This document shows positions 1 to 64,000 of a stretch of 64,000 nucleotides of DNA, in pieces. Made by a program: the position numbers and the translations under genes. Numbering within the stretch: position 1 is the stretch's first letter; every line of letters begins with the position of its first letter. The notes under the pieces were generated by a model, which saw nothing but the letters and a program-made list of their open reading frames with translations, was not told the DNA's origin and did not search any database. The stretch is from an uncultured Desulfobacteraceae bacterium (lineage in GTDB: Bacteria; Desulfobacterota; Syntrophobacteria; BM002), in assembly GCA_964346905.1 (NCBI GenBank), contig CAYFXH010000001.1, positions 1,280 to 65,279 on the forward strand. Reading direction: 5' to 3'.

Positions 1-580
1 TCACCGGGTGGATAAATTCAGACCCAGGTGGCATAGTGACATCGAGGTACTGCGGCTCGATGACGATGTCCTGGACAGGCCCCCTGTTGCCGTCGACTTC
101 GCCACAGATGATCGTGATCTTTATGTCATTTTCTAGAGTAACCTCGGGAATTTGGTCGTTTCTCACGTCCCTATAGCGAGGATCCATCATCTTGTGGGAT
201 GCTGGGAGATTGGCCCAAAGTTGAAATCCCCACAGCAGGCCTTGTTCATCTCCCTTGGGCATTTCCTGGTGGATGATGCCGCTGCCTGCTGTCATCCATT
301 GCACCTCGCCAGAGTTGATGATGCCCCTGTTTCCCATGCTATCCCCGTGTTCCACTTCTCCATGAAGTACATAGGTGATGGTCTCGATCCCCCGATGCGG
401 ATGCCATGGAAAACCTTTTAGGTAGTGCTCAGGGTTGTCTGAGTGAAAGTCATCCAGAAGCAAGAACGGGTCGAATACTGGCACCTGACTGAATCCGAAT
501 GCCCGTTTGAGATGTACACCCGCTCCCTCTTTCGTGGGTTTGCTCTGAAGGACTTTGCGGATCTTTCTGGTTTCTTTCAT
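1..580 (-). CDS. Pirin-family cupin protein; 3' end of gene runs off window start
   Basis: Minus-strand reading frame from ATG at ~580 with GGAGGA RBS 6 nt upstream (586-594). Translation MKETRKIRK...GFPWHPHRGIETITYVLHGEVEHGDSMGNRG... carries the pirin His-x-His...Glu cupin signature. Absent from ORF track because it has no stop in window. Confidence 0.7.
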   Translation of the reverse strand, partial: MKETRKIRKVLQSKPTKEGAGVHLKRAFGFSQVPVFDPFLLLDDFHSDNPEHYLKGFPWHPHRGIETITYVLHGEVEHGDSMGNRGIINSGEVQWMTAGSGIIHQEMPKGDEQGLLWGFQLWANLPASHKMMDPRYRDVRNDQIPEVTLENDIKITIICGEVDGNRGPVQDIVIEPQYLDVTMPPGSEFIHPV

Positions 581-666
581 GGTAATACTCCTCCATAGCT
601 GTGGCGATGTCTGATTCTTGGTTTGGTTGAAGCGATGGGAAGTTGCCTCGTAGACGTCTTACTCTG

Positions 667-1119
667 CTAGCGATCTGCCTTGAGCCCGAGCTTTCGACAG
701 AGGCGAGCCAGTTCTTCCTGTTCGGATGCTCTGAGGGAACTCATCTCTCGCACTATGCTTTCAACGTGGCTTGGGAAAATCTCACTGATCCGCTTTTGTC
801 CCTTAGCCGTCAAATGAACCTTTGCGACCCGGCGGTCCTTGAGATCCCGCGTGCGCTTAACAAGCTTTTGCTTTTCAAGGTTGTCGATGACCATAGTCAT
901 ATTTCCACTACTTTTGAGAATCTTCTCCCCAAGATCACGCTGAGACAGGGGACCAAGGTGATACAGTGCTTCCAACACCGCAAACTGGCTCACCGTTAAT
1001 CTCCAACTGGCAAGGTGACGGTGGACGCGTGCAGTCACGGAGTTCGCCGCACGCATCAGCTTGATATAGGCGTCCAACGATCTGACCTCCTGCTTGCTGC
1101 CTTTGTATCGAGTCGCCAC
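667..1119 (-). CDS. MarR-family transcriptional regulator
   Basis: 150 aa; winged-helix region LTVSQFAVLEALYHLGPLSQRDLGEKILKSSGNMTMVIDNLEKQKLVKRTRDLKDRRVAKVHLTAKG typical of MarR. Confidence 0.8.
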   Translation of the reverse strand: MATRYKGSKQEVRSLDAYIKLMRAANSVTARVHRHLASWRLTVSQFAVLEALYHLGPLSQRDLGEKILKSSGNMTMVIDNLEKQKLVKRTRDLKDRRVAKVHLTAKGQKRISEIFPSHVESIVREMSSLRASEQEELARLCRKLGLKADR

Positions 1120-1141
1120 TTTTACCTCAACATTAAATAGT

Positions 1142-1159
1142 TTAATATTAAGTTAACTT
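1142..1159. promoter_or_regulatory. AT-rich perfect palindromes (TTAATATTAA / AAGTTAACTT) immediately upstream of the MarR start; candidate autoregulatory operator
   Basis: Seen directly in sequence 23-40 nt upstream of ATG 1119; MarR proteins bind palindromic operators overlapping their own promoters. Confidence 0.3.
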
Positions 1160-1415
1160 CGAGCTCACCGAAAGTCAAGGGTTTAGGTCAGATTTTCACT
1201 GGCAGAATGAACAGGTGGATTGCTCAGTAGTGATGATGACGAGACTTTGGTAGGAACATTGGGGATGGTGAAACGTACGTGCATTCCAGATGGCCACCGT
1301 GATAGTCATCTGGAATACCCTTGCCCCGCGACAGGAAACAGTCAGGGTGATGAGAAGAAACCAGATTGTGCTCAATCCAGCACGCACTCTAGCAGGCATA
1401 ACGGTAACAGGTGGG

Positions 1416-2426
1416 TCAGGCTTTCACGTCGTTCCGCGATCGTTCAGCGCGCTCCTTAAAACTCATGATTTTTTCTCTGGATTCAGGCTCCAACTTAATC
1501 ACTCTGTCAAAGTCATTGATTGCGCTGGAGTAATTTCCTAAATTTTGCTTTACTAGTGCACGTCTGAAGTAGGCATCGCTGTATTCTGAATGTATCTCAA
1601 TTGCTCTGTCAAAATCTTTTATCGCCCCGCGGTTATCTCCTAAATTTTCCTTTGCTATTCCTCGATTGCAATACGCCTCAACAAACTGCGAATTCAAATC
1701 AATTGCTTTGTTATAATCTTTTATCGCCTCAATAAAAATCATTTGCTTTGACTTTATATTCCCACGATTATTATACGCATTGGCATATTTCGGATTTATT
1801 TCAATTGCTTTATTATAGTCTTCGTTGGCTCCTTTTAGATCTTTAACTCTTTCTCTTGCCATTCCCCGGCTATTTAACACGTGAGCTAGAAGACAAACAA
1901 CCGGGTACTCTACAAAATATTGGTCCTCTAAATCACAGTCAAAGGCAAGCGGATCTGTGTTGTCAATATTGTATGTGGCTTCGTCTACCTTTAATCTGTT
2001 TAGAATATGACTGTCACTCACCACGATTGTGAGATTCAGACCTTCTCTTAGCCCTAAGACGGTATACAGGGCGGTCAGCCCAACACATGAACCAATCGTT
2101 TGATGTATGTCGGAGTTTAATTGGGCGTCGATCACATCTGTCAATAGGAAATTACTGTCGCATCTCTTCGGTTTGGTGTTCCAGAGATATTCAAAAAGTA
2201 ATTTGGCTCTGGTGGCGGCCATATGTTTTCTTAATACCGGCAGACTCAATGGACTTTTGACTGTTACGTTTTCAATAAATTCATTGTGAATCCGGTCCAG
2301 TTTTCGGCTGTACTCTGCAATCTCTCGTTCGGCTCTCAATCCTGAGAGTATGAGCAGACCTCTCTCCAGAGAAACACTCTTGCCTTCTTTGATGTCTTGA
2401 ATGAGTTGCGCTTCTAGATTGACCAT
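1416..2426 (-). CDS. Transglutaminase-like (Cys-His-Asp) N-terminal domain fused to C-terminal TPR repeats (SirB1/YchA-like architecture)
   Basis: C-terminal half has repeated A-x-x-x-Y-x-x-R-G / AI-x-D-x-x-x-AI TPR units. N-terminal half has GSCVG...DSHIL...NIDNTD spacing consistent with a transglutaminase-like triad. Confidence 0.5.
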   Translation of the reverse strand: MVNLEAQLIQDIKEGKSVSLERGLLILSGLRAEREIAEYSRKLDRIHNEFIENVTVKSPLSLPVLRKHMAATRAKLLFEYLWNTKPKRCDSNFLLTDVIDAQLNSDIHQTIGSCVGLTALYTVLGLREGLNLTIVVSDSHILNRLKVDEATYNIDNTDPLAFDCDLEDQYFVEYPVVCLLAHVLNSRGMARERVKDLKGANEDYNKAIEINPKYANAYNNRGNIKSKQMIFIEAIKDYNKAIDLNSQFVEAYCNRGIAKENLGDNRGAIKDFDRAIEIHSEYSDAYFRRALVKQNLGNYSSAINDFDRVIKLEPESREKIMSFKERAERSRNDVKA

Positions 2427-2956
2427 TTGTGCCGTGTTTAATTCTGATTCCTAGCAGTTAGGTACCGATTGACTTCACCTTGATTGTTTCAACCGTAGCA
2501 TACCATCGTTGCTGAGGTCAAAAGCATAACTCACATGTGTACATACCCGAATCGAGGAATTCAAGAATCCAGGAATTCAAACAATGAAGATTTTCAAAAT
2601 TACAGACTTTAATCCGCAATCAAAAAATCATGTAGGCACCAGCCAATGTGTAATTTCGAAAACGGTTATGTACTTTGCTCCGCAGGATAGCTACACGGCT
2701 CCTGGCTCCTCGAGAGAATGTGACGCAATCCGTCATCCCGGCCAAGTCAGCCTGCTCCGGACGCGAGCCGGGATCCAGACGACGTCTCCTCCGCGAACGC
2801 GGGGAACCAGACACCAAATGACGTCATTGTAGCTTATTGGATTCCGGATCTCGCCCCGCGAAGCGGTGCTCGTCCGGAATGACGGGTTCGGCCAATTGTG
2901 ACATAGTTCCAAGGGGAGAGGAGGTTTTTGTAGAGTTACTCACATAACCGTTTTTC

Positions 2957-3062
2957 GATATTCGAAATTCTCGAGCCTTGCACCTTGTACCTTGCGCCTT
3001 CTGCCCGCTGCCCTCTGCCTTCTGCTCCATGCTCTATGCCCCATGCCCCATGCTCCCTGCTA
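2957..3062. repeat. Phased degenerate heptanucleotide tandem array (ccttgca/ccttgta/ccttgcg/ccttctg/cccgctg/ccctctg/.../ccccatg x2)
   Basis: About 12 consecutive 7-nt units kept in phase, seen directly; non-coding region 2430-3275. Confidence 0.7.
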
Positions 3063-3275
3063 AATGTTGCGACACATCCCACACCCCGTAAGCCTCAGTG
3101 TTCTTGGTGGATACACACCCAAACTGGGTGAAACCATGAACCATTTACTTGTGTGAAATGATGTTTACTATTACTATTGCGTCTGGCGGGTTCGTACAGG
3201 ATAATATTTCAAAACGTTCAGCGTTCAATTTGAACCAAAGGCAATCACTGTCTTGCCTAGTCACGGAGATTCAGG

Positions 3276-3902
3276 ATGAAAAAATCCATGTTCTTTTCGA
3301 TGCTGCTTGCCATTTTTTTCTGTGGTCCTGCCCAAAGCTTGGCAGAAAAAGCTCCGCAAAAGATCGCCGGGTTCGTGCTTGGCGACCAAGTTGCCCTGTA
3401 CATTGACCTGATTCGCATGGAGACGACTATGCCGATTCGTGATCAGCAGTATCTTCGTATAGCACAGACGAAAGATCTCGACGGCTACAAGAGTGGCACC
3501 ATCGCATTTGCCAACTGCGCTGAGCCGGGGCGAATCGTCCGAATCAAACTAAAATACGCTTTTTCGGACAAAGAGTTTTACAACGAGCTCCTGGAGCGAT
3601 TTAAAAAAAACTTCGGGGAACCGGATGAGTGGCGTGGAGACCCTTTCCACGTGATTATAGCCTGGAAATGGGCTTTCAGAAATGAGGCCAACAACAAAAT
3701 CAGTCTCACCCTTCAGCATAGCAGGGATGAGGAATATAAGTGGGGCAACTCGGTGAAGTTGACCAACACAACGCTTGTGGAGAAAGAACGGCTCTGTTAC
3801 CAGCAGAAAAAACCTGGGAAATCCGATGAGCAGAAAAGCGGTTTTGGCGCCAAGAAGAAAAGCCTGACAGAAAAAGACTACCAGCGATTCGTTCCAGAAT
3901 AG
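3276..3902 (+). CDS. Hypothetical secreted protein (N-terminal signal peptide)
   Basis: 208 aa; MKKSMFFSMLLAIFFCGPAQSLA signal sequence; no recognisable domain by eye. Confidence 0.5.
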   Translation: MKKSMFFSMLLAIFFCGPAQSLAEKAPQKIAGFVLGDQVALYIDLIRMETTMPIRDQQYLRIAQTKDLDGYKSGTIAFANCAEPGRIVRIKLKYAFSDKEFYNELLERFKKNFGEPDEWRGDPFHVIIAWKWAFRNEANNKISLTLQHSRDEEYKWGNSVKLTNTTLVEKERLCYQQKKPGKSDEQKSGFGAKKKSLTEKDYQRFVPE

Positions 3903-3921
3903 ATTTCCACCATACAGCTGC

Positions 3922-3952
3922 AGGGTGGGCGATGCCCACCCTACGTTTTTCT
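3922..3952 (+). terminator. Rho-independent terminator-like hairpin (AGGGTGGGC-GAT-GCCCACCCT followed by ACGTTTTTCT)
   Basis: 9-bp GC-rich perfect stem, 3-nt loop, T-run; 20 nt after stop of 3276..3902. The same palindrome recurs at 8951-8967. Confidence 0.5.
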
Positions 3953-3960
3953 AAAACGGT

Positions 3961-4079
3961 TAAAATCTAAAATCCTCAATTCCCACATTCGCAGTTCGAA
4001 ATTCGAAATTCGAAATTACTTCCCTATGCCCCATGCTCTATGCCCTATGCCCTATGCCTGCTTTAGCCACCTTAGACAC
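3961..4079. repeat. Phased heptamer tandem array (taaaatc x2 ... tcgaaat x3 ... ctatgcc x4 ...), about 17 units
   Basis: Units stay in 7-nt register across 119 nt; same words (tcgaaat, ccctatg) recur at 5569-6050, 7086-7140 and 7741-7960. Confidence 0.7.
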
Positions 4080-4080
4080 C

Positions 4081-5499
4081 TCACATAAGTGCGCTGGCCG
4101 CTGCACGGGCTATTTCAAGAAGATAGCGTGGGAATACACCCACCACCACCATTACGGTTACCAGACCCCCCGTGAGCACCTTGGTGGGAATGGACAATTG
4201 AAGTCGAGGCAAACGTTCATCCGACTCTAACAGGTAGGCGGCCCTGACTATCAAAATGTAGTAATACAGGGAAATTACCACATTGACCATTGCGATGAGC
4301 ACTAACATGAAGTACCCCTTTTTCATGGCGGCGATAAAGACCAGAAATTTGGCGGTGAAGCCGATGGTCGGGGGAATGCCGGCCAGTCCGAACATTCCGA
4401 GCATCAGGGCCATGGCAAGCATGGGGGAGCGGCGGTGTAATCCTGCCAGTTGGGCAATCTGCAAGTCACTGCCGTCATATGCCACCTTCACCACCACCAG
4501 AAAGCAGGTAAACTTCATCACTAGATAGGCCACAGCATAAAAAATCGCACCGGCATAGCCGTTTTGATTCATGCTGAGAATCCCGATCAGAACGTAGCCG
4601 GCATGGGAAATGCTTGAGTACGCCAACAGCCGCTTCATGTCCTTCTGCACAATCGCCACCAAATTCCCCAAGGTCATTGAGGCTATTGAAAGCGTAACCA
4701 GCACGTGAGCCAGATAGGTGCTGCTACCTGTGCTCAGGGCTACCGTCCTCATAAGGATTGCCACCGCCGCAACCTTGGAGGCCGTGGCAATATAGGCGGT
4801 GACCTGATTGGCAGCCCCCTGGTATGCGTCCGGGGCCCAGAAATGAAATGGGAAGACGGCAAGCTTAAAGAAGAAGCCGCACAGAGTGAGGAGCAACCCG
4901 ATGATGGCTGCCGGCCTCCCAATTGCACCGGGAAGCACCTTGATAATTTCCGCCACATAGGTGGTGTGGATAACCCCGTAGAGTGAGGCAATGCCAAAAA
5001 GCATCACCGCCGAGGCAAAAGCTCCCACCAGGAAATACTTAATGCCCGACTCCACATGTACGCCGTAACCCCTCCTGAGAGGAACCAATATGTAGAGCGA
5101 ATAACTGGAGAGTTCCAGAGCGACGTAGATGGTCAGCAACTCAACGCTGCTTACCAGTAGCATCATCGCCAGGGTGCATGTGCTCAAAAGGAGGTAGAAT
5201 TCTGGGTGGTGCCGCTCCTCTATACCATTAAGCTCAGAGCAGATACAGATCACGAGAAACAGACCCATGGCCAGAATGACCTTGAAAACCTGAGAAAAGA
5301 GATCCACCCGATAGACCTTAAAAAAGAGCGTTCCTTCCAGCCTAACTGAGGCCAAACACACTGCCACACCCACAGAGGCCAGGAAGAGGGCGATGAAGTA
5401 ATCCCTCCTAGGATTGGGTCGCACCACCAAAGCCAGGCTAAAGAAAACCGCGATCATGAACAAGAAATATAATTCAGGTATGAAGAGAGACCAATTCAC
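4081..5499 (-). CDS. nuoN: NADH-quinone oxidoreductase subunit N
   Basis: 472 aa, 14 TM-like segments; FPFHFWAPDAYQGA, ATASKVAA, KRLLAYSSISHAGY motifs align to NuoN (E. coli FHLWTPDVYQGAP / KRLLGYSSISHLGY). Confidence 0.85.
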   Translation of the reverse strand: MNWSLFIPELYFLFMIAVFFSLALVVRPNPRRDYFIALFLASVGVAVCLASVRLEGTLFFKVYRVDLFSQVFKVILAMGLFLVICICSELNGIEERHHPEFYLLLSTCTLAMMLLVSSVELLTIYVALELSSYSLYILVPLRRGYGVHVESGIKYFLVGAFASAVMLFGIASLYGVIHTTYVAEIIKVLPGAIGRPAAIIGLLLTLCGFFFKLAVFPFHFWAPDAYQGAANQVTAYIATASKVAAVAILMRTVALSTGSSTYLAHVLVTLSIASMTLGNLVAIVQKDMKRLLAYSSISHAGYVLIGILSMNQNGYAGAIFYAVAYLVMKFTCFLVVVKVAYDGSDLQIAQLAGLHRRSPMLAMALMLGMFGLAGIPPTIGFTAKFLVFIAAMKKGYFMLVLIAMVNVVISLYYYILIVRAAYLLESDERLPRLQLSIPTKVLTGGLVTVMVVVGVFPRYLLEIARAAASALM

Positions 5500-5568
5500 G
5501 GCTTCAACCTATATTGATCCGGAATGTACTGAGCTTGATTACAGTTTCACTACACGTCTAATCTGGCA

Positions 5569-5625
5569 TTAAATTCGAAATACGAAGCACGAAACAAATC
5601 CGAAATACGAATGTTCAAATGCTCC
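5569..5625. repeat. Heptamer array (cgaaata/cgaagca/cgaaaca/aatccga/aatacga); left arm of inverted repeat flanking 4HB gene
   Basis: Reverse-complementary in composition to 5976-6050 (gatttcg/aatttcg units). Confidence 0.6.
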
Positions 5626-5630
5626 AAAGA

Positions 5631-5996
5631 CTACTGACTCTTCTGCAATATGGCACCGAAAATATTCATCAGTTCGGTAGCTTCAATGATCAAAGTGTCT
5701 CGATCTTTTTCCTGTTCTTGATCTTTATTAGTGTCGACCAACCTTAGCCAATACCGGCTTTCTTTGGCCTCTTTACGGCAGATCTTGATTCGCATAATGA
5801 AGTCTTTTTTGCTGAGAGACTCATTAGCTTCAATGTAGTTCGATCCAACAGAGCCAGATGCCTTAACCAATTGTTTTCCATCTTCGATATTTGTAATAGT
5901 CCTCGGTAGTCTCTTTACGAAGGCCCTGACTTCCCTGGCAAAAGCCAGGGTGCGGTCTTCAAAATCATACTGTTTTGAATTTCGAATTTTGGACAT
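5631..5996 (-). CDS. Four-helix-bundle protein (23S rRNA intervening-sequence protein family, TIGR02436-like)
   Basis: 121 aa; motif KASGSVGSNYIEANES plus KICRKEAKESRYWLRL helices typical of IVS-encoded 4HB proteins. Sits on the same strand as the nuo genes, between nuoK and nuoN, flanked by inverted heptamer arrays. Confidence 0.7.
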   Translation of the reverse strand: MSKIRNSKQYDFEDRTLAFAREVRAFVKRLPRTITNIEDGKQLVKASGSVGSNYIEANESLSKKDFIMRIKICRKEAKESRYWLRLVDTNKDQEQEKDRDTLIIEATELMNIFGAILQKSQ

Positions 5997-6050
5997 TAGA
6001 ATTTGTTTCGGATTTCGATATTCGGATTTCGGATTTATTCCGCCTCAGGG
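5976..6050. repeat. Heptamer array (tgaattt/cgaattt/.../gatttcg x3); right arm of inverted repeat flanking 4HB gene
   Basis: Seen directly; overlaps 4HB start codon region. Confidence 0.6.
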
Positions 6051-6101
6051 TGTCCGTGTCTCCTTTTTCCCTTTTTTTTCTCGTTGCGATCGCCAGTTCC
6101 T

Positions 6102-6407
6102 TTACCATTTCAAAATGTTATAAGTTTCCGGGTTCAATGAACCCGTCCGCCTGTAGGCATAGACAATTAACGCCAGTCCCACCGAGACTTCTGCTGCTGC
6201 GATCGCAAAGATGAAAAGCACGAAGACCTGTCCCTCCAGCTGTTGCCAGCGTAGCGCTGCAGCGACAAAGGCCAGTGCGGCTGCATTCAGCATGATTTCC
6301 ACACCAATGAGCATCATGATCAGGTTGCGGCGGGCCACTGCGCAAACCACCCCCATCGCAAAAAGTATCCCTGCTAAAACCAAAACATGGCTGTAAGGCA
6401 CAATCAT
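6102..6407 (-). CDS. nuoK: NADH-quinone oxidoreductase subunit K
   Basis: 101 aa, 3 TM; LIGVEIMLNAAALAFVA motif; 4-nt overlap with nuoJ. Confidence 0.9.
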   Translation of the reverse strand: MIVPYSHVLVLAGILFAMGVVCAVARRNLIMMLIGVEIMLNAAALAFVAAALRWQQLEGQVFVLFIFAIAAAEVSVGLALIVYAYRRTGSLNPETYNILKW

Positions 6408-6931
6408 GATTCATCCTCTTTACGGTCGCCGCTCTCCTGTACATAGGCTTTGCCCAGATACAGAGCGCCGATCAGGGCTATAAGCAGCAGGAATGAGATG
6501 ATCTCCACTGAAAGCCAGTATTTCTGGAAAAGAAATCGCCCGAACACCCTCGGCTTTGCCAGGGCTGTTTCCAGAATCGTCTGGCTGCCTGGGTCTGTAG
6601 TAACTACAAGAACTGTAACAGCAAGATAGACAATGCCTAAGATACCGGCTGGGAACCATTCTCGTAGTGACGGCCTACGCAGGGCCGACGGTTCCACCCG
6701 AAGCATCATGATGATAAAAAGAAACAGGACCATAACTGCCCCGGCATAGATAATAATTTCCAGTGCGGCCAGAAGCGGTGCCCCGAAAAGATAATAGAGC
6801 ATGGCGCTCCCGAAGAAGGAGATGATCAAATAGACCACCGCATGCACCAGATTTTGCCGGGTAATGGCTAGCCCGGTGGCAACCAAAATCACGCCGGCTA
6901 AGACATAAAAAATGGCAGCATAAATGGTCAT
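6404..6931 (-). CDS. nuoJ: NADH-quinone oxidoreductase subunit J
   Basis: 175 aa multi-TM protein directly upstream of nuoK in conserved order. Confidence 0.85.
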   Translation of the reverse strand: MTIYAAIFYVLAGVILVATGLAITRQNLVHAVVYLIISFFGSAMLYYLFGAPLLAALEIIIYAGAVMVLFLFIIMMLRVEPSALRRPSLREWFPAGILGIVYLAVTVLVVTTDPGSQTILETALAKPRVFGRFLFQKYWLSVEIISFLLLIALIGALYLGKAYVQESGDRKEDES

Positions 6932-6944
6932 TCTCTTACCTTAA

Positions 6945-7140
6945 TCAGTAGTCAGTAGTCAGTAGTCAGAGAGGCATAGGGCTCAAGGCTCAGGGCGCAA
7001 GGAAAAAATTTCGTCTTCTACTGCCTTTAGCCTTACGCCTTGTGCCGTGCGCCTTTCATCAATCTGCAATCTGCAATCTCAAATCTGAAATCCCCTAATT
7101 CCGAAATCCGCAATTACTTCCCTATGCATGCTGTCTCGAG
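6945..7140. repeat. Long composite heptamer array in nuoJ-nuoI spacer (cagtagt x3, gctcaag/gctcagg, tagcctt/acgcctt/gcgcctt, tctgcaa x2/tctcaaa/tctgaaa, ccgaaat)
   Basis: Seen directly; ~200 nt of non-coding DNA inside an otherwise tightly coupled operon. Confidence 0.7.
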
Positions 7141-7148
7141 TCTCCCTC

Positions 7149-7685
7149 TCACGGCAAATTGCTTTTTATGTTCACCGGTTTATCTTCTTTCACGTGTGCT
7201 CCTTTGCCGCCAACCTCGGTTACCACTCCAGCGTATTTATAGAAGTTGTACTCGTTATTTTTGCCGCCGTGATCCACCAGAAGATCTTCTTTTTCATAGA
7301 CGAGTTTCAAAATGTCGCGCTCACATGTCTCAAAATAGGGCGTTAGTTGGATCGCCAGGGTGGGACACGCCTCTTCGCAAAGTCCACAGTAGATGCAGCG
7401 GGCAAAGTTGATGCGAAACCAGCGGGCGTAGCGGCGGCCATCCTCCTGCTCTGCCGATTGCATGGAGATGCAACTTACCGGGCAAACGGCCGAGCACAGG
7501 TAGCAGGCGACACAGCGCTCACCACCATCGGGATCCCGCGTAAGGATGATTACTGCCCGTGACCGCTCCGGCAGAGGCCGCTTGTACTCTGGGTATTCCT
7601 CGGTAATGGGTTTGCGAAAGAGATGCTTAAATGTAGTAGCAAACCCACTAGCCAAGGCCTTTAATGCTTCCAAGGTCGCCTGCAC
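7149..7685 (-). CDS. nuoI: NADH-quinone oxidoreductase subunit I (2x[4Fe-4S] ferredoxin)
   Basis: 178 aa; CVACYLCSAVCP and CIYCGLCEEACP cluster motifs. Confidence 0.9.
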   Translation of the reverse strand: MQATLEALKALASGFATTFKHLFRKPITEEYPEYKRPLPERSRAVIILTRDPDGGERCVACYLCSAVCPVSCISMQSAEQEDGRRYARWFRINFARCIYCGLCEEACPTLAIQLTPYFETCERDILKLVYEKEDLLVDHGGKNNEYNFYKYAGVVTEVGGKGAHVKEDKPVNIKSNLP

Positions 7686-7740
7686 GAAAACCCCTCTAAA
7701 CTTTTGATTGCAGTCCTACTTCATAATCTGCGCTGTTAGG

Positions 7741-7960
7741 CCTTGCAAATTCGAATATCGAAATTCGAAATCCGAAACAATGTTCAAATTCTCAAAATTG
7801 GTCCTCCGGATCCCCCAGCATACGGGCGGGTCCCAGTTTCGAATGACCAAAACTTAATACAAAGGCTTTCATTCAGAGTTGTTTTGAATATTGGAGCATT
7901 TGAATTTCGAATTTGTTTGGAAATTCGTGCTTCGGATTTCGGATTTTTAGATCAAAAGAA
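7741..7960. repeat. Inverted pair of tcgaaat/ccgaaac heptamer arrays (7741-7800 and 7890-7950) in nuoI-nuoH spacer
   Basis: Arms are reverse complements in composition (attcgaa... vs ...ttcggat). ORF 7743..8042 inside it is judged spurious. Confidence 0.6.
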
Positions 7961-8930
7961 CTGCTCCCGTCACCATGATGTTCAGCAGGGCCAGGGGTAC
8001 CAGAACCTTCCAGCCCAGGTGCATGAGTTGATCATAGCGTAGTCGTGGCAAAGTCCCCCTCACCCAAATCATGAGGATGGCAACCACAAGGATTTTAATC
8101 AGGAACCACACCACTGGTGGCAGTATGGGCCCGCGCCATCCCCCCAAGAAAAAGACGGCCACTAGCGCCCCGAATACCTGCAGATTCACGTATTCTCCGA
8201 GGAAAAACAGGCCAAAGCGCATTCCGCTATATTCTGTGTGGTAACCGGCGCCCAGTTCATTTTCCGCCTCTGGAAGGTCGAAGGGAATACGCTTGGTCTC
8301 GGCCATGGCGCTGATAAGAAAGATGGCGAAAGAGACCGGCTGCACCAGAACGAAGGGATAGTCAGCCTGGGCGCGGACAATGTCCACCAGGCTGAAGGAA
8401 CGTGCCAGCATAACTATGGGAACCAAGGAAAGCCCCAAAGAGAGCTCGTAGCTGATCATTTGGGCGGCACCACGAATACCACCCAAAAGACTGTATTTTG
8501 AGTTTGAAGCCCAGCCTCCCAGGGCAACTCCGTACACACCCAGAGAAGCCAGAGCAAACACATAAAGCAATCCTACATTCAGATCCGTGATCACAAGAGG
8601 AATTGTCTTCCCGAGAACGGTTACACTGGCACCAAAGGGGACAACTGCAAAGATAAGCAGTGCCTCGGCAGCAACCACTGCCGGAGCCAAAAGGAAAAGA
8701 GCACGGTCTGCGGCCTCAGGAACCGTATCCTCTTTGGTCAACATCTTGACAGTGTCGGCAAGGGGTTGCAGCAAGCCAAACTTTCCAGCCCGATTCGGCC
8801 CGTAGCGAATTTGTAGCCGGCCAAGGAATTTTCTCTCCAGCAGCACCAGGTAGGCAGCCAGGAGAAGCAGTCCAACCAGAACCACCCCCAGTTTTACGAT
8901 GAGCAGGATGAATCCGATAAGCCAGGTCAT
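7947..8930 (-). CDS. nuoH: NADH-quinone oxidoreductase subunit H
   Basis: 327 aa, 8 TM; LLERKFLGRLQIRYGPNR and EAENELGAGYHTEYSGMRFGLFFLGEY motifs. Confidence 0.9.
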   Translation of the reverse strand: MTWLIGFILLIVKLGVVLVGLLLLAAYLVLLERKFLGRLQIRYGPNRAGKFGLLQPLADTVKMLTKEDTVPEAADRALFLLAPAVVAAEALLIFAVVPFGASVTVLGKTIPLVITDLNVGLLYVFALASLGVYGVALGGWASNSKYSLLGGIRGAAQMISYELSLGLSLVPIVMLARSFSLVDIVRAQADYPFVLVQPVSFAIFLISAMAETKRIPFDLPEAENELGAGYHTEYSGMRFGLFFLGEYVNLQVFGALVAVFFLGGWRGPILPPVVWFLIKILVVAILMIWVRGTLPRLRYDQLMHLGWKVLVPLALLNIMVTGAVLLI

Positions 8931-8950
8931 AGGATTCCGTTCTCATGGAT

Positions 8951-8967
8951 GGTGGGCATCGCCCACC
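8951..8967. repeat. GGTGGGCATCGCCCACC palindrome (second copy of the 3922-3942 hairpin)
   Basis: Exact reverse complement of the element at 3924-3940. Confidence 0.6.
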
Positions 8968-8984
8968 AAACGGTTATTTCATGA

Positions 8985-9172
8985 ATCCTGCAGGAGCAAC
9001 GTCCTCGTTGCGATCCCACAATCCACAAACTACACAATCGTTTATCGCCAGCAGCCTCCGGCCCGGCTTTCAGGCCGGAGGGAGGGGCCTTATCGCAAGC
9101 AGAGCTTGCTCTACAGGAGTTCTCATCACATGCATTGAGCAACGCTTTATGGCGGGCACAGAGGCCCGCCCT
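8985..9172. repeat. Hairpin-rich intercistronic element, copy 1 (nuoG-nuoH spacer)
   Basis: Shares blocks cctgCaggagcaAcgtCctcgttgcgatcc and tttaTggcgggcacagaggcccgccct with copy 2 at 11768-11912; internal hairpins ctccggcc...ggccggag, gcaagc-agag-cttgc, ggcgggc...gcccgcc. Confidence 0.6.
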
Positions 9173-9214
9173 ACCGGTCTCTCATTGAAGTATGGGTAAT
9201 TCATCTTGACCATT

Positions 9215-11725
9215 TTAAGCACGTATCTTCTCTATCTCCTCAAACCTTACGAACTTCGGCGACCTCTCGATCTTCTGCCACTCCAGGAGGTGATGCCGCG
9301 GCAAAACCATCACCCCGGGAGCCATATTTTCCACAGCACAGAGATTGACTTCCAGACTACCTCTATCCAGTTCGATCGAGACCGTATCTCCATGGGTCAG
9401 ACCCAATCCGGTGGCATCATCGATGTGCATGAAGAGACAGGGGCTCTTTTCCAACCGACCGAGGGGTGGTGAGTGAGCGGAGAGTTCTTCGGTGCCAAAG
9501 GTCCAGTCAGTCAGAAGGAGTTCCAGGCCATCACCAGGAGCATGGCTTTTTTTCATCTCCTTCAGCCAGTCCAGCGAGAAGCGGTGAATATCTTCCTTAC
9601 TTACCCGGAGCCGGACCCCGTCATCCGGGAGTTCATCGATTGGCGGGATATCTGCGAATGCGGGATTGGCCTCAGCTAGCCAACCCCACACGCTCGCACG
9701 CGTTGTTTCCTCACCAACCTCCAGCTCTCCATTGGCAAGCTGTGCGAGAACTTCCCAGGCAGCCCGCAACTCCCCACCTGGAATGACACTGCTGTAAACC
9801 CGCGGCGGATGGTTGCCGCCACTAATGCGAGCGAGAGGGATTCCACCCGGATATACCTTCACTGCTGCCTGAACCCTGCCTTCCTGGTTTATGAAAACCC
9901 CACCTGTCTCATAGAGAGTTGATACAGGTAGAAAGACATGCGCCTGGTGCGCAGTTAGAGAATCTCGATAATCCAAAACAACAAGCAAATCGAGCTTTTC
10001 AATAGCAAGGTCCAACCTTTGCCGATCCTGAAAATGGCCAAAAGGATCGCTTTCGGCCACGATCAACCCCTTAACCGTTCCTTGCTCGATATCCTCGAGT
10101 GTCTTCGAGAAGGAACTCGCTTCAGCTGAAAGCACTGACGAGCCGAAACCGTTTGCTCCGGGCATCAGGTAAAAAAGTCCTGCTGGCTTGTTCATTGCCC
10201 GCAAAAGTAAGGCGTGGTCAGCTGCCAAAGCTGGAGTGGTCTGGCGTACGACCTCAGTGCCGCATACAATTATTGGTCGCTGACTCTCTCGAAGTTCTTG
10301 TGCTAATATTGATACCTGCTCCCGAAGCGGAGGAGCAGCACGTTTCAGGGCCGGCATCGCCTCGTAAAAATCGACTGCGGCCGGTCCAAGTTCTTTCGCC
10401 GCTTCACGGTGGACAGCCTGTTTTATCAGTAAACTGCAGTAGAGGTTGACCTCAGCCAATCCCACTGGCATGTGTTCGAAATCAAAGGGCAAGGAGATCG
10501 GTCGAGGGTCGATGACAGCTATCGTGCCGCCGGCTCGTCGGGCCTGTCTCATTGCCAAGGCCAGCATGGGCGCCTCGTTGATGGGATCGGCTCCCACCAC
10601 AAGGATGAAATCAGCTCCTTCCAACTCCCGCAGAGAAACCGTTAAGTCCGGTTCCAGCCTTGAGGTTGCTATTTCCGCCTTTATCGCCAGGGATTGATCC
10701 ATAAAGTATGACGGACCGTTCCATCCTTTTGATTGACATAGCTGCTCGAGCATTGCCTGAGTTTCGAGAGTGCTGCGTCCTGAGCCCACGCAACCGATAG
10801 CCTCAGCTCCTTCCCTCTTGCTAATCTGTTCCAGCCTTTCATGGACGGTTCTGATAGCCTGGTGGTAAGTAACCTCCTCGCCTTCAACCAGTGACCGCCA
10901 TGGTCTCTTCTCGTCGCTTGCATAGGCGAAGCCGTAGCGGCCCCGATCACATATAAAGTAGCCGTTTACCGCCTCACTGTATCGTGCTTCCTGCCGCACT
11001 ACCTCCCGGTAACGAATACTTGCTATGGTATGACATCCTAAAGAGCAGTTGATACAGAGAGAAGGGCTACGCTCATAGTCCCACCGCCTACCGAAAAACC
11101 GAGATGGTTTATCGGTGTAAACACCAGTGGGGCAGATATCGGCCAGATTGCCGGCAAAGGGGCTTTTTAGGGTGCCATCTTTGTACCGGCCAAAATAGGT
11201 GCGGTCGCCTATCTGCATCACGCCCAGGTCGTCATACCCCGCAAATTCTTGATAGAACCGCGAACACCGGTAGCAGTGAATGCAGCGATTCATTTCATGC
11301 TGGAGCAACGGACCCAGGTACTGATCTTGGTAAGTCCGTTTCTTCCCCAGATATCTTCGGATACCGTGCCCCCCCGAAATCGTCATATCCTGCAATAGGC
11401 AGTGCCCCCCTTCATCGCAGACAGGACAATCATGCGGATGATGCAGCATGAGCCATTCGATTACGTATTTACGAAATTCCACCGATTCTTCGTCGGTGGT
11501 TGATACCACCATGCCGTTCTTAGCATCGATCATGCAGCTCATCTGCACGCCTTTAAACGGCCCTTCCACGAACTTCACGGCACAAACCCGGCAGGCCCCC
11601 ACAGACCCCAGTCCGGGATGATAGCAAAAGCGAGGAATCATAATGTCCAGCTGTTCCGCGGCCTCGATCACCTTTGTCCCTTCGGGGACCTCTATTTCTC
11701 GATCATCGATAATTATCTTAACCAT
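9215..11725 (-). CDS. nuoG: NADH-quinone oxidoreductase subunit G (75 kDa, 2Fe-2S/4Fe-4S, molybdopterin-like domain)
   Basis: 836 aa; N-terminus MVKIIIDDREIEVPEGTKVIEAAEQLDIMIPRFCYHPGLGSVGACRVCAV, CPVCDEGGHC and CIHCYRCSRF cluster motifs. Confidence 0.9.
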   Translation of the reverse strand: MVKIIIDDREIEVPEGTKVIEAAEQLDIMIPRFCYHPGLGSVGACRVCAVKFVEGPFKGVQMSCMIDAKNGMVVSTTDEESVEFRKYVIEWLMLHHPHDCPVCDEGGHCLLQDMTISGGHGIRRYLGKKRTYQDQYLGPLLQHEMNRCIHCYRCSRFYQEFAGYDDLGVMQIGDRTYFGRYKDGTLKSPFAGNLADICPTGVYTDKPSRFFGRRWDYERSPSLCINCSLGCHTIASIRYREVVRQEARYSEAVNGYFICDRGRYGFAYASDEKRPWRSLVEGEEVTYHQAIRTVHERLEQISKREGAEAIGCVGSGRSTLETQAMLEQLCQSKGWNGPSYFMDQSLAIKAEIATSRLEPDLTVSLRELEGADFILVVGADPINEAPMLALAMRQARRAGGTIAVIDPRPISLPFDFEHMPVGLAEVNLYCSLLIKQAVHREAAKELGPAAVDFYEAMPALKRAAPPLREQVSILAQELRESQRPIIVCGTEVVRQTTPALAADHALLLRAMNKPAGLFYLMPGANGFGSSVLSAEASSFSKTLEDIEQGTVKGLIVAESDPFGHFQDRQRLDLAIEKLDLLVVLDYRDSLTAHQAHVFLPVSTLYETGGVFINQEGRVQAAVKVYPGGIPLARISGGNHPPRVYSSVIPGGELRAAWEVLAQLANGELEVGEETTRASVWGWLAEANPAFADIPPIDELPDDGVRLRVSKEDIHRFSLDWLKEMKKSHAPGDGLELLLTDWTFGTEELSAHSPPLGRLEKSPCLFMHIDDATGLGLTHGDTVSIELDRGSLEVNLCAVENMAPGVMVLPRHHLLEWQKIERSPKFVRFEEIEKIRA

Positions 11726-11767
11726 TGGTCAATAAAAGGGGTCAGGCAGTTCGAGTTAATGCTCGTT

Positions 11768-11912
11768 GTCCTGTAGGAGCACCGTGCTCGTTGCGATCCA
11801 TTCGCATGTGTACCAATTCATCTATCAAATCGCGACCTGGAGGTCGCTCCTACAGACAATTTACCAATGATGGCTTTTAGGCGGGCACAGGAGGCTCCGC
11901 CCTATTGAGATT
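11768..11912. repeat. Hairpin-rich intercistronic element, copy 2 (nuoF-nuoG spacer)
   Basis: Blocks cctgTaggagcaCcgtGctcgttgcgatcc and tttaggcgggcacaggaggctccgccct; long-range complementarity ctgtaggagc ... gctcctacag. Confidence 0.6.
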
Positions 11913-11976
11913 ATCTACCTTTAGACGCATTAGGCACTTCAGCTCACTTTAGGCATGTCTAGCCTGACAGCTGACA

Positions 11977-13254
11977 TCACTTCCTAAAAGGACATCTCTT
12001 TTGACTAATGTGCTCCCTGACCTCATCTTCAAAGTAGGTAATGAGGCTCTCAACCGGTGATACGGCACCGGGGGCGAATGCACAGTAAGAACTCCAGAGA
12101 TGCTTGCTCATCTGCTGAAGCATTGGTATGAACTCCTCCCTGCCCTCACCTTCTTCCAAACGTCGGAGCAGATCCCGGATGTACGGCAGACCTTCCCGGC
12201 ACGGCGTACACCAACCGCAGGACTCTCGGGCAAAAAACTCGGTTAAGTTCAGGGTGGCGGCAACAAGACACGTCTTCTGGTCGAAGACCATGATTGCACC
12301 GGTACCGAGTCTATGTCCAACTGCGCGCATGGGATCAAAGTCCATTTCAATGTCGTAGAACTCCTTGGGCAGATAGCGGGTGGAAGCGCCGCCCGGCAGA
12401 CAGGCCTTATATTCGGAACCTTCTGGCATCCCGCCAGCATGGACTTCAATGATTTCACTCAGCTGCACTCCCATGGGTAGTTCTACGCAGCCCGGCTTAT
12501 TGACCCTGCCACTGATACAGAAAATCTTGGTACCCGCACCGGTTTCATTTATTGCCAGGCTTTTGTACCACTCAGAGCCGTTTCTGATGATATGCGGTAT
12601 GTTTGCGAGAGTTTCCACGTTCTGAAGTACGGTGGGCTTGTCCCAAAGCCCCTTTTCCGTAGGATAGGGAGGTGGTTGCTGCGGGTTCGGCCTCTTGCCC
12701 ATCAGGGCATTTAATTGAGCCGTGACCTCGCCGCAGATGTATCTACCTCCACTGCGGTGGACAACAATGTCCAGGCTATAGTCGTTTCCCAGGATGTTTT
12801 TTCCCAAAAAGCCTGCCTCTTTGGCAATCTTGATCTCCCTTTCGAGAATTCTTGCCGCGCTCTCGTATTCAGGTCGAATGAAAATAATGCCCTTCTCCGC
12901 CTTTGCCCCGTATCCATCGATGATCATGCCCTCAATAATCATGTGGGGGTCCGTATGGATCAAGACCCGATCTTTGAATGTTCCTGGCTCCATCTCATCG
13001 GCATTACACACGACGTATCTCGGATACGGCGCATCATCCGCTACCGTCATCAACTTCCTTCCGGCTGGAAAGGCGGCGCCACCCCTACCCAGCAGAATGG
13101 CATCCAAGAGTACCTGCTGCACGTCCTTGTAGGAGTAGTTGCGCATTACCTCAGTCAATGCCTGGTAACCGCCGCTCTGCTGATATTCCTCAAGCGTGGC
13201 AATTCGGTCCGGCTTGCGATTTTGAAAGAGAACTTGCGGATAGCTCGGGGCCAT
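11977..13254 (-). CDS. nuoF: NADH-quinone oxidoreductase subunit F (51 kDa, FMN/NADH-binding)
   Basis: 425 aa; GRGGAAFPAGRK (FMN site), ESCGWCTPCREG 4Fe-4S motif. Confidence 0.9.
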   Translation of the reverse strand: MAPSYPQVLFQNRKPDRIATLEEYQQSGGYQALTEVMRNYSYKDVQQVLLDAILLGRGGAAFPAGRKLMTVADDAPYPRYVVCNADEMEPGTFKDRVLIHTDPHMIIEGMIIDGYGAKAEKGIIFIRPEYESAARILEREIKIAKEAGFLGKNILGNDYSLDIVVHRSGGRYICGEVTAQLNALMGKRPNPQQPPPYPTEKGLWDKPTVLQNVETLANIPHIIRNGSEWYKSLAINETGAGTKIFCISGRVNKPGCVELPMGVQLSEIIEVHAGGMPEGSEYKACLPGGASTRYLPKEFYDIEMDFDPMRAVGHRLGTGAIMVFDQKTCLVAATLNLTEFFARESCGWCTPCREGLPYIRDLLRRLEEGEGREEFIPMLQQMSKHLWSSYCAFAPGAVSPVESLITYFEDEVREHISQKRCPFRK

Positions 13255-13296
13255 CTGTCCTCGCCTCTCGGTTCAGGGACGCATCACTATTCTAAG

Positions 13297-13378
13297 AGGT
13301 GCGATGTGGGATATGGGATGTGTACTGCCAGAAGACGGGCTTCGAAGAATCTCTATCTCACATCTCACATCCTCGCTC
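13297..13378. repeat. Hairpin element built from GATGTGR heptamers (gcgatgtgggatatgggatgtg ... atctcacatctcacatcctcgc)
   Basis: Inverted arms seen directly in the nuoE-nuoF spacer; same word family as 18155-18245. Confidence 0.6.
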
Positions 13379-13421
13379 CAGGACAGCCGCATATTGTGCT
13401 TCTTCATTATGATGTAACCAT

Positions 13422-13970
13422 CTAAGCCTGTGATTTGAGCTTGTCTAAGATCTCATCTAGTTTCTCGGGCGTAAGCGGTCCGTATACTTTCTTGTTGATT
13501 AACATAGCTGGTGCTCTATCGCAGTAGCCAATGCAGCACACCGGCAATAGGGTAAACAGTCCGTCTGCCGTGGTTTCCCCCATCTCTATCCCTAATTTCC
13601 GGCAGAGGTGCTCAATAATTGACTCATGTCCTTCCATCCAGCAGATGACACTGTCACAGATGTGGATAACGTATTTTCCAACCGGCTCTCTGTAGACGAA
13701 GGTGTAGAACGTAGCGAGTTCTTCCACCTCCAGGGGAGACATATTCAGGAGTGCGGCCACCTCCTCAACAGCCTCATCGCTCAGATAGCCGTAGTGGTCT
13801 TGGACAGCGAACATCACATCCACCACCAGCTCCCGGGGATGTTCGACGGTGGCTATGTGTTCTTCGAGGGAATTTTTCAACGGTTCAGGCAACATTGGAT
13901 GTCTAGACCCACATGAGCTCAATGGAGTGCTGGAGTAACAGTACTCCACTACTCCCGTTTTCCTGGCCAC
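13422..13970 (-). CDS. nuoE: NADH-quinone oxidoreductase subunit E (24 kDa, thioredoxin-like 2Fe-2S)
   Basis: 182 aa; CDSVIC...CCIGYCDRAP cysteine pattern; ORF-track start is GTG, true start uncertain. Confidence 0.85.
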   Translation of the reverse strand: MARKTGVVEYCYSSTPLSSCGSRHPMLPEPLKNSLEEHIATVEHPRELVVDVMFAVQDHYGYLSDEAVEEVAALLNMSPLEVEELATFYTFVYREPVGKYVIHICDSVICWMEGHESIIEHLCRKLGIEMGETTADGLFTLLPVCCIGYCDRAPAMLINKKVYGPLTPEKLDEILDKLKSQA

Positions 13971-14014
13971 CCCAGATTACCTAGATGCAACTGACCACGG
14001 ACAACGGACATTAT

Positions 14015-16405
14015 TTATCTATCTATATCCGGCAGAATATAGTCGATGGAACCTACGATGGCGATGAGGTCTGCAATGGTCTCATTCACAGCCATCAAGG
14101 GCATCACCTGCACATTGGCAAATCCGGGTGCACGTATCCTCGTGCGATAGGAGTAGCCGACTCCGTCACTCACCACGTAATAGCCCTGTTCCCCCCGGGG
14201 GATCTCACAGGAACTGTAAGCTTCACCTTTGGGGATTTTGGGTCCACGGGTTACGTTGATAAAATGATGAATTAGGCTCTCTATGTCTTTGAGCATGTCC
14301 CCGCGCTCAGGGATCACATAGCGGTAATCGTCCGTGACGTACCGACCAGCAGGCATCTGCTCTGCGGCCTGTTCAATAATCCTCAAACTCTGGCGCATTT
14401 CTTCCACCCGCAACAGATAACGGGCATAACAATCTCCTTCCGTGGCGGTGGGCACTTCAAACTCAAAGTTCTCGTAACCAGAATATGGAAAATTCTTTCG
14501 CAGATCCCACTCCAGACCGCAGGCACGCAAGTTTGGACCACTCACGCCCCAGTCAATGGAATCTTCCAAGGAGATGCGGCCGATGCCCTGGGTTCGGGCC
14601 TTAAAGATGGCGTTCTTGGTTATGAGTGTTTCGTACTCTTTGAGCCGCTCAGGGAATATTTTGACAAAGTAATCCACCGCTTCTTTCCAACCCTCCGGCA
14701 AGTCAGCGGCAACACCTCCCAACCGGAACCAGGACGGATGCAATCGTCCTCCGGTTATGAGTTCAATAATGTCGAGAATTATCTCCCGTTCGCGGAAGGT
14801 ATAGAAATTGGGGGTCATGGCTCCCACATCGTGGGCCATGGTGGCAAAAAAGACGAGGTGGTTGCTGAGCCGGAAAAACTCGCTGAGCATCACCCGAATA
14901 ACCTGAGCCCGATCAGGAACATTGATATCGGCAAGTGCTTCCACCGCCATTACGTATGGGAGATTATTGGCAGCCCCAGCCAGGTAATCCACTCGATCCG
15001 TGTATGGAATATATTGGTGCCAGGTTTGGCGTTCGCCGATTTTTTCCGCCGCCCGATGGTGGTAGCCGATGTCCATGTCAAGTTCGGTGATCTCTTCACC
15101 TTCAAGTGAGACAATAAAGCGCATCAGGCCGTGGGTACTGACGTGGTGAGGACCGATGTTTAATACCAGCTGGTGCTCCTTTCCATCTCTCCTAATATAG
15201 ATACCACCATCCAGGGGTTGGTGCTGCTGGGCATCGGCCAGGGTATAAGGCTCCATTTCCGTTGCACGGCCAGGATAGCTCTTTCTCAGGGGATGGCCCT
15301 CCCAGTCGTGCGGCATAAGAATGCGACCGAGATTCGGATGACCCTCAAACCGGATCCCAAACATGTCGTAGACTTCCCGTTCATACCAGCTTGCAGACGG
15401 CCAGATATCGGTGACACTTTTGGTAACCGGTTCCTCACCGTTTAGGGCAACCTTTACACGCAACCGGCAGGCGGGCTCGAATGAGAGCAGGTGATAGACC
15501 AGGGTGTAGTCCGAATAACCAGCTCGCTCCCTCCGGGCGGATTCATCAATTGCGGTGAGATCGTCCAAGCGTCGGTACCTGGGAGTCGCTTCTCCTTTGA
15601 GAAAACGCAGAACATCCTTAAACCGTTCGTGCGGTACCTGGAATGTGGGCATGTCCGAGGTCTGTGGCGTCTGCTGGATATCGTCCCCAAACCGCTCTTG
15701 CAAAACATTTGCGAGGCTCGTATCATCCTCACTCAATTCTATTCGCCGCGGCCGGGGTGTCCACATGAGATCGGAGCGGCTGTCCCAAAATTTCGGTGGA
15801 GCCACTGAAGTCCCTCTGATGGCAACACCTTGCATGCCCGGGCCACGCGGGTCTCGAGACTTTGTCTGGCCATCGACGAGAATGGGCGTCTGAGTGCCCT
15901 GGGTACCCCCTGGGAGGTGGAAAATGGCACGAGTCGGTCGTTCTTCCGAGACTATTTTTTCTTGCAAAAGCACAAGCCCTTGGAGTACAGCCTCAGGTCT
16001 GGGTGGGCAGCCAGGAATATAGACATCCACCGGCAATATCTGATCCACCCCCTGCACTACGCTATAGGCGTCATACATGCCACCACAGTTGGAGCACGAT
16101 CCCATAGAGATGACCCACTTGGGTTCCGCCATCTGCTCGTAAAGCCGCAAAACAACAGGGGCAATCTTCTTGAAAACAGTACCGGATATTATTAAGAGAT
16201 CCGCCTGCCGGGGTGAAGGCCGGAGCACCTCCGCCCCGAAGCGGGCCATGTCGTACCGGGCGGTAAAAGCGGTAGCCTCCTCCACGAAGCAGCAGGAAAG
16301 CCCAAAAAACATGGGCCAGAGACTGTACTTACGGGCCCAGTTTATCAGGAAATCGGCCCCCTGCAGCAACCGGTTGTTCAATGCTTTTTCGACGTTGGCC
16401 CCCAC
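14015..16405 (-). CDS. nuoBCD: Fused NADH-quinone oxidoreductase subunits B, C and D in one ORF
   Basis: 796 aa single ORF. Residues ~1-170 are NuoB ([14 protein letters not shown]...GCPPRPE), then a ~100-aa linker, then NuoC ([19 protein letters not shown]), then NuoD ([10 protein letters not shown]...[10 protein letters not shown]). Confidence 0.85.
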
Positions 16406-16788
16406 TCAAGTCCCCCCTTCTTCCAGATATACAGAAGACCAAGGAGCAGAACGATAATGAAGAACGATATTTGCAACCAGCCCGCCCAGCCGAGGCTATC
16501 GTAAGAAATGGCCCAGGAGAAAATGTAGGCCGCCTCCACATCAAAAATGAGAAAGAAGATGGCAACAAGGTAAAAAGGAACGGGGTAACGAAGACGAGCC
16601 GAGCCGGTAGGAATTACCCCGCTTTCATAAGGCCTGAGTTTCTCAGGATTGCTTTTCTTTTCCCCGAGCCAGGAAGCAAAAAAGAGGAGCACCACCACCA
16701 GACCTAGCACCATAAGACCGTAGATAGCCAAGCTAAAAAGACCCGGCTCCCAGGGCGAGAGTGTACCGACAGTTAGGATTGGTTGCAC
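16378..16788 (-). CDS. nuoA: NADH-quinone oxidoreductase subunit A
   Basis: 136 aa, 3 TM; PYESGV...[12 protein letters not shown] motifs; 28-nt overlap with nuoBCD start. Confidence 0.85.
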
Positions 16789-17383
16789 GCTTCCTCCGGG
16801 GTGTCACTCCGATAGTCTTTCCTGGTTGAATATGTGAGAACAATTGGTCAGAACTAGTGCTGATGCCTGGCGTATGCTCTATTCGGTTTTGCCAGCACAC
16901 ATGGACCCTAGAGAGTCCTGCCTGCAGAAACCAAAATGAAGTTCATGATAATTGAGAGACCAGGGGAGTGCAAGAATTTTTCTCTGCACAATCAGACAGA
17001 TGCGTGAGTCTCTTCATGTCTCAATTTCAAACCCTATAAGAACCGTTTCTTAGCTCGCAGTCAAGGACTACGTCTTGGAGCGCTATGTGCACGGCTTACA
17101 CCGCACGGCACAGGGTATCCGGCATAGATGTTGGCAGAAGATTGCCGTATGGTTTGAGCCCTGTACCATATGATTTATCCAATAGATATCTGCTTGAAAT
17201 TGTTGTTGATTGTGTTAGAATTATGCCTTATTCACAGACTGTGGTTGCCTAACTTCTGGAGCCCACTGCAGCACTGTGAAACATGCTGAAAACATTTGAA
17301 GGATGGTGAACGGGAAGAAGTTTAGCAACAACCTAAATCTCGATACTCCACAAATTCCTAAATTCATTTTGTAAAGGATACCC

Positions 17384-18154
17384 TTGCAACAGCAGATTCA
17401 GTTTGCAAATAACGTTGGCGAAAAGTTAGCGGGCACCTTCCATGTCCCTTCAGAGGATTCCCACTGTGGCATCATCCTGGGTCACTGTTTCACCTGCTCC
17501 AGACATACCAGAGTCCTGCGCGATATAAGTCACGGCCTCGTAGATGCGGGCTTCAACATACTGCGATTTGACTTTTCTGGAAACGGTCAGAGTGAAGGAA
17601 GTTTCTCTGAGTCCTTGTATTCCAAGCAGATCACCGAAATGAAGACCGCAGCCTCTTTTATGTCTGCTCAAGGAGTCTCATGGGTCGGACTGGCTGGTCA
17701 CAGCATGGGTGGTATGGTTGGCCTCCTAGCCGCATCACAGATGGATACCGTGAGGGCGGTTTGCACCCTTGCTGCGAAAGCATCTCCTCTGGAAATCGAT
17801 CATTTTCTCCATGAGAGTCAGCGTCAGGAATTACGGTCCACGGGCAGAGTCCACTTCATCAGCAGGGGCCGCAATTTAGAGCTTACGGAAGCGTTTTTCG
17901 TAGACGCAGCAAGATATAAACTTTCGGATATTATCTCCTCTTTGCCACAGCCCCTATTGATAGTGCACGGCGATCAGGATGAAATAATCTCTGTAGAGGA
18001 TGCCTATCGACTTCACCAATTCAAACCGGTGAATACCGACCTGGCCATTATTCCAGGTGCGGACCACATGTTCAGCCATGACGAGCATCGCCAAAAGGTT
18101 GTTGAACTGGTAGTGGAGTGGTTTAAGAGTCTGGCCATAAAAGACGGATTTTAG
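17384..18154 (+). CDS. Alpha/beta-fold hydrolase
   Basis: 256 aa; nucleophile elbow GHSMGG, catalytic His near C-terminus (GADHMF); TTG start with AAAGGA RBS. Confidence 0.7.
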   Translation: MQQQIQFANNVGEKLAGTFHVPSEDSHCGIILGHCFTCSRHTRVLRDISHGLVDAGFNILRFDFSGNGQSEGSFSESLYSKQITEMKTAASFMSAQGVSWVGLAGHSMGGMVGLLAASQMDTVRAVCTLAAKASPLEIDHFLHESQRQELRSTGRVHFISRGRNLELTEAFFVDAARYKLSDIISSLPQPLLIVHGDQDEIISVEDAYRLHQFKPVNTDLAIIPGADHMFSHDEHRQKVVELVVEWFKSLAIKDGF

Positions 18155-18268
18155 ATTGCTGATATGCGATGTGAGATGTGAGATGCAGAATATATAATCC
18201 AAGACCCTTCCTGAACACCCACATCGCATATCAGACATCCGACATTTGAATTTGTTTCGAACTTCGGT
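18155..18268. repeat. GATGTGA-heptamer hairpin element (ctgatatgcgatgtgagatgtgagatgcag ... cacccacatcgcatatcagacatccgacat) plus adjacent ttgaatttgtttcg unit
   Basis: Inverted arms with a TATATAAT-containing loop (18189-18196); seen directly. Confidence 0.6.
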
Positions 18269-18319
18269 CTCTTGTGGCCGATACGGAGATCGGCCCTACG
18301 AAAAGAAGGTGGACCAGTT

Positions 18320-21040
18320 ATGGCTTTGACCGGTGCTTGGAATGCCGATTTCATCGATGAACAATATCGGCTGTGGAAGTCTGATCCCAGCAAGGTTTCC
18401 CGAGATTGGCAGTTTTTCTTTGAAGGTTTTGAGTTGGCCTCTGCCAGAGAGGCCGAAGTGGTTCTGGTCCACGATGATGACCAGGTTTCACGCCAGTCGC
18501 GGGTTGAAGCGCTTGTATATCGCTATCGTGATCTCGGACACCTGCTGGCCTGTCTGGATCCGCTTACGGCCTGCCCCACCGATCACCCTTTCTTAAATCC
18601 GGCGGCTTTTAACCTCACGGACGACGATCTGGATCGAGAATTCTACACCCAGCTTTTCCCTGACAGAGACCTGGCTTCCCTGCGCGAGATTCTTGAAGCC
18701 CTGAAAGAAACGTACTGCCGCTCCCTCGGGGTTGAGTATATGCACCTGCAGGACCCCGCGGAGCGCCAGTGGCTGCAAGAGCGTATGGAACCAGGTCGTA
18801 ATCGACCGATTTTGACCAAAGAGCAAAGAGTACGAATTCTTGATAAGCTGTACCAGGCCTCCCTCTTCGAACAGTTTCTCCATAAGAAGTACCTGGGTCA
18901 AACACGCTTTTCCCTGGAGGGAGCTGAGGCCCTAATTCCCATGCTGGATTCTCTCTTGAACCATGTTGCTGCAGGAGACTGCAGAGAAATTATCCTGGGG
19001 ATGGCTCATCGCGGGCGTTTGAATGTGCAGGCAAATATACTCGAAAAATCATACGAGGAGATTTTCTGCGAGTTTGAGAGCAACTATGACCCGGATACCG
19101 TATTTGGTGCCGGGGATGTCAAATACCACAACGGCTTCCTGGCTGACGTCCAAGTGGCCAACAATCGCGAAATGAGACTTTTTCTGGTTAACAATCCGAG
19201 TCACCTAGAGTCGGTCAATCCCGTGGTAGAAGGATTCGCTCGAGCCCGGCAGGACATATTGAGTGAGGAGGACGGACGTAGGATGGTGCTGCCGCTTCTC
19301 ATCCACGGTGACGCCGCCTTCGCCGGTCAGGGCGTTGTCGCCGAAACCTTAAACATGTCTCAACTTGAAGGGTACAGCACTGGGGGCACTGTTCATATTA
19401 TCATCAACAACCAGATTGGTTATACCACTTTGCCCGAAGATGCTCGCTCTACCCGCTACTCCACCGATATAGCTAAGATGCTCATGGTACCCATCTTCCA
19501 TGTCCATGGGGAGAATCCGGAAAGCGTCATTCACGTTACAAAACTTGCCTGTGACTATCGCATGGAATTCGGCAAGGATGTGGTCATTGATCTGGTCTGT
19601 TACCGCCGCTATGGGCACAACGAGGGCGACGAACCTTATTTTACTCAACCCCAGATGTACCAACGTATCAGGGAGAGACCGCCACTATACAAGATTTACG
19701 GTGAACAACTACTCGCGGAAAAGACGGTAACCGATGATGAGGTTAAAAGCATCGAGGCTGGCATAAAGGAGCGTTTAGAAACTTCCTTTACGACTATGCG
19801 AGAAAAACAGTGCGTCCTTCCCACTGTCAAATATTATGAGAACTGGGAGGGAATTAATGGAGAATATGCTCATACATCCGTAAAGACGGCCGTTCCAAAA
19901 AAGCAGCTCCTTGCCCTCGGTGGGAAATTGAATACCGTCCCAAAGGACTTCTCTCTCCACCCGAAGCTAGTGGGCCTTCTCAAAAAAAGGCTGGAAACCA
20001 TAGAAAAAGGGGCAGAAATCGACTGGGCCAACGCTGAAACCCTTGCTTTTGGCTCTCTGCTTTTGGAAGGTTTTCCCATTCGACTCAGTGGTCAGGACAG
20101 CCGTCGGGGCACCTTCAGCCAAAGACACAGCTCTTTGGTGGACACCAAGACCGGTGATGTATTCGTAGCTCTCAATGCTTTAGGTGAAGGGCAGGCTCCC
20201 TTTTACGCCTATGACAGCCTACTCTCCGAAGCCGGCGTCGTCGGCTTTGAATACGGGTATTCTCTCGCCCAACCGAATGGGCTGATCATGTGGGAGGCAC
20301 AATTCGGTGACTTCGTCAATAACGCCCAGGCGGTAATCGATCTTTACATAACCAGCGGGCAGTCTAAATGGCAGCGCTTAAGCGGTCTGGTCTTACTGCT
20401 TCCGCACGGTTTCGAAGGAATGGGGCCGGAGCATTCGAGTGCTCGTCTGGAGCGCTTTCTGCAGCTGTGTGCTGAGGAAAACATTCAGGTTTGCAACCCT
20501 ACTACCCCAGCTCAGTACTTTCATCTGCTCAGACGCCAGGTGAAGCGAGATTTTCGCAAGCCTTTGGTGGTTATGACTCCCAAAAGCCTACTGCGCCACC
20601 CCCTTGCGGTTTCGCACCTCGTGGAAATGACCTCAGGCTCCTTTAAAGAAGTTCTCGATGATGGTAACAACAAGAAAACCTGCCGCCGCATCCTCTTTTG
20701 TAGTGGCAAGATTTATTACGAACTCTTTCAGAGGCGCCAGGATCTGAAAGCGTCTGACATTGGTATCGTGCGGCTGGAGCAACTGTATCCCTTCCCTGAA
20801 AAGCAACTGGGAGGGGTGATCGATACATACAGTAGGGCCAAAGAGTGGTATTGGGTCCAGGAAGAACCCGAGAATATGGGAGGATGGAGCTTCATCCGAC
20901 CACGGTTGGCATCGTTAGCTGAAAAGCACATCAACTATATTGGCAGAGAAGCGGCGGCTAGCCCGGCCACAGGTTTTCGCAGTATCTACAAGGTTCAACA
21001 ACAGGCCATTGTCGACGAGGCTATTGGTCCGGTCCCATAA
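18320..21040 (+). CDS. sucA: 2-oxoglutarate dehydrogenase E1 component
   Basis: ORF-track frame 18272..21040; preferred start is Met17 (MALTGAWNADFIDEQYRLW) with GAAGGTGG RBS 7 nt upstream. ThDP-dependent E1 fold throughout (e.g. GQGVVAETLN, RYGHNEGDEP). Confidence 0.9.
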   Translation: MALTGAWNADFIDEQYRLWKSDPSKVSRDWQFFFEGFELASAREAEVVLVHDDDQVSRQSRVEALVYRYRDLGHLLACLDPLTACPTDHPFLNPAAFNLTDDDLDREFYTQLFPDRDLASLREILEALKETYCRSLGVEYMHLQDPAERQWLQERMEPGRNRPILTKEQRVRILDKLYQASLFEQFLHKKYLGQTRFSLEGAEALIPMLDSLLNHVAAGDCREIILGMAHRGRLNVQANILEKSYEEIFCEFESNYDPDTVFGAGDVKYHNGFLADVQVANNREMRLFLVNNPSHLESVNPVVEGFARARQDILSEEDGRRMVLPLLIHGDAAFAGQGVVAETLNMSQLEGYSTGGTVHIIINNQIGYTTLPEDARSTRYSTDIAKMLMVPIFHVHGENPESVIHVTKLACDYRMEFGKDVVIDLVCYRRYGHNEGDEPYFTQPQMYQRIRERPPLYKIYGEQLLAEKTVTDDEVKSIEAGIKERLETSFTTMREKQCVLPTVKYYENWEGINGEYAHTSVKTAVPKKQLLALGGKLNTVPKDFSLHPKLVGLLKKRLETIEKGAEIDWANAETLAFGSLLLEGFPIRLSGQDSRRGTFSQRHSSLVDTKTGDVFVALNALGEGQAPFYAYDSLLSEAGVVGFEYGYSLAQPNGLIMWEAQFGDFVNNAQAVIDLYITSGQSKWQRLSGLVLLLPHGFEGMGPEHSSARLERFLQLCAEENIQVCNPTTPAQYFHLLRRQVKRDFRKPLVVMTPKSLLRHPLAVSHLVEMTSGSFKEVLDDGNNKKTCRRILFCSGKIYYELFQRRQDLKASDIGIVRLEQLYPFPEKQLGGVIDTYSRAKEWYWVQEEPENMGGWSFIRPRLASLAEKHINYIGREAAASPATGFRSIYKVQQQAIVDEAIGPVP

Positions 21041-21100
21041 TCGCAGAGCGCATGGCTTGATGAGACAAGATCGCTTTGACGCCCGGTAATGCGCGCGTGA

Positions 21101-21265
21101 TCAAATTCGAAGCTAGAATGTCGAAATCCGAAACAATTCTCAAATGTTCAAAATTCAAATGATCAAAACTAAGACACCAATTTCTCTAGTGCCAATTTCT
21201 AGCATTGGAGAATTCGGTTTTTGAATTTGTTTCGTGCTTCGTGCTTCGGATTTAGAATTTGGATT
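21101..21265. repeat. Inverted pair of cgaaatc/ttcaaat heptamer arrays between sucA and sucB
   Basis: Left arm attcgaagctagaatgtcgaaatccgaaacaattctcaaatgttcaaaattcaaatg; right arm ttcggtttttgaatttgtttcgtgcttcgtgcttcggatttagaatttgg. Confidence 0.6.
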
Positions 21266-21316
21266 ATTCATTGTTGGCGAGAGGTTTCTGAACAACCAAA
21301 TAACCTAGGAGCAACC

Positions 21317-22576
21317 ATGTTGTTAGACATTAAGGTCCCCAGTGTGGGAGAATCGGTGACGGAAGCAACCATAGCCCAGTGGTACAAGAAAGACGGTGAC
21401 CTGGTTCGCAAGGATGAACTCCTTTTCGTCCTTGAAACCGACAAAGTCACCCTCGAGATCGAGGCCGAAGCGGACGGAGTCTTAAAGATAACTGTACCGG
21501 AGGGCGAAACGGTGGCGATTGGAGCCATCGTTGGCACCATTGATGTCGAGGCTGTTCCTGAGGTGGTTGAAGAGGTTGCACCCCGCGAGGTGCCAAAACC
21601 ACCTCCAGCCGCTCCACCGCCGCCTGAACCACCAGCTGTTGAGCCAGCAAGGGAAATTCCGCAAATGGTATCCCTTGAACCAGTTCTGGCCCCCTCAGTG
21701 CGGAGACTCGTGGCCGAGAAAAACGTAGACGTTTCCCACATCACTGGCACTGGGCCTGCAGGCCGAATTACCAAAGGTGACGTACTTCTCTATCTAGAGC
21801 AAGCCGCGGTGGCAGCACTCCGCGAAGCTCCGGTCACACAGCCAGCCGTGGTTCAGGAGGTTATTCCTGCAATCGATGAGCAGATTACCCGGAAGCCCAT
21901 GAGCCAGATCAGACAGCGCATTGCTACCCGGTTGTTGGAAGCAAAACAGAACACGGCTATGCTCACCACCTTCAACGAAGTTGACATGAGCAGGGTCCAG
22001 GAAATCCGCGCGCATTACAAGGATGCCTTCCACAAAAAGTATGGGGTAAAGCTGGGTATCATGTCCTTTTTTATAAAGGCATGCGTCGAGGCCTTGATGG
22101 AATTTCCCGAGTTGAACGGCTCCATAGAGGGGAAGGATATCATCTACCACAACTACTACCACATAGGCGTGGCCATTGGCGCTGAACGGGGTCTGGTGGT
22201 GCCAGTTATTCGCCATGCCGACAAACGAAGCTTCGCCGAACTTGAACAGACCATCATAGATTATGTCAACAAGATTAGAGAAAATCGCCTTGAACTCGCT
22301 GACCTTGAAGGCGGCACCTTTACCATTACCAACGGTGGCGTATTCGGTTCCCTGTTGAGCACCCCAATTCTTAATATGCCTCAAAGTGGTATCTTGGGCA
22401 TGCATAAGATTGAGGATCGCCCCATGGTCGTGGATGGCAAAGTTGTCGTCCGGCCCATGATGTATGTGGCCTTGACCTACGATCATCGTATGGTGGATGG
22501 TCGGCAAGCAGTCACATTTTTGGTTCGGATCAAGGATTTCATCGAAGATCCAGACCGGATCATGATAGAGATCTAG
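21317..22576 (+). CDS. sucB: Dihydrolipoyllysine-residue succinyltransferase (E2) of the 2-oxoglutarate dehydrogenase complex
   Basis: Start Met33 of ORF 21221..22576 ([27 protein letters not shown] lipoyl domain); Pro/Ala-rich linker; catalytic [13 protein letters not shown] motif. Confidence 0.9.
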
Positions 22577-22681
22577 CCAGTCCGTTTAAAATGATCTATT
22601 TTATCTCTCACAGAGAACTCAGAGAACTCAAAAACACCAAAAGTTAGATGATCATGGATCGAAGGATCGCTTTGAAGCTCA

Positions 22682-22790
22682 GGGGAATCCTTGTGGAGGC
22701 GAAGATAAGCAAGCTTATTTTTGCCTCCACAAGGATTCCCCATCGGTCCTGATGTAAGCCATCGGGACCGTCCCGCGCCTAGGCGCGGGG
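22682..22790. terminator. Three consecutive hairpins after sucB (19-25 bp stem GGGGAATCCTTGTGGAGGC...GCCTCCACAAGGATTCCCC; tcggtcc...ggaccg; CCCGCGCCTAGGCGCGGGG)
   Basis: Perfect inverted repeats seen directly, 106-214 nt after sucB stop; no clear T-run, so may be RNA-processing/REP-type rather than intrinsic terminators. Confidence 0.4.
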
Positions 22791-22911
22791 CTTTCAAACG
22801 ACCCAACACATTTTCATAATATGTCTTTCTCTGAGTCCTCTGAGGGCTCGAGTGAGCCCGCAGAGCGGGAGAGCGGGCGAGAGACCTGAATTTCTAACAT
22901 AGGATCTGACC

Positions 22912-24339
22912 ATGGCAAAGAAAGAAACCTACGACCTCATTATTATCGGTTCTGGGCCCGGTGGATATGTGGCGGCGGTGCGGGCGGCGCAGCTCGATAT
23001 GAAGGTGGCCTGCCTCGAGAAAGAGCCTCGGCTCGGTGGGGTGTGTCTGAATGTCGGCTGTATTCCCAGCAAGGCACTCCTTGATTCCAGTGAGTACTTT
23101 CATCTTGCCAGGGATCACTTTTCAGACCATGGAATCAAGATCGGTAAAGTGAGTTTGGATCTGGCCGCCATGATGGCAAGAAAAGATCAGGTGGTTCAGG
23201 AGCTCACCGATAACGTGCGCAAGCTCTTGGAGGGAAATAACGTTGACATTATCCACGGCACCGGTCGGTTGGTGGGCGAGGATCAGGTTGAGGTGGTGAA
23301 AAAAGCGGGCTCCCGCCGTAAGAGCGATCGCCGGACCTTACAAGCGAAAGCCATTCTTCTAGCCACTGGAAGTGAACCCATATCGGTTCCCGGCCTCGAA
23401 TTTGACGGTGATCGCATTGTAAGTTCCACCGAAGCACTTACCTTTGACTCGGTCCCCAAGCACCTTGGCGTTGTGGGCGGCGGCTACATCGGCCTTGAGC
23501 TAGGATCAGTCTGGCTGCGCTTGGGAGCCAAGGTCACGGTAATTGAGATGCTACCGCAAATCGCCACGCTCTTGGATGGGCAGGTAGCCCGCGGTCTGGA
23601 ACGTATTCTTTCTAAACAAGGTTTGACTTTTCGGTTGCAGACCAAGGTTGCAGGGGCAAAGGTCGCTGGTAAAAAGGTTCAGGTGACTTTGGAAAGCGAT
23701 GGCAAAGAAGAGTCTATGAATTGTGACCGCTTGCTGGTTGCCGTGGGCCGCCGTCCTCTGACTCGCGGGCTCGGCTTGGAGGAGATAGGGGTTGAATTGG
23801 ACTCCAGGACTGGCCACGTGTTGGTGGATGAGAACTACCGAACCAACCTCCAGTCTGTGTATGCCATCGGTGATCTCATCCCTGGCCCAGCATTGGCTCA
23901 CACTGCCTCTGCCGAGGGAATCGCCGCAGTGGAAAGCATTGCCGGGCTTCCCGGAGAAGTAAACTACGATGCCATTCCCTCAATAATCTACACCTGGCCT
24001 GAGGTAGCTAGTGTGGGGCTCACCGAGGAACAGGTGAAAGAACGCAATATTCCCTATTGTATTGGTGCCTATCCATTTGCCGGCGCCGGGCGGGCGCGCT
24101 GCATGGGTGAAAAGGATGGATTTGTCAAGATAATCGCCCACGCCAAGACCGATCGAATCTTGGGCGTGCACATCCTCGGGCCACGCGCTTCGGATATGAT
24201 CGCAGAATGCGTTCTCGCAGTAGAATTCGGCGCCAGTTCCGAAGACATTTCTCGAACCGTCCACGGCCACCCAACTTTTGCCGAGGCACTACAGGAGGCG
24301 GCCTTGGCGGTGAGAAAGTGCTCCATCTATGCCTCATAA
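22912..24339 (+). CDS. lpdA: Dihydrolipoyl dehydrogenase (E3)
   Basis: 475 aa; FAD motif IIGSGPGGYVAA, redox-active disulfide GGVCLNVGCIPSK, C-terminal HAHPT. Confidence 0.9.
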   Translation: MAKKETYDLIIIGSGPGGYVAAVRAAQLDMKVACLEKEPRLGGVCLNVGCIPSKALLDSSEYFHLARDHFSDHGIKIGKVSLDLAAMMARKDQVVQELTDNVRKLLEGNNVDIIHGTGRLVGEDQVEVVKKAGSRRKSDRRTLQAKAILLATGSEPISVPGLEFDGDRIVSSTEALTFDSVPKHLGVVGGGYIGLELGSVWLRLGAKVTVIEMLPQIATLLDGQVARGLERILSKQGLTFRLQTKVAGAKVAGKKVQVTLESDGKEESMNCDRLLVAVGRRPLTRGLGLEEIGVELDSRTGHVLVDENYRTNLQSVYAIGDLIPGPALAHTASAEGIAAVESIAGLPGEVNYDAIPSIIYTWPEVASVGLTEEQVKERNIPYCIGAYPFAGAGRARCMGEKDGFVKIIAHAKTDRILGVHILGPRASDMIAECVLAVEFGASSEDISRTVHGHPTFAEALQEAALAVRKCSIYAS

Positions 24340-24473
24340 CGGTGCGGTCAATACCTCACCCACATTTTGCAGTACTGATTACAAGTGTGTCCAGCGGTTA
24401 TTCTCAACCGCTTTCCGTCCTAAACAACCTCATTACGTGTAAATGCGTATTGACTTTGACTGGACCGCTTACC

Positions 24474-24502
24474 TTGCGAAACCGCGGATGCATCACTATA
24501 TA
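24474..24502 (+). promoter_or_regulatory. Sigma70-like promoter candidate (TTGCGA - 17 nt - TATATA) upstream of the epimerase gene
   Basis: Hexamer match and spacing seen in sequence; 85 nt upstream of ATG 24587. Confidence 0.3.
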
Positions 24503-24586
24503 GTAAGCAACATAGCTAACGAAACTGGAGCTTGCAGTAATTCGTAATCCAGTTAGAGTGTTGAGAAGGACGGGGGAGAATTCAGG

Positions 24587-25576
24587 ATGGCTAACGATCC
24601 TGGCAAGATATTAGTAACAGGCGCTACTGGCTTTATCGGCTATGAAGTTGCAAAACAACTGTCTCAAAAAGGCTATAAGCCCAGACTAATGGTGAGAAGA
24701 CCGCTCCGCGGTTTCCTGTTGAAATCCCTGGATGCTGAGCTAATGCAGGGTGATCTAGGGCAACCCAAGAGTCTGGAACGTATGCTTAAGTCCGTTGATA
24801 TGGTGATTCATCTGGGCGCCCGGGCCACCTTCGAGCCTTACAAAGCACTGCGTCCTTCAATAGTTGAAGGATCAATTAATCTTATGCGCGCTGCGATAGA
24901 AGCGGGCGTAAGAACCTTTGTGTATGGAGGTAGTCTTCTGGTATATGGCGAGCAGGCAAAGCCGATCACCCAGCAAACGGCTGCGGCGCCAAATATTGAT
25001 TACGGTAGAGCTAAGCTGGAAGCAGAAACTATGTTGTTGAAAATGGCAGCAGATGCCGGTATCTGTTTCACTTCAATGCGTTTACCACACACTTACGGGG
25101 TGAACAGCCTCCTTTTTAATCAGATGCGGGGAGGAAAAATCGTATTTCCCGGAAAAGGAAACAATGTGTTTGCTCACCTTCACGTGGTCGATGCAGCTCG
25201 GGCATTAATCAAAGCCGCTGAGGATGGTAAGGCTGGTATATCAGTAATAGCGGATAATGCATCGTGCACTTGGAACGATCTTTTTGCCATCACCCAGCAT
25301 TATTACCCCAAGCTCCGTGTTATTAGAGTTCCCAAATGGATAGCCCTCTTTGTGACCACTATTCTGGATACGCTCTACCGCTTCACCCCCTATTGGAACA
25401 AATTTTCTCCAGGCGGAGTAAAAAGCTGGACTTCAAACTTACCGGTAGAACCAAATACTTTGCAGGATATTTTGGGGATGGAGCCGATGTACCCAACTAT
25501 TGAACAAGGTATACCCGCCGCCCTTGACGATTGTATCTCTTATTTTTGGCGTCATTCATTAGAAGACAATGATTAA
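24587..25576 (+). CDS. NAD-dependent epimerase/dehydratase (extended SDR) family protein
   Basis: 329 aa; N-terminal Rossmann motif ILVTGATGFIGYEV. Confidence 0.75.
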   Translation: MANDPGKILVTGATGFIGYEVAKQLSQKGYKPRLMVRRPLRGFLLKSLDAELMQGDLGQPKSLERMLKSVDMVIHLGARATFEPYKALRPSIVEGSINLMRAAIEAGVRTFVYGGSLLVYGEQAKPITQQTAAAPNIDYGRAKLEAETMLLKMAADAGICFTSMRLPHTYGVNSLLFNQMRGGKIVFPGKGNNVFAHLHVVDAARALIKAAEDGKAGISVIADNASCTWNDLFAITQHYYPKLRVIRVPKWIALFVTTILDTLYRFTPYWNKFSPGGVKSWTSNLPVEPNTLQDILGMEPMYPTIEQGIPAALDDCISYFWRHSLEDND

Positions 25577-25709
25577 TCGGCACGATAAACAAGCAGGAGC
25601 ACCACACTTTATTTCACGGGCCTTTCTTGGCTGGATGGCAGCCTTAGCGGAGACCAAACAATAATTTCCATCGGATCTTCAGTTCAATCAGGTCTGCGGA
25701 GGTAACCTC

Positions 25710-26165
25710 ATGTTCATTAGTGAAGAAATTGAGATCTCAGCACCAATTTCCATTGTTTGGGCTGTCTTTTCCAAAGTGGAAGAATGGGACGACTGGAACA
25801 GCGCCTGCCAAAGGTGCCATCTCATTTCAGGCGAGGAGATGGCGACGGGAGCGTGCTTTTCCTTTGTGGTTAGACCGTTTACCCTGCCAATTAAAGTCAA
25901 CTCGCAAATCATTAAGTGCGAACCTGGACAGGAGGTGGTCTGGAAGGGAGAACGTCTAGGGATTCACGCTGTGCATACATGGACTTTTAAAGAGGTGGAT
26001 GGTGCGGTTATTCTTGACAGCCATGAACAGTATAGCGGCCCCCTACTCTGGTTGGCGAGATTGATCCTGGTCCCCAGACGTCTTCACCATCTTACCCGAG
26101 AGCTTCTTGTTTCCATCAAGCAAGAGGCTGAGGCTCGTTACCAAGCCAAAAGGGCTCCTGACTAG
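25710..26165 (+). CDS. SRPBCC (polyketide cyclase/dehydrase-like) ligand-binding protein
   Basis: 151 aa; IEISAPISIVWAVFSKVEEWDDWN N-terminal signature of SRPBCC fold. Confidence 0.6.
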   Translation: MFISEEIEISAPISIVWAVFSKVEEWDDWNSACQRCHLISGEEMATGACFSFVVRPFTLPIKVNSQIIKCEPGQEVVWKGERLGIHAVHTWTFKEVDGAVILDSHEQYSGPLLWLARLILVPRRLHHLTRELLVSIKQEAEARYQAKRAPD

Positions 26166-26210
26166 GATTGTCAGGAGATCTTTTCGGCAGCCATCTTTTT
26201 CACCTACTTG

Positions 26211-27083
26211 CTAATAAACATCCAGTATTGAAGCATGTCTCAGCACTTCGTCCGTTGCATGCTTAAGATCAGACATGCACATCACGTTCTTGAGGGCAAT
26301 TGCAGCGTATCTCGAGAAGGAGTTCAGCAGCTTTAGATTATCCAGGGTAAACCGGTTCCCTTTTCGATTGCTTAAATTCAACACTCCAAAACAATTTCCC
26401 TGATATTTGAAGGGGACGCATATCAGAGACCCGATCTCTAACGAACCGACCTTGTAGCGCGAGTCTGTTAGGACATCATTGACGAGTTCGGCTTTACCGG
26501 TCCCTATGACATCGCCGGCAACTCCTTCACCAACTGCGAGGTCTAATCTCTTCTGTGCTTTCTCACCGAAGGCAGCCCTGATGTATAGTTGATCGTTCTC
26601 CTCTTCAACAAGCATGATCGAACCGTTTTCTGCAGTTACAACGTTTTCTTTGGCTTCTTCCAGGATAAAACTGCAAGTCTCTTCTAAATCCAGAGTGCCG
26701 CAAAGTATGTTCAGTTTTTTCTTCTTCAGCTCGGCAAAATCCTTACTAAGCCGTCTTATTGTGCCACTCATGGTTTCAATTACTTTTAGAACCACCGTCG
26801 GGTCCTTCCAGATTGTCGAAAACAGTTTCTTCTTGTCGATACTCAAAACCCTCGTATCACCCTCGGCCGTGGCGGATGCGGATCGCGGCAACTTGTCGAA
26901 CAGAGCCATTTCTCCAAATATATCTCCGCTTTGAAGCGTGACCATGGTGATATCTCCAGAAGAATAGTTTTTCGATATTCTTACCTTTCCCGACTGGATT
27001 ACATACATTACATCGCCCTTTTCACCCTCTCTAAAAATAATCTCACCATCGGAATACAGCCTGCCAAGTTCACCTTCTCTCAT
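26211..27083 (-). CDS. Cyclic-nucleotide-binding domain protein with C-terminal GAF domain
   Basis: Start taken at Met16 of ORF 26211..27128 (AAGGAGGTG RBS 7 nt upstream). cNMP motif GEIIFREGEKGDVMYVIQSGKVRI...GDIFGEMALFD...RSASATAEGD; C-terminal ~150 aa GAF-like (VGEGVAGDVIGTGKAELVNDV). Confidence 0.7.
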   Translation of the reverse strand: MREGELGRLYSDGEIIFREGEKGDVMYVIQSGKVRISKNYSSGDITMVTLQSGDIFGEMALFDKLPRSASATAEGDTRVLSIDKKKLFSTIWKDPTVVLKVIETMSGTIRRLSKDFAELKKKKLNILCGTLDLEETCSFILEEAKENVVTAENGSIMLVEEENDQLYIRAAFGEKAQKRLDLAVGEGVAGDVIGTGKAELVNDVLTDSRYKVGSLEIGSLICVPFKYQGNCFGVLNLSNRKGNRFTLDNLKLLNSFSRYAAIALKNVMCMSDLKHATDEVLRHASILDVY

Positions 27084-27088
27084 TCGCC

Positions 27089-28480
27089 TCACCTCCTTCT
27101 TATCAGTGTTCTCGCGAACGCCCTCCATAGATCAAACCGCATCGGCAAGCTAATAGCTGTTCCGAAAATATTCTTGAAGCGTTCGTTTCCCGTGAACATG
27201 TTCCACAAGACTGAACTCAATCTTTTGCGATCCTTAGGATCGCTCTGTTCTTCCCGAACAATTTGTAGCATCCATCTCGTAAGCAGTCCGTAATTCTTGT
27301 ACAGATCGGCAAGGAAATATAGGTAAGTCCCGAAATAGTTGTCCACAATAATGTTTTTGTAGACTGGATAGTAATGTTCCTGAAAGTCCTGCTTGCTCAC
27401 CCCGTGAAGAACCGCCGTGTTTGCTGCAGCTTTTCCCATGATGTAGGCGGCTCCAAGACCATCTTTAAAAAGGCGCGTCGACCCGGCATCACCACACATG
27501 ACCACCCTGTCCGTAAACGGTATTTTGGGGGCTTTGATATTCATCTTAGGCAGACAGCGACAACCAAACTTGTAGCTCACTGACTTCGGCAGGACTTCTT
27601 TCACCACCGGGTAGTCAAGAAAGTCTGTTATTGTATTGACATTCAAATCATGCCCCAGAATGCATAGGGTGAGATATGTGACTTTGGGAACTATGGCCGC
27701 GAATTTCAGATTCTTTATCGGCAGGAGAAAGATGTGAATGGAATTGCCAAAATGCTCAGTGATAATTTCTTCGTCGAAGCTCAATTCAGCAATAGCCGCC
27801 TTGATAGTCCGAGGCTCTTCATACCCGAATCCTATATCCTGAAAAATGCCCGACTTGCCACTGTTTACCCCCACGGCCCCGACAACAAGGTCAGCTTGCT
27901 CTTTCCTCCCGCCCTGGGAAAACAAAATCGGCTTGCCATTCTTGTATTCAATTCCTTGAATCTTGAGAGGGATGTGTGCTGCCCCCTCCTTTACAGCCTG
28001 ACCCAGAAGAAAATCATCGAAACTCTCCTTGTCTTCCCCGATAATACCCTTTGGTCCGCCTCCCCTATAAACTGCGGCTATGGTGTTTTCAAAAGATGGA
28101 GTAGCAATAGAAACGCTTCCCTTCGTGGTATGGAGTTGATAGGAATTAATACCCTTCCACACGACCGAATCCGGCAAGTTGATCCCCTCAACTGCAAGCG
28201 TCTGGACGAGCAGTTCGGATATTATGCCTGCGCATTTATTACAGCCCGCAGGGCCATCCTTGGTGAAGTTCTTGGGATCATAGATGGTAATATTGAGTTT
28301 CTTGTCGAGCATCTTGGCCAGTTTCAGGGCAAAGATACTGAAGAAGGACCCCGTCGGCCCGCCCCCTACAACAGCAATCCTCGAGCCGTCCTCCAGGGCA
28401 TAGGGACCACTTTCGGCTAGAGCCTGCTTGGCCACGTAAGCTGCAAAATCAGATTTTGAGTGATCCTGGCGCGATAACAT
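27089..28480 (-). CDS. FAD-dependent oxidoreductase (geranylgeranyl-reductase-like flavoprotein family)
   Basis: Dinucleotide-binding motif RIAVVGGGPTGSFFS near N-terminus; ORF track extends to 28555 (GTG), start uncertain. Confidence 0.55.
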   Translation of the reverse strand: MLSRQDHSKSDFAAYVAKQALAESGPYALEDGSRIAVVGGGPTGSFFSIFALKLAKMLDKKLNITIYDPKNFTKDGPAGCNKCAGIISELLVQTLAVEGINLPDSVVWKGINSYQLHTTKGSVSIATPSFENTIAAVYRGGGPKGIIGEDKESFDDFLLGQAVKEGAAHIPLKIQGIEYKNGKPILFSQGGRKEQADLVVGAVGVNSGKSGIFQDIGFGYEEPRTIKAAIAELSFDEEIITEHFGNSIHIFLLPIKNLKFAAIVPKVTYLTLCILGHDLNVNTITDFLDYPVVKEVLPKSVSYKFGCRCLPKMNIKAPKIPFTDRVVMCGDAGSTRLFKDGLGAAYIMGKAAANTAVLHGVSKQDFQEHYYPVYKNIIVDNYFGTYLYFLADLYKNYGLLTRWMLQIVREEQSDPKDRKRLSSVLWNMFTGNERFKNIFGTAISLPMRFDLWRAFARTLIRRR

Positions 28481-28749
28481 AAACTCGGTTAAAATACGAT
28501 GAAGACACAAAAATTTTATAATAGGATAGAAAACTCTCGGTTTGAAGTTTACCACAATGTGCCATGTCCGTCAAGCTAGATGCATGCCAGGAGTTACCCT
28601 GAAAGTAACCGGTTTATTGCAAGCTCGTCCCTAAATTTTTACAATAAAATTTGCCCATAAACAAAGAATATGATCGCGCGAAGAATTACTTTTCACAATT
28701 TTTTGCTGATATAGCTAGGATGCTTTTGAGCTTGAGTGGAGGTGTTCGA

Positions 28750-29160
28750 ATGAAAAGGCCTCAGGTGGGTGTGGGTATATTTGTCAAGAGAGCAGGAAAA
28801 ATTCTAGTGGGTGAGAGAAAAAGAGCTCTCGGCGCCGGTACCTGGGCTTTACCCGGAGGGCATCTGGAAGGTGGGGAGTCTTTTGAGGAATGCTGCAAAA
28901 GAGAAGTTTTGGAGGAGACAGGCCTCATTATAAAAAATCCTCGTCCCCTCATATTCACCAATGACGTTTTCGCTGATGAGGGCCTTCATTACGTTACGTT
29001 ATTTTTTACTGCTGATTACGAATCTGGGGAGTTAGTGGTTGGAGAACCACGCCAATCTGCGCAGTGGCGGTGGGTTTCGCTGCGCACTATCCCCCAGCCC
29101 ATTTTTCTACCACTTCGCAACGCCCTGGAAGAAATCGGCAAGCGGCAGCTATCAGTATAG
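28750..29160 (+). CDS. NUDIX hydrolase
   Basis: Start Met34 of ORF 28651..29160 (GGAGG RBS). Nudix box GGHLEGGESFEECCKREVLEETGL. Confidence 0.8.
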   Translation: MKRPQVGVGIFVKRAGKILVGERKRALGAGTWALPGGHLEGGESFEECCKREVLEETGLIIKNPRPLIFTNDVFADEGLHYVTLFFTADYESGELVVGEPRQSAQWRWVSLRTIPQPIFLPLRNALEEIGKRQLSV

Positions 29161-29261
29161 CGGGGTCAGGCCTTGTAATTGAATCACATCCCCAGGTTTA
29201 AAAGACAAGCTATTTTTGCTTATATAAAGGCGATATTATTTGAAATACAGGTGATCCACTG

Positions 29262-29723
29262 ATGACTCATAAACTCAAGACTTCAGTCACAGTACCTTTG
29301 GGAATTTCCGAGGCTTTTGGTTTCTTCGCCGATGCCTCAAACTTGGAGAGGATTACCCCACCGGAGCTGTGTTTTCGTATCCTAACACCTCAACCCCCTG
29401 AAGTCACCGAAGGTACAGAGATCGATTATCGATTGACTCTCTACGGCGTGCCGCTCAGCTGGCGGGCGCGGATAACCAACTGGAATCCCCCTCACCGATT
29501 TGTCGATGAGCAGATTCAGGGACCGTATAAGCTGTGGGTCCACATGCATCGCTTCTATGAGCAGAATGGGGCCACCGCAATTGTAGACGAGGTCTGGTAC
29601 CAGCTACCCCTTTGGCCACTTGGGGAGATAGCTTATCCACTTGTTGCCGCCCAGCTCAAAAGGATATTTCGTTTCAGGAGAAAAGCCATAGGGGACGCAC
29701 TTGCTGTAAGATTCAATCTCTAA
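29262..29723 (+). CDS. SRPBCC-family ligand-binding protein
   Basis: 153 aa; no catalytic motifs; fold assignment from overall pattern only. Confidence 0.45.
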   Translation: MTHKLKTSVTVPLGISEAFGFFADASNLERITPPELCFRILTPQPPEVTEGTEIDYRLTLYGVPLSWRARITNWNPPHRFVDEQIQGPYKLWVHMHRFYEQNGATAIVDEVWYQLPLWPLGEIAYPLVAAQLKRIFRFRRKAIGDALAVRFNL

Positions 29724-29799
29724 CAGGCATGTTGAGAGAGAAAATTGCTACAGACAAAGTGAAGCTCCCCGACCAGAAGTCGGGGCTTCTAAAGCAGGT

Positions 29800-29990
29800 A
29801 TGCTCTAAAGCTGTGTCGCTTCGCCAGTCAACGTCCATCCGGGAACCACTCTATGTCATCCTGAGCCCCTCGTCAGGCTCAGAGCCTGCCCTGAGCCTGA
29901 CGAAGGGATAAACTCAGCGAAGAATCTCTCAGGATCCAGCGACTATGAGATTCTTCGTCGTCCCGCCATCGGCGGGACTCCTCAGAATGA
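29800..29990. repeat. Cluster of nested inverted repeats (gtcatcctgag/ctcagaatgac; cgtcaggctcag/ctgagcctgacg; cgaagaatctc/gagattcttcg)
   Basis: Three palindromic pairs seen directly in non-coding DNA after 29262..29723; possible structured RNA or REP-type element. Confidence 0.4.
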
Positions 29991-30252
29991 CAATGAGCCG
30001 TTTTTAAATGCAGACTAGCTATTTGAATTCTATTTCGTCACATTCTTGCCCGCCTGAGAGTCGGAGCACTCTGCGACATTCTCGCAAACGGTAGGTGGAC
30101 TCGGTTTCAGGGAAGAGGAGAATTCAGGAGTCAGTAGCCAGAATCCAGCAGGAAAAATACGAAAACAAATGCTTTACCTACTGACTCCTAGCTCCTGACT
30201 ACTGTATTTACGGCTCACCTTAGCTGGCGGATCCGAGAAAGGCCGTTCTCAT

Positions 30253-30750
30253 ATGACCACCTCCGATGGACGCGGTTATCAGGGGGATGCAAGAACCAAG
30301 AGAGGGAGTTTTATCCTTATGCTTGTTTTGACAATGATATTAATGCAGTGCTCGACAGATCAAACCATGAAGATTGGAGTCACCAACGGAAAGCTTTCAC
30401 CCTGCCCCACGTCTCCCAACTGTGTCTCTTCACTGGACACTGGCGCATCGCGTTATGTGGAACCACTGCACTACGAGGGTACATCGGCAGAGGCAAGAGA
30501 AACGCTCATTTCGGTGATTAATTCAATGAAGCGTTCTGAAATTGTCACCGTCGAACCCAACTACATTCATGCGACCTTTACATCGTTGCTTTTTCGCTTC
30601 GTTGACGATGTGGAGTTTGCCTTCGATGATGAGAACAAGATCATCCATCTGAGATCTGCATCAAGGACGGGTTACTCTGATCTTGGGGTGAATCGGAGAA
30701 GGGTGGAGAAAATTCGCAGCAGCTTTATGAGCTCTCCAACGCTAAAATAG
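30253..30750 (+). CDS. DUF1499-family protein
   Basis: 165 aa; SPCPTSPNCVSS ... DDVEFAFDDENKIIHLRSASRTGYSDLGVNRRRVEKIR matches the DUF1499 conserved C-terminal block; true start probably an internal Met (signal-like MLVLTMILMQCS). Confidence 0.6.
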   Translation: MTTSDGRGYQGDARTKRGSFILMLVLTMILMQCSTDQTMKIGVTNGKLSPCPTSPNCVSSLDTGASRYVEPLHYEGTSAEARETLISVINSMKRSEIVTVEPNYIHATFTSLLFRFVDDVEFAFDDENKIIHLRSASRTGYSDLGVNRRRVEKIRSSFMSSPTLK

Positions 30751-30775
30751 CCGCACATGTGGGGAGTATATATAC

Positions 30776-31285
30776 TTAAAGCCAGGACAATATTCCTTGA
30801 ATATGTTTGCTTATTCCAATTGCCATGTAAACATACAGAAGGCAAAGTCTAACTTCTGTGTCTATCTCCTCCCCCTTAAAGAATCTCCATGATTCTATGA
30901 GTATATAGGAAAATCCTAGCAGTACTGCCAGTTGAAGGGCTTCTATTCCTTGAACCCGTATAAGGCCTTCTGGTATTCCGTATTCCTGCATCATAAAAGA
31001 AGTAAATAGATGGGATTCTTCATGAGGACCTCCTATATTTTTTAGGGTGAAGCCAGCGTCCAGGGCTGTAGAAGCCATATACGCCCCCAAAAATGAAATG
31101 TCGGTAATCTTCAGGTATTTCTTTAATTTACTTAGATATTTATTTCTAAACTCAAGATATGCTTTCTCTATTTTCGTATGCAAACGGAAGACCTTACGTC
31201 CAGACCGCAATAGTTCTGTCTGAAACGTAGTATAAATGGTGAATGGACTACCAGTAGGGAAAGTCATAGGGTTCTCGTGTGCCAA
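30776..31285 (-). CDS. Hypothetical protein with HExxH motif, in AT-rich segment
   Basis: 169 aa; GGPHEESHLF contains HEESH; local GC visibly lower than flanks. Confidence 0.4.
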   Translation of the reverse strand: MAHENPMTFPTGSPFTIYTTFQTELLRSGRKVFRLHTKIEKAYLEFRNKYLSKLKKYLKITDISFLGAYMASTALDAGFTLKNIGGPHEESHLFTSFMMQEYGIPEGLIRVQGIEALQLAVLLGFSYILIESWRFFKGEEIDTEVRLCLLYVYMAIGISKHIQGILSWL

Positions 31286-31556
31286 AAAATCCGGCTAGAA
31301 AGGAAATTGCAGAGGTAACCTTTTCTCTTAGACAAAAAACATACCAACTCCAGTGTTTATGAAAATTCCTAATCTTAACGATTATTTAGCTAAGACTACC
31401 AAGGGAATCGCAGCAAAAAGATTGGCAATAAAATCCATAGATTTGGAAAAATCATTCTACTAGTTAGCACTATGATGGCTTGAATGAAACGGGCGAAAAT
31501 CGACTTGCGGGTATACATAGGGGACGTTGTTTACAAAGGGCTTTTAATTCTCTTCT

Positions 31557-32024
31557 TCAAATTTCTTCCATCGCTTCGTATGCGCCCTTTAGCCTGTCTC
31601 GAAGTAAGAAGCAGAGTCTTTCCAAGATAGTAAATCCAAGCTCATTGTTATCAAGCATCATCTGTCTGAGGTCCGGACCCTTAATGACCAAGACTCTTGT
31701 TGGTTTTTGACAGACGGCCGAGGACATGAGGGTATGCTTTTCATTGAGAAGTGTGGACCAGCAGCCAAAAACCCTTCCTTTCCTGATCATTCCTATAAAG
31801 ACACTTCCCGTGCGCATGCCCAGATCCACAGATCTTTCCAAAAAGACATGGCCTTCAGCAACGAGATAGATCTGATCTCCCGAATCACCTTGACGAAAAA
31901 TGTGATCGCCGGTGGCATAGGCTTCCATCCGAGACAGATTTGTGATTTTCTCAATGTTATCTTTGTGAAACCCCTTGAAAAATTCACAGCTTTCTAAGAG
32001 ACGGATAATCTCTGAACGATCCAT
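31557..32024 (-). CDS. Stand-alone cyclic-nucleotide-binding domain protein
   Basis: 155 aa; FFKGFHKDNIEKI...GDHIFRQGDSGDQIYLVAEGHVFL...RTGSVFIGMI cNMP-binding fold without an output domain. Confidence 0.65.
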   Translation of the reverse strand: MDRSEIIRLLESCEFFKGFHKDNIEKITNLSRMEAYATGDHIFRQGDSGDQIYLVAEGHVFLERSVDLGMRTGSVFIGMIRKGRVFGCWSTLLNEKHTLMSSAVCQKPTRVLVIKGPDLRQMMLDNNELGFTILERLCFLLRDRLKGAYEAMEEI

Positions 32025-32527
32025 GAGCGATCCTTTCGATTTCTATGGGATGTATGCTGGAGCATATCGCGTATAAATGCTGGGTTTACTTGTGTTGTTT
32101 TGCTTCCCTTCTCACATCTTCATGTAAAAAGATAGACCTAACTCTCCCGGTGGGTGACACCTTTGCCTGTTTCAATATGTATTTCCCTTGCTGAGTCGGA
32201 TGCACGTCACCATGGAAGCTGCCCGCACAGAATGGACCGCAATTCATGGTCGCGTCGACTGATTATTGAGAGCAGTTCTTAGACCAGGATATACTCGATT
32301 CAAAAAGTCCGTCAATCCGAAAAACCACCACCTGAGTTTGCATCCAGAGGAGGAGGGGACCAGCGTAGGATACTCAACGCTCAAAAGACAATATTGGTAG
32401 ACGTTAGAATGGCAAAAAAGGTTTTGTATAAATCCTACTTGAATAGTGGGAAAATAGGGTTATGATAATAGCTGGGAATTTCAGGACCAAGACATTTCCC
32501 TCTAAAATGAATAGAGGAGGTTTTACC

Positions 32528-32656
32528 ATGGAAAAAGATGTGACCCTAAGCTGTCCCGATGGCTATGAATTGACCTGTATGAGGGACCGCAAGTCAGATA
32601 AGTGTTGCTACTGTTGCGTGAGCATAGTTTCACCCATACGGAAGTCCTCGACTTAG
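32528..32656 (+). CDS. Small Cys-rich peptide (42 aa: MEKDVTLSCPDGYELTCMRDRKSDKCCYCCVSIVSPIRKSST)
   Basis: Internal Met23 of ORF 32462..32656 preceded by AGAGGAGG RBS 7 nt upstream; 7 Cys including a CCYCC run. Confidence 0.35.
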   Translation: MEKDVTLSCPDGYELTCMRDRKSDKCCYCCVSIVSPIRKSST

Positions 32657-33131
32657 TTCCCTGCTCTCCAGCAATCACCTACAGGTCTTTCGGAATAAGT
32701 CCACAACCAACCAATCCATTCTAGGCGGAGTGTTTTACTCCGCCTAGAGCCAGCCCGTACTCCAAGAATAAGGTTATCAATTTGCGTTGACCTGAGGGAG
32801 CTCAGCAACATGTCGAATCGTTTGTACGGACAAGTGGCAAACGGCAAGAGGGATGCTAAGAATTGCATGTATGCAATCGGTTAGCCAATTTTAGCCTGGG
32901 CTACATTGTTGGCTAACGACGCTGCTCCCTTCACTGTTCTCGAAAAAACACTTGAAATCGGACGAGAAGCCGTGCACTAATTGTATTTATCCAGGAAAAT
33001 TGCCAAGCATGGCCGGCGGACTACTGGCTGTTCCTCCAGGGAGTGCTCTATTGTTAGTCCTGGTGGAGTGCAGGTGTTCGCAAATGGACCACGTGCATTG
33101 CCACAAGAGAGGCGCGAAAAGGAGGTCTACC

Positions 33132-33347
33132 ATGGCGATATCAGGAAAATATGGCAAAATAGACATTCCGAAAATAGGCGAAGAGGAACCGGTATTTATC
33201 TTGCGGGCCCAGGACAGGCTTGCTGATGGGATCATCGAAATATACAAAGTCATAACCTCTATGCACGGGTCTGGACTTGGTGAAGAGCTCGACAAGGAGA
33301 TAGATCGTTTCCGCAGCTGGAGCGGCCAGAAGAAGATGCCAGATTAA
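33132..33347 (+). CDS. Hypothetical small protein (71 aa)
   Basis: Internal Met of ORF 32952..33347 with AAGGAGG RBS 6 nt upstream; no recognisable domain. Confidence 0.35.
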   Translation: MAISGKYGKIDIPKIGEEEPVFILRAQDRLADGIIEIYKVITSMHGSGLGEELDKEIDRFRSWSGQKKMPD

Positions 33348-33524
33348 ACGAGATAGTCATACAATTCTCGGTTCTCAGAGGGAGAATTGCACAATTTCAA
33401 CATCTTCTCTGTTTTCCGTTCATGGATGAGATAGAGGTGAGAGCATCTAGTCTATATCCTCGATACGGTACGTATGTTTCGGTCCATTGTCGGAATTTTC
33501 TGCCCAGCAAGAAAGGAAAGCAAC

Positions 33525-33815
33525 ATGGTGTTTGAACGGTATTATCTAGACTTGTTTGAGATGCTTAATTCAGCCTGCAAAAAGATTGCGCGTGGTAACT
33601 ATGAAAAATCAGATGCCGATAAATTATTTGAACTTGCAAAAACGGGCAGATATCCGAGTCTCCTGGTAGAATTGGCCGAATCATTTGGAATGATGCTGGT
33701 CAAAGTTGAGGCCAGAGAATTTGAACGCTCGCAGATCATCGAAGAACTCGAAAAGGCCAAAGCCAAGCTTGAGGACTATTCACAGAAATTGGAAAAACAG
33801 ATTGAGGAGTGCTGA
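33525..33815 (+). CDS. Hypothetical coiled-coil protein (96 aa)
   Basis: Met18 of ORF 33474..33815; C-terminal EELEKAKAKLEDYSQKLEKQIEE heptad-like segment; no known domain. Confidence 0.3.
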   Translation: MVFERYYLDLFEMLNSACKKIARGNYEKSDADKLFELAKTGRYPSLLVELAESFGMMLVKVEAREFERSQIIEELEKAKAKLEDYSQKLEKQIEEC

Positions 33816-33885
33816 ATAAACAGAGACACGGTCACGCAACTATACGTTTTTAGGGGGAGAATTGCATGACCGTCCACCTTTTCCG

Positions 33886-34593
33886 CTACTTATCTGGCGG
33901 TCTGAGTTTCATCCCGAAAATCAACACCAACGCTATGCCAATTATACCGTAAAGCCCAATATTGCTTATTTCTTCCGGGCTGGGATATCGTTTGTTGGGA
34001 TAACGCCAGAGGACGATTCTGGGGTCTAATTCCACCGACTTTCTGTAATCTGCAAGGGCACGTTTGGTCTGGCCGAGCTTCCAGTAGACCTTGTACCTGG
34101 TTTTATAGGCGTCTGCCTTACTTCGCGGAATGCCTTTACGCTGGGTCGCTCGAGTAGCATCTCGGATGGCTTCCTGGTCCTTGCCCATCAGCCGATACGT
34201 TTCAGCTCTGTTGGCGTAAGCTTGGGCTTGCTCCGGTTCCATCTCGATGGCACGGCTGAAGTAATGAAGAGCCGGTTCATAGCTTCCCTTGTTTAGATAG
34301 CCCATTCCAACCATCCTGTAGGCCTCGGCTTTTGCAGGACCGATCTCAAGGTAGCTCAGAAAGTCTTGAATGACTTTTTCATAGTTCTCTTGAAAATAAT
34401 AAAGCCTTCCTCGTCTTTCGTAAGCCTCTGCCCAGCTGGGATTTAGCTCCAAAGCCTTGGTGAAATATTCGATCTTTTTGCGGGTGACGGAGCTCTCGAG
34501 TCCGAGGTTAAAATATGTCATGGCATCTTCGCTGTGGGCGGGGGTGGCACCCAGCAAAATAACTAACGCAAGGAATAGAAACCTTTTTCTCAT
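33886..34593 (-). CDS. TPR-repeat protein with signal peptide and C-terminal membrane anchor
   Basis: Start Met19 (AAGAGGA RBS). Signal MRKRFLFLALVILLGATPAHS, five TPR units (AEAYERRGRLYY, AEAYRMVGMGYL, AQAYANRAETY...), C-terminal hydrophobic helix. Confidence 0.65.
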   Translation of the reverse strand: MRKRFLFLALVILLGATPAHSEDAMTYFNLGLESSVTRKKIEYFTKALELNPSWAEAYERRGRLYYFQENYEKVIQDFLSYLEIGPAKAEAYRMVGMGYLNKGSYEPALHYFSRAIEMEPEQAQAYANRAETYRLMGKDQEAIRDATRATQRKGIPRSKADAYKTRYKVYWKLGQTKRALADYRKSVELDPRIVLWRYPNKRYPSPEEISNIGLYGIIGIALVLIFGMKLRPPDK

Positions 34594-34936
34594 TTTTTCC
34601 TCTTTCTTGCTACACTCGCTAACACCAACACGCAACAAAGGCACCATCTCACAACCATCCGCACCTCTATTACCGCTCTGGAGTTGTGGGCCATCTAAGG
34701 TTCATCGTATCTGCCTGATGAACAACCTGGACCCTGGTTAAACTAAACATCCAAAATGGGAAGCGCAAGTATCAGCTGCTTTTTTGCTACACGAAAGGAC
34801 AGACTGTTTGCAAGGGTGCATGCAATTGACTCCGGTGACCGAGCTGGTTACCATTCAGAGCTTAAATAGTCACATCTCCTGGTGACTACAAGAGAGCATT
34901 TGAAGGTCCGCTTAATCCGTTGCCAACTCGACGGGG

Positions 34937-35416
34937 ATGGATACACATCTATTCTTGCAAACTTTTCATTCTCGTAAACGCATGTCTGTGATGTTTGAAT
35001 GTATTCAGCTTATATCCGTTCTGTATCTTTGTGGATTAATATGGACGGTTCAGCTGGTGCACTATCCCAGCTTTCGCTACGTGAACGGTGGTGAATTCTC
35101 TCAGTTTCACGAACATCATTTTAAGAAAATCTCCATCGTTGTTATTCCGGCCATGATAACAGAGGCAGTTTCGGGTTCTTATCTTCTGTTTGCAAAACCC
35201 TCGTATGGCAATGCCTTACATTTCTTTCTATTCAGTATTTTGCTAATCATATGGCTCAGTACTTTTCTCATCCAAGTACCGCTTCACAGGAAATTGAAAG
35301 AAGGTAAGAATCTGGAGAAAATAAAGACCCTTGTAGCAACAAATTGGATTAGAACGTGTGGGTGGAGTTTGAGGTCGATAGTTCTCTCCGCATTGTACGT
35401 ATCAAGCGGTATATAA
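34937..35416 (+). CDS. Hypothetical integral membrane protein (4 predicted TM helices)
   Basis: 159 aa hydrophobic segments; no motif recognised. Confidence 0.4.
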   Translation: MDTHLFLQTFHSRKRMSVMFECIQLISVLYLCGLIWTVQLVHYPSFRYVNGGEFSQFHEHHFKKISIVVIPAMITEAVSGSYLLFAKPSYGNALHFFLFSILLIIWLSTFLIQVPLHRKLKEGKNLEKIKTLVATNWIRTCGWSLRSIVLSALYVSSGI

Positions 35417-35498
35417 CGAAATAGATCGGATAATTTTAAGACTGTAATAGATAACCACCAAGATATTTATTTGAATTGATTAGAAGAAAGGCAACAAA

Positions 35499-35927
35499 AT
35501 GAATGAAAAAACTGATATCATGAAAATATTTGATTACGACACGAATTTTCAAGCCATAATGAGGTATTTGCTGGAGAATGCAATGGAACACTCTTTCGAC
35601 GCGATTATGATAACAAAGGCAGAACCCGGCTACCCGGTTATTTATATCAACGATGCCTTTACCGTACTCACTGGCTACAGCGCCGAGGAGATAATCGGTA
35701 AGTCACCAGCTGTTTTGCAAGGGCCCAAGACGGATCGTGCTGTATTGGATCGACTGGAGCGAGAATTATCAGAGGGTCGGCTTTTCCACGGTGAAGCGAT
35801 TAATTATCGCAAAGATGGTTCTGAATTTGTGATGGAGTGGAAGATCGTCCCCATCAAAAACAAAAGAGAAGAAACCTCCCATTATCTTGCCATTCAACGA
35901 GACGTTACCAAGTTGAGAAATCATTAG
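35499..35927 (+). CDS. Stand-alone PAS domain protein, LOV-like but lacking the adduct-forming cysteine
   Basis: 142 aa; DAIMITKAEPGYPVIYINDAFTVLTGYSAEEIIGKSPAVLQGPKTD aligns to the LOV core (GKNCRFLQGPETD), with the Cys position occupied by Pro. Confidence 0.6.
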   Translation: MNEKTDIMKIFDYDTNFQAIMRYLLENAMEHSFDAIMITKAEPGYPVIYINDAFTVLTGYSAEEIIGKSPAVLQGPKTDRAVLDRLERELSEGRLFHGEAINYRKDGSEFVMEWKIVPIKNKREETSHYLAIQRDVTKLRNH

Positions 35928-35935
35928 GTAAATGC

Positions 35936-37042
35936 ATGGAAGACGAACTGAGACAAGTTTTAAGTTACTATGACCTGGGTGAACCCAGAAGCATTCAACG
36001 GGTCGAGTGTGGCTTTGTCAACGACAACTGGGTGCTTGAAACAACCCGTGGACAATACTTTTTGAAGCGCCGCCATACTGACTTGCGAAATCCAGAAGTT
36101 ATCTGCTTCCAGCATGACCTCATGCAGCATCTCAGGCAGGCGGAATTCCCGGCTCCAGCCATTCTGCCCACCATAAGCGGAGAAACTTTTTTGGTGCATG
36201 CTGGCGAGTTCTACGAGATTCAGGAGTATATCAACGGGGCACCATGCGAACACTTTTCTCCACCGCATATACACGTAGCCGCTCTGATGCTTGGCCACTA
36301 CCATGCTTGCGTTCGGGACTTCGTCCCCAGACCCCTGTGTGATTTTGGGGATCTCTACAGTCCTGCTATCCTCATAAACAACCTGACCAGACTATCGGAG
36401 GCTTGGGCCCTCCATCGGGACCCTACCCTGAGGCAAATTGTCCATCAGTTGGAGACCCAGGCGGAAGAACTAGCGGCTCTTTTCACCGAGCATGGAGAGC
36501 TCCCCCATCTGGTAATCCACGGTGACTATCACGCGGGCAACCTTCTGTTCCAAGGTGACCGTATCATTGGAGTGGTCGACTATGACAAGTCTTGCTACCA
36601 GCCTCGGGTTGTAGAGTTGGCCGAAGCCTTGATTTACTTTGCCTCGACCCGGCCAGGTCATCTAAAGCACCTGGTGTATCTCGGTTTTCTTGAGTGGGGT
36701 ACGTTCATGACATTCATGTACCATTATGGTTGTGGACTCAGCTCCTTTGCCAAGGAACCTGTCCAGTACGACCACCGTCCGGAGGCAGATCGGCCCAGCG
36801 ATCTAGCCTGTCAGGCTGGGGACGTTTTTCTCAAGGCAAACGAAGTGTACGCCCTGCCGGACTACATCCGTTGCATCTGGCTTTCGGTCTCGCTCCAACG
36901 GCTGTTGGAAAAAACCTCCCGCTCACCAGTAGCTCTGGAAGCCCTGCGAGAGGTACTGGCACTGGGGCAATGGGCCGCCACCAATAGGGAACGGATTATC
37001 CACTCCGCGCTAGAAAAAATATCTGACGTGGCAGAGCGTTAG
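35936..37042 (+). CDS. Phosphotransferase-family (APH/choline-kinase-like) protein
   Basis: Start Met34 of ORF 35837..37042, 8 nt after the PAS stop. Brenner motif VIHGDYHAGNLLF and DYD catalytic/metal motif. Confidence 0.7.
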   Translation: MEDELRQVLSYYDLGEPRSIQRVECGFVNDNWVLETTRGQYFLKRRHTDLRNPEVICFQHDLMQHLRQAEFPAPAILPTISGETFLVHAGEFYEIQEYINGAPCEHFSPPHIHVAALMLGHYHACVRDFVPRPLCDFGDLYSPAILINNLTRLSEAWALHRDPTLRQIVHQLETQAEELAALFTEHGELPHLVIHGDYHAGNLLFQGDRIIGVVDYDKSCYQPRVVELAEALIYFASTRPGHLKHLVYLGFLEWGTFMTFMYHYGCGLSSFAKEPVQYDHRPEADRPSDLACQAGDVFLKANEVYALPDYIRCIWLSVSLQRLLEKTSRSPVALEALREVLALGQWAATNRERIIHSALEKISDVAER

Positions 37043-37091
37043 ACAGGCAACGGTTAGGCTGCATCTGCCTGCACCTGTTCAAGGAGTAGCC

Positions 37092-37691
37092 ATGATAAAA
37101 GCTATCATTTTCGATTTCGGCCGGGTCATCTCGACCCAAAAGCCGCCATCCCTCTTCAGCGGCTATGAAAAGGATTTGGGACTCCCCCCCGGAACGCTCA
37201 ACCCTATTATGTTCGCTAGCCGGGCCTGGCAAGATACCTTGATTGGCCACAAGACCATTGAAGAGTTCTGGGACGAAATTGGGCCCAAGCTTGGACTGAA
37301 TACTCCCGAGGAAATTGAGGAGTTCCGCCGTCGGTACCGGGCTGATGAAGCGGTTAACGAGGGTGTGCTGAATCTACTCCATCGGCTGCACGGCCATTAC
37401 AAGCTGGCGGTACTCTCCAATGCACCGCCTGGCCTGGGCCAATGGCTGGGCGACTGGGGGATGCTCCATCTGTTCGATGTGCTGTTCTGCTCCGGAGACG
37501 AAGGCGTGGTAAAGCCAGAGCCGGCTGCTTTTACTATCACCCTAGAACGACTCGGCGTGGAGCCCAATGAAGCAGTGTTCATTGACGATACACTGGAACA
37601 CGTGGAGGCAGCCAGGACACTGGGGCTGCACGGAATACTGTTCACCACCGCAGAAGCTCTGGAGGCGGAATTAGATGGCTTACTTGCTTGA
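37092..37691 (+). CDS. HAD-superfamily hydrolase (subfamily IA)
   Basis: 199 aa; motif I IKAIIFDFGRV (DxD-type), SNAPP motif II, GDE...D motif IV region. Confidence 0.75.
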   Translation: MIKAIIFDFGRVISTQKPPSLFSGYEKDLGLPPGTLNPIMFASRAWQDTLIGHKTIEEFWDEIGPKLGLNTPEEIEEFRRRYRADEAVNEGVLNLLHRLHGHYKLAVLSNAPPGLGQWLGDWGMLHLFDVLFCSGDEGVVKPEPAAFTITLERLGVEPNEAVFIDDTLEHVEAARTLGLHGILFTTAEALEAELDGLLA

Positions 37692-37712
37692 AGACCAGAT
37701 GAGGGAGGAAAG

Positions 37713-38363
37713 ATGGCGACCGTTGTGAGCAATGACCACATTAAAATTGATCGGTTAGAATTGGGGCCGTTCGGCACTAATGGGTACATCTTAACCTGCC
37801 AAAAGACACAAGAGAGTGTGGTGATTGACGCCCCCGGCCAAGTCGACAGAGTCCTGGAAGCGCTGGAGGATACACACCCCCAATACATCCTAATTACTCA
37901 TGACCATTTTGATCATGTGGGTGGTCTTTCCCGGTTGAAATCAGCCTTGAACGTTCCCGTCGCTGCCCACCCTGCAGATGGTGACGGGCTTCCCCTACCT
38001 GCGGATATTCTCCTACATGACGGTGAGGTACTATCCTTTGGAGCCAGAGAGCTTACGGTGTTGCACACACCGGGCCACACTCTGGGAAGCATATGCTTGC
38101 TGACCGGGAATTACTTGATTGCGGGGGATACGTTATTTCCGGGAGGTCCGGGTAAAACCCAATCACCCGCAGACTTCCGGCAGATTATTGAATCCATAAC
38201 CCAGAAGATTTTCACATTGCCGGACAACACCCACGTGTATCCCGGACACGGGGAAGCAACAACGGTCAAGGAGGCAAAAAAACAGTACGAGGTTTTCTCA
38301 ACCCGACCGCACGATCCGGATCTTTGCGGGGATGTGGTTTGGGATAAATCGCAGAGCGCATAG
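37713..38363 (+). CDS. MBL-fold metallo-hydrolase
   Basis: 216 aa; ITHDHFDHVGG (HxHxDH) and downstream His/Asp ligands. Confidence 0.8.
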   Translation: MATVVSNDHIKIDRLELGPFGTNGYILTCQKTQESVVIDAPGQVDRVLEALEDTHPQYILITHDHFDHVGGLSRLKSALNVPVAAHPADGDGLPLPADILLHDGEVLSFGARELTVLHTPGHTLGSICLLTGNYLIAGDTLFPGGPGKTQSPADFRQIIESITQKIFTLPDNTHVYPGHGEATTVKEAKKQYEVFSTRPHDPDLCGDVVWDKSQSA

Positions 38364-38498
38364 CGCAGAGCGTATATTCAAAAACTGCAAAGTTATTTTA
38401 AATATCGCAAACAAATGCTAGTCGTTGAATTTACCAGAATGATTTTAGTCTAGCCGTTTTTCTAAACGCTATGCGCTTTGCGCTCTGCGCTATGCGAG
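38350..38498. repeat. Inverted heptamer repeat (cgcagagcgcatagcgcagagcg ... cgctatgcgctttgcgctctgcgctatgcg) bracketing the convergent gene ends
   Basis: Arms at 38350-38373 and 38467-38498 are near-perfect reverse complements; candidate bidirectional terminator/REP element. Confidence 0.5.
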
Positions 38499-38499
38499 C

Positions 38500-39195
38500 T
38501 TACCAACCTATTACCACTCGGTGAAAACCTTCCGCCAGTTCAAAATCCTCCCCTTCAGCCATCTCCCTGCACCGCTCTCTCAGCCAATCTTCAGGGTCCG
38601 GATTGGGGAATCCCTGTACCTGGCTCTGGTGGCAACGTAGGGCCGCAATTTTAAGATCAAAGGTATCGGTGATGTCCGAGCGATAGTTAATGTCTTCCGC
38701 CGCCCAGAATAAGATCTCATCTACATTGTGAGGCTCCAAACCTTCCTCTAACAAATCAGGGTAGGCAAGATGATCCCGAGAGTACGGGAAAACTGCATCG
38801 AGAGTAACCTGCCCGGCAATGCGATGGTCGCGATGCCAGAGGTAACGACGGTAGGGATCCGAGGTCACCACGATCCTGGGCTGGTACATGCGTATAAAGC
38901 GAACGATCTGCTTACGAAATTCCGGCGTGTCTTCCAACTCCTGATCCGGGTATCCCAGGAATATTACTTCTCGGACCCCAAGGATCTTGGCCGCAGCCTG
39001 TTGCTCCTTTTTTCTGATTTCGGCCAATTGTTCAGGTTTGAGGCTCCGGTCGCTGGTTCCCTTGTCGCCATTGGTGCAGACAACGTAGACAACCTGCTTT
39101 CCTTCTCTGGTCCAGCGCGCTACTGTTCCTGCCACCCCGAATTCGGCGTCATCCGGATGAGCTGTTACCACCAGTACGTCCGTTGCTTTCGTCAC
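38500..39195 (-). CDS. PIG-L/LmbE-family N-acetylglucosaminyl deacetylase (MshB/BshB-like)
   Basis: Start chosen at GTG (Val71 of ORF 38500..39405) with AGGAGG RBS 6 nt upstream, giving 232 aa; signature VLVVTAHPDDAEFGVAGT and downstream His/Asp. Confidence 0.75.
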   Translation of the reverse strand: MTKATDVLVVTAHPDDAEFGVAGTVARWTREGKQVVYVVCTNGDKGTSDRSLKPEQLAEIRKKEQQAAAKILGVREVIFLGYPDQELEDTPEFRKQIVRFIRMYQPRIVVTSDPYRRYLWHRDHRIAGQVTLDAVFPYSRDHLAYPDLLEEGLEPHNVDEILFWAAEDINYRSDITDTFDLKIAALRCHQSQVQGFPNPDPEDWLRERCREMAEGEDFELAEGFHRVVIGW

Positions 39196-39250
39196 AACGA
39201 ACCTCCTAAAAAGTCGAGACTCGAGTAGTTCAATGAAATACCGAATGATG

Positions 39251-40459
39251 TTACCTGAGTATGGCTGTGTATTCTTCCAGCATAGCGGACGCCACATTTG
39301 CCCAGCTAAATTGGAGGACCGACGCGCGAATTGCTTCAGCGGATAGTCCGTTGGAGTTCGAGATAAAAGCTTCGATACCGTTTGCCAGTAAACGGGGAGA
39401 ACCATTGGTCACCAGATGTCCTGTCTCACCTTGGCGGAGGATGCTCTCCATAGCCCCCACCTTCGTTGCCACCACCGGTGTGCCAGAGGCGAGCGATTCC
39501 AAGGCCACCAGCCCAAAGCTCTCGTAGTAAGAGGGCACAACCAAGACATCTGCGGCATTGTAGTACGGCGGCAGGTTATCCTGTTCGATCCTTCCCACAA
39601 AGGTCACGGAATCCTGAATACCCAACTTCCAGGATAATCTTTGGAGGTTTTGCGACTCCGGTGTATGATGGCCATCGCCACCGACAATTACCAGTCGAAG
39701 CCTTTGATGATTCAGAAGGCGGGCCACGGCCTCAAGCAATCGGTCTATTCCCTTCAATGGCGCAAATCTGCCCACGAACAACACAATCGACTCATCCTCC
39801 GCAAAACCCAACTGCTCTCGCGCCCTCGCTTTGTCCCATGGGCGGAAAAGATCCAGGTTGACACCACACGGTACAACGCCAATTGTCGCAGAGGACGCCC
39901 CATAGTGTTGCATTAGATGGTCTCTTTCTCTGTGGGTGGCGACGAGAATGCGGTTACAATTATGTGCCAAATGCTGTTCGGTGGCTGTACGCAGTTCGGG
40001 TTCTTTCTCCGCACCAACTGTACTGTTCTTTACCGCGCCAACAGTATGGAACATGAAAAGATGAGGGACTTCCCAGCGTTCATGGGCCCATTTCCCCACC
40101 CGACCGGAGAGCCAGTAGTTACTATGTACAAGGTCATAGTCCAACGACTCGTATGTTCTAAATCTTTCCAGCTCCCGGAAAAAATCAGGCAGATAGGGAT
40201 AAAGTGCCAATTTGTTCATATCACCGTTGTTCCCGGCTTTTAGATGAATGAGTCGGACGTTCTCACATAGTTCAACTCTCTGAGTATCAGCTGCATTACT
40301 GAGACGCGTATAAATGTCGACCAAATGGCCGCGGTTTCCCAGCTCCCGGGCAAGCTCACGGACATAGACACTCATGCCTCCGGTGTCTTTTGTCCCTAAT
40401 TCTCCTAGCGGACTTGAATGAACGCTCAACATTGCAATTCTTAACTGTTCTGCTTCCAC
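39251..40459 (-). CDS. GT4 glycosyltransferase of the MshA/BshA (N-acetylglucosaminyl-transferase) family
   Basis: 402 aa; IAMLSVHSSPLGELGTKDTGGMSVYV, DLVHSNYWLSG, HTVGAVKNS, PSYYESFGLVALESLASGTPVVA align block-for-block with Corynebacterium MshA (from memory). Confidence 0.75.
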   Translation of the reverse strand: MEAEQLRIAMLSVHSSPLGELGTKDTGGMSVYVRELARELGNRGHLVDIYTRLSNAADTQRVELCENVRLIHLKAGNNGDMNKLALYPYLPDFFRELERFRTYESLDYDLVHSNYWLSGRVGKWAHERWEVPHLFMFHTVGAVKNSTVGAEKEPELRTATEQHLAHNCNRILVATHRERDHLMQHYGASSATIGVVPCGVNLDLFRPWDKARAREQLGFAEDESIVLFVGRFAPLKGIDRLLEAVARLLNHQRLRLVIVGGDGHHTPESQNLQRLSWKLGIQDSVTFVGRIEQDNLPPYYNAADVLVVPSYYESFGLVALESLASGTPVVATKVGAMESILRQGETGHLVTNGSPRLLANGIEAFISNSNGLSAEAIRASVLQFSWANVASAMLEEYTAILR

Positions 40460-40503
40460 GTGCGCTACCTCTCGATTCAGTGCTTGTTTACCGTTCAGAT
40501 TGT

Positions 40504-41481
40504 TCAGAGTTTAATCTGGCATCTATACAAGGTAACAGGTTTACCTCCCAACCGATGTTTGTAATCCTCTGCGCCTTTGAGAAAATCGTACCTCTCTTTT
40601 CCTCTCTGAATGCTTTCTTGAATGGTGAATACCTTACTGAGCAGACCCACGTTCAGCGAACTGAATCTGCCGTCATACCCATTGTTGTAAAGATATATCG
40701 TCGAATTATAATCAAAACACATCACCGCGGCTGCAGGTGTCCCGTCAAGTTCGAGGATAAACAGTTGCAATAGCTTGAGCGTTGCCATTGTCTCGGCCAG
40801 TGACCGAAAAAAAGAAGCCATCTGACTAGTCATAAAAGCTGCCTTATCGGCTCGACTCAATCCAAACAGCGCCAAAAAGGTGTCCATTTCCTCCAGGACT
40901 TCTCTTACATCCTCCACAACCCGATATCTGATGTCTGCAGCCTCATCTAATCTCCTGAGTTTTCGTCTCACTTCGTGCCGCTGTTTTCCGGTCAACATGT
41001 GCAAGAATTCATCCCAGCTTGCCGGCAACTCTAACTCCAGGGTAACATCCTCGGGATCGCAAAAAACCTCGCACTCCAGCGCTTTGGCCACGTTGACAAA
41101 ATCGGTGAGCACTTTAGAGTCGGCACGTACGGAGTTCAGATCCAGGTGAGTGATACCCTGCTCCCTTAAATGATTGATGAGAATCTCAGAAAACTCCCCT
41201 ACCCTCCCAGGGGTGACGATGAAATCTTGGTAATCGCAAACATCAGGATCGCCCATGAAGCGGGCCTCTCTTCCTTCCAGCAAAAACGGCGCGATACCGA
41301 TCACTTCTTCCCCGTCTTTCACCGCGTAGAGGGAGGGAGCCAATTCAGCACTGAATACGTTCCACCATACCTCCAGCCAGCCGGGCAAAACAAAGAGACA
41401 ATCCCACTCCAGGACATATCCCGGATCTAGCCAGTAAGAGGCGAGATTTTCAAAGGTCTCTTCAGTTACGGTATATGCCAT
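40504..41481 (-). CDS. FemAB/CelD-like tandem-GNAT acyltransferase (Acetyltransf_6-like)
   Basis: Start Met27 of ORF 40504..41559 (GAAGGTGA RBS). ~326 aa with two GNAT-like halves; architecture typical of aminoacyl-tRNA-dependent transferases (FemX/FemAB) and CelD; no precise motif verified. Confidence 0.5.
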   Translation of the reverse strand: MAYTVTEETFENLASYWLDPGYVLEWDCLFVLPGWLEVWWNVFSAELAPSLYAVKDGEEVIGIAPFLLEGREARFMGDPDVCDYQDFIVTPGRVGEFSEILINHLREQGITHLDLNSVRADSKVLTDFVNVAKALECEVFCDPEDVTLELELPASWDEFLHMLTGKQRHEVRRKLRRLDEAADIRYRVVEDVREVLEEMDTFLALFGLSRADKAAFMTSQMASFFRSLAETMATLKLLQLFILELDGTPAAAVMCFDYNSTIYLYNNGYDGRFSSLNVGLLSKVFTIQESIQRGKERYDFLKGAEDYKHRLGGKPVTLYRCQIKL

Positions 41482-41574
41482 GGTCACCTTCGGAGTATTG
41501 GTACTGTAACGATTGCGGATTGCGGAATTTGGTGATTTCCCTGCTTTGCAATCCTTCATGCTGAAATCTGTAAT

Positions 41575-42006
41575 CTACAAGCTGACCTTGCCGCCGCTTC
41601 TAAAATCTCCACCACCCGTACCAAGTCTTCCAAGGGAGCTGCTATTGGCTCTCCCGTCAACAAATGATCGGCTAGGTTCCGATGAAAAAGATAATGCTCT
41701 CGTTTGGGCAATGCCAGTTTTTGGGTGATAAGTAGTACCTACTGGGATCGCATCATGGGAATGCCAGTAGCCACAGGGGTGCGCAAAACTGCCCACGAAG
41801 GTCTCCATGTAAAAGAGGTCGCCAATCAGCCCATGAGCGAGTGCTTGTTTAATCGCCAAGTAGTCCACGTCCCACCGCCGGTTTTGGTGGCAGCTCAGAT
41901 GCACCCGCTGTTTTTTGGCCATCTCCACCATGGCGGCTGTTTCCTTTTGGCTCAATGCCAGGGGCTTTTCACAGACCACATGCTTCCCTGCTGCCATCAT
42001 TTGCAA
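41575..42006 (-). pseudogene. Gfo/Idh/MocA-family oxidoreductase remnant (N-terminal Rossmann region and C-terminal domain missing)
   Basis: ORF begins at AAGKHVVCEKPLAL, the motif that normally lies ~90 aa into Gfo/Idh/MocA proteins. Only 75 nt separate it from the upstream gene. C-terminal 40 aa are low-complexity, suggesting frameshift. Confidence 0.5.
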
Positions 42007-42080
42007 AGATAAGTTTGCATGGGAGTTCGGTGGGGTGGCTAATCATTTTCCTTTAACCCTCACAGTTCCTGGTTTCTTGC

Positions 42081-43334
42081 CTATGACTTCAGTCGCCACT
42101 GCGCGCCATCTCCAGTATCCTCAACTATTATGTCTGCTCGCTGGAGGCTGTCGCGGATGACGTCGGCTTCTTGCCATTGTTTCTTTTGTCGGAACTCCTG
42201 GCGCAACTTGAGTAGCTCTTCCACGAGAGGGGCAAGACAATCAGCCCTATTTTTTGGAGAAGCCTCAAGTCTCATTCCTAAAATGACTATCAAATCTCGA
42301 AAAATTTCTTTAGCTTGGGAAATGAATTCCTCGTTTTCATGATCCTGCTTGGCTCTCCAGATAACCCGATCAAGCTCCAAAAGAGCGTTGGTGGCTTCTT
42401 TCGGTTCGTCTTTTTCGAGGCCGAGCCGAAAGGTGTTTTCGATTGCATGAATGGTATCCCAGAAGGACTCTGCATCAACATCAGAGGTAGGTTTGAAAAT
42501 CGCTTGCTTTGGGGTTGTCGGTTTCCACTCCTTACCCATCTCTCCTCCACGGAGAACATCAAGAGAAAAACGGTCACCCTTTTCAAAGACCAACTCAGCT
42601 CCCCGACAACGTAGGGTCGCAGTGCCGAGTCCCTTAATGAGAGCTTCTTCTTTTTCAAAATCAATGAGGCAGGCCGTATGTTCATCCAAGCCAAAAATGG
42701 ATACATCCTTGGGCAAGAGGGACTCGAGCTTGCGAAAGCGCGATTCACCCATGAAACAGAAACGGGTGTCGTGAGTCCCACCTTCAGCGTTGTTCCAATG
42801 GGGAATCACCACCAGATTGAAGCCGAAGTGGTGGAGTATATTCATCCCCTCCACCCAATGCAGGTCTTCGCCCACCTTGTAAATCTCATAGACTGGGAGA
42901 GTGAAGCGTCCCAGGGTCAGGGCGGCAGCACTGGCAGCCACTAGGCAACCGCCGGATTCGATCTGCTTTATCAAGATTTCAGGTACGGGTGTTTGCTGCC
43001 ACTGGCGAAGGGCATACGTCGGACTTCCTGGGCCAATCAGAATAAAGTCGGCCTCCCGCAGCGTATGAAAGGCCTGCTCGGCTTCGTATGGTGTGATCCT
43101 CTCGTTTGACTGAAACGAGGCTGTTGACATGGGTTGTTGAACATGGATACGAAAATAATCCAAGGCTCTCTTGGATATCTGATCAACATTAAGCTGAAAG
43201 CCAGCCGGCGTATCGAGAAATACGGCTCGGGGATCTTGAGCAAATCCCGCCAGTAACTCCTTGTGAACTTCAACCATGGTTGCAGTGAGTTCACCTGAGC
43301 CCATGAGGGCGATAATTCCTTTCCTTGATGACAC
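42081..43334 (-). CDS. Fusion protein: peptidase S51/cyanophycinase-like (class I GATase-like) N-terminal domain + C-terminal tRNA-anticodon-binding region of cysteinyl-tRNA synthetase
   Basis: 417 aa. N-terminal IALMGSGE...FLDTPAGF...ILIGPGSPTYALR...GGCLVAASAAALTLG resembles the S51 fold. C-terminal ...LRQEFRQKKQWQEADVIRDSLQRADIIVEDTGDGAQWRLKS aligns with E. coli CysRS C-terminus ...[39 protein letters not shown] (from memory). No HIGH or KMSKS motifs present. Confidence 0.6.
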   Translation of the reverse strand: MSSRKGIIALMGSGELTATMVEVHKELLAGFAQDPRAVFLDTPAGFQLNVDQISKRALDYFRIHVQQPMSTASFQSNERITPYEAEQAFHTLREADFILIGPGSPTYALRQWQQTPVPEILIKQIESGGCLVAASAAALTLGRFTLPVYEIYKVGEDLHWVEGMNILHHFGFNLVVIPHWNNAEGGTHDTRFCFMGESRFRKLESLLPKDVSIFGLDEHTACLIDFEKEEALIKGLGTATLRCRGAELVFEKGDRFSLDVLRGGEMGKEWKPTTPKQAIFKPTSDVDAESFWDTIHAIENTFRLGLEKDEPKEATNALLELDRVIWRAKQDHENEEFISQAKEIFRDLIVILGMRLEASPKNRADCLAPLVEELLKLRQEFRQKKQWQEADVIRDSLQRADIIVEDTGDGAQWRLKS

Positions 43335-43749
43335 GCCGAACTTCTTTCCAGTGAGCCACAGAGGCCACTGATCATTGGATTGAGTTCAGAGACTGCTGAG
43401 CTACCGTCTCCATTGATAATCAAAACCGACACCCAACTGGATAAGATAAGCCACTTTTGTTAACTAGTAAAGGTCACACCATGTTCTTTGCTGAAGAGAG
43501 AGCTTCACTTTGCGCATTGGACGGGATGCTTCCATGTTTAGTAGTCTCTGCCAAGATCTATCCCAGACGGCAATCGCTGGGGGTACAGAGGACGTCTTGA
43601 TCACACACGAAGAGCTCGGCAGGTAAGATGAGACCCGTGCAACGTGTTTCCGGTTGGCACACCCCTTGCTTCTGTATATGTATTGCAATCTGTGGCAACC
43701 AGTAGTCTGCACCATTCACTGGTCTACTTTGGTGAAGCGAGAACGAGAA

Positions 43750-43980
43750 ATGACGTACATTTGCATAAAATGTAGAAAAACCTGGGTCAGTGGAACTCAT
43801 ACTGATCAGTATTCCGGGGGATTGTGCCAAGCGTGCACTACGGAGTACATTAGAGAGAGGCAAAAAAGCCACGGGTTTCATGATTGCTTCAAACGGGCAG
43901 TTGAAGTCTGTTCAAGAGACGAATGCAGTTACTGGCTCTTGTGCAACAGAGATCTTATGGAGAAGAGGGGATGTGCGTGA
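43750..43980 (+). CDS. Small Cys-rich (9 Cys / 76 aa) putative zinc-ribbon protein
   Basis: Internal Met of ORF 43654..43980; CIKC...CQAC...HDC...C...DEC pattern; weak RBS, so uncertain. Confidence 0.25.
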   Translation: MTYICIKCRKTWVSGTHTDQYSGGLCQACTTEYIRERQKSHGFHDCFKRAVEVCSRDECSYWLLCNRDLMEKRGCA

Positions 43981-44107
43981 ACCTGTGACTTTCTACTCAA
44001 CCTCTAAATCGGTCTCTTGGTACCGGTAACGTTAAGGGGCAAAACATACGGCAAGAGGGACAGCCATGAAGGTATACCTGATCAATGGTATATGTTCATG
44101 ACCGTCC

Positions 44108-45208
44108 CTACTTCGAGGCCAGCATGTAACCTTTCCGGGCCATGTGGCTGGTTAGCAGACCGTCTAGACCGTTGTAAAACACCAGGAGAATGAGGGCAAC
44201 GATAAGACTCTCCTGCTCTCCGCTCAAAAACGCCAATATCACCACCGCCCAAATCACCATCGAGCCCAATAATTCCAGACTGCCTAACAACGTGTGACCG
44301 AGATACATGTCTCTCAATCCGGGCAATAACAAAGATCTCAAAAAAGCTGTCTTTGGGTTTTTAAACTCTGCCTGGCATTTTGGGCATGCAAGCAAGTTTT
44401 TCGCAAGCGGCACGTAACAGGAGGGACAGAGGTCTTCAACCGCAGCTTCCGCTGTCTTTGCGGCCTTGAAAAGACGCTGCCTTTCCCGAACAAATTGTTG
44501 AAAATCTTTCGCCATGTACCGCTTCATCCCGGTAAAGATACGACGTTTGCCTTTCTGCCGGTGGAGTACGAGACTCGTGCCGAACAGACCCGTCCCAACT
44601 TTGCTGATGGTCTCATAGGGTATCTGGAAAAAGTAGTGGGTCGGCTTTGAAATTTTTTGATTTACATTGATGAACAGGAGTCTCTGACTGGTGCCCACCA
44701 CTGCATAGTGATTGTACAGCGTCGTCAAGTAGCCGTTTCCAAAAATAATCTCTGATGGGTAATAGGCCGTTGCTTTACCAATTCGCATGGCTTGCTCATC
44801 GCTTAGTAGCATTTTATCCAGCGTTCCATGCACCGCCTTAAGAATTTTGACCTTAAACGTGTTTCTTCTGGTCTTATAGGCTCCTTTTTTACTGGGGGTA
44901 ATCATTCCATCAAGCTTCAGTTTTTCAGAGGTCAGATTCTGCAACTCCGGGTATTCAGTGATGAGAGTTAATTCAGACTCAGACCGATCTCTTTCCTGGG
45001 GAATTTGGTAGTTTGCATCATTGGACGGAGGTGTTACAGCAGCAAAGTCGGACACCATCTGGGCATCCAGAATCATGTCTTGCTCCCCATGCGGCTCAAC
45101 GAGAAATTTTCCTCCACATCTTTTGCAACTGGCTTGAACGGGCTTTTCCGGGATTTTGTCGCTTGCAACCTTGTACTGAGTGTTACAGATGGGACAAACA
45201 ATCTGCAT
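44108..45208 (-). CDS. Membrane protein with N-terminal MJ0042-type zinc ribbon, central bacterial PH-like domain, second CxxC...CxxC pair and C-terminal TM helices
   Basis: MQIVCPICNTQYKV...CKRCGGKF; later CPSCYVPLAKNLLACPKCQAEF; hydrophobic C-terminus. Confidence 0.5.
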   Translation of the reverse strand: MQIVCPICNTQYKVASDKIPEKPVQASCKRCGGKFLVEPHGEQDMILDAQMVSDFAAVTPPSNDANYQIPQERDRSESELTLITEYPELQNLTSEKLKLDGMITPSKKGAYKTRRNTFKVKILKAVHGTLDKMLLSDEQAMRIGKATAYYPSEIIFGNGYLTTLYNHYAVVGTSQRLLFINVNQKISKPTHYFFQIPYETISKVGTGLFGTSLVLHRQKGKRRIFTGMKRYMAKDFQQFVRERQRLFKAAKTAEAAVEDLCPSCYVPLAKNLLACPKCQAEFKNPKTAFLRSLLLPGLRDMYLGHTLLGSLELLGSMVIWAVVILAFLSGEQESLIVALILLVFYNGLDGLLTSHMARKGYMLASK

Positions 45209-45478
45209 GGCGCCCCCCTTGGGTTTGAATTGTTATGAATCTCTTCTGTTCCTGGTTGCCAGGGCTACTAGGTGAGTTGGCCCATGACCCCGTGGTAATG
45301 CAAACCGCATGCCGACCTCCCTCAATGCATGATCTTTTGGATGGTCCGAAGACCTAGAAGTCCATGGCTTTACCAGGCAGGATGCACCAGCTATTCCCCC
45401 CTCTACGATGACCTGGTTTGCAAATGTGCTGGTCTGCTTTATTATTAAAGATACTCGAGAAGACAGGTACAATTGACA

Positions 45479-46522
45479 ATGTCGAAATTTCCTCTCGTAA
45501 TAGCTTTTTTAGCCGCGGTTTTGTTTGGCGGAGCAACACCCGCAAGTAAGGTATTGTTGCGGGCTTTGCCAACATTTCAGCTTGCAGGGCTCCTCTACCT
45601 CGGCGCTGCCCTCGGCGTCCTACCCCTGATCGCCCATGAGGGGACGTTTTCGTGGCCTTGGAGTCTTGACCGCAAAACCGGTCTCCGACTTGTTGGAGCA
45701 ATCAGCTTTGGGGGTGTGGTGGGCCCGGTGTTCTTACTTTTCGGCCTGCGGCTCGCCTCGGCTGCTTCGGTATCTTTGTGGCTCAATTTGGAACTCATTG
45801 CCACTGTACTTCTCGGCTATCTCGTTTTTCGCGACCAGCTAACCGCATACGGATGGGTTGCCGCCATAGGAACGCTTGCAGCAGCGACGCTATTGTCCGC
45901 ATCCGAGGGATTGGCCGGGGTGAAGGCTGGTCTGCTCGTCACCCTGGCCTGTTTTTGCTGGGGCTTGGATAATCACCTCACCGCCCTGATCACCGGTATC
46001 ACTCCGGCACAGACCACCTTTTGGAAGGGCTTGGTTGCGGGTATGGTGAACCTCGCCATTGGAACAAGATTGGACCCCTACACTGCGACAATCTCTTTGA
46101 CAGCCGCGGCCATCGCCGTCGGTATTCTTTCCTATGGAATAAGTATCGTGCTCTATATCACTTCGGCACAAAAGCTGGGTGCCACGAGAAGTCAAATCAT
46201 TTTTTCCAGTTCGCCATTTTTGGGGGTCATCCTGGCTGCAATTTTCCTGAGAGAAACCATTTCTGTGGCTCAAATAGTGGCCTCACTGGTTATCATTACT
46301 TCCCTTGCGTTTCTGTTCTTCGAGCAACATGCGCACGTGCATCATCATGACGCCACGGCACACGAGCATTGGCATCGCCATGACGACGGCCATCACGACC
46401 ACGTATTCCCAGGAATGCCTCGGGCTATATATCACAGTCACTGGCACGAGCATAAAGCCATGACCCATAAGCATGCTCACCGGCCCGATCCATATCACCG
46501 GCATAAACACGGGGAAGACTAA
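45479..46522 (+). CDS. EamA/DMT-superfamily transporter with His-rich C-terminal tail
   Basis: 10 TM-like segments, then HAHVHHHDATAHEHWHRHDDGHHDH...HSHWHEHKAMTHKHAHRPDPYHRHKHGED; ORF-track frame begins at TTG 45473. Confidence 0.65.
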   Translation: MSKFPLVIAFLAAVLFGGATPASKVLLRALPTFQLAGLLYLGAALGVLPLIAHEGTFSWPWSLDRKTGLRLVGAISFGGVVGPVFLLFGLRLASAASVSLWLNLELIATVLLGYLVFRDQLTAYGWVAAIGTLAAATLLSASEGLAGVKAGLLVTLACFCWGLDNHLTALITGITPAQTTFWKGLVAGMVNLAIGTRLDPYTATISLTAAAIAVGILSYGISIVLYITSAQKLGATRSQIIFSSSPFLGVILAAIFLRETISVAQIVASLVIITSLAFLFFEQHAHVHHHDATAHEHWHRHDDGHHDHVFPGMPRAIYHSHWHEHKAMTHKHAHRPDPYHRHKHGED

Positions 46523-46540
46523 CGAAGGCAAACAGCAGGG

Positions 46541-46576
46541 TTCAGATTGCAGATTTTAGATTGCAGATTTTAGATC
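46541..46576. repeat. Tandem 14-mer (cagattttagattg x2) 3 direction of the DMT gene / far upstream of the ECF operon
   Basis: Seen directly. Confidence 0.5.
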
Positions 46577-46698
46577 TAGGAACTAAGACCAAGAGTGTGC
46601 CAGTGATAATCACATGTGTGTTTTCAAAAAGGACATGTTGAACGTGCATCGAAAAAAACCACCTCCTAGATATTCACAATCTCAAATCTCAAATGGTC

Positions 46699-46728
46699 TT
46701 GACACCGTGTAGAATGTCGGTAATAATT
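46699..46728 (+). promoter_or_regulatory. Sigma70-like promoter candidate (TTGACA - 17 nt - AATAAT) followed by ~200-nt hairpin-rich leader before the ECF transporter operon
   Basis: Perfect -35 hexamer and A/T-rich -10 seen in sequence; leader contains gggctgaagccc and other hairpins. Confidence 0.3.
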
Positions 46729-46921
46729 TTTCAAAGCGTGGGCTGAAGCCCATATTGTTATCAGAGAAGATATCAGCACTATTGGGCCACGAAGGCTTAT
46801 CTGAACTCAGGAGAGTTAGAAGAGGATAAGCTGATGTGGCTTTTTTGTTGGGCCTGCAGCCCAGGGCGATCGGGTATTCCCCCCTTGGTAAAAGGCCAAC
46901 CGCTTCCAGCATGACGGACAA

Positions 46922-47698
46922 ATGTGGCAGACAGAGATGAAGAAGATGGTTGGGTTGCTTGTGACGGTACTGTGGCTGGTCTTTTTTGCTCACCAGACGG
47001 CAACCGCTCACTTCGGTATGATCATTCCTTCAGATGAGATGGTTATGAGGGGGGAAAGCCCGAATGTCGCCGTGCAGCTCATGTTCTGGCACCCCTTCGA
47101 AGGTCAGGGAATGGAACTGGCGAAGCCCGCACAATTTGGCGTGGTGGCAAACGGCAGCAAGCAGGACTTGTTACATACGCTCAGTTCTAGAAAGATCAAA
47201 GAACATACCACCTGGCAGACTACCTATCGAATCAGGCGGCCCGGACTTTATATTTTTTACATGGAGCCGCAGCCTTACTTGGAGGCTGCGGAAAATTCTT
47301 ACATCATTCATTACACCAAGACCGTAGTTGCAGCTTATGGTAAGGACGAAGGCTGGGATGAACCCATCGGCCTGAAAACCGAAATCGTCCCCCTAAGCAG
47401 ACCTTTTGGCCTTTACGTGACCAATGTGTTTCAAGGGGTGGTTATGCGCAATGGGAAACCCGTGGCCGGTGTCGAGGTGGAAGTCGAGTACTTCAATGTG
47501 ACTGGTACGTATTCCGCCCCTACGGACTACATGGTGACCCAGACCACTAGGACCGACCCGAACGGGGTTTTTACTTACGCGGTCCCCAAGGCTGGCTGGT
47601 GGGGTTTCGCCGCCATCACCACTGATGATCACCAAATCAACGGTAAAGATGTGGAAATTGGCGCTGTGCTATGGGTCAAGTTCCATCTGATGCAATAG
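46922..47698 (+). CDS. DUF4198-family periplasmic component of Ni/Co ECF transporter (NikK-like)
   Basis: 258 aa, signal peptide, adjacent and upstream of cbiM in same orientation; start may be Met6. Confidence 0.55.
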
Positions 47699-47707
47699 GA
47701 AAGAGCC

Positions 47708-48322
47708 ATGCATATTTCTGAAGGAATACTGTCAGCACCCGTGCTGATTACCGGTGCAGCCCTCACAGCTGCCGGTGTTGCCGTGGGGCTAAGGAAGATG
47801 GACAATGAGAATATTCCCCGGGTTGCCGTCTTGACCTCGGCGTTTTTCGTCGCTTCACTGATACGTGTACCTCTGGGCCCTTCCGCTGTGCATCTGGTTT
47901 TAAACGGCCTTCTCGGGTTGGTACTTGGCTGGGCCGCATTTCCGGCTATTCTTGTGGGCGTGGCGCTCCAAGCCCTCCTTTTTCAGTTTGGCGGGTTGAC
48001 TACTCTGGGTATAAATACCTTCATCATGGCCATGCCCGCTATCCTCTGCTATTACTTCTTCGCCAGAACCATTATCCAGAAACAATCAGGGGTGGCCATG
48101 GCCCTTGCCTTTGCCAGCGGCTTTGTTGCAATCTTTCTGAGTGCTCTCCTGTTGGCCCTATCTCTAAGATTTACGGGAGAATCGTTTCTCGAGGCAGCCA
48201 AGCTTCTCGTGGTAGCACACCTTCCCGTGATGGTTCTCGAGGGTGCTGTTGCCGCCTTCTGTTTGGCGTTCCTCATGAAGGTCAAACCAGATCTCCTGGG
48301 AGCACCTCATGCCACCGGGTAG
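47708..48322 (+). CDS. cbiM: ECF transporter substrate-specific component CbiM/NikM
   Basis: N-terminal MHISEGIL (hallmark MHIxEG), 5-6 TM helices. Confidence 0.85.
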   Translation: MHISEGILSAPVLITGAALTAAGVAVGLRKMDNENIPRVAVLTSAFFVASLIRVPLGPSAVHLVLNGLLGLVLGWAAFPAILVGVALQALLFQFGGLTTLGINTFIMAMPAILCYYFFARTIIQKQSGVAMALAFASGFVAIFLSALLLALSLRFTGESFLEAAKLLVVAHLPVMVLEGAVAAFCLAFLMKVKPDLLGAPHATG

Positions 48323-48971
48323 GAAACGGAGTCTTTTTCAGAAGGCGGCCATTGCCAGCTTCGTTGGAATCTTGCTCGCCTCGACGCTGATGGCCACCAG
48401 TCTCCTGGCCCACAAGGTGAACGTGTTTGCCTGGGTTGAGGGTGACATAATCTTCGTGGAGGGCTATTTCCCCGGTGGCAAAAACGCGCAGAATTCACTG
48501 GTGGAAGTATTCAACCAGGCTGGAGCCAAACTTTTGGAAGGAAGAACCAACGAAAAGGGCGAGTTCTCCTTCAAGACTCCAGAAAAGACCGATCTTAAGA
48601 TCGTGCTCAGCGCCGGGATGGAGCACAGGAACGACTTCACTGTGTTTGCCAGCGACTTTGCAGAAACAGCGCCATCGCCGGCCGCACCCTTCCGAGAACT
48701 CCAGGAGAGCGAGACACTCTCCGGTGAGGTTGATGAGGACATGCGGCGGCTGGAAGCACTAATCAACCGAACGTTGGACCGCAAGCTTACCCCGGTAATC
48801 AAACTCATCCGCGACTCCAGGAGAGAGGGCCCGACTTTTTCTGAGATCGTTGGAGGTATTGGTTATATTTTCGGACTCGTTGGGGTGGCGCTTTATTTTA
48901 GTAATAGAAAAAAGAAAGAAGGCGGTCAGCGGTCAGCGGTCAGCGGTCAGCAAGATACGGACGGGCAGTAA
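48309..48971 (+). CDS. CbiN/NikL-like accessory membrane protein with periplasmic beta-sandwich-like domain
   Basis: N-terminal TM, HKVNVFAWVEGDIIFVEGYF...EKGEFSFKTPEKTDLKIVL, C-terminal TM; position between cbiM and cbiQ. Confidence 0.45.
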   Translation: MPPGRKRSLFQKAAIASFVGILLASTLMATSLLAHKVNVFAWVEGDIIFVEGYFPGGKNAQNSLVEVFNQAGAKLLEGRTNEKGEFSFKTPEKTDLKIVLSAGMEHRNDFTVFASDFAETAPSPAAPFRELQESETLSGEVDEDMRRLEALINRTLDRKLTPVIKLIRDSRREGPTFSEIVGGIGYIFGLVGVALYFSNRKKKEGGQRSAVSGQQDTDGQ

Positions 48972-49052
48972 TCATTTCCAAGTGCTGCTGTACGAATTAT
49001 CACCTGTTGCGTTTTGATTCTTGCTTATAGCTGACGGCTGATAGCTGATAGC
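48923..49052. repeat. (cggtcag)x4 tandem at the 3 end of 48309..48971 and imperfect inverted copy gctgacggctgatagctgatagc 60 nt downstream
   Basis: Seen directly; encodes GGQRSAVSGQQ tail; arms could pair as a 3 hairpin. Confidence 0.5.
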
Positions 49053-49061
49053 TCAAAAGAA

Positions 49062-49820
49062 ATGCACATAGATAACTTCGCCAGCGGAGATTCCCTTCTC
49101 CATCGTCTCGATCCCCGAGTGAAAATAGTCGTCGCTACGCTGTTTTCTGTGGTGGTTGCCCTCGCAGATAACTACCTTTGCCTGGTGACAGCTGTTGGCG
49201 TAGCTGTCACTTTGCTGCTTGTGGCCCGGCTCTCTTGGAAACAGGTCGCTCTCCGTTTGCTCGCGGTAAACACCTTTATTTTCTTCCTTTGGCTTTTTTT
49301 GCCTTTCACCTACGGAGGTGAAGAACTCTTCAGTATCGGTCCCTTGCACGCTACACGTGAAGGGATTGGTTACGCCCTGCTCATCACGGTAAAGTCGAAT
49401 ACCATTGTGCTCGGACTGATCGCGCTGCTCGCCACCAGTCCCATTATCACCCTTGGCCACGCTATGAGCCATCTTCATGTTCCCGACAAATTGATTCATC
49501 TTTTCTTCTTTACCATCCGGTATCTCCAGGTACTCCATTTGGAGTACGAGCGGTTGCGTGATGCCATGAGGATTCGCGGATTCAAACCTCGCTCCAACCT
49601 GCACACCTACAAAAGCCTAGCTTATCTCATTGGCATGCTCTTGACCAAGAGCTTTGATCGGGCTGAACGCATTAGAAAAGCAATGCTCTGTCGAGGATTT
49701 CACGGAAAATATTATCTCATTAGTCATTTTAAGCTGAAGAGAGGCGACATGGCCATGTTTGTCTTCATGATGCTGATCATAAGTGGGATGGTGGCGTTGC
49801 AATGGCTAACCCCGAAGTAA
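49062..49820 (+). CDS. cbiQ: ECF transporter transmembrane (T) component CbiQ
   Basis: 252 aa multi-TM; conserved ARG-containing C-terminal loop (AMRIRGF...RIRKAMLCRGF). Confidence 0.8.
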   Translation: MHIDNFASGDSLLHRLDPRVKIVVATLFSVVVALADNYLCLVTAVGVAVTLLLVARLSWKQVALRLLAVNTFIFFLWLFLPFTYGGEELFSIGPLHATREGIGYALLITVKSNTIVLGLIALLATSPIITLGHAMSHLHVPDKLIHLFFFTIRYLQVLHLEYERLRDAMRIRGFKPRSNLHTYKSLAYLIGMLLTKSFDRAERIRKAMLCRGFHGKYYLISHFKLKRGDMAMFVFMMLIISGMVALQWLTPK

Positions 49821-50482
49821 TCATAAACGTGAACCGGATCTCCTTTGCGTACCATGGGAACCAAGCCAAACGGCCGGTTCTGGATGATCTCAATTTCCAG
49901 CTAATCCGCGGGGAACGGGTGGGTTTGATCGGCGCCAATGGCAGTGGTAAGACCACGCTTTTTCACCTGATCATGGGGCTCCTGCCACCGACCCGGGGAG
50001 ATATTGAGGTGTTCGGCGAGAAGCGAAGACAGGAAAAAGATTTCAAAGAAGTCAGAGAGAGGATCGGTCTGCTCTTTCAGGATGCCGATGATCAACTTTT
50101 CTGCCCCACGGTGGCCGAAGACGTGGCCTTCGGTCCGCTGAACCTGGGAAAGACCCAAGAGGAAGCAGGAGCTATCACTCAGGATATCCTAACGAGGCTC
50201 GGGCTGGAAGGTTTTCAGAAGCGTTTAACCTATAAGCTTTCAGGAGGGGAGAAACGGCTGGTTGCTTTGGCCACTGTCCTGGCCATGCAACCAGAAGTTC
50301 TCATCCTTGATGAACCCAGTACCGGCCTCGATGAAGATACGATGAAACTACTCGTCCATATACTCAACAACTCTGACCTTACCTACCTCATCGCCTCCCA
50401 CAATACCGATTTTCTGACACAGACCACTGATGTTATCTACCGGCTGGCAAATGGGAAGATAACCAGAACAACTGAGAGCTAA
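49802..50482 (+). CDS. cbiO: ECF transporter ATP-binding (A) component CbiO
   Basis: Walker A GANGSGKTT, signature LSGGEKRL, Walker B ILILDEP. Confidence 0.85.
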   Translation: MANPEVIINVNRISFAYHGNQAKRPVLDDLNFQLIRGERVGLIGANGSGKTTLFHLIMGLLPPTRGDIEVFGEKRRQEKDFKEVRERIGLLFQDADDQLFCPTVAEDVAFGPLNLGKTQEEAGAITQDILTRLGLEGFQKRLTYKLSGGEKRLVALATVLAMQPEVLILDEPSTGLDEDTMKLLVHILNNSDLTYLIASHNTDFLTQTTDVIYRLANGKITRTTES

Positions 50483-50504
50483 TCCTTCGAGACAACAAGA
50501 TGAA

Positions 50505-51089
50505 TCAGTGTCCAGGAGCCTTGCCCAGCAGGGTCTCAAGTTCCTTCTTTTGAGCCTCGAGCTTGGTTTTCAGGGCCCGGGCCTCACTGGCGGTCGCCTC
50601 CATCTCCTTGAAAATCTGCTCCACCTGCTTGTCCGCCGAGTCGTGCTCGCCGGCCAACGGACTGTATGCCATCCGGGCGTTCTCGATAAACCCCTTAACG
50701 TTCTTTTCGAGATCGCCGGCGGTGTCTTCGGTGCGGTGGAGATTTTCGCGCACTAGATGATTGAAGATGTTCTTGAATGCTTTTTCAAGACCCGCTTGGT
50801 CTTGGCGATTAACGGCATCCTCCAGAGGCTTATACAGGTCCATATTGTCGTGGTGGCTCAGGTCGCGGATGGGCTTGGCGATGTCTTTCAGCTCCTCGCC
50901 CAGATGATGCCAGTCAAGCTTGCCCTCTTCTAAATGGTGCTGGAGTTCTTTATAGGTGGCTACAACCTTATTCACCGTCTTCCGTTCTTTGTGATAGGCC
51001 TGGGCGGGTTGTCCCCAGACTGCGAGGCAGAGCGCAAAGACGAGGCCTAGTACTGCCAGCCTTTCCAGTGTAGTAAACTGTTTGCTCAT
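50505..51089 (-). CDS. Hypothetical secreted alpha-helical protein
   Basis: Signal peptide ending AQA; His/Asp/Glu-rich helical repeats; no known domain recognised. Confidence 0.45.
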   Translation of the reverse strand: MSKQFTTLERLAVLGLVFALCLAVWGQPAQAYHKERKTVNKVVATYKELQHHLEEGKLDWHHLGEELKDIAKPIRDLSHHDNMDLYKPLEDAVNRQDQAGLEKAFKNIFNHLVRENLHRTEDTAGDLEKNVKGFIENARMAYSPLAGEHDSADKQVEQIFKEMEATASEARALKTKLEAQKKELETLLGKAPGH

Positions 51090-51651
51090 GGTTTACATCT
51101 CCTCTCGTTGATAAGAGATTCTCTCGTGTAAGCGGTCTTCTCGTGGACCTAGAACTGTTAAATGTTCTTAGTTGAACCGCAACATCTAGAAACTGACCTA
51201 ACCTCTCAAAAAGTATTTTTCTTATAAGGCTACCGCACTTGGATGTCAAGCGGAGCCCTTCTTGCCGTTGGTCAAACGTTCATTCATTTTGGGTGTACTT
51301 TCACCGTGCATCCAAGGGTTGAAGGGGAGAATTATCACAGGACTTTCCTCAAAAATTCAGGTACTGAACAAGACGAACTGGCCTTTTGTGGTGTTTCTTC
51401 TGAGTGACCTGCCCTGTTGAATAGGGTTCCCTTCGGGAAATTCAACAGGGCTGACGGCAGGTCTGAGCCACTTCTTTAGCGAAACCATACTCTGTCAGAA
51501 GAATTGACCTTACTCCAACCATTGTTTATGGTTAGGAACTATCCGGTTGCGAATTCCCTCATTCTTGATGGCTAGCATAACTGCTTGTGTCCAAATTCGC
51601 GCCATATCACTGAAATAGATATCATAAGCAGGGCATCAGGAGATCAGAGCC

Positions 51652-52284
51652 ATGACCCGCCGGACCGTCTGGCTGATTCTTTTTTCTCTTTTTGTTTTTT
51701 TCCTGTGTAGCGGATTTAATCATTTATCCGTACATCCCCTCACCGTTGAGCCAGAAGGTAAAGAGCTACTCAGTGGGGAACCCTTTATCTACAGAATCGA
51801 ACCTGAAACACGAGGCGGCGAGGCCTACAAGCTCGTTTATATTGTGCCTGTCCCCATTGAGGTTTTCTGGAGGTTTAAGACGGATTTTCATGGCGATTTC
51901 CTCGAGACCAACAAGTACGTCAAAGAGCAGAAAGTCATCCGAGAACAACAAAATGTGGTCATCGTTGAGAACAGGTTGTCACATAAACCTGAGACAAGAT
52001 TTAGATGGCGAAATACCCTTCACCCGCAGAAATTCCGTCTGGATTTTGTCCTGGAAAACCCTGAACAGTGCGGCCAAAAATTTCACTACGGCCACATCCA
52101 GCTTGAAGCATCTGGATCTTACACCAAAGTCTCCCATGCGGCGTACTTTGATTTTCTTGGGGCTTCCCTGTGGGCCAACTATCCCTGGCAGGGCGGCATG
52201 TACGTTTTTTTGGACTACATTGCCCGGTGGGAACAAGAGATCATTGTTCAGCTGAAAGATGACTACAAAGAGAAAGAACCATAA
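51652..52284 (+). CDS. Hypothetical secreted protein
   Basis: 210 aa with N-terminal hydrophobic signal; no motif recognised. Confidence 0.45.
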   Translation: MTRRTVWLILFSLFVFFLCSGFNHLSVHPLTVEPEGKELLSGEPFIYRIEPETRGGEAYKLVYIVPVPIEVFWRFKTDFHGDFLETNKYVKEQKVIREQQNVVIVENRLSHKPETRFRWRNTLHPQKFRLDFVLENPEQCGQKFHYGHIQLEASGSYTKVSHAAYFDFLGASLWANYPWQGGMYVFLDYIARWEQEIIVQLKDDYKEKEP

Positions 52285-52625
52285 AGAAACGTTCACTCGA
52301 CGAATATGGAGGTCCCCATGCTTCCCGGCCAACGGCAACCACTTGGCGGAGCTGGCACGGCTAGAACTCTCATCGCAGGTGGGAAGAAGGGCTACGACAG
52401 ATCAGCACCTGCAGGTAAGGTCCCTCATTCAACTCTTCACCTCTTTGAGTAGCTGGATCCCTTCACTTTTGCAGTACCATTGGAGAATTACAACGACCTA
52501 CACTGGCCGGTTGCACCTGCCGCTGATATAGTTGGGCTGAAAGCAACACCAGTGGAAAATCTCCGGTCTGGTTATCCATTACTTCCAAAGGAGCTTCCAG
52601 CAGGGAGGAAAAATGGTGGAAAAAG

Positions 52626-53369
52626 ATGAAAACGCACGGTGCAGTCAGAGGGAAAGTATTCTTGCAACATATTTCGAGTTCTGAGATGCTCAGCGCTCGT
52701 TTGGCCCGCTGGTCTTTCATTCATTCCGTATTGATGGTCCTGGCTACGACCATCTCCCTGGCTGCTGACTCGGTTCACATATTGCTCTTGATTGGTGCTC
52801 TTTCCTTCTGTTTTTTGGTATTCATGGCTCGACCCTTCTGGACCGGGGCAGGTCTCTTCGGGCCAGCCAATAGGGTGACGGCTGTTCGTCTGGCTGGGGT
52901 ACTGGCTCTCCCTTTTCTCAACAACCCCGTCTTCGTTGCCGGATTCGGTCTCGCCCTGCTGTTGCTAGACGGACTGGATGGCTGGCTGGCTCGGCGGCAT
53001 GATCAGGCTTCCGAATTTGGCGAGTATTTCGACAAGGAAACAGACGCTTTCTTTTTGCTGGTCTTGTGCGTCCTTGCCGTTTTCCGCCACCGGTTGGGGT
53101 ATTGGATCTTGATAGCAGGTCTGCTTCGATACGCATTCATACTTATGCTCCACTGCTTCAAATCCACCCTCGTCAAAGAGCGAAAATCCTCGCGAGCCCG
53201 AATTATGTATGGTTTGGTGATGCTAGCGATGCTCGCTGTTTTCCTGCCGTATGCCACCTTCTCCAGACTCCTCGTGGTCGCAGCGACAATGGGATTAATC
53301 CTGTCGTTCGTTTTAGACTTTTTCTTCGCGTTTTCAGGTAGACTACCCTTGCGGAAAAACGGCTCTTGA
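52626..53369 (+). CDS. CDP-alcohol phosphatidyltransferase family protein
   Basis: DGLDGWLARRHDQASEFGEYFDKETDAFF matches the D-G-x2-A-R-x8-G-x3-D-x3-D motif; start probably Met21. Confidence 0.75.
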   Translation: MKTHGAVRGKVFLQHISSSEMLSARLARWSFIHSVLMVLATTISLAADSVHILLLIGALSFCFLVFMARPFWTGAGLFGPANRVTAVRLAGVLALPFLNNPVFVAGFGLALLLLDGLDGWLARRHDQASEFGEYFDKETDAFFLLVLCVLAVFRHRLGYWILIAGLLRYAFILMLHCFKSTLVKERKSSRARIMYGLVMLAMLAVFLPYATFSRLLVVAATMGLILSFVLDFFFAFSGRLPLRKNGS

Positions 53370-54250
53370 ACAAGCGACACCAGTCCAGATTGCACCGTTG
53401 GCATACTCCCACCGAACCTCGAAGAAAAATTTCCCCTCACCCGGTTATGGAGCACACCGCTGGAGTCGTTTCTGTGCTTGAGCGATTTCGCAGATTGAAA
53501 ACCAAAGAGGTCTTCACCTCCGGCGACATCAAAAGGTTTTTTGATGCGTGTGCCCCTACGTATGCGCAGGAGCACGGCGATGTCCAGCGCTTGCTGCACT
53601 ATCGGACCGCTCTCATCAAGGAGGTTGTCCGCCCGGAAAACAACCACGTCGTTTTGGACGTTGGCTGCGGTATTGGTCATCATCTCTTGGCACTGGCCAA
53701 AGACATTGGTCATGGCATTGGCATTGATTTTTCAGAAAAGATGATTGCCCTGGCAAAACGACTCACCCATGATTCGCCTTGGCGAGGGAGGCTAACCTTT
53801 CATCTGGACGACGCAGAAGAATTGTCAACCATACCCGACGCTTCCATCGATATCATTATCTGCATCGGCGCCCTGGAGCATATGCCCAGGAAGCATGCTG
53901 TCCTGTCAAGTGGCTATCGAGTTCTCAAACCGGGTGGCCGCTTTCTTTGTCTAACTCCCAACGGGGAGAATCTTTGGTACCGTTTCCTTGCACCACTTCT
54001 GAGGGTAGACACCAAGCATCTTTCCACCGATACATTTCTGACAGGCCGGGATATGGAGCAACTCCTGGCTGGCTCAGGATACGATCAAATCTCATTTGAA
54101 TATTGGACCTTTATCCCAAAAGGAGACATCCATTGGATGGTGAGCGCTACCCTGCAGGTGCTGGATACGGTAGGCACGCTTCTCCACATGGGCAGCCTCA
54201 GGGGAGGGCTTTTCATTACCGGCCGCAAACCCCGGGGCAAAGATTGGTGA
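53366..54250 (+). CDS. Class I SAM-dependent methyltransferase
   Basis: Motif I VLDVGCGIGHH; start uncertain (TTG 53366 or Met28 at 53447). Confidence 0.7.
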   Translation: MNKRHQSRLHRWHTPTEPRRKISPHPVMEHTAGVVSVLERFRRLKTKEVFTSGDIKRFFDACAPTYAQEHGDVQRLLHYRTALIKEVVRPENNHVVLDVGCGIGHHLLALAKDIGHGIGIDFSEKMIALAKRLTHDSPWRGRLTFHLDDAEELSTIPDASIDIIICIGALEHMPRKHAVLSSGYRVLKPGGRFLCLTPNGENLWYRFLAPLLRVDTKHLSTDTFLTGRDMEQLLAGSGYDQISFEYWTFIPKGDIHWMVSATLQVLDTVGTLLHMGSLRGGLFITGRKPRGKDW

Positions 54251-54290
54251 GATCGTTTGGGTGAGTTTCTCGGCGCATGCCCCTCTATAG

Positions 54291-55202
54291 TTACGGTCGC
54301 CCGAGCACATCTAACTGATGGGCGATATAAAAAAGCCGCCCTTCTTCAATGTGGCGGTGGCGTGTTGTCAGCCATTGTTCCAGTTGGTGGACCTCAAGCT
54401 CGGGACACCCCCTCAGTCCATCCTCCATGAGGTGCAAGATATGGTGCAGGAAATATGCTTCATCTGCTGGATAGGGGGGATAGACCACCCAGTCCGAACT
54501 GTGGGCGGCCAGGATTGCGGTCCCCTGCAGCCAGAGGGTTTCAAGCAGAATTCGCCCCGTCTGGCTATGTCCCGCAGGCCGCCCCTGGAGCACCCGCTCG
54601 TTCATGCACCGGTGGTAGCAAGCCTCCACTCTGGCATCAAAATCTGGATCCACAGTTGGCCGCAAAATGGTGCCGCCGTCGAAAACCAGGGTGAAGTAGA
54701 AGAGTCCTCCTGCATGCAGACAGGAGAGGAGGGTGGGCAGGGTGGTATCCAGATCTACCAGGTCCATGAAGGCGTGTGCAATGAGGAGATCCCAGGACCT
54801 CCCCGGCTGCTTTGCCAGGTGGAAGATATCCGTGGCGATGAATTCCAGTGAGATCTCTTGCCTGTCCCCTGCTAGGATGAGTCGGTCCTGTTGTGCTCGC
54901 TTTGCCTGCCAGCCGCGGGACTCGGCCCAGATTGGCAAGCGCACGGCTGCCCTGGCCAAGAGAGAAGAGTCTACGTCCACGGCTGTGTAGTTTAAATCAC
55001 GATGGAGGCCCCATTCCACCAACCGTTCTACCATGGTCCCAACTCCTGCGCCCACCTCCAGCACCTGGAGGGGTTGGTTGGGGGAAAAACTCTTCAATTC
55101 CTCGAGAAGTCGCTCCCAGCACCGTCGGCTCAGGGCGCGGTCATCCACAGTGCGCTTGGCCTCCAGATAGCGGCTGAAACTATAGTGTTCGGGTTGTGCC
55201 AT
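54291..55202 (-). CDS. Class I SAM-dependent methyltransferase
   Basis: Motif I VLEVGAGVGTM; last gene of the minus-strand operon 60401->54291. Confidence 0.7.
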   Translation of the reverse strand: MAQPEHYSFSRYLEAKRTVDDRALSRRCWERLLEELKSFSPNQPLQVLEVGAGVGTMVERLVEWGLHRDLNYTAVDVDSSLLARAAVRLPIWAESRGWQAKRAQQDRLILAGDRQEISLEFIATDIFHLAKQPGRSWDLLIAHAFMDLVDLDTTLPTLLSCLHAGGLFYFTLVFDGGTILRPTVDPDFDARVEACYHRCMNERVLQGRPAGHSQTGRILLETLWLQGTAILAAHSSDWVVYPPYPADEAYFLHHILHLMEDGLRGCPELEVHQLEQWLTTRHRHIEEGRLFYIAHQLDVLGRP

Positions 55203-55204
55203 GT

Positions 55205-56299
55205 TCAGTGGCTGCTGCTGGAAATGGCTTCCACAAGAAAATCACGGATTGTGGAAGCTGTTTGCTCCCAGCTGGGAAATGTGTCAAAACGTCGTCGTGC
55301 TACAAGGCTCAAGCGGAGCAGTTCGTCCCGATTGTTGAGCAATCGCTGCAACAGGTGGACGAGTCCGCTCAGGTCTCCCGGCTCGAAGAGATAACCGTTC
55401 TCGCCGTGGCTGACAATCTCTTCTGCTCCACCGCGGCGGCATGCCAGGGAAGGAAGCCCGTAGGCCATTCCCTCCAGGTAGACGATACCGAAGCCTTCGT
55501 AGGAGAAAGGCATGGCAATGACGTCGCTCTCCTTGAGAAGATGCGTTAGCTCACCGTCAGTGAGTGATCCCAGTAGCCGCACCTTCCCATCAACACCCAG
55601 GGTTGTGATTCGTTGCCGAACCGTAGCTACGTAACCCACGTCTACCTCCAAGCTGCCAACCACAGACAACTGCCAGGACTCGTGCCGGAGCGAAGCCAGG
55701 GCCGTGAGCAGATCGTCCAACCCCTTTCGAGAGATCACATTACCCACAAAGGCGAGGTTTAAGGGTCTGTCCCGCCGGACGCGATGGACGATCTCCCCCT
55801 TCTCCATAGCCGGTTCCAGACGATTCCCGCCAGGGTGAGCAACGACCCCGAACCGGGGACCACCGCACAATTCCTCCACCGAGCGACGGGTAGCCTTGCT
55901 GTTGAAGACAAATCCATCCACCGAGGTGAGATAGGAGCTTTCCACAGCCTGGTAGAGGATCCGGGCTGGAAAAGACCACTGCTCCCGGCAACGGAGGTGG
56001 TGGACGATGGAAACCACGGGGTAGGACACCCGGGGACGTAGTCTTCTGTTAAGCAGGAACAGAGAGGGGTGATTCAGCTCATCCTGGAGAAGCACGTCCA
56101 GCTGGGCCCGGGCCAAACGTTTCAGCCACTGGGCAGAGAGATTGTGCGTCAAATGTCTGGCATAAGAGTGTAAGGGCATGGAGAAGACTTCTACGTCGTC
56201 CCCACGTTTCCTGAGGTGCTCCACCAGCTTCCGATCGTAGAGATACCCTCCGCTCACGGACTGCAGAGATCCATAAATTACGATGCCAACTCGCATCAA
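55205..56299 (-). CDS. GT4-family glycosyltransferase
   Basis: 364 aa; C-terminal EGFGIVYLEGMAYGLPSLACRRGGAEEIV...NGYLFEPGD (E-x7-E GT-B motif). Confidence 0.75.
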   Translation of the reverse strand: MMRVGIVIYGSLQSVSGGYLYDRKLVEHLRKRGDDVEVFSMPLHSYARHLTHNLSAQWLKRLARAQLDVLLQDELNHPSLFLLNRRLRPRVSYPVVSIVHHLRCREQWSFPARILYQAVESSYLTSVDGFVFNSKATRRSVEELCGGPRFGVVAHPGGNRLEPAMEKGEIVHRVRRDRPLNLAFVGNVISRKGLDDLLTALASLRHESWQLSVVGSLEVDVGYVATVRQRITTLGVDGKVRLLGSLTDGELTHLLKESDVIAMPFSYEGFGIVYLEGMAYGLPSLACRRGGAEEIVSHGENGYLFEPGDLSGLVHLLQRLLNNRDELLRLSLVARRRFDTFPSWEQTASTIRDFLVEAISSSSH

Positions 56300-56673
56300 A
56301 ACGTCTCGGTATAACTAGCCCAGGCGATTCCGCTTTCCCAAACTCTTACTCTGATGCTGCTCAGGTGGTTTGAGTTCAAACGCTCCAGCAGAGTGTGGCA
56401 CCAGATACGGGAGAAGTGCTCGATGCTGGGATTAAGGCCAGCAAATTCCGGCTGATCATTGAGGGTCTTGCCGGCAAAATAGGCAACCAGATCTTCCATG
56501 GCCTCTTCGATGAGGGAGATATCAACAAGGTAGCCGAACTTGTCCAGGGTCGCTCCTGAGAGCAGCACCTCCACCGTGTAGTGGTGGCTGTGAGGCAGGT
56601 TCTCCTCGCCCCAGTCTCCCCCCACCAGGTAATGGCTCGCCTCGAACTCGCGTCTCACCGCTACCTCATACAT
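56296..56673 (-). CDS. 6-pyruvoyl-tetrahydropterin synthase-like (PTPS/QueD-fold) protein
   Basis: 125 aa; EFEASHYL ... PHSHHYTVEV zinc-binding His pattern of the PTPS fold; lacks the QueD Cys. Confidence 0.55.
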   Translation of the reverse strand: MYEVAVRREFEASHYLVGGDWGEENLPHSHHYTVEVLLSGATLDKFGYLVDISLIEEAMEDLVAYFAGKTLNDQPEFAGLNPSIEHFSRIWCHTLLERLNSNHLSSIRVRVWESGIAWASYTETF

Positions 56674-56783
56674 TCCATCTCCTCCGCGTTACTCATTGTG
56701 GCGTGGTACAGAATGGGGACTCTTGCAGTAATTTCCAACGGACAATGACTGCGAGCCCACACTGTTGCGTCTACACCACCATG

Positions 56784-57809
56784 CTAGCTGTCATAGGTGA
56801 GTATTACCTGAAGATCTTGGGACGGATCCTGGTGCAGAAGGTTGTATGCCTCGTCGGCTCGCTCCAAGGGAAAACGGCGGGTAATAAATCGAGTGGGGCC
56901 AATTTCCTGCAGCCACCGCCAGGCCACCTCCAGACGGCGAGGTTTGCTCCAGCGGCCCGTGAGCTCTGGGGCCACGGTACTCACCTGACTGCTGATCACC
57001 CTCACTCGGTTCCGGTGAAATGTACCCCCAAGGTCTACCGCGGCGCGCTGCTTCCCATACCAAGACCCCAGCACAATGCGCGCCCCAAAGCCGCAGGCCC
57101 CAAGGGCCATATCCAGTGCAGCCGGATTGCCACTCAGCTCGTAGACCAGATCCGCCCCACCCTTTGTTTCCAGTGCATCGGTCAGCCGAGCAAGGGTATC
57201 CGGGCCAGCTGGATCAAAACTCTCCGCCGCCCCCAGTTCGACGGAGATCTCCCGACGGCGGGGATAACCGTCCAGGGTAAGGAGACAATCCAGGGGAAAA
57301 CGAGATAACAGAGCCGTGCTGAGAAGTCCTACGATCCCCTGGCCGAGCACAACTACCGCCTCGCCGATCATCGGGCGGCCGTCCATAACCAGATTCACCG
57401 CAGTCTCCACGTTTGGCAGGAAGACCGCCTCCTCATCGCTTACTCCCTCAGGCAGGGGAAAAAGCTCATGGGTATAGGCAACAAAATGACTCTGGTGGGG
57501 TTGGAAAGAAAAGACCAGACGACCCAACCAGGAACCATCAACCTGCGGGCCTACATTGTACACCCGCCCAACTGAACTGTACCCGTATTTCAGGGGAAAG
57601 GTAAGGTTGCTCCCGGACAGAGCTGGTATGTACGGGTCACCGGCCATGTGCTCGGGAGCCTGACCGCGGTAAATCAACAACTCGCTGCCGGCGCTGATGC
57701 CGGAGATTAGCGTCTCCACCCCCACCTGCCCCGGCTCTGGTTCTGAAATTTTTTCTTCGCGCACCTCCACTCGCCCGGGTGCCAGGAAATAGAGGGCCCG
57801 ACGGATCAT
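56784..57809 (-). CDS. Zinc-binding/MDR-family dehydrogenase
   Basis: Start Met10 of ORF-track ORF (GGGGGAG RBS, ATGA overlap with upstream stop); GQGIVGLL NAD(P)-binding motif. Confidence 0.65.
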   Translation of the reverse strand: MIRRALYFLAPGRVEVREEKISEPEPGQVGVETLISGISAGSELLIYRGQAPEHMAGDPYIPALSGSNLTFPLKYGYSSVGRVYNVGPQVDGSWLGRLVFSFQPHQSHFVAYTHELFPLPEGVSDEEAVFLPNVETAVNLVMDGRPMIGEAVVVLGQGIVGLLSTALLSRFPLDCLLTLDGYPRRREISVELGAAESFDPAGPDTLARLTDALETKGGADLVYELSGNPAALDMALGACGFGARIVLGSWYGKQRAAVDLGGTFHRNRVRVISSQVSTVAPELTGRWSKPRRLEVAWRWLQEIGPTRFITRRFPLERADEAYNLLHQDPSQDLQVILTYDS

Positions 57810-58549
57810 TGCTCCCCCCAGAAAGGCTGGCCCCACACGATGAGGTCCTGCCCAAATGCAGCGTAGCGCACCTTGGATAACCGAGGCAAAAGGGCAGGCT
57901 CACGGCTCAGGCGGGAGAAGGCACGCACCCCGCCGACTATCAGGGGGGCAATGGTGATGATCACTTGGTCCACAAGGCGAGCCGTGATGAAGCTCGTCAA
58001 CACCCGGCCGCCGCCCTCAACCATGAGGCTGTTGATACCCATCTGCCCAAGTTTGTTTAACAACGGCTCTAGGGTAACCCACCCTCGCTCGTTTTTCGGA
58101 AAACGAAAGATCTGGGCTCCTTTGGTCTCCAGCTTCTGTTGCCGCGAGTCCTTGGCCTCCCGGCTGGTGGCGATCCAAACTCGTCTGCTGTTCTGGTTCA
58201 GCAGTTTACTGCTGAGAGGTGTACGTAGCTTGCTGTCAAGCACTACCGGCTGTGGATTCTCACCAGGGACGAGTCGCACGGTAAGCGCGGGGTTATCCGC
58301 CAATACAGTGCGGATGCCCACCAGAATGGAGTCGTGGAAAGCTCGAAGCTGATGGGTAAATATCATGGATTCCTGGCCACTGAGAGGTAGAGGGCTCATG
58401 GGATTACAGGCGATGGAGCCATCCACACTCTGAGCGTAAGAGAGGGTACAGAAGGGACGTCCTTGGCGGTATCGGTGCTCAGCCGCTCGCTCCAGCCTAG
58501 CCTTGATATCACTCAAAAAGGTTTCAGACCTCTCCACTGACATGGGCAA
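57806..58549 (-). CDS. RibD C-terminal domain / dihydrofolate-reductase-like reductase
   Basis: 247 aa; TLSYAQSVDGSIA N-terminal signature and EGGGRVLTSF near the C-terminus typical of RibD-C/YwjB family. Confidence 0.65.
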   Translation of the reverse strand: MPMSVERSETFLSDIKARLERAAEHRYRQGRPFCTLSYAQSVDGSIACNPMSPLPLSGQESMIFTHQLRAFHDSILVGIRTVLADNPALTVRLVPGENPQPVVLDSKLRTPLSSKLLNQNSRRVWIATSREAKDSRQQKLETKGAQIFRFPKNERGWVTLEPLLNKLGQMGINSLMVEGGGRVLTSFITARLVDQVIITIAPLIVGGVRAFSRLSREPALLPRLSKVRYAAFGQDLIVWGQPFWGEQ

Positions 58550-58700
58550 AACCCCGGGGTCAACCTGGCGGTTTGCTGCCAGGCGTGATCAGCCGTGATT
58601 CTTCGAATACCTGATATTTTCCCTTGCCAGATCGATTCCATGAGAGCGATTGCTGGCGACAACACTTCATTAATTCAGAAAAACAACCACAGTGTCAAGT

Positions 58701-60401
58701 TTATTTGAGGCTCGAAGGGACCGAGACACCGGCCACATCCTTTGCCGCTTCTTTTCTGGGTGGTGTGCTGAAGTCTTCAAGGAAAGCATAGAGGAAGGTT
58801 TCCATGCCCAGGTGCGGCGGCGGCTGCTTTGGAATCAGTCCGGGCGTAAAGCCGCGTGCCGCGAAAGGCTTCAGCAAATCTCGGTTCCGGCTGATGACAT
58901 GAATAGGTACTGACCAAGGCCGGTTTTCGCCCGTAATTTGGACGTTAGGCTGATGGTCGCCCAGGATGATGATGAGACCGTCTTCTTGGATGTACTGTTC
59001 AAGATAACCTCCGAGAACTTGAAACTCGTAGTTGATGGAGGCCATAAAAGCCTCGCCGGCATTACTCAGGTCAGGCCAGACAATGGGATAGGTGATGGTT
59101 TCCTTCTCGTGGTAAATGGCGCCGTCACCTATCTGCGACCAGTCCTCCAGGTAGGGTGGTTGCAGGTGAAACGGTGCGTGGCTGGTTATCAGCACGTATT
59201 CGATAAACAACGGTTGGCTATGGTTTCGAATTTCATGGCGATGGATGTAGTCAAGCACGTACTGATCGGGCATGGGTGACCAGCCGTAACGCGGTCCTTT
59301 ATAATCGAAATTCCAGGCGTAGTATTTTTTCTTGTAGCCAAAGAAGGAGCCCTCAGGCCAGGGCCAGGTGGTACCAGGCATGGCCGAAATGGTTCTGTAG
59401 CCAGCCTCATTGAAGTAGAGGGCAATGGTCTTGAAATTTGAGGTTACCAGCAGATTGTATAGCAGTTGGCTATCCAGATTCACTCCGCTGGCAAGGGTGG
59501 CGTGCGCTAACCAGGAAGATCCACCATACGTTGGCGAGGTCAGGAAATTAGAGTAAACCGCGAAACCCTTGGCCCCCAGGCTCTTTTCCAACTCTTCAAA
59601 ACCGGTTGCAATCATAGAAAAATGGTTGGAATCAGCAAATACTGTGTATCCGTATGATTCAACGAAAATCAGGTGGACATTTGCCCCGTGGAGCCTGTCC
59701 AGGGAAGCCGGGGTGTCCTTGGCTTTGGCCGCAGCTACCCTCAGCGCCTCCAGGTACTCCGTCCTATAACCCTGAACGTGCAAGATGAAGTCCACCTCTT
59801 CAACAACTCGGTGAAAGAAACCCTTGGCAAATATGGTTACCCGATCATTTGGACGATTGTGGAACAGGGAAAGTGATGCGAGCACAGCGACGAGTCCAAG
59901 AAAAATGTACCGCTGGCTTGCAAGTCTAAAATAGCAATGGACTGTCTTAAGAGACCGCCAAATACCCCAACTTGCCGCTGCCAAAATGGTTATGGCCAGA
60001 CCACCATAAGCAATCACCGCTTCAAGCGAGAGGGTGTGGTAAAGAAGATGCACCAGGTCAGGCACATACCGCGAGTCTATATATACATTGAAAGTACGAT
60101 TGAAATACATCGGCACGAGCACGTCACCCGTGCGAAAAAACCGAAAGAAGAGCAAGAGTACCGTGAGAGCGAGGTACACCGCGCGATGAAACTCCATGCC
60201 CAACCCCACTGCTATGCACAGGGCCGAGAGAAGCACAGCGATTTCCGGCGAAGGAAGTAACGGAGCCAAAAGATTCGGCTCTTTGGCAGGAAAGTTCAGA
60301 TTGAGTAAAGCATTGAGGAATGCCCAGGCGAGCACAAAACCCATGGTAGGCTTCAGCATCTGAGCGTAAGCTCTGACGCCATCAGGCAAAGGAGACTGCA
60401 T
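58701..60401 (-). CDS. Membrane-anchored alkaline-phosphatase-superfamily enzyme (LtaS/sulfatase-like phospho-transferase/hydrolase)
   Basis: 566 aa; ~5 N-terminal TM helices then soluble domain with HLIFVESYGYT metal-site-like segment; assignment by architecture. Confidence 0.5.
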   Translation of the reverse strand: MQSPLPDGVRAYAQMLKPTMGFVLAWAFLNALLNLNFPAKEPNLLAPLLPSPEIAVLLSALCIAVGLGMEFHRAVYLALTVLLLFFRFFRTGDVLVPMYFNRTFNVYIDSRYVPDLVHLLYHTLSLEAVIAYGGLAITILAAASWGIWRSLKTVHCYFRLASQRYIFLGLVAVLASLSLFHNRPNDRVTIFAKGFFHRVVEEVDFILHVQGYRTEYLEALRVAAAKAKDTPASLDRLHGANVHLIFVESYGYTVFADSNHFSMIATGFEELEKSLGAKGFAVYSNFLTSPTYGGSSWLAHATLASGVNLDSQLLYNLLVTSNFKTIALYFNEAGYRTISAMPGTTWPWPEGSFFGYKKKYYAWNFDYKGPRYGWSPMPDQYVLDYIHRHEIRNHSQPLFIEYVLITSHAPFHLQPPYLEDWSQIGDGAIYHEKETITYPIVWPDLSNAGEAFMASINYEFQVLGGYLEQYIQEDGLIIILGDHQPNVQITGENRPWSVPIHVISRNRDLLKPFAARGFTPGLIPKQPPPHLGMETFLYAFLEDFSTPPRKEAAKDVAGVSVPSSLK

Positions 60402-61041
60402 CTGTAGCTCCTCGGCAAAGCACTTCTAAGCTCCGGATAGAGACGGTGATGGAGATCTTAGGCATAGATTGTATCCTGGGGTGGCGGGGTTGGCTAAGGT
60501 CACATTCTGGCTCCATACGTGATAGTTAACCTCGCGGGTATCTTCTGAAACAGCAAACCTTGAAACATTCCTGCCACCTGCTGGTCTAAACCTAATCATT
60601 ATCATTGTTAAGCAGTATTTGCTTGATGTGCAATACCCTAGAGGGCATACGTTTCTTGGCCTAGCCAATGCTACCGGCCTCGTTTAGGAATGATGGTTAC
60701 CATCACCTTTACCCTGATCCTTGTGTTTTTAGAACGCTGGCAGCGGTCTTTATCGGAGCAAGGTAATGGCATGAAGTCTGTCTTTCCTGCTTGACATCCT
60801 CATTCCAGCTTTGCTATTCTTACCATTCTTTCAAAACTATCCTAATCATTCTAATTGTTTACAATTTAGTCGACCTCAAGATTAACTTAACTGCCCAACA
60901 ACGTGAGAGACATTTGTCTTTGTCGCGGGTGAGCATCTTGCCTTTCGGGGCAACATTGGATATTTTTATATGCCTTTCTATTTTATGGACCTATGATGTT
61001 CACTCCCATTCTAGTAATCAATACAGGGAGTATCTTATAAA

Positions 61042-63981
61042 GTGGACCGGAGAACCTTCCTGAAGATTGCCGGTGTAGGAAGTCTTTCGTTTGCCGCCAG
61101 CTGTACCTCTCAGCCTGCCAGAACCCTGTATTCTTTTGTCCAGGCGCCGGATGACATGGTAATCGGCCAGCCGACCTGGTACGCCTCCACCTGCAGAGAG
61201 TGTCCGGCCGGCTGTGGAGTCTTGGCCAAAAACAGAGAGGGTAGGATCATCAAGGTTGAAGGTAATCCCCTTCACCCCATCAACCGGGGGACACTGTGCA
61301 TACGGGGTCAGGCCGCCCTCCAAGGTATATACAACCCGGACAGGATCAAGACACCTCTGTTGAGGGAGGGCGACGTCTACCGTCCATTAACCTATCCGGA
61401 GGCGGAAGCCCTTCTTACCACCAAGGCTAATACTGCAGCGAAAAATGGTCGGGATAGGGTTCGAATGCTTACAGAGGTTGTGGGTAAGAGCCTCATAGGC
61501 CTCATGAAGGAATCTTCGGCTAAGTGGCATTCTAAAGAACCTCTGGTTTTTGAGCCCTTTGGTTATGAGTCTTTAAAGACAGCAAATGAGAAAGTATTTG
61601 GGCTTGATGTGTTACCTTCCTACAGGATGGAACAGGCCGACCTCTTGATCTCTTTCGGGGCGGACTTCTTGGAAACCTGGCTCTCCCCGGTGGAATACGG
61701 TTGGAAATTCAAAGAGATGCACGCGCTCAAAGGGCAAAATAAGGGTCTCTTCTTCCATATCAGCCCCTACATGTCCATGACCGGCGCAAATGCAGATCTC
61801 TGGCTCTCTTGCAATCCTGACACCGAATATGCTGTCGCCCTGGGCCTCTTACGGGAAAGTGTGCGGAGTGGCAAAGGCAGGGCTCTTCCCAAAAAAATTC
61901 GGGATGCTATTGAGAGAGTCGCCTCCCCCTACACCAGTGATAAAGTCGCGGAGCTATCAGGGCTGTCAGCTGAACACTTCCATAAGCTTGCCACCCACCT
62001 CAAGAGTGCACAGAAACCTCTCATCCTCGGTACCACCACCGGTGCAACCGGAACTCATACCTTACAGGCCAACATAGCTGCCAACCTCTTAAACCTGGTT
62101 TTCGATCCTGCTTTGACTCTTTTTGACTTCATCAATAGACACCGGGTGGAAGAGGCGGCGAGAAGATCAGAGGTTCTCGACTTCTTCAGCCAGCTGGAAA
62201 CTGATTCGGTGGAACTCCTGCTTCTCAACAACGTGAACCCATCCTTTGCCCTGCCTCCAGAAAGCAAAGTTAGGGAGTCCCTGAAAAGGGATTCTCTCTT
62301 TGTTGTGAGTTTTAGCAATTTCATTGATGAAACCACCGAACTGGCTGATCTCATTCTGCCGGTACAGCTCCCTCTGGAAACCTGGGACGAATATAGTGGA
62401 AAAACCGGATTCGTCTCCACCATACAACCCACCATGGGAAGTCTGACCGGAGCACCGAACCTTGGGGACGTCCTGCTTCGCGCTTCTTTCGGTGAAAAGC
62501 GGCCTTACAAGAATTTCCAGGCCTACCTGTTTGCTCAACTCACGTTCAGCCGTGTCATCCGGGAGAAGCAAGATTGGCTCCAGGCCTTGCAGAACGGGGG
62601 AAATTTTAAAGTTAGTTCTAAGAAGCGCTCAACCCCAGTGACTTTATCAGATAGATTTGAGTCCGGTTTTACCGCTCCTTACCCTCCCAGGGCGACCGAA
62701 CTCGTTCTGTTTGCCGCCCCTTCTATTCGCTTCTTTGACGGCAGGGGGGCAAACAAATCCTGGCTTTGTGAGATTCCCGACCCATTAACCAAGATTACCT
62801 GGCAGACCCCGGTGCTGGTGCACCCTGAAACCCTCGCCACTAGAGGTTTGCGCCAGGGGGACATTGTCAAGATCCAATCCAGGTGGGGCGAACTGGAGGC
62901 ACCTGTCTATGAAACAGCAGGGGTGAGGTCTGGTGTTGCAGTCATGCCAATCGGCCAGGGCCATACCGGTTACGGGCGTTATGCCAGCGACACCGGACTC
63001 AACCCTATTACCATCCTCCCGCCAGAATTGGAACCGGATTCTGGCGCCCCCTATTTTACGACGGGACCCATCGCCCTCGAAAAAACGGGTCGGTCCATGA
63101 AGCTGGCCCACACAGACGGTAGCCGAATCCAACACGGGAGAAAGATTGCCCTATCAGTTAGTTTGAACGAGCTTGGCCAAGAGCAACCGCACAAACGGCA
63201 GGGGCTGGGCATGTGGGAGTTTCCCTTCACCCTACCGCTACCTGAGGGCTATGACCGTAGAAGGGATATTTATCCTCCTCATGATCACAAGGATTATCGC
63301 TGGGCTATGGTGGTTGATATGGACAGGTGCATCGGTTGCGCAGCCTGCGCCGCCGCCTGTTATGCGGAAAACAACGTGGGCGTGGTGGGAGTGAAGAGGG
63401 TGCTTGAAGGTAGGGAAATGGCATGGCTTCAGATCCAACGTTACGAGGATGAAGCTAATCCCGAAAAAATCACTTTCCTCCCCATGCTCTGCCAGCACTG
63501 TGACAACGCCCCGTGCGAATCGGTTTGCCCGGTCTATGCTCCTTATCATACCCAGGAGGGCTTGAACGCCCAGATTTACAACCGCTGCGTGGGAACTCGC
63601 TTTTGCTCCCAGGACTGTACCTACAAGGTGCGACGCTTCAACTGGTTTGACTATGAATGGCCCAAGCCCCTTGACTTGCAACTGAACCCGGATGTTACCG
63701 TGCGCAGCAAGGGGGTTATGGAAAAGTGCTCCTTCTGTCACCAGCGGATCAAGGATGCCAATGATAAGGCCAAAAACGAGGGAAGAAAGATTCTGGACGG
63801 CGAGGTTCAACCCGCCTGCTTGCAGACCTGCCCCACCGGGGTGTTCACCTTCGGCAATCTGATGGATAAAGAGAGCAAGGTCTGGAAAAAAGTCCACGAC
63901 CAGCGAGCTTACCAGGTAATGGGATACCTGAACACCAAACCTGCAGTGATCTACCTGAAGAAAGTTGTCCAGGAGATATGA
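61042..63981 (+). CDS. Tat-exported molybdopterin-oxidoreductase-like domain fused to a 4Fe-4S (NrfC/PsrB-type) domain; ActB-like subunit of an alternative-complex-III-type or related quinone-interacting complex
   Basis: 979 aa; twin-arginine signal RRTFLKIAGVGSL; N-terminal CRECPAGCGV cluster; C-terminal CIGCAACAAAC, CQHCDNAPCESVCP, CSFCHQRIK ferredoxin motifs; GTG start. Confidence 0.6.
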   Translation: MDRRTFLKIAGVGSLSFAASCTSQPARTLYSFVQAPDDMVIGQPTWYASTCRECPAGCGVLAKNREGRIIKVEGNPLHPINRGTLCIRGQAALQGIYNPDRIKTPLLREGDVYRPLTYPEAEALLTTKANTAAKNGRDRVRMLTEVVGKSLIGLMKESSAKWHSKEPLVFEPFGYESLKTANEKVFGLDVLPSYRMEQADLLISFGADFLETWLSPVEYGWKFKEMHALKGQNKGLFFHISPYMSMTGANADLWLSCNPDTEYAVALGLLRESVRSGKGRALPKKIRDAIERVASPYTSDKVAELSGLSAEHFHKLATHLKSAQKPLILGTTTGATGTHTLQANIAANLLNLVFDPALTLFDFINRHRVEEAARRSEVLDFFSQLETDSVELLLLNNVNPSFALPPESKVRESLKRDSLFVVSFSNFIDETTELADLILPVQLPLETWDEYSGKTGFVSTIQPTMGSLTGAPNLGDVLLRASFGEKRPYKNFQAYLFAQLTFSRVIREKQDWLQALQNGGNFKVSSKKRSTPVTLSDRFESGFTAPYPPRATELVLFAAPSIRFFDGRGANKSWLCEIPDPLTKITWQTPVLVHPETLATRGLRQGDIVKIQSRWGELEAPVYETAGVRSGVAVMPIGQGHTGYGRYASDTGLNPITILPPELEPDSGAPYFTTGPIALEKTGRSMKLAHTDGSRIQHGRKIALSVSLNELGQEQPHKRQGLGMWEFPFTLPLPEGYDRRRDIYPPHDHKDYRWAMVVDMDRCIGCAACAAACYAENNVGVVGVKRVLEGREMAWLQIQRYEDEANPEKITFLPMLCQHCDNAPCESVCPVYAPYHTQEGLNAQIYNRCVGTRFCSQDCTYKVRRFNWFDYEWPKPLDLQLNPDVTVRSKGVMEKCSFCHQRIKDANDKAKNEGRKILDGEVQPACLQTCPTGVFTFGNLMDKESKVWKKVHDQRAYQVMGYLNTKPAVIYLKKVVQEI

Positions 63982-64000
63982 GCGAGACGCCTGAACTGAC

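Follow-up and report, generated by a model that had tools for sequence, protein, structure and literature searches.

Three units in each of two nuo spacers

The 64-kb stretch of DNA analysed here (the window) carries nuo genes on its minus strand, with nuoG standing between two clusters of repeats (Table 1). The nuoG-nuoH (G-H) spacer occupies 8931-9214 (284 nt) and the nuoF-nuoG (F-G) spacer 11726-11976 (251 nt). A first-pass annotation had located the repeats correctly in these spacers, its limits of 8985-9172 and 11768-11912 being slightly too narrow according to the gene calls. As it had noted, stable hairpins abound in both: the RNA minimum free energy (MFE) of the G-H spacer is -112.8 kcal/mol (z -4.4), that of the F-G spacer -78.7 kcal/mol (z -2.2).

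Table 1. Genes, repeat units and related features of the window
Feature	Position	Strand	Details
type C unit	3923-3944	-	GTAGGGTGGGCATCGCCCACCC; downstream of antiporter-like nuo gene
exact 12-mer	6080-6091	+	CTCGTTGCGATC; 3' half of type A unit
nuoH	7947-8930	-	
type C-like hairpin, degenerate head	8947-8968	+	GGATGGTGGGCATCGCCCACCA
type A unit (block 1, G-H copy)	8987-9016	+	CCTGCAGGAGC-AACG-TCCT-CGTT-GCGATCC
REPIN-like inverted type A doublet, G-H	8987-9121		GTAG heads outside; linker 75 nt
unique GC-rich hairpin in G-H doublet linker	9049-9089		9-bp stem at 9055-9081
type A unit, inverted partner (G-H)	9092-9121	-	CTCCTGTAG-AGC-AAGC-TCTG-GCTT-GCGATAA; seen by eye
type B unit (block 2, G-H copy)	9146-9174	-	GTAGGGCGGGC-CTCTGT-GCCCGCC-ATAAA
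nuoG	9215-11725	-	Pfam; separates two REP clusters
type A unit (block 1, F-G copy)	11770-11799	+	CCTGTAGGAGC-ACCG-TGCT-CGTT-GCGATCC
REPIN-like inverted type A doublet, F-G	11770-11858		linker ~30 nt
type A unit, inverted partner (F-G)	11828-11858	-	GTCTGTAGGAGC-GACC-TCCA-GGTC-GCGATTT
type B unit, decayed (block 2, F-G copy)	11875-11904	-	ATAGGGCGGAGCCTCCTGTGCCCGCCTAAAA
nuoF	11977-13254	-	
type D unit	18276-18299	-	GTAGGGCCGATCTCCGTATCGGCC; stands alone

The blocks of 25-30 nt that the annotation had seen in both spacers are indeed non-random. The two copies of block 1 are identical at 27 of 30 positions, and its degenerate pattern matches twice in the window and never in 100 shuffles; the copies of block 2 agree at 26 positions in an alignment with two 1-nt indels (z=7.1 versus shuffles). 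Because intergenic DNA often contains GC-rich hairpins, one might suspect that the likeness is due to chance or that these are ordinary intrinsic terminators or attenuators, but this explanation is almost certainly wrong in view of the empty shuffles, the fact that no hairpin is followed by a T-run on the transcribed strand, and the hundreds of homologous copies elsewhere.

Each spacer holds a cluster of three independent 25-30-nt units. A contiguous element of ~150 nt, as originally proposed, is contradicted by segment-by-segment alignment with shuffles, in which the likeness between the spacers is confined to three short units: besides block 2 (type B), arms 1 and 2 of type A give z=2.9 and z=10.3, while the two linkers and the two flanks are no more alike than expected by chance (z between -0.7 and +0.9). 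When the spacers were aligned globally with MAFFT (68% column identity), block 2 fell out of register, and the segment-wise alignment was used instead. The unit absent from the earlier annotation is a second copy of block 1, inverted and more diverged, which both spacers contain with its head on the minus strand; each spacer thus carries a REPIN-like inverted doublet. In the mRNA sense, both spacers present a type B singlet followed by the inverted type A doublet.

This shared order and orientation of the three units (B, A, inverted A) would also be expected if one spacer had arisen from the other by duplication of a ~150-nt segment, followed by divergence. Such a local duplication is very improbable, as the units are 87-90% identical between the spacers while the linkers and flanks do not rise above shuffles, and as the stems of the first type A arms fall into two subfamilies (GCAAGC and GCGACC). 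Moreover, in one relative a type B unit adjoins a type A doublet in another spacer and with the arms in the opposite order, and trimers consisting of a singleton beside a dimer are common in published REP families (PMC3733652).

In total, the window contains nine units of four types (A-D), all within its first 18.3 kb and all between ORFs. All nine fold as DNA, with an MFE from -3.8 to -10.9 kcal/mol and z <= -2.5 in seven. The GTAG head is kept in six; it is mutated to GCAG in the G-H copy of block 1, to ATAG in the F-G type B unit and to GATG in the type C-like hairpin. A simple scan of the window for GTAG followed by a perfect hairpin gave 8 matches versus 5.2 in Markov shuffles, which is not significant alone; it served only to point to units of types B, C and D. 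The head-only pattern CTRYAGGAGC shows no enrichment in the window (16 matches versus 12 expected).

Type A follows the design (C)TGTAGGAGC-AAss-loop-ssTT-GCGAT, that is, a TGTAGGAGC head, a 6-bp stem (GCAAss/ssTTGC), a 3-4-nt loop and a GAT tail. In the G-H copy of block 1, the stem is intact beneath the mutated head; the unit scores 37.8 bits with covariance model R1, in whose training set it is included, and folds with -7.4 kcal/mol (z -3.8). Its core GGAGCAACGTCCTCGTTGCGAT recurs identically in loci L031, L069, L075, L098, L112 and L113 of Syntrophobacterales/Desulfobacterota metagenome-assembled genomes (MAGs). Its inverted partner has lost one base after GTAG and reaches 22 bits (E 0.006) as a unit outside the training set; it folds with -5.8 kcal/mol and nearly matches the right arms of the doublets around the transposase (RAYT) gene of locus L107. 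The F-G copy of block 1 has an intact head and a canonical stem broken by a substitution (36 bits, in the training set), and its fold is weak (-3.8 kcal/mol, z -1.1), whereas the stem of its partner is fully compensated relative to the other arms (39.5 bits, in the training set; -6.5 kcal/mol). As a whole, the F-G doublet folds into a single long hairpin with its two heads paired (-17.4 kcal/mol, z -3.7). The linker of the G-H doublet is much longer because a unique 41-nt hairpin is inserted in it, bordered by the direct repeat TTATCGC (9042-9048 and 9090-9096); no second copy of this hairpin occurs among 214 fetched loci.

Types B, C and D consist of GTAGG and a GC-rich stem of 6-8 bp, type B having the design GTAGGGCGGGCCTCTGTGCCCGCC. 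The G-H type B unit folds well (-9.5 kcal/mol, z -4.4), and members of its family flank the RAYT gene of locus L002; in the F-G counterpart, the stem is disturbed by two 1-nt insertions. The type C-like hairpin and the intact type C unit share the same stem-loop. Finally, what had been described as a partial third copy near 6080 comes down to an exact 12-mer that lacks both the GTAG head and the 5' stem arm and is not detected by the covariance model of the unit; at best, it is possibly a remnant of a type A unit.

Copies in other genomes and associated RAYT genes

Further copies and structural covariation, which the first-pass annotation had suggested seeking, were both found in other genomes. 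A scan of public genomes located type A in at least 112 stretches, and a scan of public metagenomes located type B in at least 120 stretches (at least 126 matches); these counts are lower bounds and refer to a subset of genomes. Strict type A copies number at least 26, 13 and 7 in three MAGs. The type A scan pattern left nine positions free. Since the patterns of the scans included GTAG, the head is not independent evidence there. At the free stem positions of type A, both pairs are Watson-Crick in 99 of the 121 matches listed, versus 7.6 expected, with six pair combinations, and 91.5% of cells are paired in the matches listed. The covariation score is 0.317 versus 0.120 in shuffles, none of 500 of which reach it, and slid partners give at most 0.081. 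For type B, both free stem pairs are Watson-Crick in 103 of the 126 matches listed (7.9 expected). The stems have thus changed in a compensatory manner.

The copies favour extragenic positions: 63 of the 99 hairpin-type matches listed (64%) lie outside open frames of at least 150 codons, a crude proxy for genes, though such frames cover 86% of the loci. The 112 genome loci listed hold 217 units, among which there are 63 doublets with the heads outside, their gaps being mostly 8-50 nt. The same units are found in unrelated intergenic contexts across several phyla.

Several loci link the units to RAYT genes. In L107, from a Syntrophobacterales MAG with 82% nucleotide identity to the window at 38466-39180, a 152-aa gene has type A doublets on both sides. 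In L002, a 150-aa gene is enclosed in the same way by D/B doublets, types B and D forming the two arms of one doublet, and in L090 and L182 a RAYT gene adjoins a unit. On the NCBIfam model NF047646, 'REP-associated tyrosine transposase' (cut-off 80), the proteins of L002, L107 and L090 reach 115-124 bits, and the L107 protein matches E. coli TnpA-REP (PDB 4ER8) with E 3.6e-11. The RAYTs of L107 and L090 are only 47% identical, yet the type A units there are near-identical; judging from these sequences, the REP is much better conserved than its transposase. Recent horizontal transfer was considered for the type A units found across phyla and is unsupported, the associated RAYTs being so divergent.

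The window itself contains no RAYT gene by tblastn, and its sites syntenic to the RAYT loci of both relatives are empty. The solitary type D unit is identical to the units around the RAYT gene in L001/L002 and stands where a RAYT gene with D/B doublets on its flanks is found in relatives L001-L003.

Resemblance to known REP systems

REPs are non-autonomous repeats in which a short hairpin is preceded by a conserved GTAG head. The cognate enzyme, a single-copy HUH/Y1 transposase (RAYT), binds and cuts single-stranded REP DNA and disperses REPs and REPINs into extragenic space. Taken together, the evidence identifies the blocks shared by the nuo spacers as REP/REPIN clusters with a probability of about 0.9. 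The original label, a REP/ERIC-like mobile structured element, was half right. Its REP part agrees with the GTAG head and hairpin, the inverted doublets, the recurrence with compensatory changes and the position around RAYT genes in relatives. An ERIC is conserved as a single stretch of ~127 bp built around a central inverted repeat; like ERIC/IRU, the nuo-spacer sequences are intergenic, transcribed, imperfect palindromes, but nothing longer than ~30 nt is conserved in them, and their linkers are unrelated.

A conserved GTAG tetranucleotide at one end characterizes REPs (PMC3733652; PMC3479197); further marks of the class are an imperfect palindrome of ~20-40 nt that can fold into a stem-loop, an extragenic position and numerous copies dispersed in a genome. 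Published examples include TGTAGGAGCGGATTCATCCGCGAT of Pseudomonas entomophila, GTAGGGTGGGCTTcAGCCCACC of Haemophilus influenzae and GTAGGGcGGGTAAGCG..CACCCgCC of Enterobacter sakazakii (PMC2817692, Table 1). In the GTAG-1/2 families, a dinucleotide separates GTAG from the stem, a 3-bp tail is conserved, and the members of dimers are 20-100 bp apart (PMC3733652). Type A resembles the Pseudomonas/Xanthomonas-type REPs (GTAG-1; Di Nocera 2013; Nunvar 2010) in its head and the dinucleotide before the stem, in a stem that is short and perfect, a loop of 3-4 nt and a GCGAT/GCGAA tail, and in the inverted doublets with outward heads, which in relatives surround a single RAYT gene. It differs from them in an AT-richer stem (GCAAss/ssTTGC versus GCGGGC and similar), in the missing RAYT gene of the 64-kb window, and in its hosts, which instead of Gammaproteobacteria comprise Syntrophobacterales-like Desulfobacterota that are uncultured, together with MAGs from several further phyla. 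REPIN doublets of Pseudomonas/Xanthomonas-type REPs were reportedly the subject of work by Bertels and Rainey in 2011.

Types B, C and D are closer to the GTAGG-headed REPs of Haemophilus and enterobacteria, in which GTAGG likewise abuts a GC-rich stem of 6-8 bp; the stem of type C at 3923-3944 is nearly identical to that of the Haemophilus REP (PMC2817692). The loops of B, C and D (CTCYGY or ATC) differ from those of the Haemophilus, enterobacterial and E. coli REPs, as does the pairing of B with D in one doublet. As in E. coli BIMEs, several REP subtypes are clustered in one intercistronic spacer in partly alternating orientation, but there are no conserved linker motifs between the nuo-spacer units, and the composition varies from spacer to spacer.

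In E. coli, a REP is bound and cleaved only if every base of GTAG is present (PMC3479197). If E. coli TnpA-REP is a guide, the local units would have been put in place by a RAYT-type enzyme, and several of them (those with a head GCAG, ATAG or GATG, or a broken stem) would now be immobile, decaying relics. With heads or stems mutated in half of them, the local units are of doubtful current mobility. Mobility of the units receives indirect support from their occupancy of different nuo spacers in relatives.

The nuo operons of relatives and the question of regulation

In relatives with 72-76% NuoG identity, all four types are present, but in different nuo spacers. In their orthologous F-G and G-H spacers there are arrays of heptamers or a unit of type C; types A, B and D are found in the D-E, H-I and I-J spacers. 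Some units point along the direction of transcription and others against it, and all nuo spacers in the lineage are unusually long, roughly 170-285 nt.

The first-pass annotation had also offered a cis-regulatory RNA motif modulating the segmental stability of the nuo mRNA. Spelled out as a dedicated motif of the operon, this would mean that the hairpins exist to control segmental stability or readthrough in the nuoEFG and nuoH-N portions of the transcript. The units do lie in transcribed, stably folding spacers (z -4.4 and -2.2), these spacers are long throughout the lineage, and in E. coli a REP within an operon makes the upstream message more stable and causes partial termination of transcription before the downstream gene (bioRxiv 10.64898/2026.03.23.713779). 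Nevertheless, a dedicated regulatory role as the reason for these sequences is quite unlikely. Types A and B are missing from the orthologous spacers of relatives and present in others, the units ignore the direction of transcription, and they are also found beside RAYT genes and at unrelated intergenic sites in several phyla. In addition, both F-G copies known to the first-pass annotation have decayed, by a broken stem or a mutated head. Rfam 15 gives no gathering-score match in the 64 kb, and a permissive search of 8900-12000 gives one unrelated sub-threshold match (E 1.2). Terminator-like sites are absent from the minus strand within either spacer.

Read as REP/REPIN clusters, the units would also fold in the mRNA, because they are inside the nuo transcript, and as a side effect may act there as weak 3'-exonuclease barriers or partial Rho-dependent attenuators. 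As REPs have context-dependent effects on mRNA in E. coli (bioRxiv 10.64898/2026.03.23.713779), a secondary effect of this kind on the nuo mRNA is possible by analogy; if it occurs, it would add one more case of context-dependent REP regulation.

The expanded spacers of each relative hold a different mix of four REP families and period-7 arrays. It may be imagined that the nuo operon of this Syntrophobacterales-like lineage is a tolerated or favoured landing pad and that, if the turnover is selected, REP hairpins have been domesticated as interchangeable intra-operon 'dials' tuning the ratio of NuoEFG to the membrane subunits. This proposal is unlikely; were it true, the dials would work by blocking exonucleases and by partial attenuation, in organisms whose complex I serves a syntrophic, low-energy metabolism.

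The main import of the analysis concerns annotation: the label that fits the nuo spacers is REP/REPIN clusters, and neither a novel riboregulator nor an element of 150 nt should be recorded there. Uncultured Desulfobacterota, which are little represented in the REP literature consulted, contain REP/RAYT systems whose heads resemble those of Pseudomonas and Haemophilus, and so do several candidate phyla. A scan of viral contigs gave 17 single matches, mostly in unrelated coding repeats, and only L007 and L008 resemble type A hairpins.

Repeat units in two nuo spacers

A nuo (complex I) cluster of Pfam-confirmed genes lies on the minus strand of the window; its closest NuoG relatives, at most 76% identical, are proteins of uncultured Deltaproteobacteria and Syntrophobacteria MAGs. 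In two of its spacers, the first-pass annotation had described two hairpin-rich copies of one element of about 150 nt, either REP/ERIC-like and mobile or a cis-regulatory RNA of the nuo mRNA. This observation is real but mis-framed. The first shared block (8987-9016 versus 11770-11799; family D16 of the repeat finder) is identical at 27 of 30 positions, and a degenerate 30-mer for it gave two matches in the window and none in any of 100 shuffles, while the second (9146-9174 versus 11875-11904) shows 26 identities with two 1-nt indels (z=7.1). Both spacers also fold more stably than shuffles. A single 150-nt element, however, is not seen: in the segment-wise alignment, the likeness is confined to three short units (the second block, z=7.1, and two arms of the first type, z=2.9 and z=10.3), with the two linkers and both flanks at chance level. 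The supposed partial third copy near 6080 is an exact 12-mer only (6080-6091), lacks the head and the 5′ arm, and is missed by the covariance model.

Read on the head strand, all units are built alike, with a short hairpin after a GTAG(G) head, and fall into four types, with the first block belonging to type A and the second to type B. Since each spacer bears a second type A unit, inverted, more diverged, and absent from the first-pass annotation (9092-9121 and 11828-11858), each contains an inverted type A doublet with GTAG heads outward; the order in the mRNA sense is B, A, inverted A in both. The covariance model built on the type A alignment detects four units in the window and no more; the one at 9092-9115 (22 bits, E 0.006) lay outside its training set. 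The model also picks up the doublets in relatives.

The linker of the nuoG-nuoH doublet holds a unique 41-nt GC-rich hairpin with a 9-bp stem, with the 7-nt direct repeat TTATCGC on either side. It looks like an insertion with target duplication; no second copy was found among the 214 public loci fetched for comparison (designated L001 onward). An 84-codon ORF crosses the same spacer on the non-transcribed strand; consisting wholly of REP units and linkers, it is most likely spurious and a trap for gene callers.

Features of the nuo cluster and repeats in the window
Feature	Position	Strand	Remark
nuoE	13422-13970	-	Pfam
nuoF	11977-13254	-	Pfam
nuoG	9215-11725	-	Pfam
nuoH	7947-8930	-	Pfam
nuoI, nuoJ, nuoK	nuo cluster	-	Pfam
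nuoG-nuoH spacer	8931-9214		284 nt
nuoF-nuoG spacer	11726-11976		251 nt
Type A	8987-9016 (+), 9092-9121 (-), 11770-11799 (+), 11828-11858 (-)		(C)TGTAGGAGC-AAss-loop-ssTT-GCGAT
Type B	9146-9174, 11875-11904 (decayed)	-	GTAGGGCGGGC-CTCTGT-GCCCGCC
Type C	3923-3944 (-), 8947-8968 (+, degenerate head)		GTAGGGTGGGCATCGCCCACCC
Type D	18276-18299	-	GTAGGGCCGATCTCCGTATCGGCC
GC-rich hairpin	9049-9089		with repeats, 9042-9096
84-codon ORF	8945-9199	+	
23S_rRNA_IVP gene	5631-5996	-	Pfam PF05635
Period-7 arrays	2976-3061, 3987-4058, 5571-5611, 6945-7092, 7747-7777, 7931-7946, 13355-13371, 18168-18185, 21231-21248, 38350-38496, 46543-46694, 48922-49053		

Copies elsewhere and covariation of the stems

The first-pass annotation had named further copies and compensatory changes as checks on its reading, and both were found. 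A scan of one genome per GTDB species with the pattern TGTAGGAGCA-N9-TTGCGAT matched type A in at least 112 stretches, with at least 26, 13, and 7 strict copies in single MAGs. The two wholly free stem pairs are both Watson-Crick in 99 of the 121 matches listed, against 7.6 expected, and among these matches they occur in six combinations (AGC/GCT, ACC/GGT, ACG/CGT, ATC/GAT, ATT/AAT, and ACA/TGT). In the non-redundant alignment of the listed matches, 91.5% of cells are paired, and the covariation score is 0.317 versus 0.120 in shuffles (reached by 0 of 500), slid partners giving at most 0.081. For type B, a scan of a metagenome collection with four stem positions left free gave at least 126 matches in at least 120 stretches, both free pairs being complementary in 103 of the 126 listed (7.9 expected). 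Among 217 relaxed type A units listed, there are 63 doublets with heads outside, mostly with gaps of 8-50 nt, and although long open frames take up 86% of the loci, 64% of the listed hairpin-type hits fall outside them. Several MAGs of Syntrophobacterales and Desulfobacterota also share the exact core of the nuoG-nuoH type A copy (GGAGCAACGTCCTCGTTGCGAT).

Type A units that are nearly identical (GTAGGAGCAAssTCCYssTTGCGAT) were observed in the genome-scan loci L023-L134, from MAGs with the labels Desulfobacterota, Chromatiales, Cloacimonadota, WOR-3, Chloroflexota, Latescibacteria, and others.

RAYT genes and unit positions in relatives

The units belong to REP families that accompany genes of REP-associated tyrosine transposases (RAYTs). 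L107 is a contig from a Syntrophobacterales MAG and matches window 38466-39180 at 82% nucleotide identity; a gene of 152 aa on it is bordered on either side by type A doublets (GTAGGAGCAACCTCCYGGTTGCGAT, about 25 nt, then ATCGCAAGC..GCTTGCTCCTAC). The metagenome contigs L001-L003, whose NuoG is 76% identical, carry a 150-aa gene immediately upstream of their nuo operon, with doublets of type D facing type B on each side of it; in L090 (WOR-3) and L182, a similar gene adjoins a unit. The L002, L107, and L090 proteins match Pfam Y1_Tnp and reach 115-124 bits, against a cut-off of 80, with the NCBIfam model NF047646 ("REP-associated tyrosine transposase"); that of L107 also matches E. coli TnpA-REP (PDB 4ER8, E 3.6e-11). 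Identity between the L107 and L090 RAYTs is just 47%, so conservation is higher in the type A DNA element than in its enzyme.

No RAYT gene was found within the 64-kb window. The REPIN-RAYT-REPIN cassettes (REPIN, an inverted doublet of REP units) of L107 (2785-3513) and L002 (2937-3542) are both missing at its syntenic sites. Where L107 has its cassette, the same two neighbouring genes of the window are cleanly separated by about 25 nt (37676-37714); the site of the L002 cassette (18155-18299) has only the lone type D unit. The pattern suggests cassette gain in relatives or RAYT loss in the window's lineage.

The orthologous spacers of relatives have other content. Those of L001 and L002 contain period-7 arrays only; in L005, no REP unit or period-7 array occurs between nuoF and nuoG, and a type C unit occupies the nuoG-nuoH spacer. 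Units of types A, B, and D are found elsewhere in the nuo clusters of these relatives, in the D-E, H-I, and I-J spacers, among them a B unit beside an A doublet whose arms are in opposite order. Such non-conserved positions fit repeated independent insertion and loss, and fit neither a conserved regulatory site nor a duplicated 150-nt segment.

Known families and possible effects on nuo mRNA

Published REPs include those of Pseudomonas (e.g., TGTAGGAGCGGATTCATCCGCGAT), Haemophilus (GTAGGGTGGGCTTcAGCCCACC), and Enterobacter sakazakii (GTAGGGcGGGTAAGCG..CACCCgCC) described by Nunvar et al. (PMC2817692). The GTAG-tagged families of Di Nocera et al. have stems of 6-13 bp, dimers spaced by 20-100 bp, and trimers in which a singleton adjoins a dimer; in the GTAG-1/2 families, two nucleotides separate GTAG from the stem and a 3-bp tail is conserved (PMC3733652). 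Type A, GTAG-GA-stem-GAT, has exactly the GTAG-1/2 layout. The window units have the published REP anatomy and would work like classical REP/REPIN elements; wherever the sequence allows a test, they belong to that well-known kind. The REP-like half of the earlier reading is correct in kind. A high copy number per genome and a cognate RAYT were found only in relatives or other genomes. An ERIC identity was rejected, and the units correspond to no Rfam family. In the REP literature examined, we found no description of these particular REP families in Syntrophobacterales-like Desulfobacterota, nor of near-identical type A spread over Chromatiales, Cloacimonadota, WOR-3, and Chloroflexota MAGs.

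By analogy with E. coli, a RAYT would bind the hairpin and its 5′ GTAG on single-stranded DNA and cut nearby; there, each GTAG base is required for binding and cleavage (PMC3479197). Three heads in the window are mutated (GCAG at 8987-9016, ATAG at 11875-11904, and GATG at 8947-8968), and the stem of 11770-11799 is broken (-3.8 kcal/mol, z -1.1). On the E. coli analogy, these four copies have probably become relics that no longer move.

At the RNA level, no U-tracts follow the spacer hairpins, which are therefore not intrinsic terminators, and this identity was rejected. An intra-operon REP in E. coli stabilises the upstream message and causes partial Rho-dependent termination (bioRxiv 10.64898/2026.03.23.713779); by analogy, the spacer hairpins could incidentally shift nuoF/G/H ratios. 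A regulatory role as the primary explanation of the units is unsupported.

The layout of the nuo cluster looks unusual (genes 4081-5499 and 14015-16405, minus strand). It includes a 796-aa ORF with the length and position of the relatives' fused NuoB-C-D gene, and nuoK is followed by a single Proton_antipo_M (NuoL/M/N-like) gene and then an unrelated TPR gene; this layout is identical in relatives. Between nuoK and the antiporter-like gene lies a gene for a 121-aa protein of the 23S_rRNA_IVP four-helix-bundle family, not present at the corresponding place in L001 and L005.

Many intergenic spacers of the window, most nuo spacers among them, carry short tandem arrays that repeat every 7 nt, with units that vary (ATTCGAA, CCCTATG, CAATCTG, GATGTGA, CGCAGAG, and GCGGTCA), and similar arrays occur in the nuo spacers of relatives. 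They recall the STRR heptamers of cyanobacteria, although the host here is a Desulfobacterota-like genome.

What the first reader, a model, noticed from the sequence alone, without database searches (positions are those of the whole stretch)
32528..32656. 42-aa Cys-rich peptide gene with a strong RBS (CCYCC motif)
MEKDVTLSCPDGYELTCMRDRKSDKCCYCCVSIVSPIRKSST is preceded by AGAGGAGG. It lies in a 900-nt region with no other credible gene, next to cNMP-binding regulators. Candidate functions are a metal-binding peptide, a RiPP-like precursor (though no maturase is nearby), or a small regulatory protein.
Basis: seen in the sequence. Interest (0 to 1): 0.5.

Follow-up and report, generated by a model that had tools for sequence, protein, structure and literature searches.

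The report
Conserved 42-residue cysteine-rich small protein gene
The 42-codon reading frame is a real, separately transcribed gene for a small cysteine-rich protein; its family has no name or description, is found only in Syntrophobacteria-like anaerobes, and probably holds a metal or iron-sulfur centre, although its function has not been tested.

Summary
The ORF at 32528..32656 (+) and its AGAGGAGG ribosome-binding site are exactly as described. It is not a chance ORF. About 42 protein clusters and 27 further metagenome loci encode the same 41-61 aa protein, all from Syntrophobacteria or "Deltaproteobacteria" MAGs and sediment or soil metagenomes.

- **Conserved residues:** L7, C9, Y13, C27 and C30 are invariant. 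P10, G12, L15 and C29 are nearly invariant.
- **Selection:** dN/dS is 0.07-0.26 with synonymous sites near saturation, so the protein is under purifying selection.
- **Gene unit:** the gene is a stand-alone unit. It has a conserved GTTATAAT-type -10 box, a leader of about 55 nt, a strong SD, and a strong GC hairpin 45-75 nt after the stop in every lineage.
- **Neighbours:** these differ between lineages, and the downstream gene is often convergent. That argues against a leader peptide or attenuator. No RiPP maturase lies nearby.
- **Known families:** there is no match in Pfam, NCBIfam, PDB sequences or PDB folds.
- **Structure:** AlphaFold2 (pLDDT 74) predicts a beta-hairpin carrying the cysteines.
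- **Gene context:** oxygen-defence genes recur beside the gene in separate lineages (Cu/Zn-SOD, Fe-SOD, OsmC, Rrf2 regulator with cytochrome bd).

Best reading: a cytoplasmic protein with a metal- or Fe-S-thiolate centre, linked to redox stress. This function is inferred, not shown. Interest is moderate: an undescribed small-protein family.

The parts
32439..32466 (+). Promoter-like site: TTGAAT, 16-nt spacer, TATGAT. The -10 (32461-32466) aligns with a conserved G(G/A)GTTATAAT / GTTATACT box in relatives.
   Evidence: Scan. The alignment and the upstream sequences show the same box 35-90 nt upstream of the ATG in all lineages examined except L018. Function as a promoter is inferred.
32499..32517 (+). 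5' UTR hairpin in which CCUCUA (32499-32504) pairs with UAGAGG (32512-32517), covering part of the Shine-Dalgarno. It may control translation.
   Evidence: Appears in both the MFE and the centroid fold of the transcript. Relatives of the window clade carry CCUCC, 11 nt, then GGAGG at the same place. In L027, L029 and L032 the two sides differ together from that pattern (CUC(A/G)C(C/A)C with GGGAGG(G)). It is absent in clades B and D. Regulation is inferred.
32513..32520 (+). Shine-Dalgarno AGAGGAGG, 7 nt before the ATG.
   Evidence: Read directly. (A/G)GGAGG is conserved at the same distance in all homologous loci.
32528..32656 (+). Coding sequence of the 42-aa Cys-rich protein, with cysteines at 9, 17, 26, 27, 29 and 30. 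Stop TAG at 32654-32656.
   Evidence: Homologues. Codon-position differences are 8/3-4/12-14. dN/dS is 0.07-0.26. Invariant L7, C9, Y13, C27, C30. AF2 predicts a beta-hairpin, strands 13-19 and 26-32, pLDDT 74.
32657..32719 (+). 3' UTR, moderately conserved (58-70% identity against a 48-54% background), including CAGGTCTTTCGGA.
   Evidence: Its role is unknown.
32720..32748 (+). Strong stem-loop: TCTAGGCGGAGT, loop, ACTCCGCCTAGA. About 12-14 bp, -22.8 kcal/mol, no U-tail. Likely the 3' end or terminator of the transcript.
   Evidence: Unique in the window. A hairpin at the same position occurs in every lineage with a different sequence, and two base pairs change by compensation between the window and clade A. 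In each of the 10 lineages tested, the hairpin was more stable than at least 99 of 100 shuffles. Clade B copies have a U-rich tail.

Best explanation
SHOWN: 32528..32656 is a real protein-coding gene for a 42-aa cytoplasmic protein. It founds an unnamed family of 41-61 aa proteins restricted to Syntrophobacteria-like Desulfobacterota. It forms a monocistronic unit with its own conserved -10 box, a leader of about 55 nt, a strong SD and a conserved terminal hairpin.

INFERRED mechanism: the conserved N-terminal L-S-C-P-x-G-Y-x-L turn and the C-C-(C/Y/F/W)-C-C-V strand form a small beta-hairpin. Its thiolates (invariant C9, C27, C30; near-invariant C29; usually C17 and C26) bind a metal ion or a small Fe-S or metal-thiolate cluster, possibly across a dimer. 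On this reading the protein would act in the reduced cytoplasm of a strict anaerobe as a small metal- or redox-active protein, for example a metal buffer or chaperone, a redox-sensitive switch or a thiol sink. It would be tied to oxygen or oxidative-stress defence, as suggested by the genes it repeatedly sits beside. In the window's clade, translation may additionally be gated by an anti-SD hairpin.

The confidence given (0.45) is for the inferred metal/redox function. That the gene is real and stand-alone is about 0.95.
For: - **Coding:** homologues keep the frame and the cysteines at 38-88% identity.
- **Synonymous change:** between L012 and the other relatives, codons 7-17 (LSCPDGYELAC) carry synonymous changes only; the window differs from all of them by a single residue there, T16.
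- **Selection:** dN/dS is 0.07-0.26 with dS near saturation.
- **Codon positions:** differences are fewest at position 2 and most at position 3.
- **Unit:** the -10 box, SD and 3' hairpin are conserved, while the flanking DNA is at background identity.
- **Stand-alone:** the next gene is convergent in L018, L019, L020 and clade B, and upstream genes differ between lineages.
- **Metal/thiolate:** 6 Cys in 42 aa, of which 3 are invariant and 1 nearly so, plus conserved hydrophobic and aromatic residues (L7, Y13, L15, V31). That pattern suggests a folded mini-domain rather than a disordered peptide.
- **Structure:** the AF2 hairpin has pLDDT 74.
- **Location:** the N-terminus read has no signal peptide and no hydrophobic segment, so the protein is probably cytoplasmic.
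- **Motif precedent:** CxxC inside the run, and CCxCC as in the alpha-domain of vertebrate metallothionein (own knowledge).
- **Context:** divergent Cu/Zn-SOD (L001, L010, L030); Fe-SOD two genes away (L018, L019); divergent OsmC (L013, L014); divergent Rrf2 regulator plus cytochrome bd subunit I in 6 clade-B loci; TusA plus cysteine desulfurase directly upstream on the same strand, with Cu/Zn-SOD and DsrC nearby (L020).
Against: - In a regular beta-strand, C27/C29 and C26/C30 point to opposite faces, so one mononuclear site using all the invariant Cys is not obvious from the monomer model.
- C17 and C26 are replaced in some members, and position 28 is C, Y, F or W.
- The oxygen-defence neighbourhood is a post-hoc count: about 4-5 of about 13 context types, and my rough binomial estimate has not been rigorously tested. 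The window itself has no such neighbour.
- The Cu/Zn-SOD neighbour is typically periplasmic (own knowledge), whereas this protein is probably cytoplasmic.
Confidence: 0.45

Rival explanations
1. A thiol-based small regulatory or adaptor protein that works by binding a partner protein, for example an enzyme, regulator or membrane complex, or by reversible disulfide or persulfide chemistry, without a bound metal.
For: Many bacterial proteins under 50 aa act by binding larger proteins (own knowledge). The gene is stand-alone with its own promoter. L020 places it directly after TusA and a cysteine desulfurase and near DsrC, all sulfur-relay proteins. The conserved hydrophobic face (L7, Y13, L15, V31) could be an interaction surface.
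Against: No partner gene is conserved next to it. The only recurrent same-strand neighbour, the 71-aa protein, belongs to a much larger family (at least 340 clusters against about 42) and is absent from several lineages. A run of 4-5 cysteines is more typical of metal-thiolate sites than of protein-protein interfaces (own knowledge).
Confidence: 0.2
2. A RiPP precursor peptide whose cysteines are modified (thioether, thiazole or similar) by a maturase encoded elsewhere in the genome.
For: The peptide is short, Cys-rich and has variable C-terminal tails. Its size and Cys count recall SCIFF-type ranthipeptide precursors (own knowledge).
Against: No radical-SAM, YcaO, lanthipeptide-synthetase, peptidase or export gene lies within about 8 kb in the window or beside the gene in about 13 different neighbourhoods. 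There is no NCBIfam hit to SCIFF or other precursor models. Conservation covers the whole first 36 residues, and no separate leader and hypervariable core can be distinguished.
Confidence: 0.1
3. A cysteine-sensing leader or arrest peptide. Ribosomes stall on the run of Cys codons when Cys-tRNA is scarce, the downstream RNA structure changes, and expression of the following gene is switched, as in the mycobacterial polycysteine short ORFs.
For: There are four to five Cys codons in a row or nearly so. A strong hairpin lies 64 nt after the stop, and the next gene (33132..33347) is on the same strand in the window. Polycysteine sORFs are proven Cys-responsive attenuators in mycobacteria (10.1101/834739).
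Against: The following gene is convergent in L018, L019, L020 and all clade-B loci, so nothing is there to attenuate. Where a same-strand gene follows, its identity differs (71-aa protein, PNPOx-like, others) and none is a cysteine-metabolism gene. The non-Cys residues are under strong purifying selection. The Cys run is interrupted by Y, F or W in many members. The mRNA has a leader and an SD, unlike the leaderless mycobacterial sORFs. No alternative pairing for the hairpin arm was seen by eye or in the transcript fold; no dedicated search was made.
Confidence: 0.07
4. Not a protein gene: a conserved non-coding RNA, or the antisense ORF 32523..32678 (-), with the 42-codon frame open by chance.
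For: The UTRs are also conserved above background. An antisense ORF stays open in nine loci.
Against: The substitution pattern fits only the sense frame, since antisense position 2 equals sense position 3, the most variable. More distant homologues differ at most synonymous sites yet keep the protein. Rfam finds nothing, and the transcript as a whole folds no better than shuffles (z = -1.36).
Confidence: 0.02

Closest known systems
Desulforedoxin / rubredoxin-type mini metal centres of sulfate reducers (Fe(Cys)4; the desulforedoxin domain of desulfoferrodoxin)
   Same: Very small (about 36-50 aa), cytoplasmic and from anaerobic Desulfobacterota. Built on beta-hairpins and uses adjacent cysteines (desulforedoxin has a C-C pair). 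Functionally tied to oxygen defence (own knowledge).
   Different: No sequence or profile similarity. Different Cys pattern: C-x7-C-x8-CC(x)CC instead of CxxC...CC. No CxxCG knuckle at a turn. Metal binding is untested.
Metallothioneins (bacterial SmtA/BmtA, mycobacterial MymT; the CCxCC motif of the vertebrate alpha-domain)
   Same: Small, Cys-rich and cytoplasmic. The CCxCC motif occurs in a proven metal-thiolate cluster domain (own knowledge).
   Different: Only about 14% Cys, against about 30% in classical metallothioneins. It has conserved aromatic and aliphatic residues and a predicted regular hairpin. No hit to any metallothionein model.
Polycysteine leaderless short ORFs of mycobacteria (Cys-responsive attenuators; 10.1101/834739)
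   Same: A short ORF with three or more consecutive Cys codons.
   Different: It has a leader and an SD. It is monocistronic, often with a convergent gene downstream, and is not upstream of cysteine-metabolism genes. The whole peptide is under purifying selection.
SCIFF / ranthipeptide precursors (six cysteines in forty-five residues)
   Same: Similar length and Cys count.
   Different: No adjacent radical-SAM maturase and no match to the NCBIfam precursor model. Different taxon and different Cys spacing.
C-x-x-G-Y-x-L beta-hairpin motif of Sushi/CCP (and EGF-like) domains; the same PDGYEL stretch, without the Cys, in MucBP repeats
   Same: The family profile picks up SCNDGYEL in Sushi/CCP repeats and LSLPDGYEL in MucBP repeats. 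This supports a tight beta-turn at P-D-G-Y.
   Different: The resemblance is limited to about 12 residues of a motif in unrelated extracellular repeat proteins. It is not homology.

Membership tests
Bacterial metallothionein (SmtA/BmtA, Pfam Metallothio_Pro) and other metallothionein families | Significant match to a metallothionein profile | tested here: not met
   Pfam scans of the window peptide and of 12 family members gave no metallothionein hit, even at E<=1.
Bacterial metallothionein (SmtA/BmtA, Pfam Metallothio_Pro) and other metallothionein families | Binds several metal ions in thiolate clusters | not testable with these tools
   Needs metal analysis of the purified protein.
Desulforedoxin / rubredoxin-like Fe(Cys)4 proteins | Profile match and CxxC(G) knuckles at hairpin turns | tested here: not met
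   No Pfam, NCBIfam or PDB sequence hit. The only CxxC lies within the CC(x)CC run that the model predicts to be a strand.
Polycysteine attenuator sORFs (mycobacterial type) | Two or more, typically three or more, consecutive Cys codons | tested here: met
   CCYCC in the window and CCCCC in most relatives. Criterion taken from 10.1101/834739.
Polycysteine attenuator sORFs (mycobacterial type) | Leaderless mRNA that starts at the initiation codon | tested here: not met
   A conserved -10 box lies about 60 nt upstream, and a conserved SD lies 7 nt before the ATG. The transcription start is inferred, not mapped.
Polycysteine attenuator sORFs (mycobacterial type) | First ORF of an operon whose downstream genes (cysteine metabolism) it controls | tested here: not met
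   The downstream gene is convergent in L018, L019, L020 and clade B. Elsewhere the downstream genes vary and are not Cys-related.
SCIFF / ranthipeptide (RiPP) precursor | Match to the precursor model, and an adjacent radical-SAM/SPASM maturase | tested here: not met
   NCBIfam gave no hit. No radical-SAM gene was found among neighbours in the window or in related loci.
HgcAB-associated protein HgcC (NCBIfam NF040962) | Score above the curated cut-off (70 bits) and location next to hgcAB | tested here: not met
   Only one of the family members scanned, P0017, scores 14.9 bits, E 0.018. No HgcA cap-helix motif is present in the window or in any fetched locus.
Bacterial lipoprotein / secreted peptide | Signal peptide with a lipobox L-[AS]-[GA]-C after a hydrophobic segment | tested here: not met
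   Only 8 mostly charged residues (MEKDVTLS) precede C9, with no hydrophobic h-region. Judged by inspection; no predictor was run.

The most novel reading that the evidence does not exclude
The family is a previously unrecognised class of poly-cysteine beta-hairpin mini-proteins, specific to syntrophic and sulfate-reducing Desulfobacterota. It would assemble an oxygen-labile metal or Fe-S centre, perhaps across a dimer through the two faces of the CCxCC strand. It would serve as a dedicated oxygen/ROS or metal-stress effector or sensor, expressed from its own promoter and translationally gated by an anti-SD hairpin.
Probability: 0.3. Interest if true: 0.55.

Novelty: new variant of a known kind. 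Interest (0 to 1): 0.42.

Why it matters
Small proteins under 50 aa are systematically missed or mis-called, and this one shows it. Public gene calls over-extend it to 62-92 aa or omit it. Where a source names it at all it is 'hypothetical protein', it matches no curated family, and no paper in the library contains its motif.

Here, evolutionary evidence alone establishes a real, strongly constrained gene with an unusual CC(C/Y/F/W)CC motif, in poorly studied and mostly uncultured syntrophic anaerobes. If it binds a metal or cluster and takes part in oxygen defence, it would add a new mini-metalloprotein to the oxidative-stress toolkit of strict anaerobes. It would also be an attractive, chemically synthesisable 42-residue model for metal-thiolate chemistry. 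If it does not, it remains a modest entry in the growing catalogue of conserved bacterial microproteins.

Tried and rejected
- **Rfam:** the whole window at gathering thresholds gave no RNA family.
- **Whole-transcript structure:** z = -1.36, not special.
- **REP-like repeat:** the 3' hairpin sequence is unique in the window, even though Y1-transposase genes lie near some relatives.
- **Antisense ORF 32523..32678:** conserved only because the DNA is; rejected on the codon-position pattern.
- **64-aa form (P0001):** rejected as over-extended.
- **Large-protein HMM hits (Sushi, MucBP repeats):** motif-level only.
- **HgcC lead:** one weak hit and no hgcA nearby.
- **Plasmid search with the peptide and phage search with the 71-aa neighbour:** no match.
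- **71-aa neighbour as an obligate partner:** rejected, because its family is far larger and it is missing from L001, L012 and other loci.
- **Rrf2 operator shared with the peptide promoter in clade B:** the palindrome ATAAGA-N9-TCTTAT lies next to the rrf2 start, about 150 nt upstream of the peptide's -10. No conserved copy occurs at the peptide promoter. Inconclusive.
- **Source assembly of the window:** exact-protein look-up gave nothing on record. The taxon is inferred from relatives only.
- **Literature:** a motif search found nothing relevant, and a search on Cys-rich small proteins in these taxa also found nothing relevant.

Full report
**Observation**

The window carries ATG at 32528 and TAG at 32654-32656 on the + strand. 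This frame encodes MEKDVTLSCPDGYELTCMRDRKSDKCCYCCVSIVSPIRKSST. AGAGGAGG lies at 32513-32520, 7 nt upstream of the ATG. The gene sits in a stretch of about 1.1 kb (32025-33131) between a divergent cNMP-binding-domain gene (31557..32024, -; Pfam cNMP_binding) and a 71-aa ORF (33132..33347, +). No other ORF in that stretch is conserved or matches a family. The description is therefore accurate.

**Is it more than chance?**

Yes. A word-indexed protein search found three clusters at 73-78% identity with CCYCC replaced by CCCCC. A full HMMER scan and a profile search widened this to about 42 clusters of 41-61-aa proteins. Genome and metagenome scans added 2 and 27 loci.

Named sources are a Syntrophobacterales MAG, 'Syntrophobacteria bacterium' and a 'Deltaproteobacteria' soil MAG. 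Wherever a source gives a name, it is 'hypothetical protein'.

Across 39 sequences, L7, C9, Y13, C27 and C30 are invariant. P10, G12, L15 and C29 are nearly invariant. C17 and C26 are usually kept. Position 28 is C, Y, F or W.

Between the window and its relatives, differences fall 8 / 3-4 / 12-14 on codon positions 1 / 2 / 3. Between L012 and the other relatives, codons 7-17 (LSCPDGYELAC) differ at nine synonymous sites and at no non-synonymous site; the window differs from them there by one residue, T16. Nei-Gojobori estimates give dN/dS of 0.07-0.26 for pairs more than a few percent diverged, with dS at or near saturation.

The antisense ORF 32523..32678 stays open in nine loci. However, its codon position 2 coincides with sense position 3, the most variable position, so it is a by-product of the conserved DNA.

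The 64-aa form in public gene calls (P0001) starts at an ATG inside the -10 box and is over-extended. Homologues start at the M behind the conserved SD.

**Anatomy of the unit**

Conservation against relatives starts at about 32508 and ends at about 32690-32752.

| Region | Identity, window vs relatives |
|---|---|
| Far upstream (background) | 0.46-0.54 |
| 5' UTR | 0.64-0.76 |
| CDS | 0.75-0.84 |
| 3' UTR | 0.58-0.70 |

A -10 box, G(G/A)GTTATAAT or GTTATACT, lies 35-90 nt upstream of the ATG in all lineages examined except L018. In the window it reads GTTATGAT, 32459-32466, with TTGAAT 16 nt upstream.

In the window's clade, a CCUCC-type anti-SD lies about 11 nt before the SD. In the window, 32499-32504 pairs with 32512-32517, and this pairing appears in both the MFE and the centroid fold.

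A strong GC stem lies 45-75 nt after the stop codon in every lineage. In the window it is 32720-32748, at -22.8 kcal/mol. The stem sequences differ between lineages:

- GGGCGGAGT and ACTCCGCCC
- GGGCGGGGCC and GGCTCCGCCC
- GAGGCCGGGTG and CACCCGGCCTC

Two base pairs change by compensation between the window and clade A. In each of the 10 lineages tested, the hairpin was more stable than at least 99 of 100 shuffles. Clade-B copies carry a U-rich tail; the window's copy does not. The hairpin sequence is unique in the window, so it is not a REP-type repeat. Rfam finds nothing in the window, and the transcript as a whole is not unusually structured (z = -1.36).

Together these features describe a monocistronic mRNA of about 270-300 nt. 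The ends are inferred, not mapped.

**Neighbourhood**

The flanking genes differ between lineages.

| Lineage / loci | Neighbours |
|---|---|
| Window | divergent cNMP-binding protein; downstream 71-aa protein |
| L001, L010, L030 | divergent Cu/Zn-SOD |
| L005-L009, L025 | SOD remnant plus Y1 transposase |
| L002-L004, L011 | nitroreductase-like protein upstream; PNPOx-like gene, then the 71-aa protein, downstream |
| L018, L019 | HNH protein upstream; convergent S4 protein, then Fe-SOD |
| L020 | TusA and cysteine desulfurase directly upstream on the same strand; Cu/Zn-SOD and DsrC nearby; convergent channel gene downstream |
| L015-L017 | PAS protein |
| L013, L014 | divergent OsmC |
| Six clade-B loci | divergent Rrf2 regulator followed by cytochrome bd subunit I; convergent 54-aa ORF and glycogen-synthase-like gene downstream |
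| Clade C | 167-aa Cys-rich protein and a TIR protein |

The only recurrent same-strand neighbour is the 71-aa protein. It belongs to a much larger family (at least 340 clusters, all hypothetical) and is missing from several lineages. That relationship is synteny, not dependence.

No radical-SAM, YcaO, lanthipeptide or peptidase/export gene lies within about 8 kb in the window or next to the gene elsewhere.

Oxygen-defence genes (SODs, OsmC, cytochrome bd with an Rrf2 regulator) occur within two genes in about 4-5 of about 13 distinct contexts. By my rough binomial estimate this exceeds expectation, assuming about 4% per context, which gives P of about 10^-3. The count is post hoc and not rigorous.

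**What the protein may be**

It matches no Pfam or NCBIfam model and no PDB sequence.

The family profile does hit Sushi and MucBP repeats, but only through the short (C)-x-D-G-Y-E-L beta-turn motif.

The N-terminus has no signal peptide and no hydrophobic segment, so the protein is probably cytoplasmic.

The evidence pointing to a metal- or Fe-S-thiolate mini-protein, or at least a thiol-redox protein, connected to oxidative stress is as follows:

- six cysteines, four of them (nearly) invariant;
- a CxxC inside the run;
- conserved hydrophobic residues, which indicate a fold;
- an anaerobic host;
- the recurring gene context.

This is inference. The monomer model does not by itself bring all the invariant cysteines to one site, so a dimer-bridging centre is conceivable.

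**Rivals**

*Cys-sensing leader peptide.* This is the model proven for leaderless polycysteine sORFs in mycobacteria (10.1101/834739). It is contradicted here by four observations:

- convergent downstream genes in several lineages;
- variable downstream genes, none related to cysteine metabolism, elsewhere;
- the presence of a leader and an SD;
- strong selection on the non-Cys residues.

*RiPP precursor.* This is unlikely, because no maturase is present in any context and no split into leader and core can be distinguished. A distant maturase cannot be excluded.

*Metal-free thiol-based regulator or adaptor.* This remains a serious alternative.

*Non-coding RNA or chance ORF.* Excluded by dN/dS.

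**Comparison with known systems and novelty**

Functionally, the closest analogues are desulforedoxin/rubredoxin-type mini metal centres and metallothioneins. The gene is not a member of those families: the profile tests were run and not met.

No paper in the searchable library contains the motif. I therefore class it as a new variant of a known kind, namely small Cys-rich and probably metal-binding bacterial proteins. It belongs to an undescribed family with a narrow taxonomic range.

Interest is moderate. The gene is solidly real and unusual, but its function is inferred only.

Noticed in passing
window 33132..33347 (+): A 71-aa ORF with a strong RBS (AAGGAGG). It is 87-94% identical in protein in relatives and belongs to a family of at least 340 clusters, all 'hypothetical', in Syntrophobacteria and Desulfobacteraceae. 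It has no Pfam or NCBIfam match. It is more conserved than the Cys-rich peptide, and its function is unknown.
   Followed up: partly
window 32462..32656 (+); P0001, P0003, P0030, P0031 and others: Public gene calls extend the small gene upstream to 62-92 aa. In the window the extended start ATG lies inside the conserved -10 box. These are start-site mis-annotations.
   Followed up: yes
L012, L036-L038, L042, L043, L049-L051 (upstream of the peptide gene): In clade B the gene is divergent from an Rrf2-family regulator (three-Cys cluster motif) followed by cytochrome bd subunit I. A palindrome ATAAGA-N9-TCTTAT lies next to the rrf2 start and is a candidate operator.
   Followed up: partly
L006-L009 about 370 nt upstream of the peptide gene; compare L001, L010: ORFs of 75 aa are homologous to part of the 173-175-aa Cu/Zn-SOD of L001 and L010. 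They lie beside a Y1-transposase/DnaA_C gene and look like a truncated SOD left by a rearrangement.
   Followed up: no
window 32750..33131, inverted repeat 32880-32888 / 32909-32917: The spacer between the peptide unit and the 71-aa gene is about 230 nt longer than in relatives. It contains a 9-bp inverted repeat, GTTAGCCAA ... TTGGCTAAC. It matches nothing found here.
   Followed up: no
window 32657..32719 (+): The 3' UTR holds a block conserved across the window's clade, CAGGTCTTTCGGA, which includes a GGA. It could be a protein- or RNA-binding site, or a 3'-UTR-derived sRNA seed.
   Followed up: no
window 38503..39405 (-) and 39254..40459 (-): A PIG-L family deacetylase lies next to a GT4 glycosyltransferase. 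This pairing is seen in bacillithiol and mycothiol-type low-molecular-weight thiol synthesis. It lies 6 kb from the Cys-rich gene, and no link has been shown.
   Followed up: no
window 26214..27128 (-) and 31557..32024 (-): Two cNMP-binding proteins: one cNMP+GAF, and one consisting of the stand-alone cNMP domain with no DNA-binding domain detected.
   Followed up: partly
P0017 (family member, 42 aa): One divergent member gives a weak NCBIfam hit to the HgcAB-associated protein HgcC: 14.9 bits against a cut-off of 70. No hgcA motif is present in any locus held.
   Followed up: partly
window 27092..28555 (-): A 488-aa ORF with no Pfam match at E<=0.001.
   Followed up: no
L021-L024, L035, L041, 378 nt downstream of the peptide gene: In clade C the peptide gene is followed on the same strand by a conserved 167-aa Cys-rich protein (CWC, CGNCG, CCSREC motifs) with no Pfam match, and then by a convergent TIR-domain gene.
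   Followed up: no

Follow-up and report, generated by a model that had tools for sequence, protein, structure and literature searches.

A conserved four-gene operon of sulfate-reducer-type bacteria points to a possible tRNA-dependent pathway, so far undescribed, for making a cysteine–glucosamine compound. In the 64-kb stretch of DNA that we analysed (the window), the locus consists of four intact minus-strand genes and one decayed remnant, with two possible accessory genes alongside:

42081–43334, minus strand: FUS, 417 aa, first in the operon; S51-type serine hydrolase/acyltransferase domain plus CysRS anticodon-arm module
42540–43334, minus strand: S51 (PepE/cyanophycinase-like) domain of FUS, residues 1–265; triad Ser135-His179-Glu218
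42090–42449, minus strand: CysRS-like part of FUS, residues 296–415; helical bundle plus alpha/beta anticodon-binding domain
41580–42042, minus strand: pseudogene, remnant of a ThuA–Gfo/Idh/MocA fusion oxidoreductase
40504–41481, minus strand: tandem-GNAT protein (Acetyltransf_6), 325 aa; FemX/MprF/Sbb17 type of fold
39251–40459, minus strand: MshA-like GT4 retaining glycosyltransferase; putative substrates UDP-GlcNAc and a phosphorylated polyol acceptor
38500–39195, minus strand: LmbE/PIG-L family deacetylase, 231 aa; putative GlcNAc-conjugate de-N-acetylase
37713–38363, plus strand: MBL-fold hydrolase, possible accessory gene, nearest to glyoxalase II (hydroxyacyl-thiol hydrolase); convergent on LmbE
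37092–37691, plus strand: HAD-IA phosphatase, possible accessory gene (Pfam Hydrolase/HAD_2, NCBIfam HAD-IA)

The original prediction counted five co-directional genes here; their strand and coordinates were correct, and the set is now four genes and a pseudogene. The gene arrangement is far beyond chance, as among 47 species-representative loci with at least 7.5 kb of sequence downstream of FUS, GNAT, GT4 and LmbE genes together follow it in 26. Taken singly, GNAT follows in 36 loci and LmbE in 32, while a GT4 match is found in 36, two of them unrelated GT4s, leaving 34 of the operon type. The order FUS, optional ThuA-Gfo and Gfo oxidoreductases, GNAT, GT4, LmbE is kept on a single strand in species representatives of both Desulfobacterota and Nitrospirota, with FUS identities of 56–76%. 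The gene set survives rearrangement in four loci (L020, L033, L041 and L065), is also present in a lineage whose FUS is only 47% identical (L088), and where the oxidoreductases are missing FUS and GNAT abut or overlap (L023, L036, L028, L066, L083). In a few loci FUS occurs alone or with the oxidoreductases only. Conservation of the gene neighbourhood of the S51–CysRS fusion, a check proposed at the outset, is strong.

The similarity of the FUS C-terminus to CysRS, proposed earlier, is genuine and spans the whole anticodon-arm module. Following a low-confidence linker of about 22 residues (267–288), FUS 296–415 aligns with E. coli CysRS 336–460 at 97.5% probability (E 5.3e-12, hhalign with the family profile); PF23493 CysS_C is matched at E 3.7e-10 and the CysRS–tRNACys complex 1u0b is among the Foldseek structure matches. 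Within this alignment FUS R382, W387, D391 and R394 pair with CysRS R427, W432, D436 and R439, the anticodon-interaction residues of 1U0B, mutation of which makes CysRS recognise the CUA anticodon in place of GCA (PMC13449415). R382, D391 and R394 are kept in 107–109 of 112 FUS representatives, with W, F or Y at position 387, and the same pattern of three retained contact residues and an aromatic fourth extends over about 2000 FUS clusters, down to 34% overall identity.

The N-terminal domain of FUS scores 22.8 bits against Peptidase_S51, slightly short of the Pfam gathering score of 23.9, and its assignment was confirmed by fold, with Foldseek matching 6nqc (E 1.8e-13, TMt 0.80) as well as PepE and cyanophycinase; the AF2 model of FUS has a pLDDT of 78. 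FUS S135, H179 and E218 pair with S120, H157 and E192 of E. coli PepE (hhalign) and are kept in 111, 112 and 108 of 112 diverse representatives, respectively. As the catalytic triad is intact and conserved family-wide, FUS is probably an enzyme in its own right, with (aminoacyl-)tRNACys as its substrate, and the domain first described as cyanophycinase-like is no passive appendage. A word-indexed search returned more than 8000 FUS homologues, and those at E<=1e-30 form 461 clusters at 50% identity; we found no literature on the family.

The other protein of the presumed tRNA-linked chemistry, the GNAT, lies in an open reading frame at 40504–41559, with its start most likely at 41481; the resulting 325-aa protein is identical to database entry P0390. 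It matches Acetyltransf_6 at 101 bits, with FemAB_like under its cutoff, and by structure it belongs among the aminoacyl-tRNA-dependent transferases, alongside the amino-sugar-acylating Sbb17/Sba18, in keeping with the family first suggested for it. Acetyl-CoA GNATs score at most 13.4 against it and MshD 12.5. Orf11/Sba18 provide an earlier case in which the amine of an amino sugar is acylated in a tRNA-dependent reaction (PMC12945691).

Based on these observations, we tentatively propose that the operon makes a mycothiol-like Cys–GlcN–polyol, drawing its cysteine from Cys-tRNACys and dispensing with activation by an MshC or BshC ligase. The product would belong with small aminoacyl-glucosamine conjugates such as mycothiol and bacillithiol, Cys–GlcN–(inositol-like polyol) being its likeliest form, and the substrates and the division of labour between the proteins would be as follows. 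The MshA-like GT4 would move GlcNAc from UDP-GlcNAc onto a phosphorylated polyol, for example inositol phosphate, as its homology and the residues conserved at acceptor-site positions suggest. A phosphatase, for which the neighbouring HAD is a candidate, would then take off the phosphate, and LmbE, judging by its family, would remove the N-acetyl group to free the GlcN amine. This amine would be acylated from an aminoacyl-tRNA, a step for which both FUS and GNAT appear to be built. FUS could hold tRNACys at its GCA anticodon through the CysRS-derived module, with the Ser-His-Glu S51 domain on a flexible tether. In the arrangement that we prefer, Ser135 would attack the Cys-tRNA ester to give a cysteinyl-enzyme and pass the cysteine to the GlcN amine, making FUS an ATP-independent functional analogue of MshC/BshC, and the FemX/Sbb17-type GNAT would add a second (amino)acyl group, the role of MshD. 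The reverse split, in which GNAT transfers cysteine and FUS selects or proofreads the tRNA, is nearly as likely.

FUS homologues also occur with none of the genes for GT4, LmbE and GNAT close by, both in Actinobacteria (L085, L086), which are expected to possess MshC already, and in other lineages (L092, L093, L095, L096). FUS activity is therefore not tied exclusively to the operon pathway, which, together with the gene count and the probably active S51 domain, modifies an original interpretation whose anatomical claims otherwise stand, on firmer ground than before. This distribution lends some weight to an unlikely alternative, in which FUS is a free-standing tRNACys-specific deacylase that removes a wrong, damaged or surplus aminoacyl group in trans-editing or quality control, and GNAT alone aminoacylates the GlcN conjugate. 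The amino acid need not then be cysteine, nor the aminoacyl-GlcN-polyol a thiol, and FUS would sit in the operon solely since both proteins draw on the aminoacyl-tRNA pool. Known stand-alone editing factors likewise occur solitary, S51 enzymes are hydrolases, and GNAT has the complete fold of self-sufficient aminoacyl-tRNA transferases; moreover, the retention of FUS motifs from Actinobacteria to Desulfobacterota is more readily explained by a universal substrate such as the tRNA 3' end than by a metabolite confined to one lineage. However, one would not expect a pure housekeeping editor to keep the first place in an operon with GT4 and LmbE, often abutting or overlapping GNAT, in a linkage that spans two phyla and survives rearrangements. 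CysRS is a highly specific enzyme, and bacteria are not known to contain a misacylated tRNACys that needs editing.

The best NCBIfam model for the GT4, predicted to be of MshA/BshA type, is MshA (TIGR03449), matched over its full length at 366.8 bits (cutoff 462.5), the next family scoring 120 bits, and it matches C. glutamicum MshA at E 2.4e-75 (structures 3c48 and 3c4q, E about 1e-75). Positions paired with MshA K78, Y110, H133, T134 and R154 are kept in 43–52 of 52 orthologues; we take these to be acceptor-site and phosphate-binding positions, reportedly described by Vetting et al. in 2008. LmbE, likewise a deacetylase as foreseen, matches PF02585 (PIG-L) at 127 bits and scores 109 bits against BshB1, 91 against BshB2, 71 against Mca and 59 against MshB, all under the equivalog cutoffs; it is a BshB/MshB-like enzyme. 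The AHPDD motif and the His/Asp residues that follow it do not vary among 36 orthologues, and the LmbE start is most likely the GTG at 39195 rather than 39405, because AGGAGG precedes this codon and the resulting 231 aa agree with homologues. As both enzymes score under their equivalog cutoffs, their substrates may differ from those of MshA and BshB.

GT4 and PIG-L are, by family name, also the logic of GPI-anchor initiation, and the operon might instead modify a cell-envelope glycolipid or polysaccharide, not a soluble cofactor: a GPI-like GlcNAc-to-GlcN phosphatidylinositol or phosphatidylglycerol lipid that is then aminoacylated, in parallel with PIG-A/PIG-L followed by MprF-like aminoacylation, or a CelD-type exopolysaccharide function. 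Weaker GT4 matches to GlcNAc-phosphatidylglycerol synthase and EPS glycosyltransferases, and the JGI name 'CelD/BcsL family' for GNAT, point the same way. We consider this improbable, given the 367-bit MshA score against at most 120 bits for other families, the residues kept at positions aligned with MshA phosphate-binding sites, and the lack of any recurrent flippase, polymerase, export or lipid-synthesis gene beside the operon.

A little less probable again is a pathway with no tRNA dependence, in which FUS would be a PepE/cyanophycinase-like peptidase of the ordinary kind, using its C-terminal helical tail for dimerisation or regulation, GNAT would be an acyl-CoA acyltransferase, and the product would be an N-acylated glucosamine glycoside. 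Source annotations read 'peptidase E' or 'cyanophycinase-like exopeptidase' for FUS and 'GNAT family N-acetyltransferase' for GNAT, no dedicated tRNACys gene accompanies the operon, and GNAT weakly matches BspF, named a crotonyl transferase by NCBIfam, given which an acyl-CoA donor is conceivable. Set against this are the significant homology of FUS to the CysRS anticodon module and the contact residues kept throughout its clusters.

The stretch 41575–42006 was rejected as a fifth gene, being a remnant of a 557-aa ThuA–Gfo/Idh/MocA gene. By tblastn, 42042–41728 corresponds to residues 274–378 of the intact L001 protein (80% identity) and 41732–41580, in another frame, to residues 496–546 (84%); only profile positions 80–117 of Pfam GFO_IDH_MocA are matched, and the ancestral operon's second oxidoreductase gene has been lost here. 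The accessory oxidoreductase module has decayed in this genome. The ThuA–Gfo/Idh/MocA and Gfo pair, resembling inositol dehydrogenases and glycoside 3-dehydrogenases, is present in about 57% of loci, as might suit a catabolic cluster that takes up and dismantles a GlcNAc-containing glycoside (LmbE deacetylating, Gfo/ThuA oxidising, S51 acting as an amidase), but this is very improbable, as the oxidoreductases are optional and have decayed here beside four intact genes, retaining GT4 synthases and aminoacyl-tRNA-type transferases serve in biosynthesis, and the surroundings show no recurrent glycoside hydrolase or sugar transporter.

Among flanking genes, the MBL-fold hydrolase (TIGR03413 GSH_gloB, 99 bits; cutoff 200.8) is the immediate neighbour of LmbE in 14 related loci, among them L065 with its inverted GNAT-GT4-LmbE block, and its tie to the operon is circumstantial; the recurrence of this glyoxalase-II-like thiolester hydrolase was counted in favour of the pathway. 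The HAD-IA phosphatase recurs in 12 loci, at varying positions in the retrieved flanks of up to 10 kb, making it a weak candidate for the dephosphorylation step, as mere shared ancestry may explain the recurrence.

The proposed cysteine–glucosamine pathway resembles that of mycothiol (MshA, MshA2, MshB, MshC and MshD; Actinobacteria) in its GT4, nearest to MshA, followed by an LmbE deacetylase, and in a four-gene, four-step logic with one CysRS-derived component and one tandem GNAT. However, MshC is paralogous to the catalytic domain of CysRS and works with ATP and free cysteine, whereas FUS has the other half of CysRS, its anticodon-arm module, joined to an S51 hydrolase domain, and lacks the Rossmann/HIGH/KMSKS part; moreover, the operon genes are clustered and their hosts are Desulfobacterota and Nitrospirota. 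Bacillithiol synthesis (BshA, BshB, BshC) likewise runs from GT4 to LmbE to addition of cysteine to GlcN, and the operon's LmbE scores best against BshB1/BshB2, but its GT4 is much nearer to MshA than to BshA (367 vs 110 bits), and two tRNA-type proteins replace BshC. Neither the operon nor those unidentified window ORFs of at least 400 aa that were scanned contain an MshC- or BshC-type domain; the predicted absence holds to that extent.

Sba18/Sbb17/Orf11, of streptothricin-type glycylthricin synthesis, and FemX/FemA show no sequence similarity to GNAT in a PDB profile search, and differ from it in Pfam family (Acetyltransf_6, not FemAB, for GNAT) and in working without a separate anticodon-binding partner. 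With CysRS itself, FUS shares the homologous module and its anticodon-contact residues, but it has no catalytic domain and cannot activate cysteine with ATP. Cyclodipeptide synthases offer a precedent, in that a catalytic serine takes the aminoacyl group from aminoacyl-tRNA as a covalent intermediate before transfer, although their fold is unrelated (class-I aaRS-like) and they do not recognise the anticodon. Peptidase E and cyanophycinase (MEROPS S51) share the fold and Ser-His-Glu triad positions of FUS, which differs in its extra 150-residue CysRS-derived tail, its sub-gathering Pfam score and the invariant motifs PVYEIYKVG and NAEGGTHDTRFC, missing from the aligned PepE sequence. The PepE acyl-enzyme carries a free alpha-amino acid, the same chemistry as that proposed for the FUS cysteinyl-enzyme.

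Positions 38500-43334 of the minus strand hold four intact genes and one remnant. The intact genes are termed FUS (a peptidase S51 domain fused to an anticodon-arm module of cysteinyl-tRNA synthetase, CysRS), GNAT (a tandem-GNAT protein), GT4 (an MshA-like glycosyltransferase) and LmbE (a PIG-L deacetylase). Clustering of all flanking ORFs at related loci added only two further recurrent neighbours, which are the plus-strand genes listed last here.

42081-43334, minus strand: FUS, 417 aa, with Pfam PF23493 and a sub-threshold Peptidase_S51 match
41580-42042, minus strand: remnant of a ThuA–Gfo/Idh/MocA gene that is intact, with a 557-aa product, in a related genome
40504-41559, minus strand: GNAT ORF, Acetyltransf_6 at 101 bits, FemAB_like below cutoff
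39251-40459, minus strand: GT4, matching MshA (TIGR03449) over its full length at 366.8 bits
38500-39405, minus strand: LmbE ORF, PIG-L/LmbE
37713-38363, plus strand: MBL-fold hydrolase, nearest to glyoxalase II (GloB) with a sub-cutoff score of 99 bits, and convergent on LmbE
37092-37691, plus strand: HAD-IA phosphatase, present in 12 loci when flanks of up to 10 kb are taken

Among GTDB species representatives, 80 FUS loci were recovered at 56-76% identity; every one belongs to Desulfobacterota or Nitrospirota, with Thermodesulfovibrionia and Dissulfurispiraceae among the Nitrospirota. Six complete genomes (CP070692.1, CP070843.1, CP070689.1, CP070746.1, CP070697.1 and CP070694.1) are among those with the operon. 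Searching these with the window proteins (tblastn) gave a recurring order on one strand of FUS, an optional pair of oxidoreductase genes (ThuA-Gfo, then Gfo), GNAT, GT4 and LmbE. Neighbours were counted in the 47 loci whose sequence extends 7.5 kb or more past FUS on its downstream side: GNAT is present in 36, a GT4 match in 36, LmbE in 32 and the oxidoreductases in 27. The GT4 is of the operon type in 34 loci, the matches in L059 and L060 being unrelated GT4s that lie upstream on the other strand. GNAT, GT4 and LmbE all occur together in 26 of the 47, so that the association of the fusion gene with GT4 and LmbE, which the original prediction proposed to follow across genomes, is indeed conserved. 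The gene set is kept through rearrangement, with GNAT-GT4 upstream of FUS in L020, L041 and L058, LmbE upstream in L033 and the GNAT-GT4-LmbE block inverted in L065, and it is also found in another lineage at 47% FUS identity (L088).

What had been taken for a fifth gene, the 143-aa ORF at 41575-42006, proved to be the wreck of a ThuA–Gfo/Idh/MocA fusion gene in two fragments in different frames. Positions 42042-41728 correspond to residues 274-378 of the intact protein (80% identity) and positions 41732-41580, in a different frame, to residues 496-546 (84% identity); the second (Gfo) oxidoreductase gene is wholly missing from the window operon. The remnant is the mark of an accessory module lost recently here and kept in about 57% of related operons, and ten loci carry FUS-GNAT-GT4-LmbE without the oxidoreductases, the state that the window reached by deletion. 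As the pair is missing from many loci and decayed in the window, it is clearly dispensable. It resembles inositol 2-dehydrogenases and glycoside 3-dehydrogenases (below cutoffs) and may modify the polyol or sugar. Where it is missing, the FUS stop and GNAT start abut or overlap (L023, L036, L028, L066 and L083).

The two halves of FUS are both recognizable. Pfam places PF23493 (CysS_C) at residues 367-414 (E 3.7e-10, 40.2 bits against a cutoff of 23), residues 9-225 score 22.8 bits with PF03575 (Peptidase_S51), below the gathering score of 23.9, and the NCBIfam cysS model aligns only through its positions 362-464 of 466, to residues 313-414. In the AF2 model (pLDDT 78), residues 1-265 fold as an alpha/beta domain and residues 291-399 as five helices, with a disordered linker at 267-288 between them and a beta-hairpin at the end. 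Foldseek gives the N-domain an S51 fold (E 1.8e-13 to 1e-8, TMt 0.67-0.80), the best-placed S51 structure being the acI-B1 actinobacterial peptidase 6nqc (E 1.8e-13, TMt 0.80), with peptidase E and cyanophycinase also among the matches; the tail matches the CysRS–tRNACys complex 1u0b. With a profile of 43 diverse family members, Ser135, His179 and Glu218 align on the E. coli PepE triad (S120, H157, E192), and residues 296-415 align with E. coli CysRS 336-460 (hhalign, probability 97.5%, E 5.3e-12), the matched part being the helical bundle and alpha/beta anticodon-binding domain. Residue by residue, R382, W387, D391 and R394 correspond to CysRS R427, W432, D436 and R439, the anticodon-interaction sites described from structure 1U0B in a 2026 paper, in which R427 hydrogen-bonds O6 of G34 and mutation of the four residues re-targets CysRS from GCA to CUA (PMC13449415).

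These features are strongly retained. Among 112 full-length representatives, reaching down to 34% identity, Ser135, His179 and Glu218 are kept in 111, 112 and 108 respectively and R382, D391 and R394 in 107-109, with W, F or Y at position 387 in the counted majority. Because both the triad and these arginine and aspartate residues are kept, and the CysRS residues align, FUS looks like a predicted active serine enzyme tethered to a putative reader of the tRNACys anticodon arm. An intact, conserved S51 triad makes it probable that FUS is a catalyst, with the aminoacyl ester of tRNACys as its predicted substrate. The similarity to CysRS claimed for the tail therefore survives scrutiny, given the PF23493 match above cutoff, the hhalign result and the conserved anticodon-contact residues. 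The NCBI name "CysS/YqeB C-terminal domain" raised the possibility of a tail that is not tRNA-related; no CysS_C motif is visible by eye in the C-terminus of E. coli YqeB, and the name did not for this reason weaken the CysRS link. The motifs PVYEIYKVG and NAEGGTHDTRFC are invariant family-wide, and the aligned PepE sequence lacks any equivalent of them; H24, H188, C193 and H219 are also conserved and are possible ligands of a metal.

The sole strong curated match of GT4, to MshA TIGR03449, extends over the full length of the protein and lies under the cutoff of 462.5 bits, with the next-best family at 120 bits and BshA at 110, which points to a sister clade of MshA rather than an equivalog. 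The alignment of GT4 with C. glutamicum MshA covers both proteins from end to end (E 2.4e-75); second among structures comes the cyanobacterial protein Tll1590 (6kih), which we take to be a sucrose-phosphate synthase, and the BshA structures are far weaker. GT4 K83, Y115, H138, T139 and R157, conserved in 43-52 of 52 orthologues, align with MshA K78, Y110, H133, T134 and R154, reported to be the inositol-phosphate acceptor site by Vetting et al. (2008), and MshA N25 is replaced by Ser. Together, the MshA alignment and the conservation of the aligned residues suggest a phosphorylated polyol or sugar as acceptor. LmbE most plausibly begins at the GTG at 39195, six bases after AGGAGG, which gives 231 aa as in its homologues. 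It matches PF02585 (PIG-L) at 126.7 bits, and its metal-binding AHPDD motif (H14, P15, D16, D17) and downstream H/D are invariant in all 36 orthologues. Its best curated matches are BshB1 (109 bits) and BshB2 (91), ahead of Mca (71) and MshB (59), all of them below the equivalog cutoffs of 182-277.

For GNAT the likely start is the ATG at 41481, after AAGGTG, giving a protein of 325 aa with an identical entry in the protein collection. Its model (pLDDT 93.7) has the double-GNAT fold of the aminoacyl-tRNA-dependent transferases FemXAB, MprF and Sbb17, and Foldseek gives the best TM-scores to Sba18 and Sbb17. Acetyl-CoA tandem GNATs are not its closest structural class and follow after a gap (scores <=13.4), mycothiol synthase MshD among them scoring 12.5 with only 173 residues aligned. 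By sequence it falls outside the Fem families, scoring 24.7 bits with PF04339 (FemAB_like) against a cutoff of 27 and giving no Pfam match to PF02388 (FemAB); a search of PDB sequences with a profile built from the GNAT alignment returned nothing, and the fold comparison alone was informative. Its C-terminal stretch YDFLKGxExYKxRLGG contains an invariant Y307-K308. In FemX-type enzymes the C-terminal catalytic pair is an aromatic residue and a Lys (FemX F304-K305, DhpH-C F328-K329), and Orf11/Sba18-type enzymes acylate the amine of an amino sugar from Gly-tRNA (2026 review, PMC12945691).

We infer all of the functional assignments in the operon, and the reading that accounts for all four intact genes most simply would be a mycothiol-like pathway. 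In this pathway, GlcNAc would be transferred to a phosphorylated polyol, the product would be dephosphorylated, possibly by the HAD-IA phosphatase, and then de-N-acetylated, and the freed GlcN amine would be acylated from an aminoacyl-tRNA. Cysteine is the suggested acyl group because FUS carries the tRNACys reader. In our preferred assignment, a cysteinyl-Ser135 intermediate on FUS would be resolved by the GlcN amine, and the FemX-type GNAT would add a second (amino)acyl group in the place of MshD; the disordered linker of about 22 residues could perhaps give the S51 domain enough reach to meet the acceptor end with the anticodon still held by the tail. We favor this assignment because it maps one gene to one step and because L017 and L018 keep FUS and GT4 (L018 also LmbE) with no GNAT. 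The reverse assignment, in which GNAT would transfer cysteine and FUS would give tRNA selectivity or proofreading, is nearly as good, in view of the Sbb17 precedent and the abutting or overlapping FUS and GNAT genes.

On the preferred assignment, FUS would found a new class of enzyme, an ATP-independent, anticodon-guided transferase that moves cysteine from Cys-tRNACys through a serine acyl-enzyme to a glucosamine conjugate. With the FemX-type transferase it would make a previously unknown cysteine-glucosamine thiol cofactor in Desulfobacterota and Nitrospirota at the expense of the translation pool, and its stand-alone homologues in Actinobacteria and elsewhere would feed Cys-GlcN thiol synthesis by a second route, dependent on tRNA. 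We advance this proposal tentatively, as one that may well prove wrong.

The main rival draws on the breadth of the FUS family. A word-indexed search returned more than 8000 homologues, the closest (70-76% identical) from Syntrophobacterales/Deltaproteobacteria MAGs, and an exhaustive search of 1.8 billion cluster representatives found 1980 family members at E<=1e-3, of which 461 reach E<=1e-30, the 461 being clusters at 50% identity and a lower bound on family size. The family splits into a PAGFQLNVDQ type, to which the window protein belongs, and a PYGFQENADE type, whose members with named close relatives are actinobacterial. Actinobacterial homologues (Euzebyales, Ilumatobacteraceae, Streptosporangiaceae) stand alone, as do those in four other lineages examined; L085, L086, L092, L093, L095 and L096, from Actinobacteria and others, have a FUS homologue without GT4, LmbE or GNAT neighbours. 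In L090 and L091 (316-2356) a FUS from a distant lineage, 34% identical to the window protein, is followed 2 bases on by a 259-aa stand-alone Peptidase_S51 gene. Such solitary homologues, and with them the one case of a separate S51 gene directly after FUS, fit a self-contained activity such as that of a tRNACys-specific deacylase. The genes of mycothiol synthesis are scattered in Actinobacteria, and stand-alone actinobacterial members are for this reason compatible with the transferase model as well. We regard the deacylase as unlikely, if a serious competitor.

An envelope glycolipid, built by GPI-like GT4/PIG-L logic with an MprF-like GNAT, is an explanation that we consider improbable. An ordinary peptidase accompanied by an acetyltransferase seems slightly more improbable still. 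Least credible is a catabolic cluster, for which one might look to the dispensable oxidoreductase pair.

The recurrent neighbours bear on the nature of the product. Glyoxalase II hydrolyses thiolesters of low-molecular-weight thiols, and the MBL-fold hydrolase, which adjoins LmbE in 14 related loci including the inverted L065, could be a thiolesterase for the putative new thiol; a GloB-like neighbour of LmbE is circumstantial support for a thiol product. The HAD-IA phosphatase is a weak candidate for the dephosphorylation step. Beyond it, an APH/homoserine-kinase-like phosphotransferase ORF (35837-37042, plus strand) overlaps a small PAS-domain gene (35499-35927). No associated tRNA, and no dedicated tRNACys gene with the operon, turned up when the window and 60 loci were scanned for tRNAs; an Rfam scan of the window gave no RNA family, and a promoter/terminator scan was uninformative, with fewer matches than in shuffled sequence. 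A "GT4-conflict" defence lead for the operon was dropped, PADLOC having given no defence-system match.

Elsewhere in the window, a second small-molecule cluster (54291-60401, minus strand) encodes a methyltransferase, another GT4, sharing 31% identity over 169 residues with that of the operon, a 6-pyruvoyl-tetrahydropterin synthase, a Zn-dehydrogenase-like protein, a RibD C-terminal-domain reductase and a sulfatase-family protein, and looks like a pterin or deazapurine glycoside-type pathway. A 488-aa ORF (27089-28555, minus strand) with no Pfam match at E<=1e-4 adjoins a cNMP-binding/GAF regulator gene (26211-27128). A DUF4198 protein (46922-47698, plus strand, 209 bits) is the first of a co-directional ORF run (46922-50482), and the ORFs after it look, by eye, like CbiM-type and ABC-type metal-uptake components.

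As cofactors, low-molecular-weight thiols have a central place in redox chemistry and detoxification. Surveys of anaerobic bacteria have reported no glutathione and several still-unidentified thiols (commentary, PMC6336425). An operon reusing MshA/LmbE chemistry, with the cysteine ligase replaced by tRNA-handling proteins, would be a sign of a new cofactor in anaerobes that are abundant worldwide. If true, our proposal would also supply a primary-metabolism example of aminoacyl-tRNA-dependent small-molecule synthesis, for which the reviewed examples are cell-wall and antibiotic pathways (PMC12945691), and a function for a large uncharacterised family of hydrolases joined to an aminoacyl-tRNA synthetase anticodon reader (at least 461 clusters).

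The searchable literature held no account of the S51–CysRS-tail protein or of the operon, nothing specific on tRNA-dependent thiol synthesis or the thiols of sulfate reducers, and nothing on thiols of Desulfobacterota or Nitrospirota; the FUS family goes unmentioned in PMC8762117, which deals with cysteine-encoding systems. The absence of MshC and BshC, as originally predicted, holds for the operon and the scanned window ORFs of at least 400 aa, which contain no CysRS-type catalytic domain or BshC domain, FUS matching only the end of cysS. The proposed pathway is like mycothiol and bacillithiol synthesis in its first steps, with parts that fall outside the equivalog families of MshA, MshB/BshB and MshD, and its acylation module resembles the tRNA-dependent enzymes of natural-product and cell-wall synthesis. 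Within such a pathway, FUS may represent a new enzyme class.
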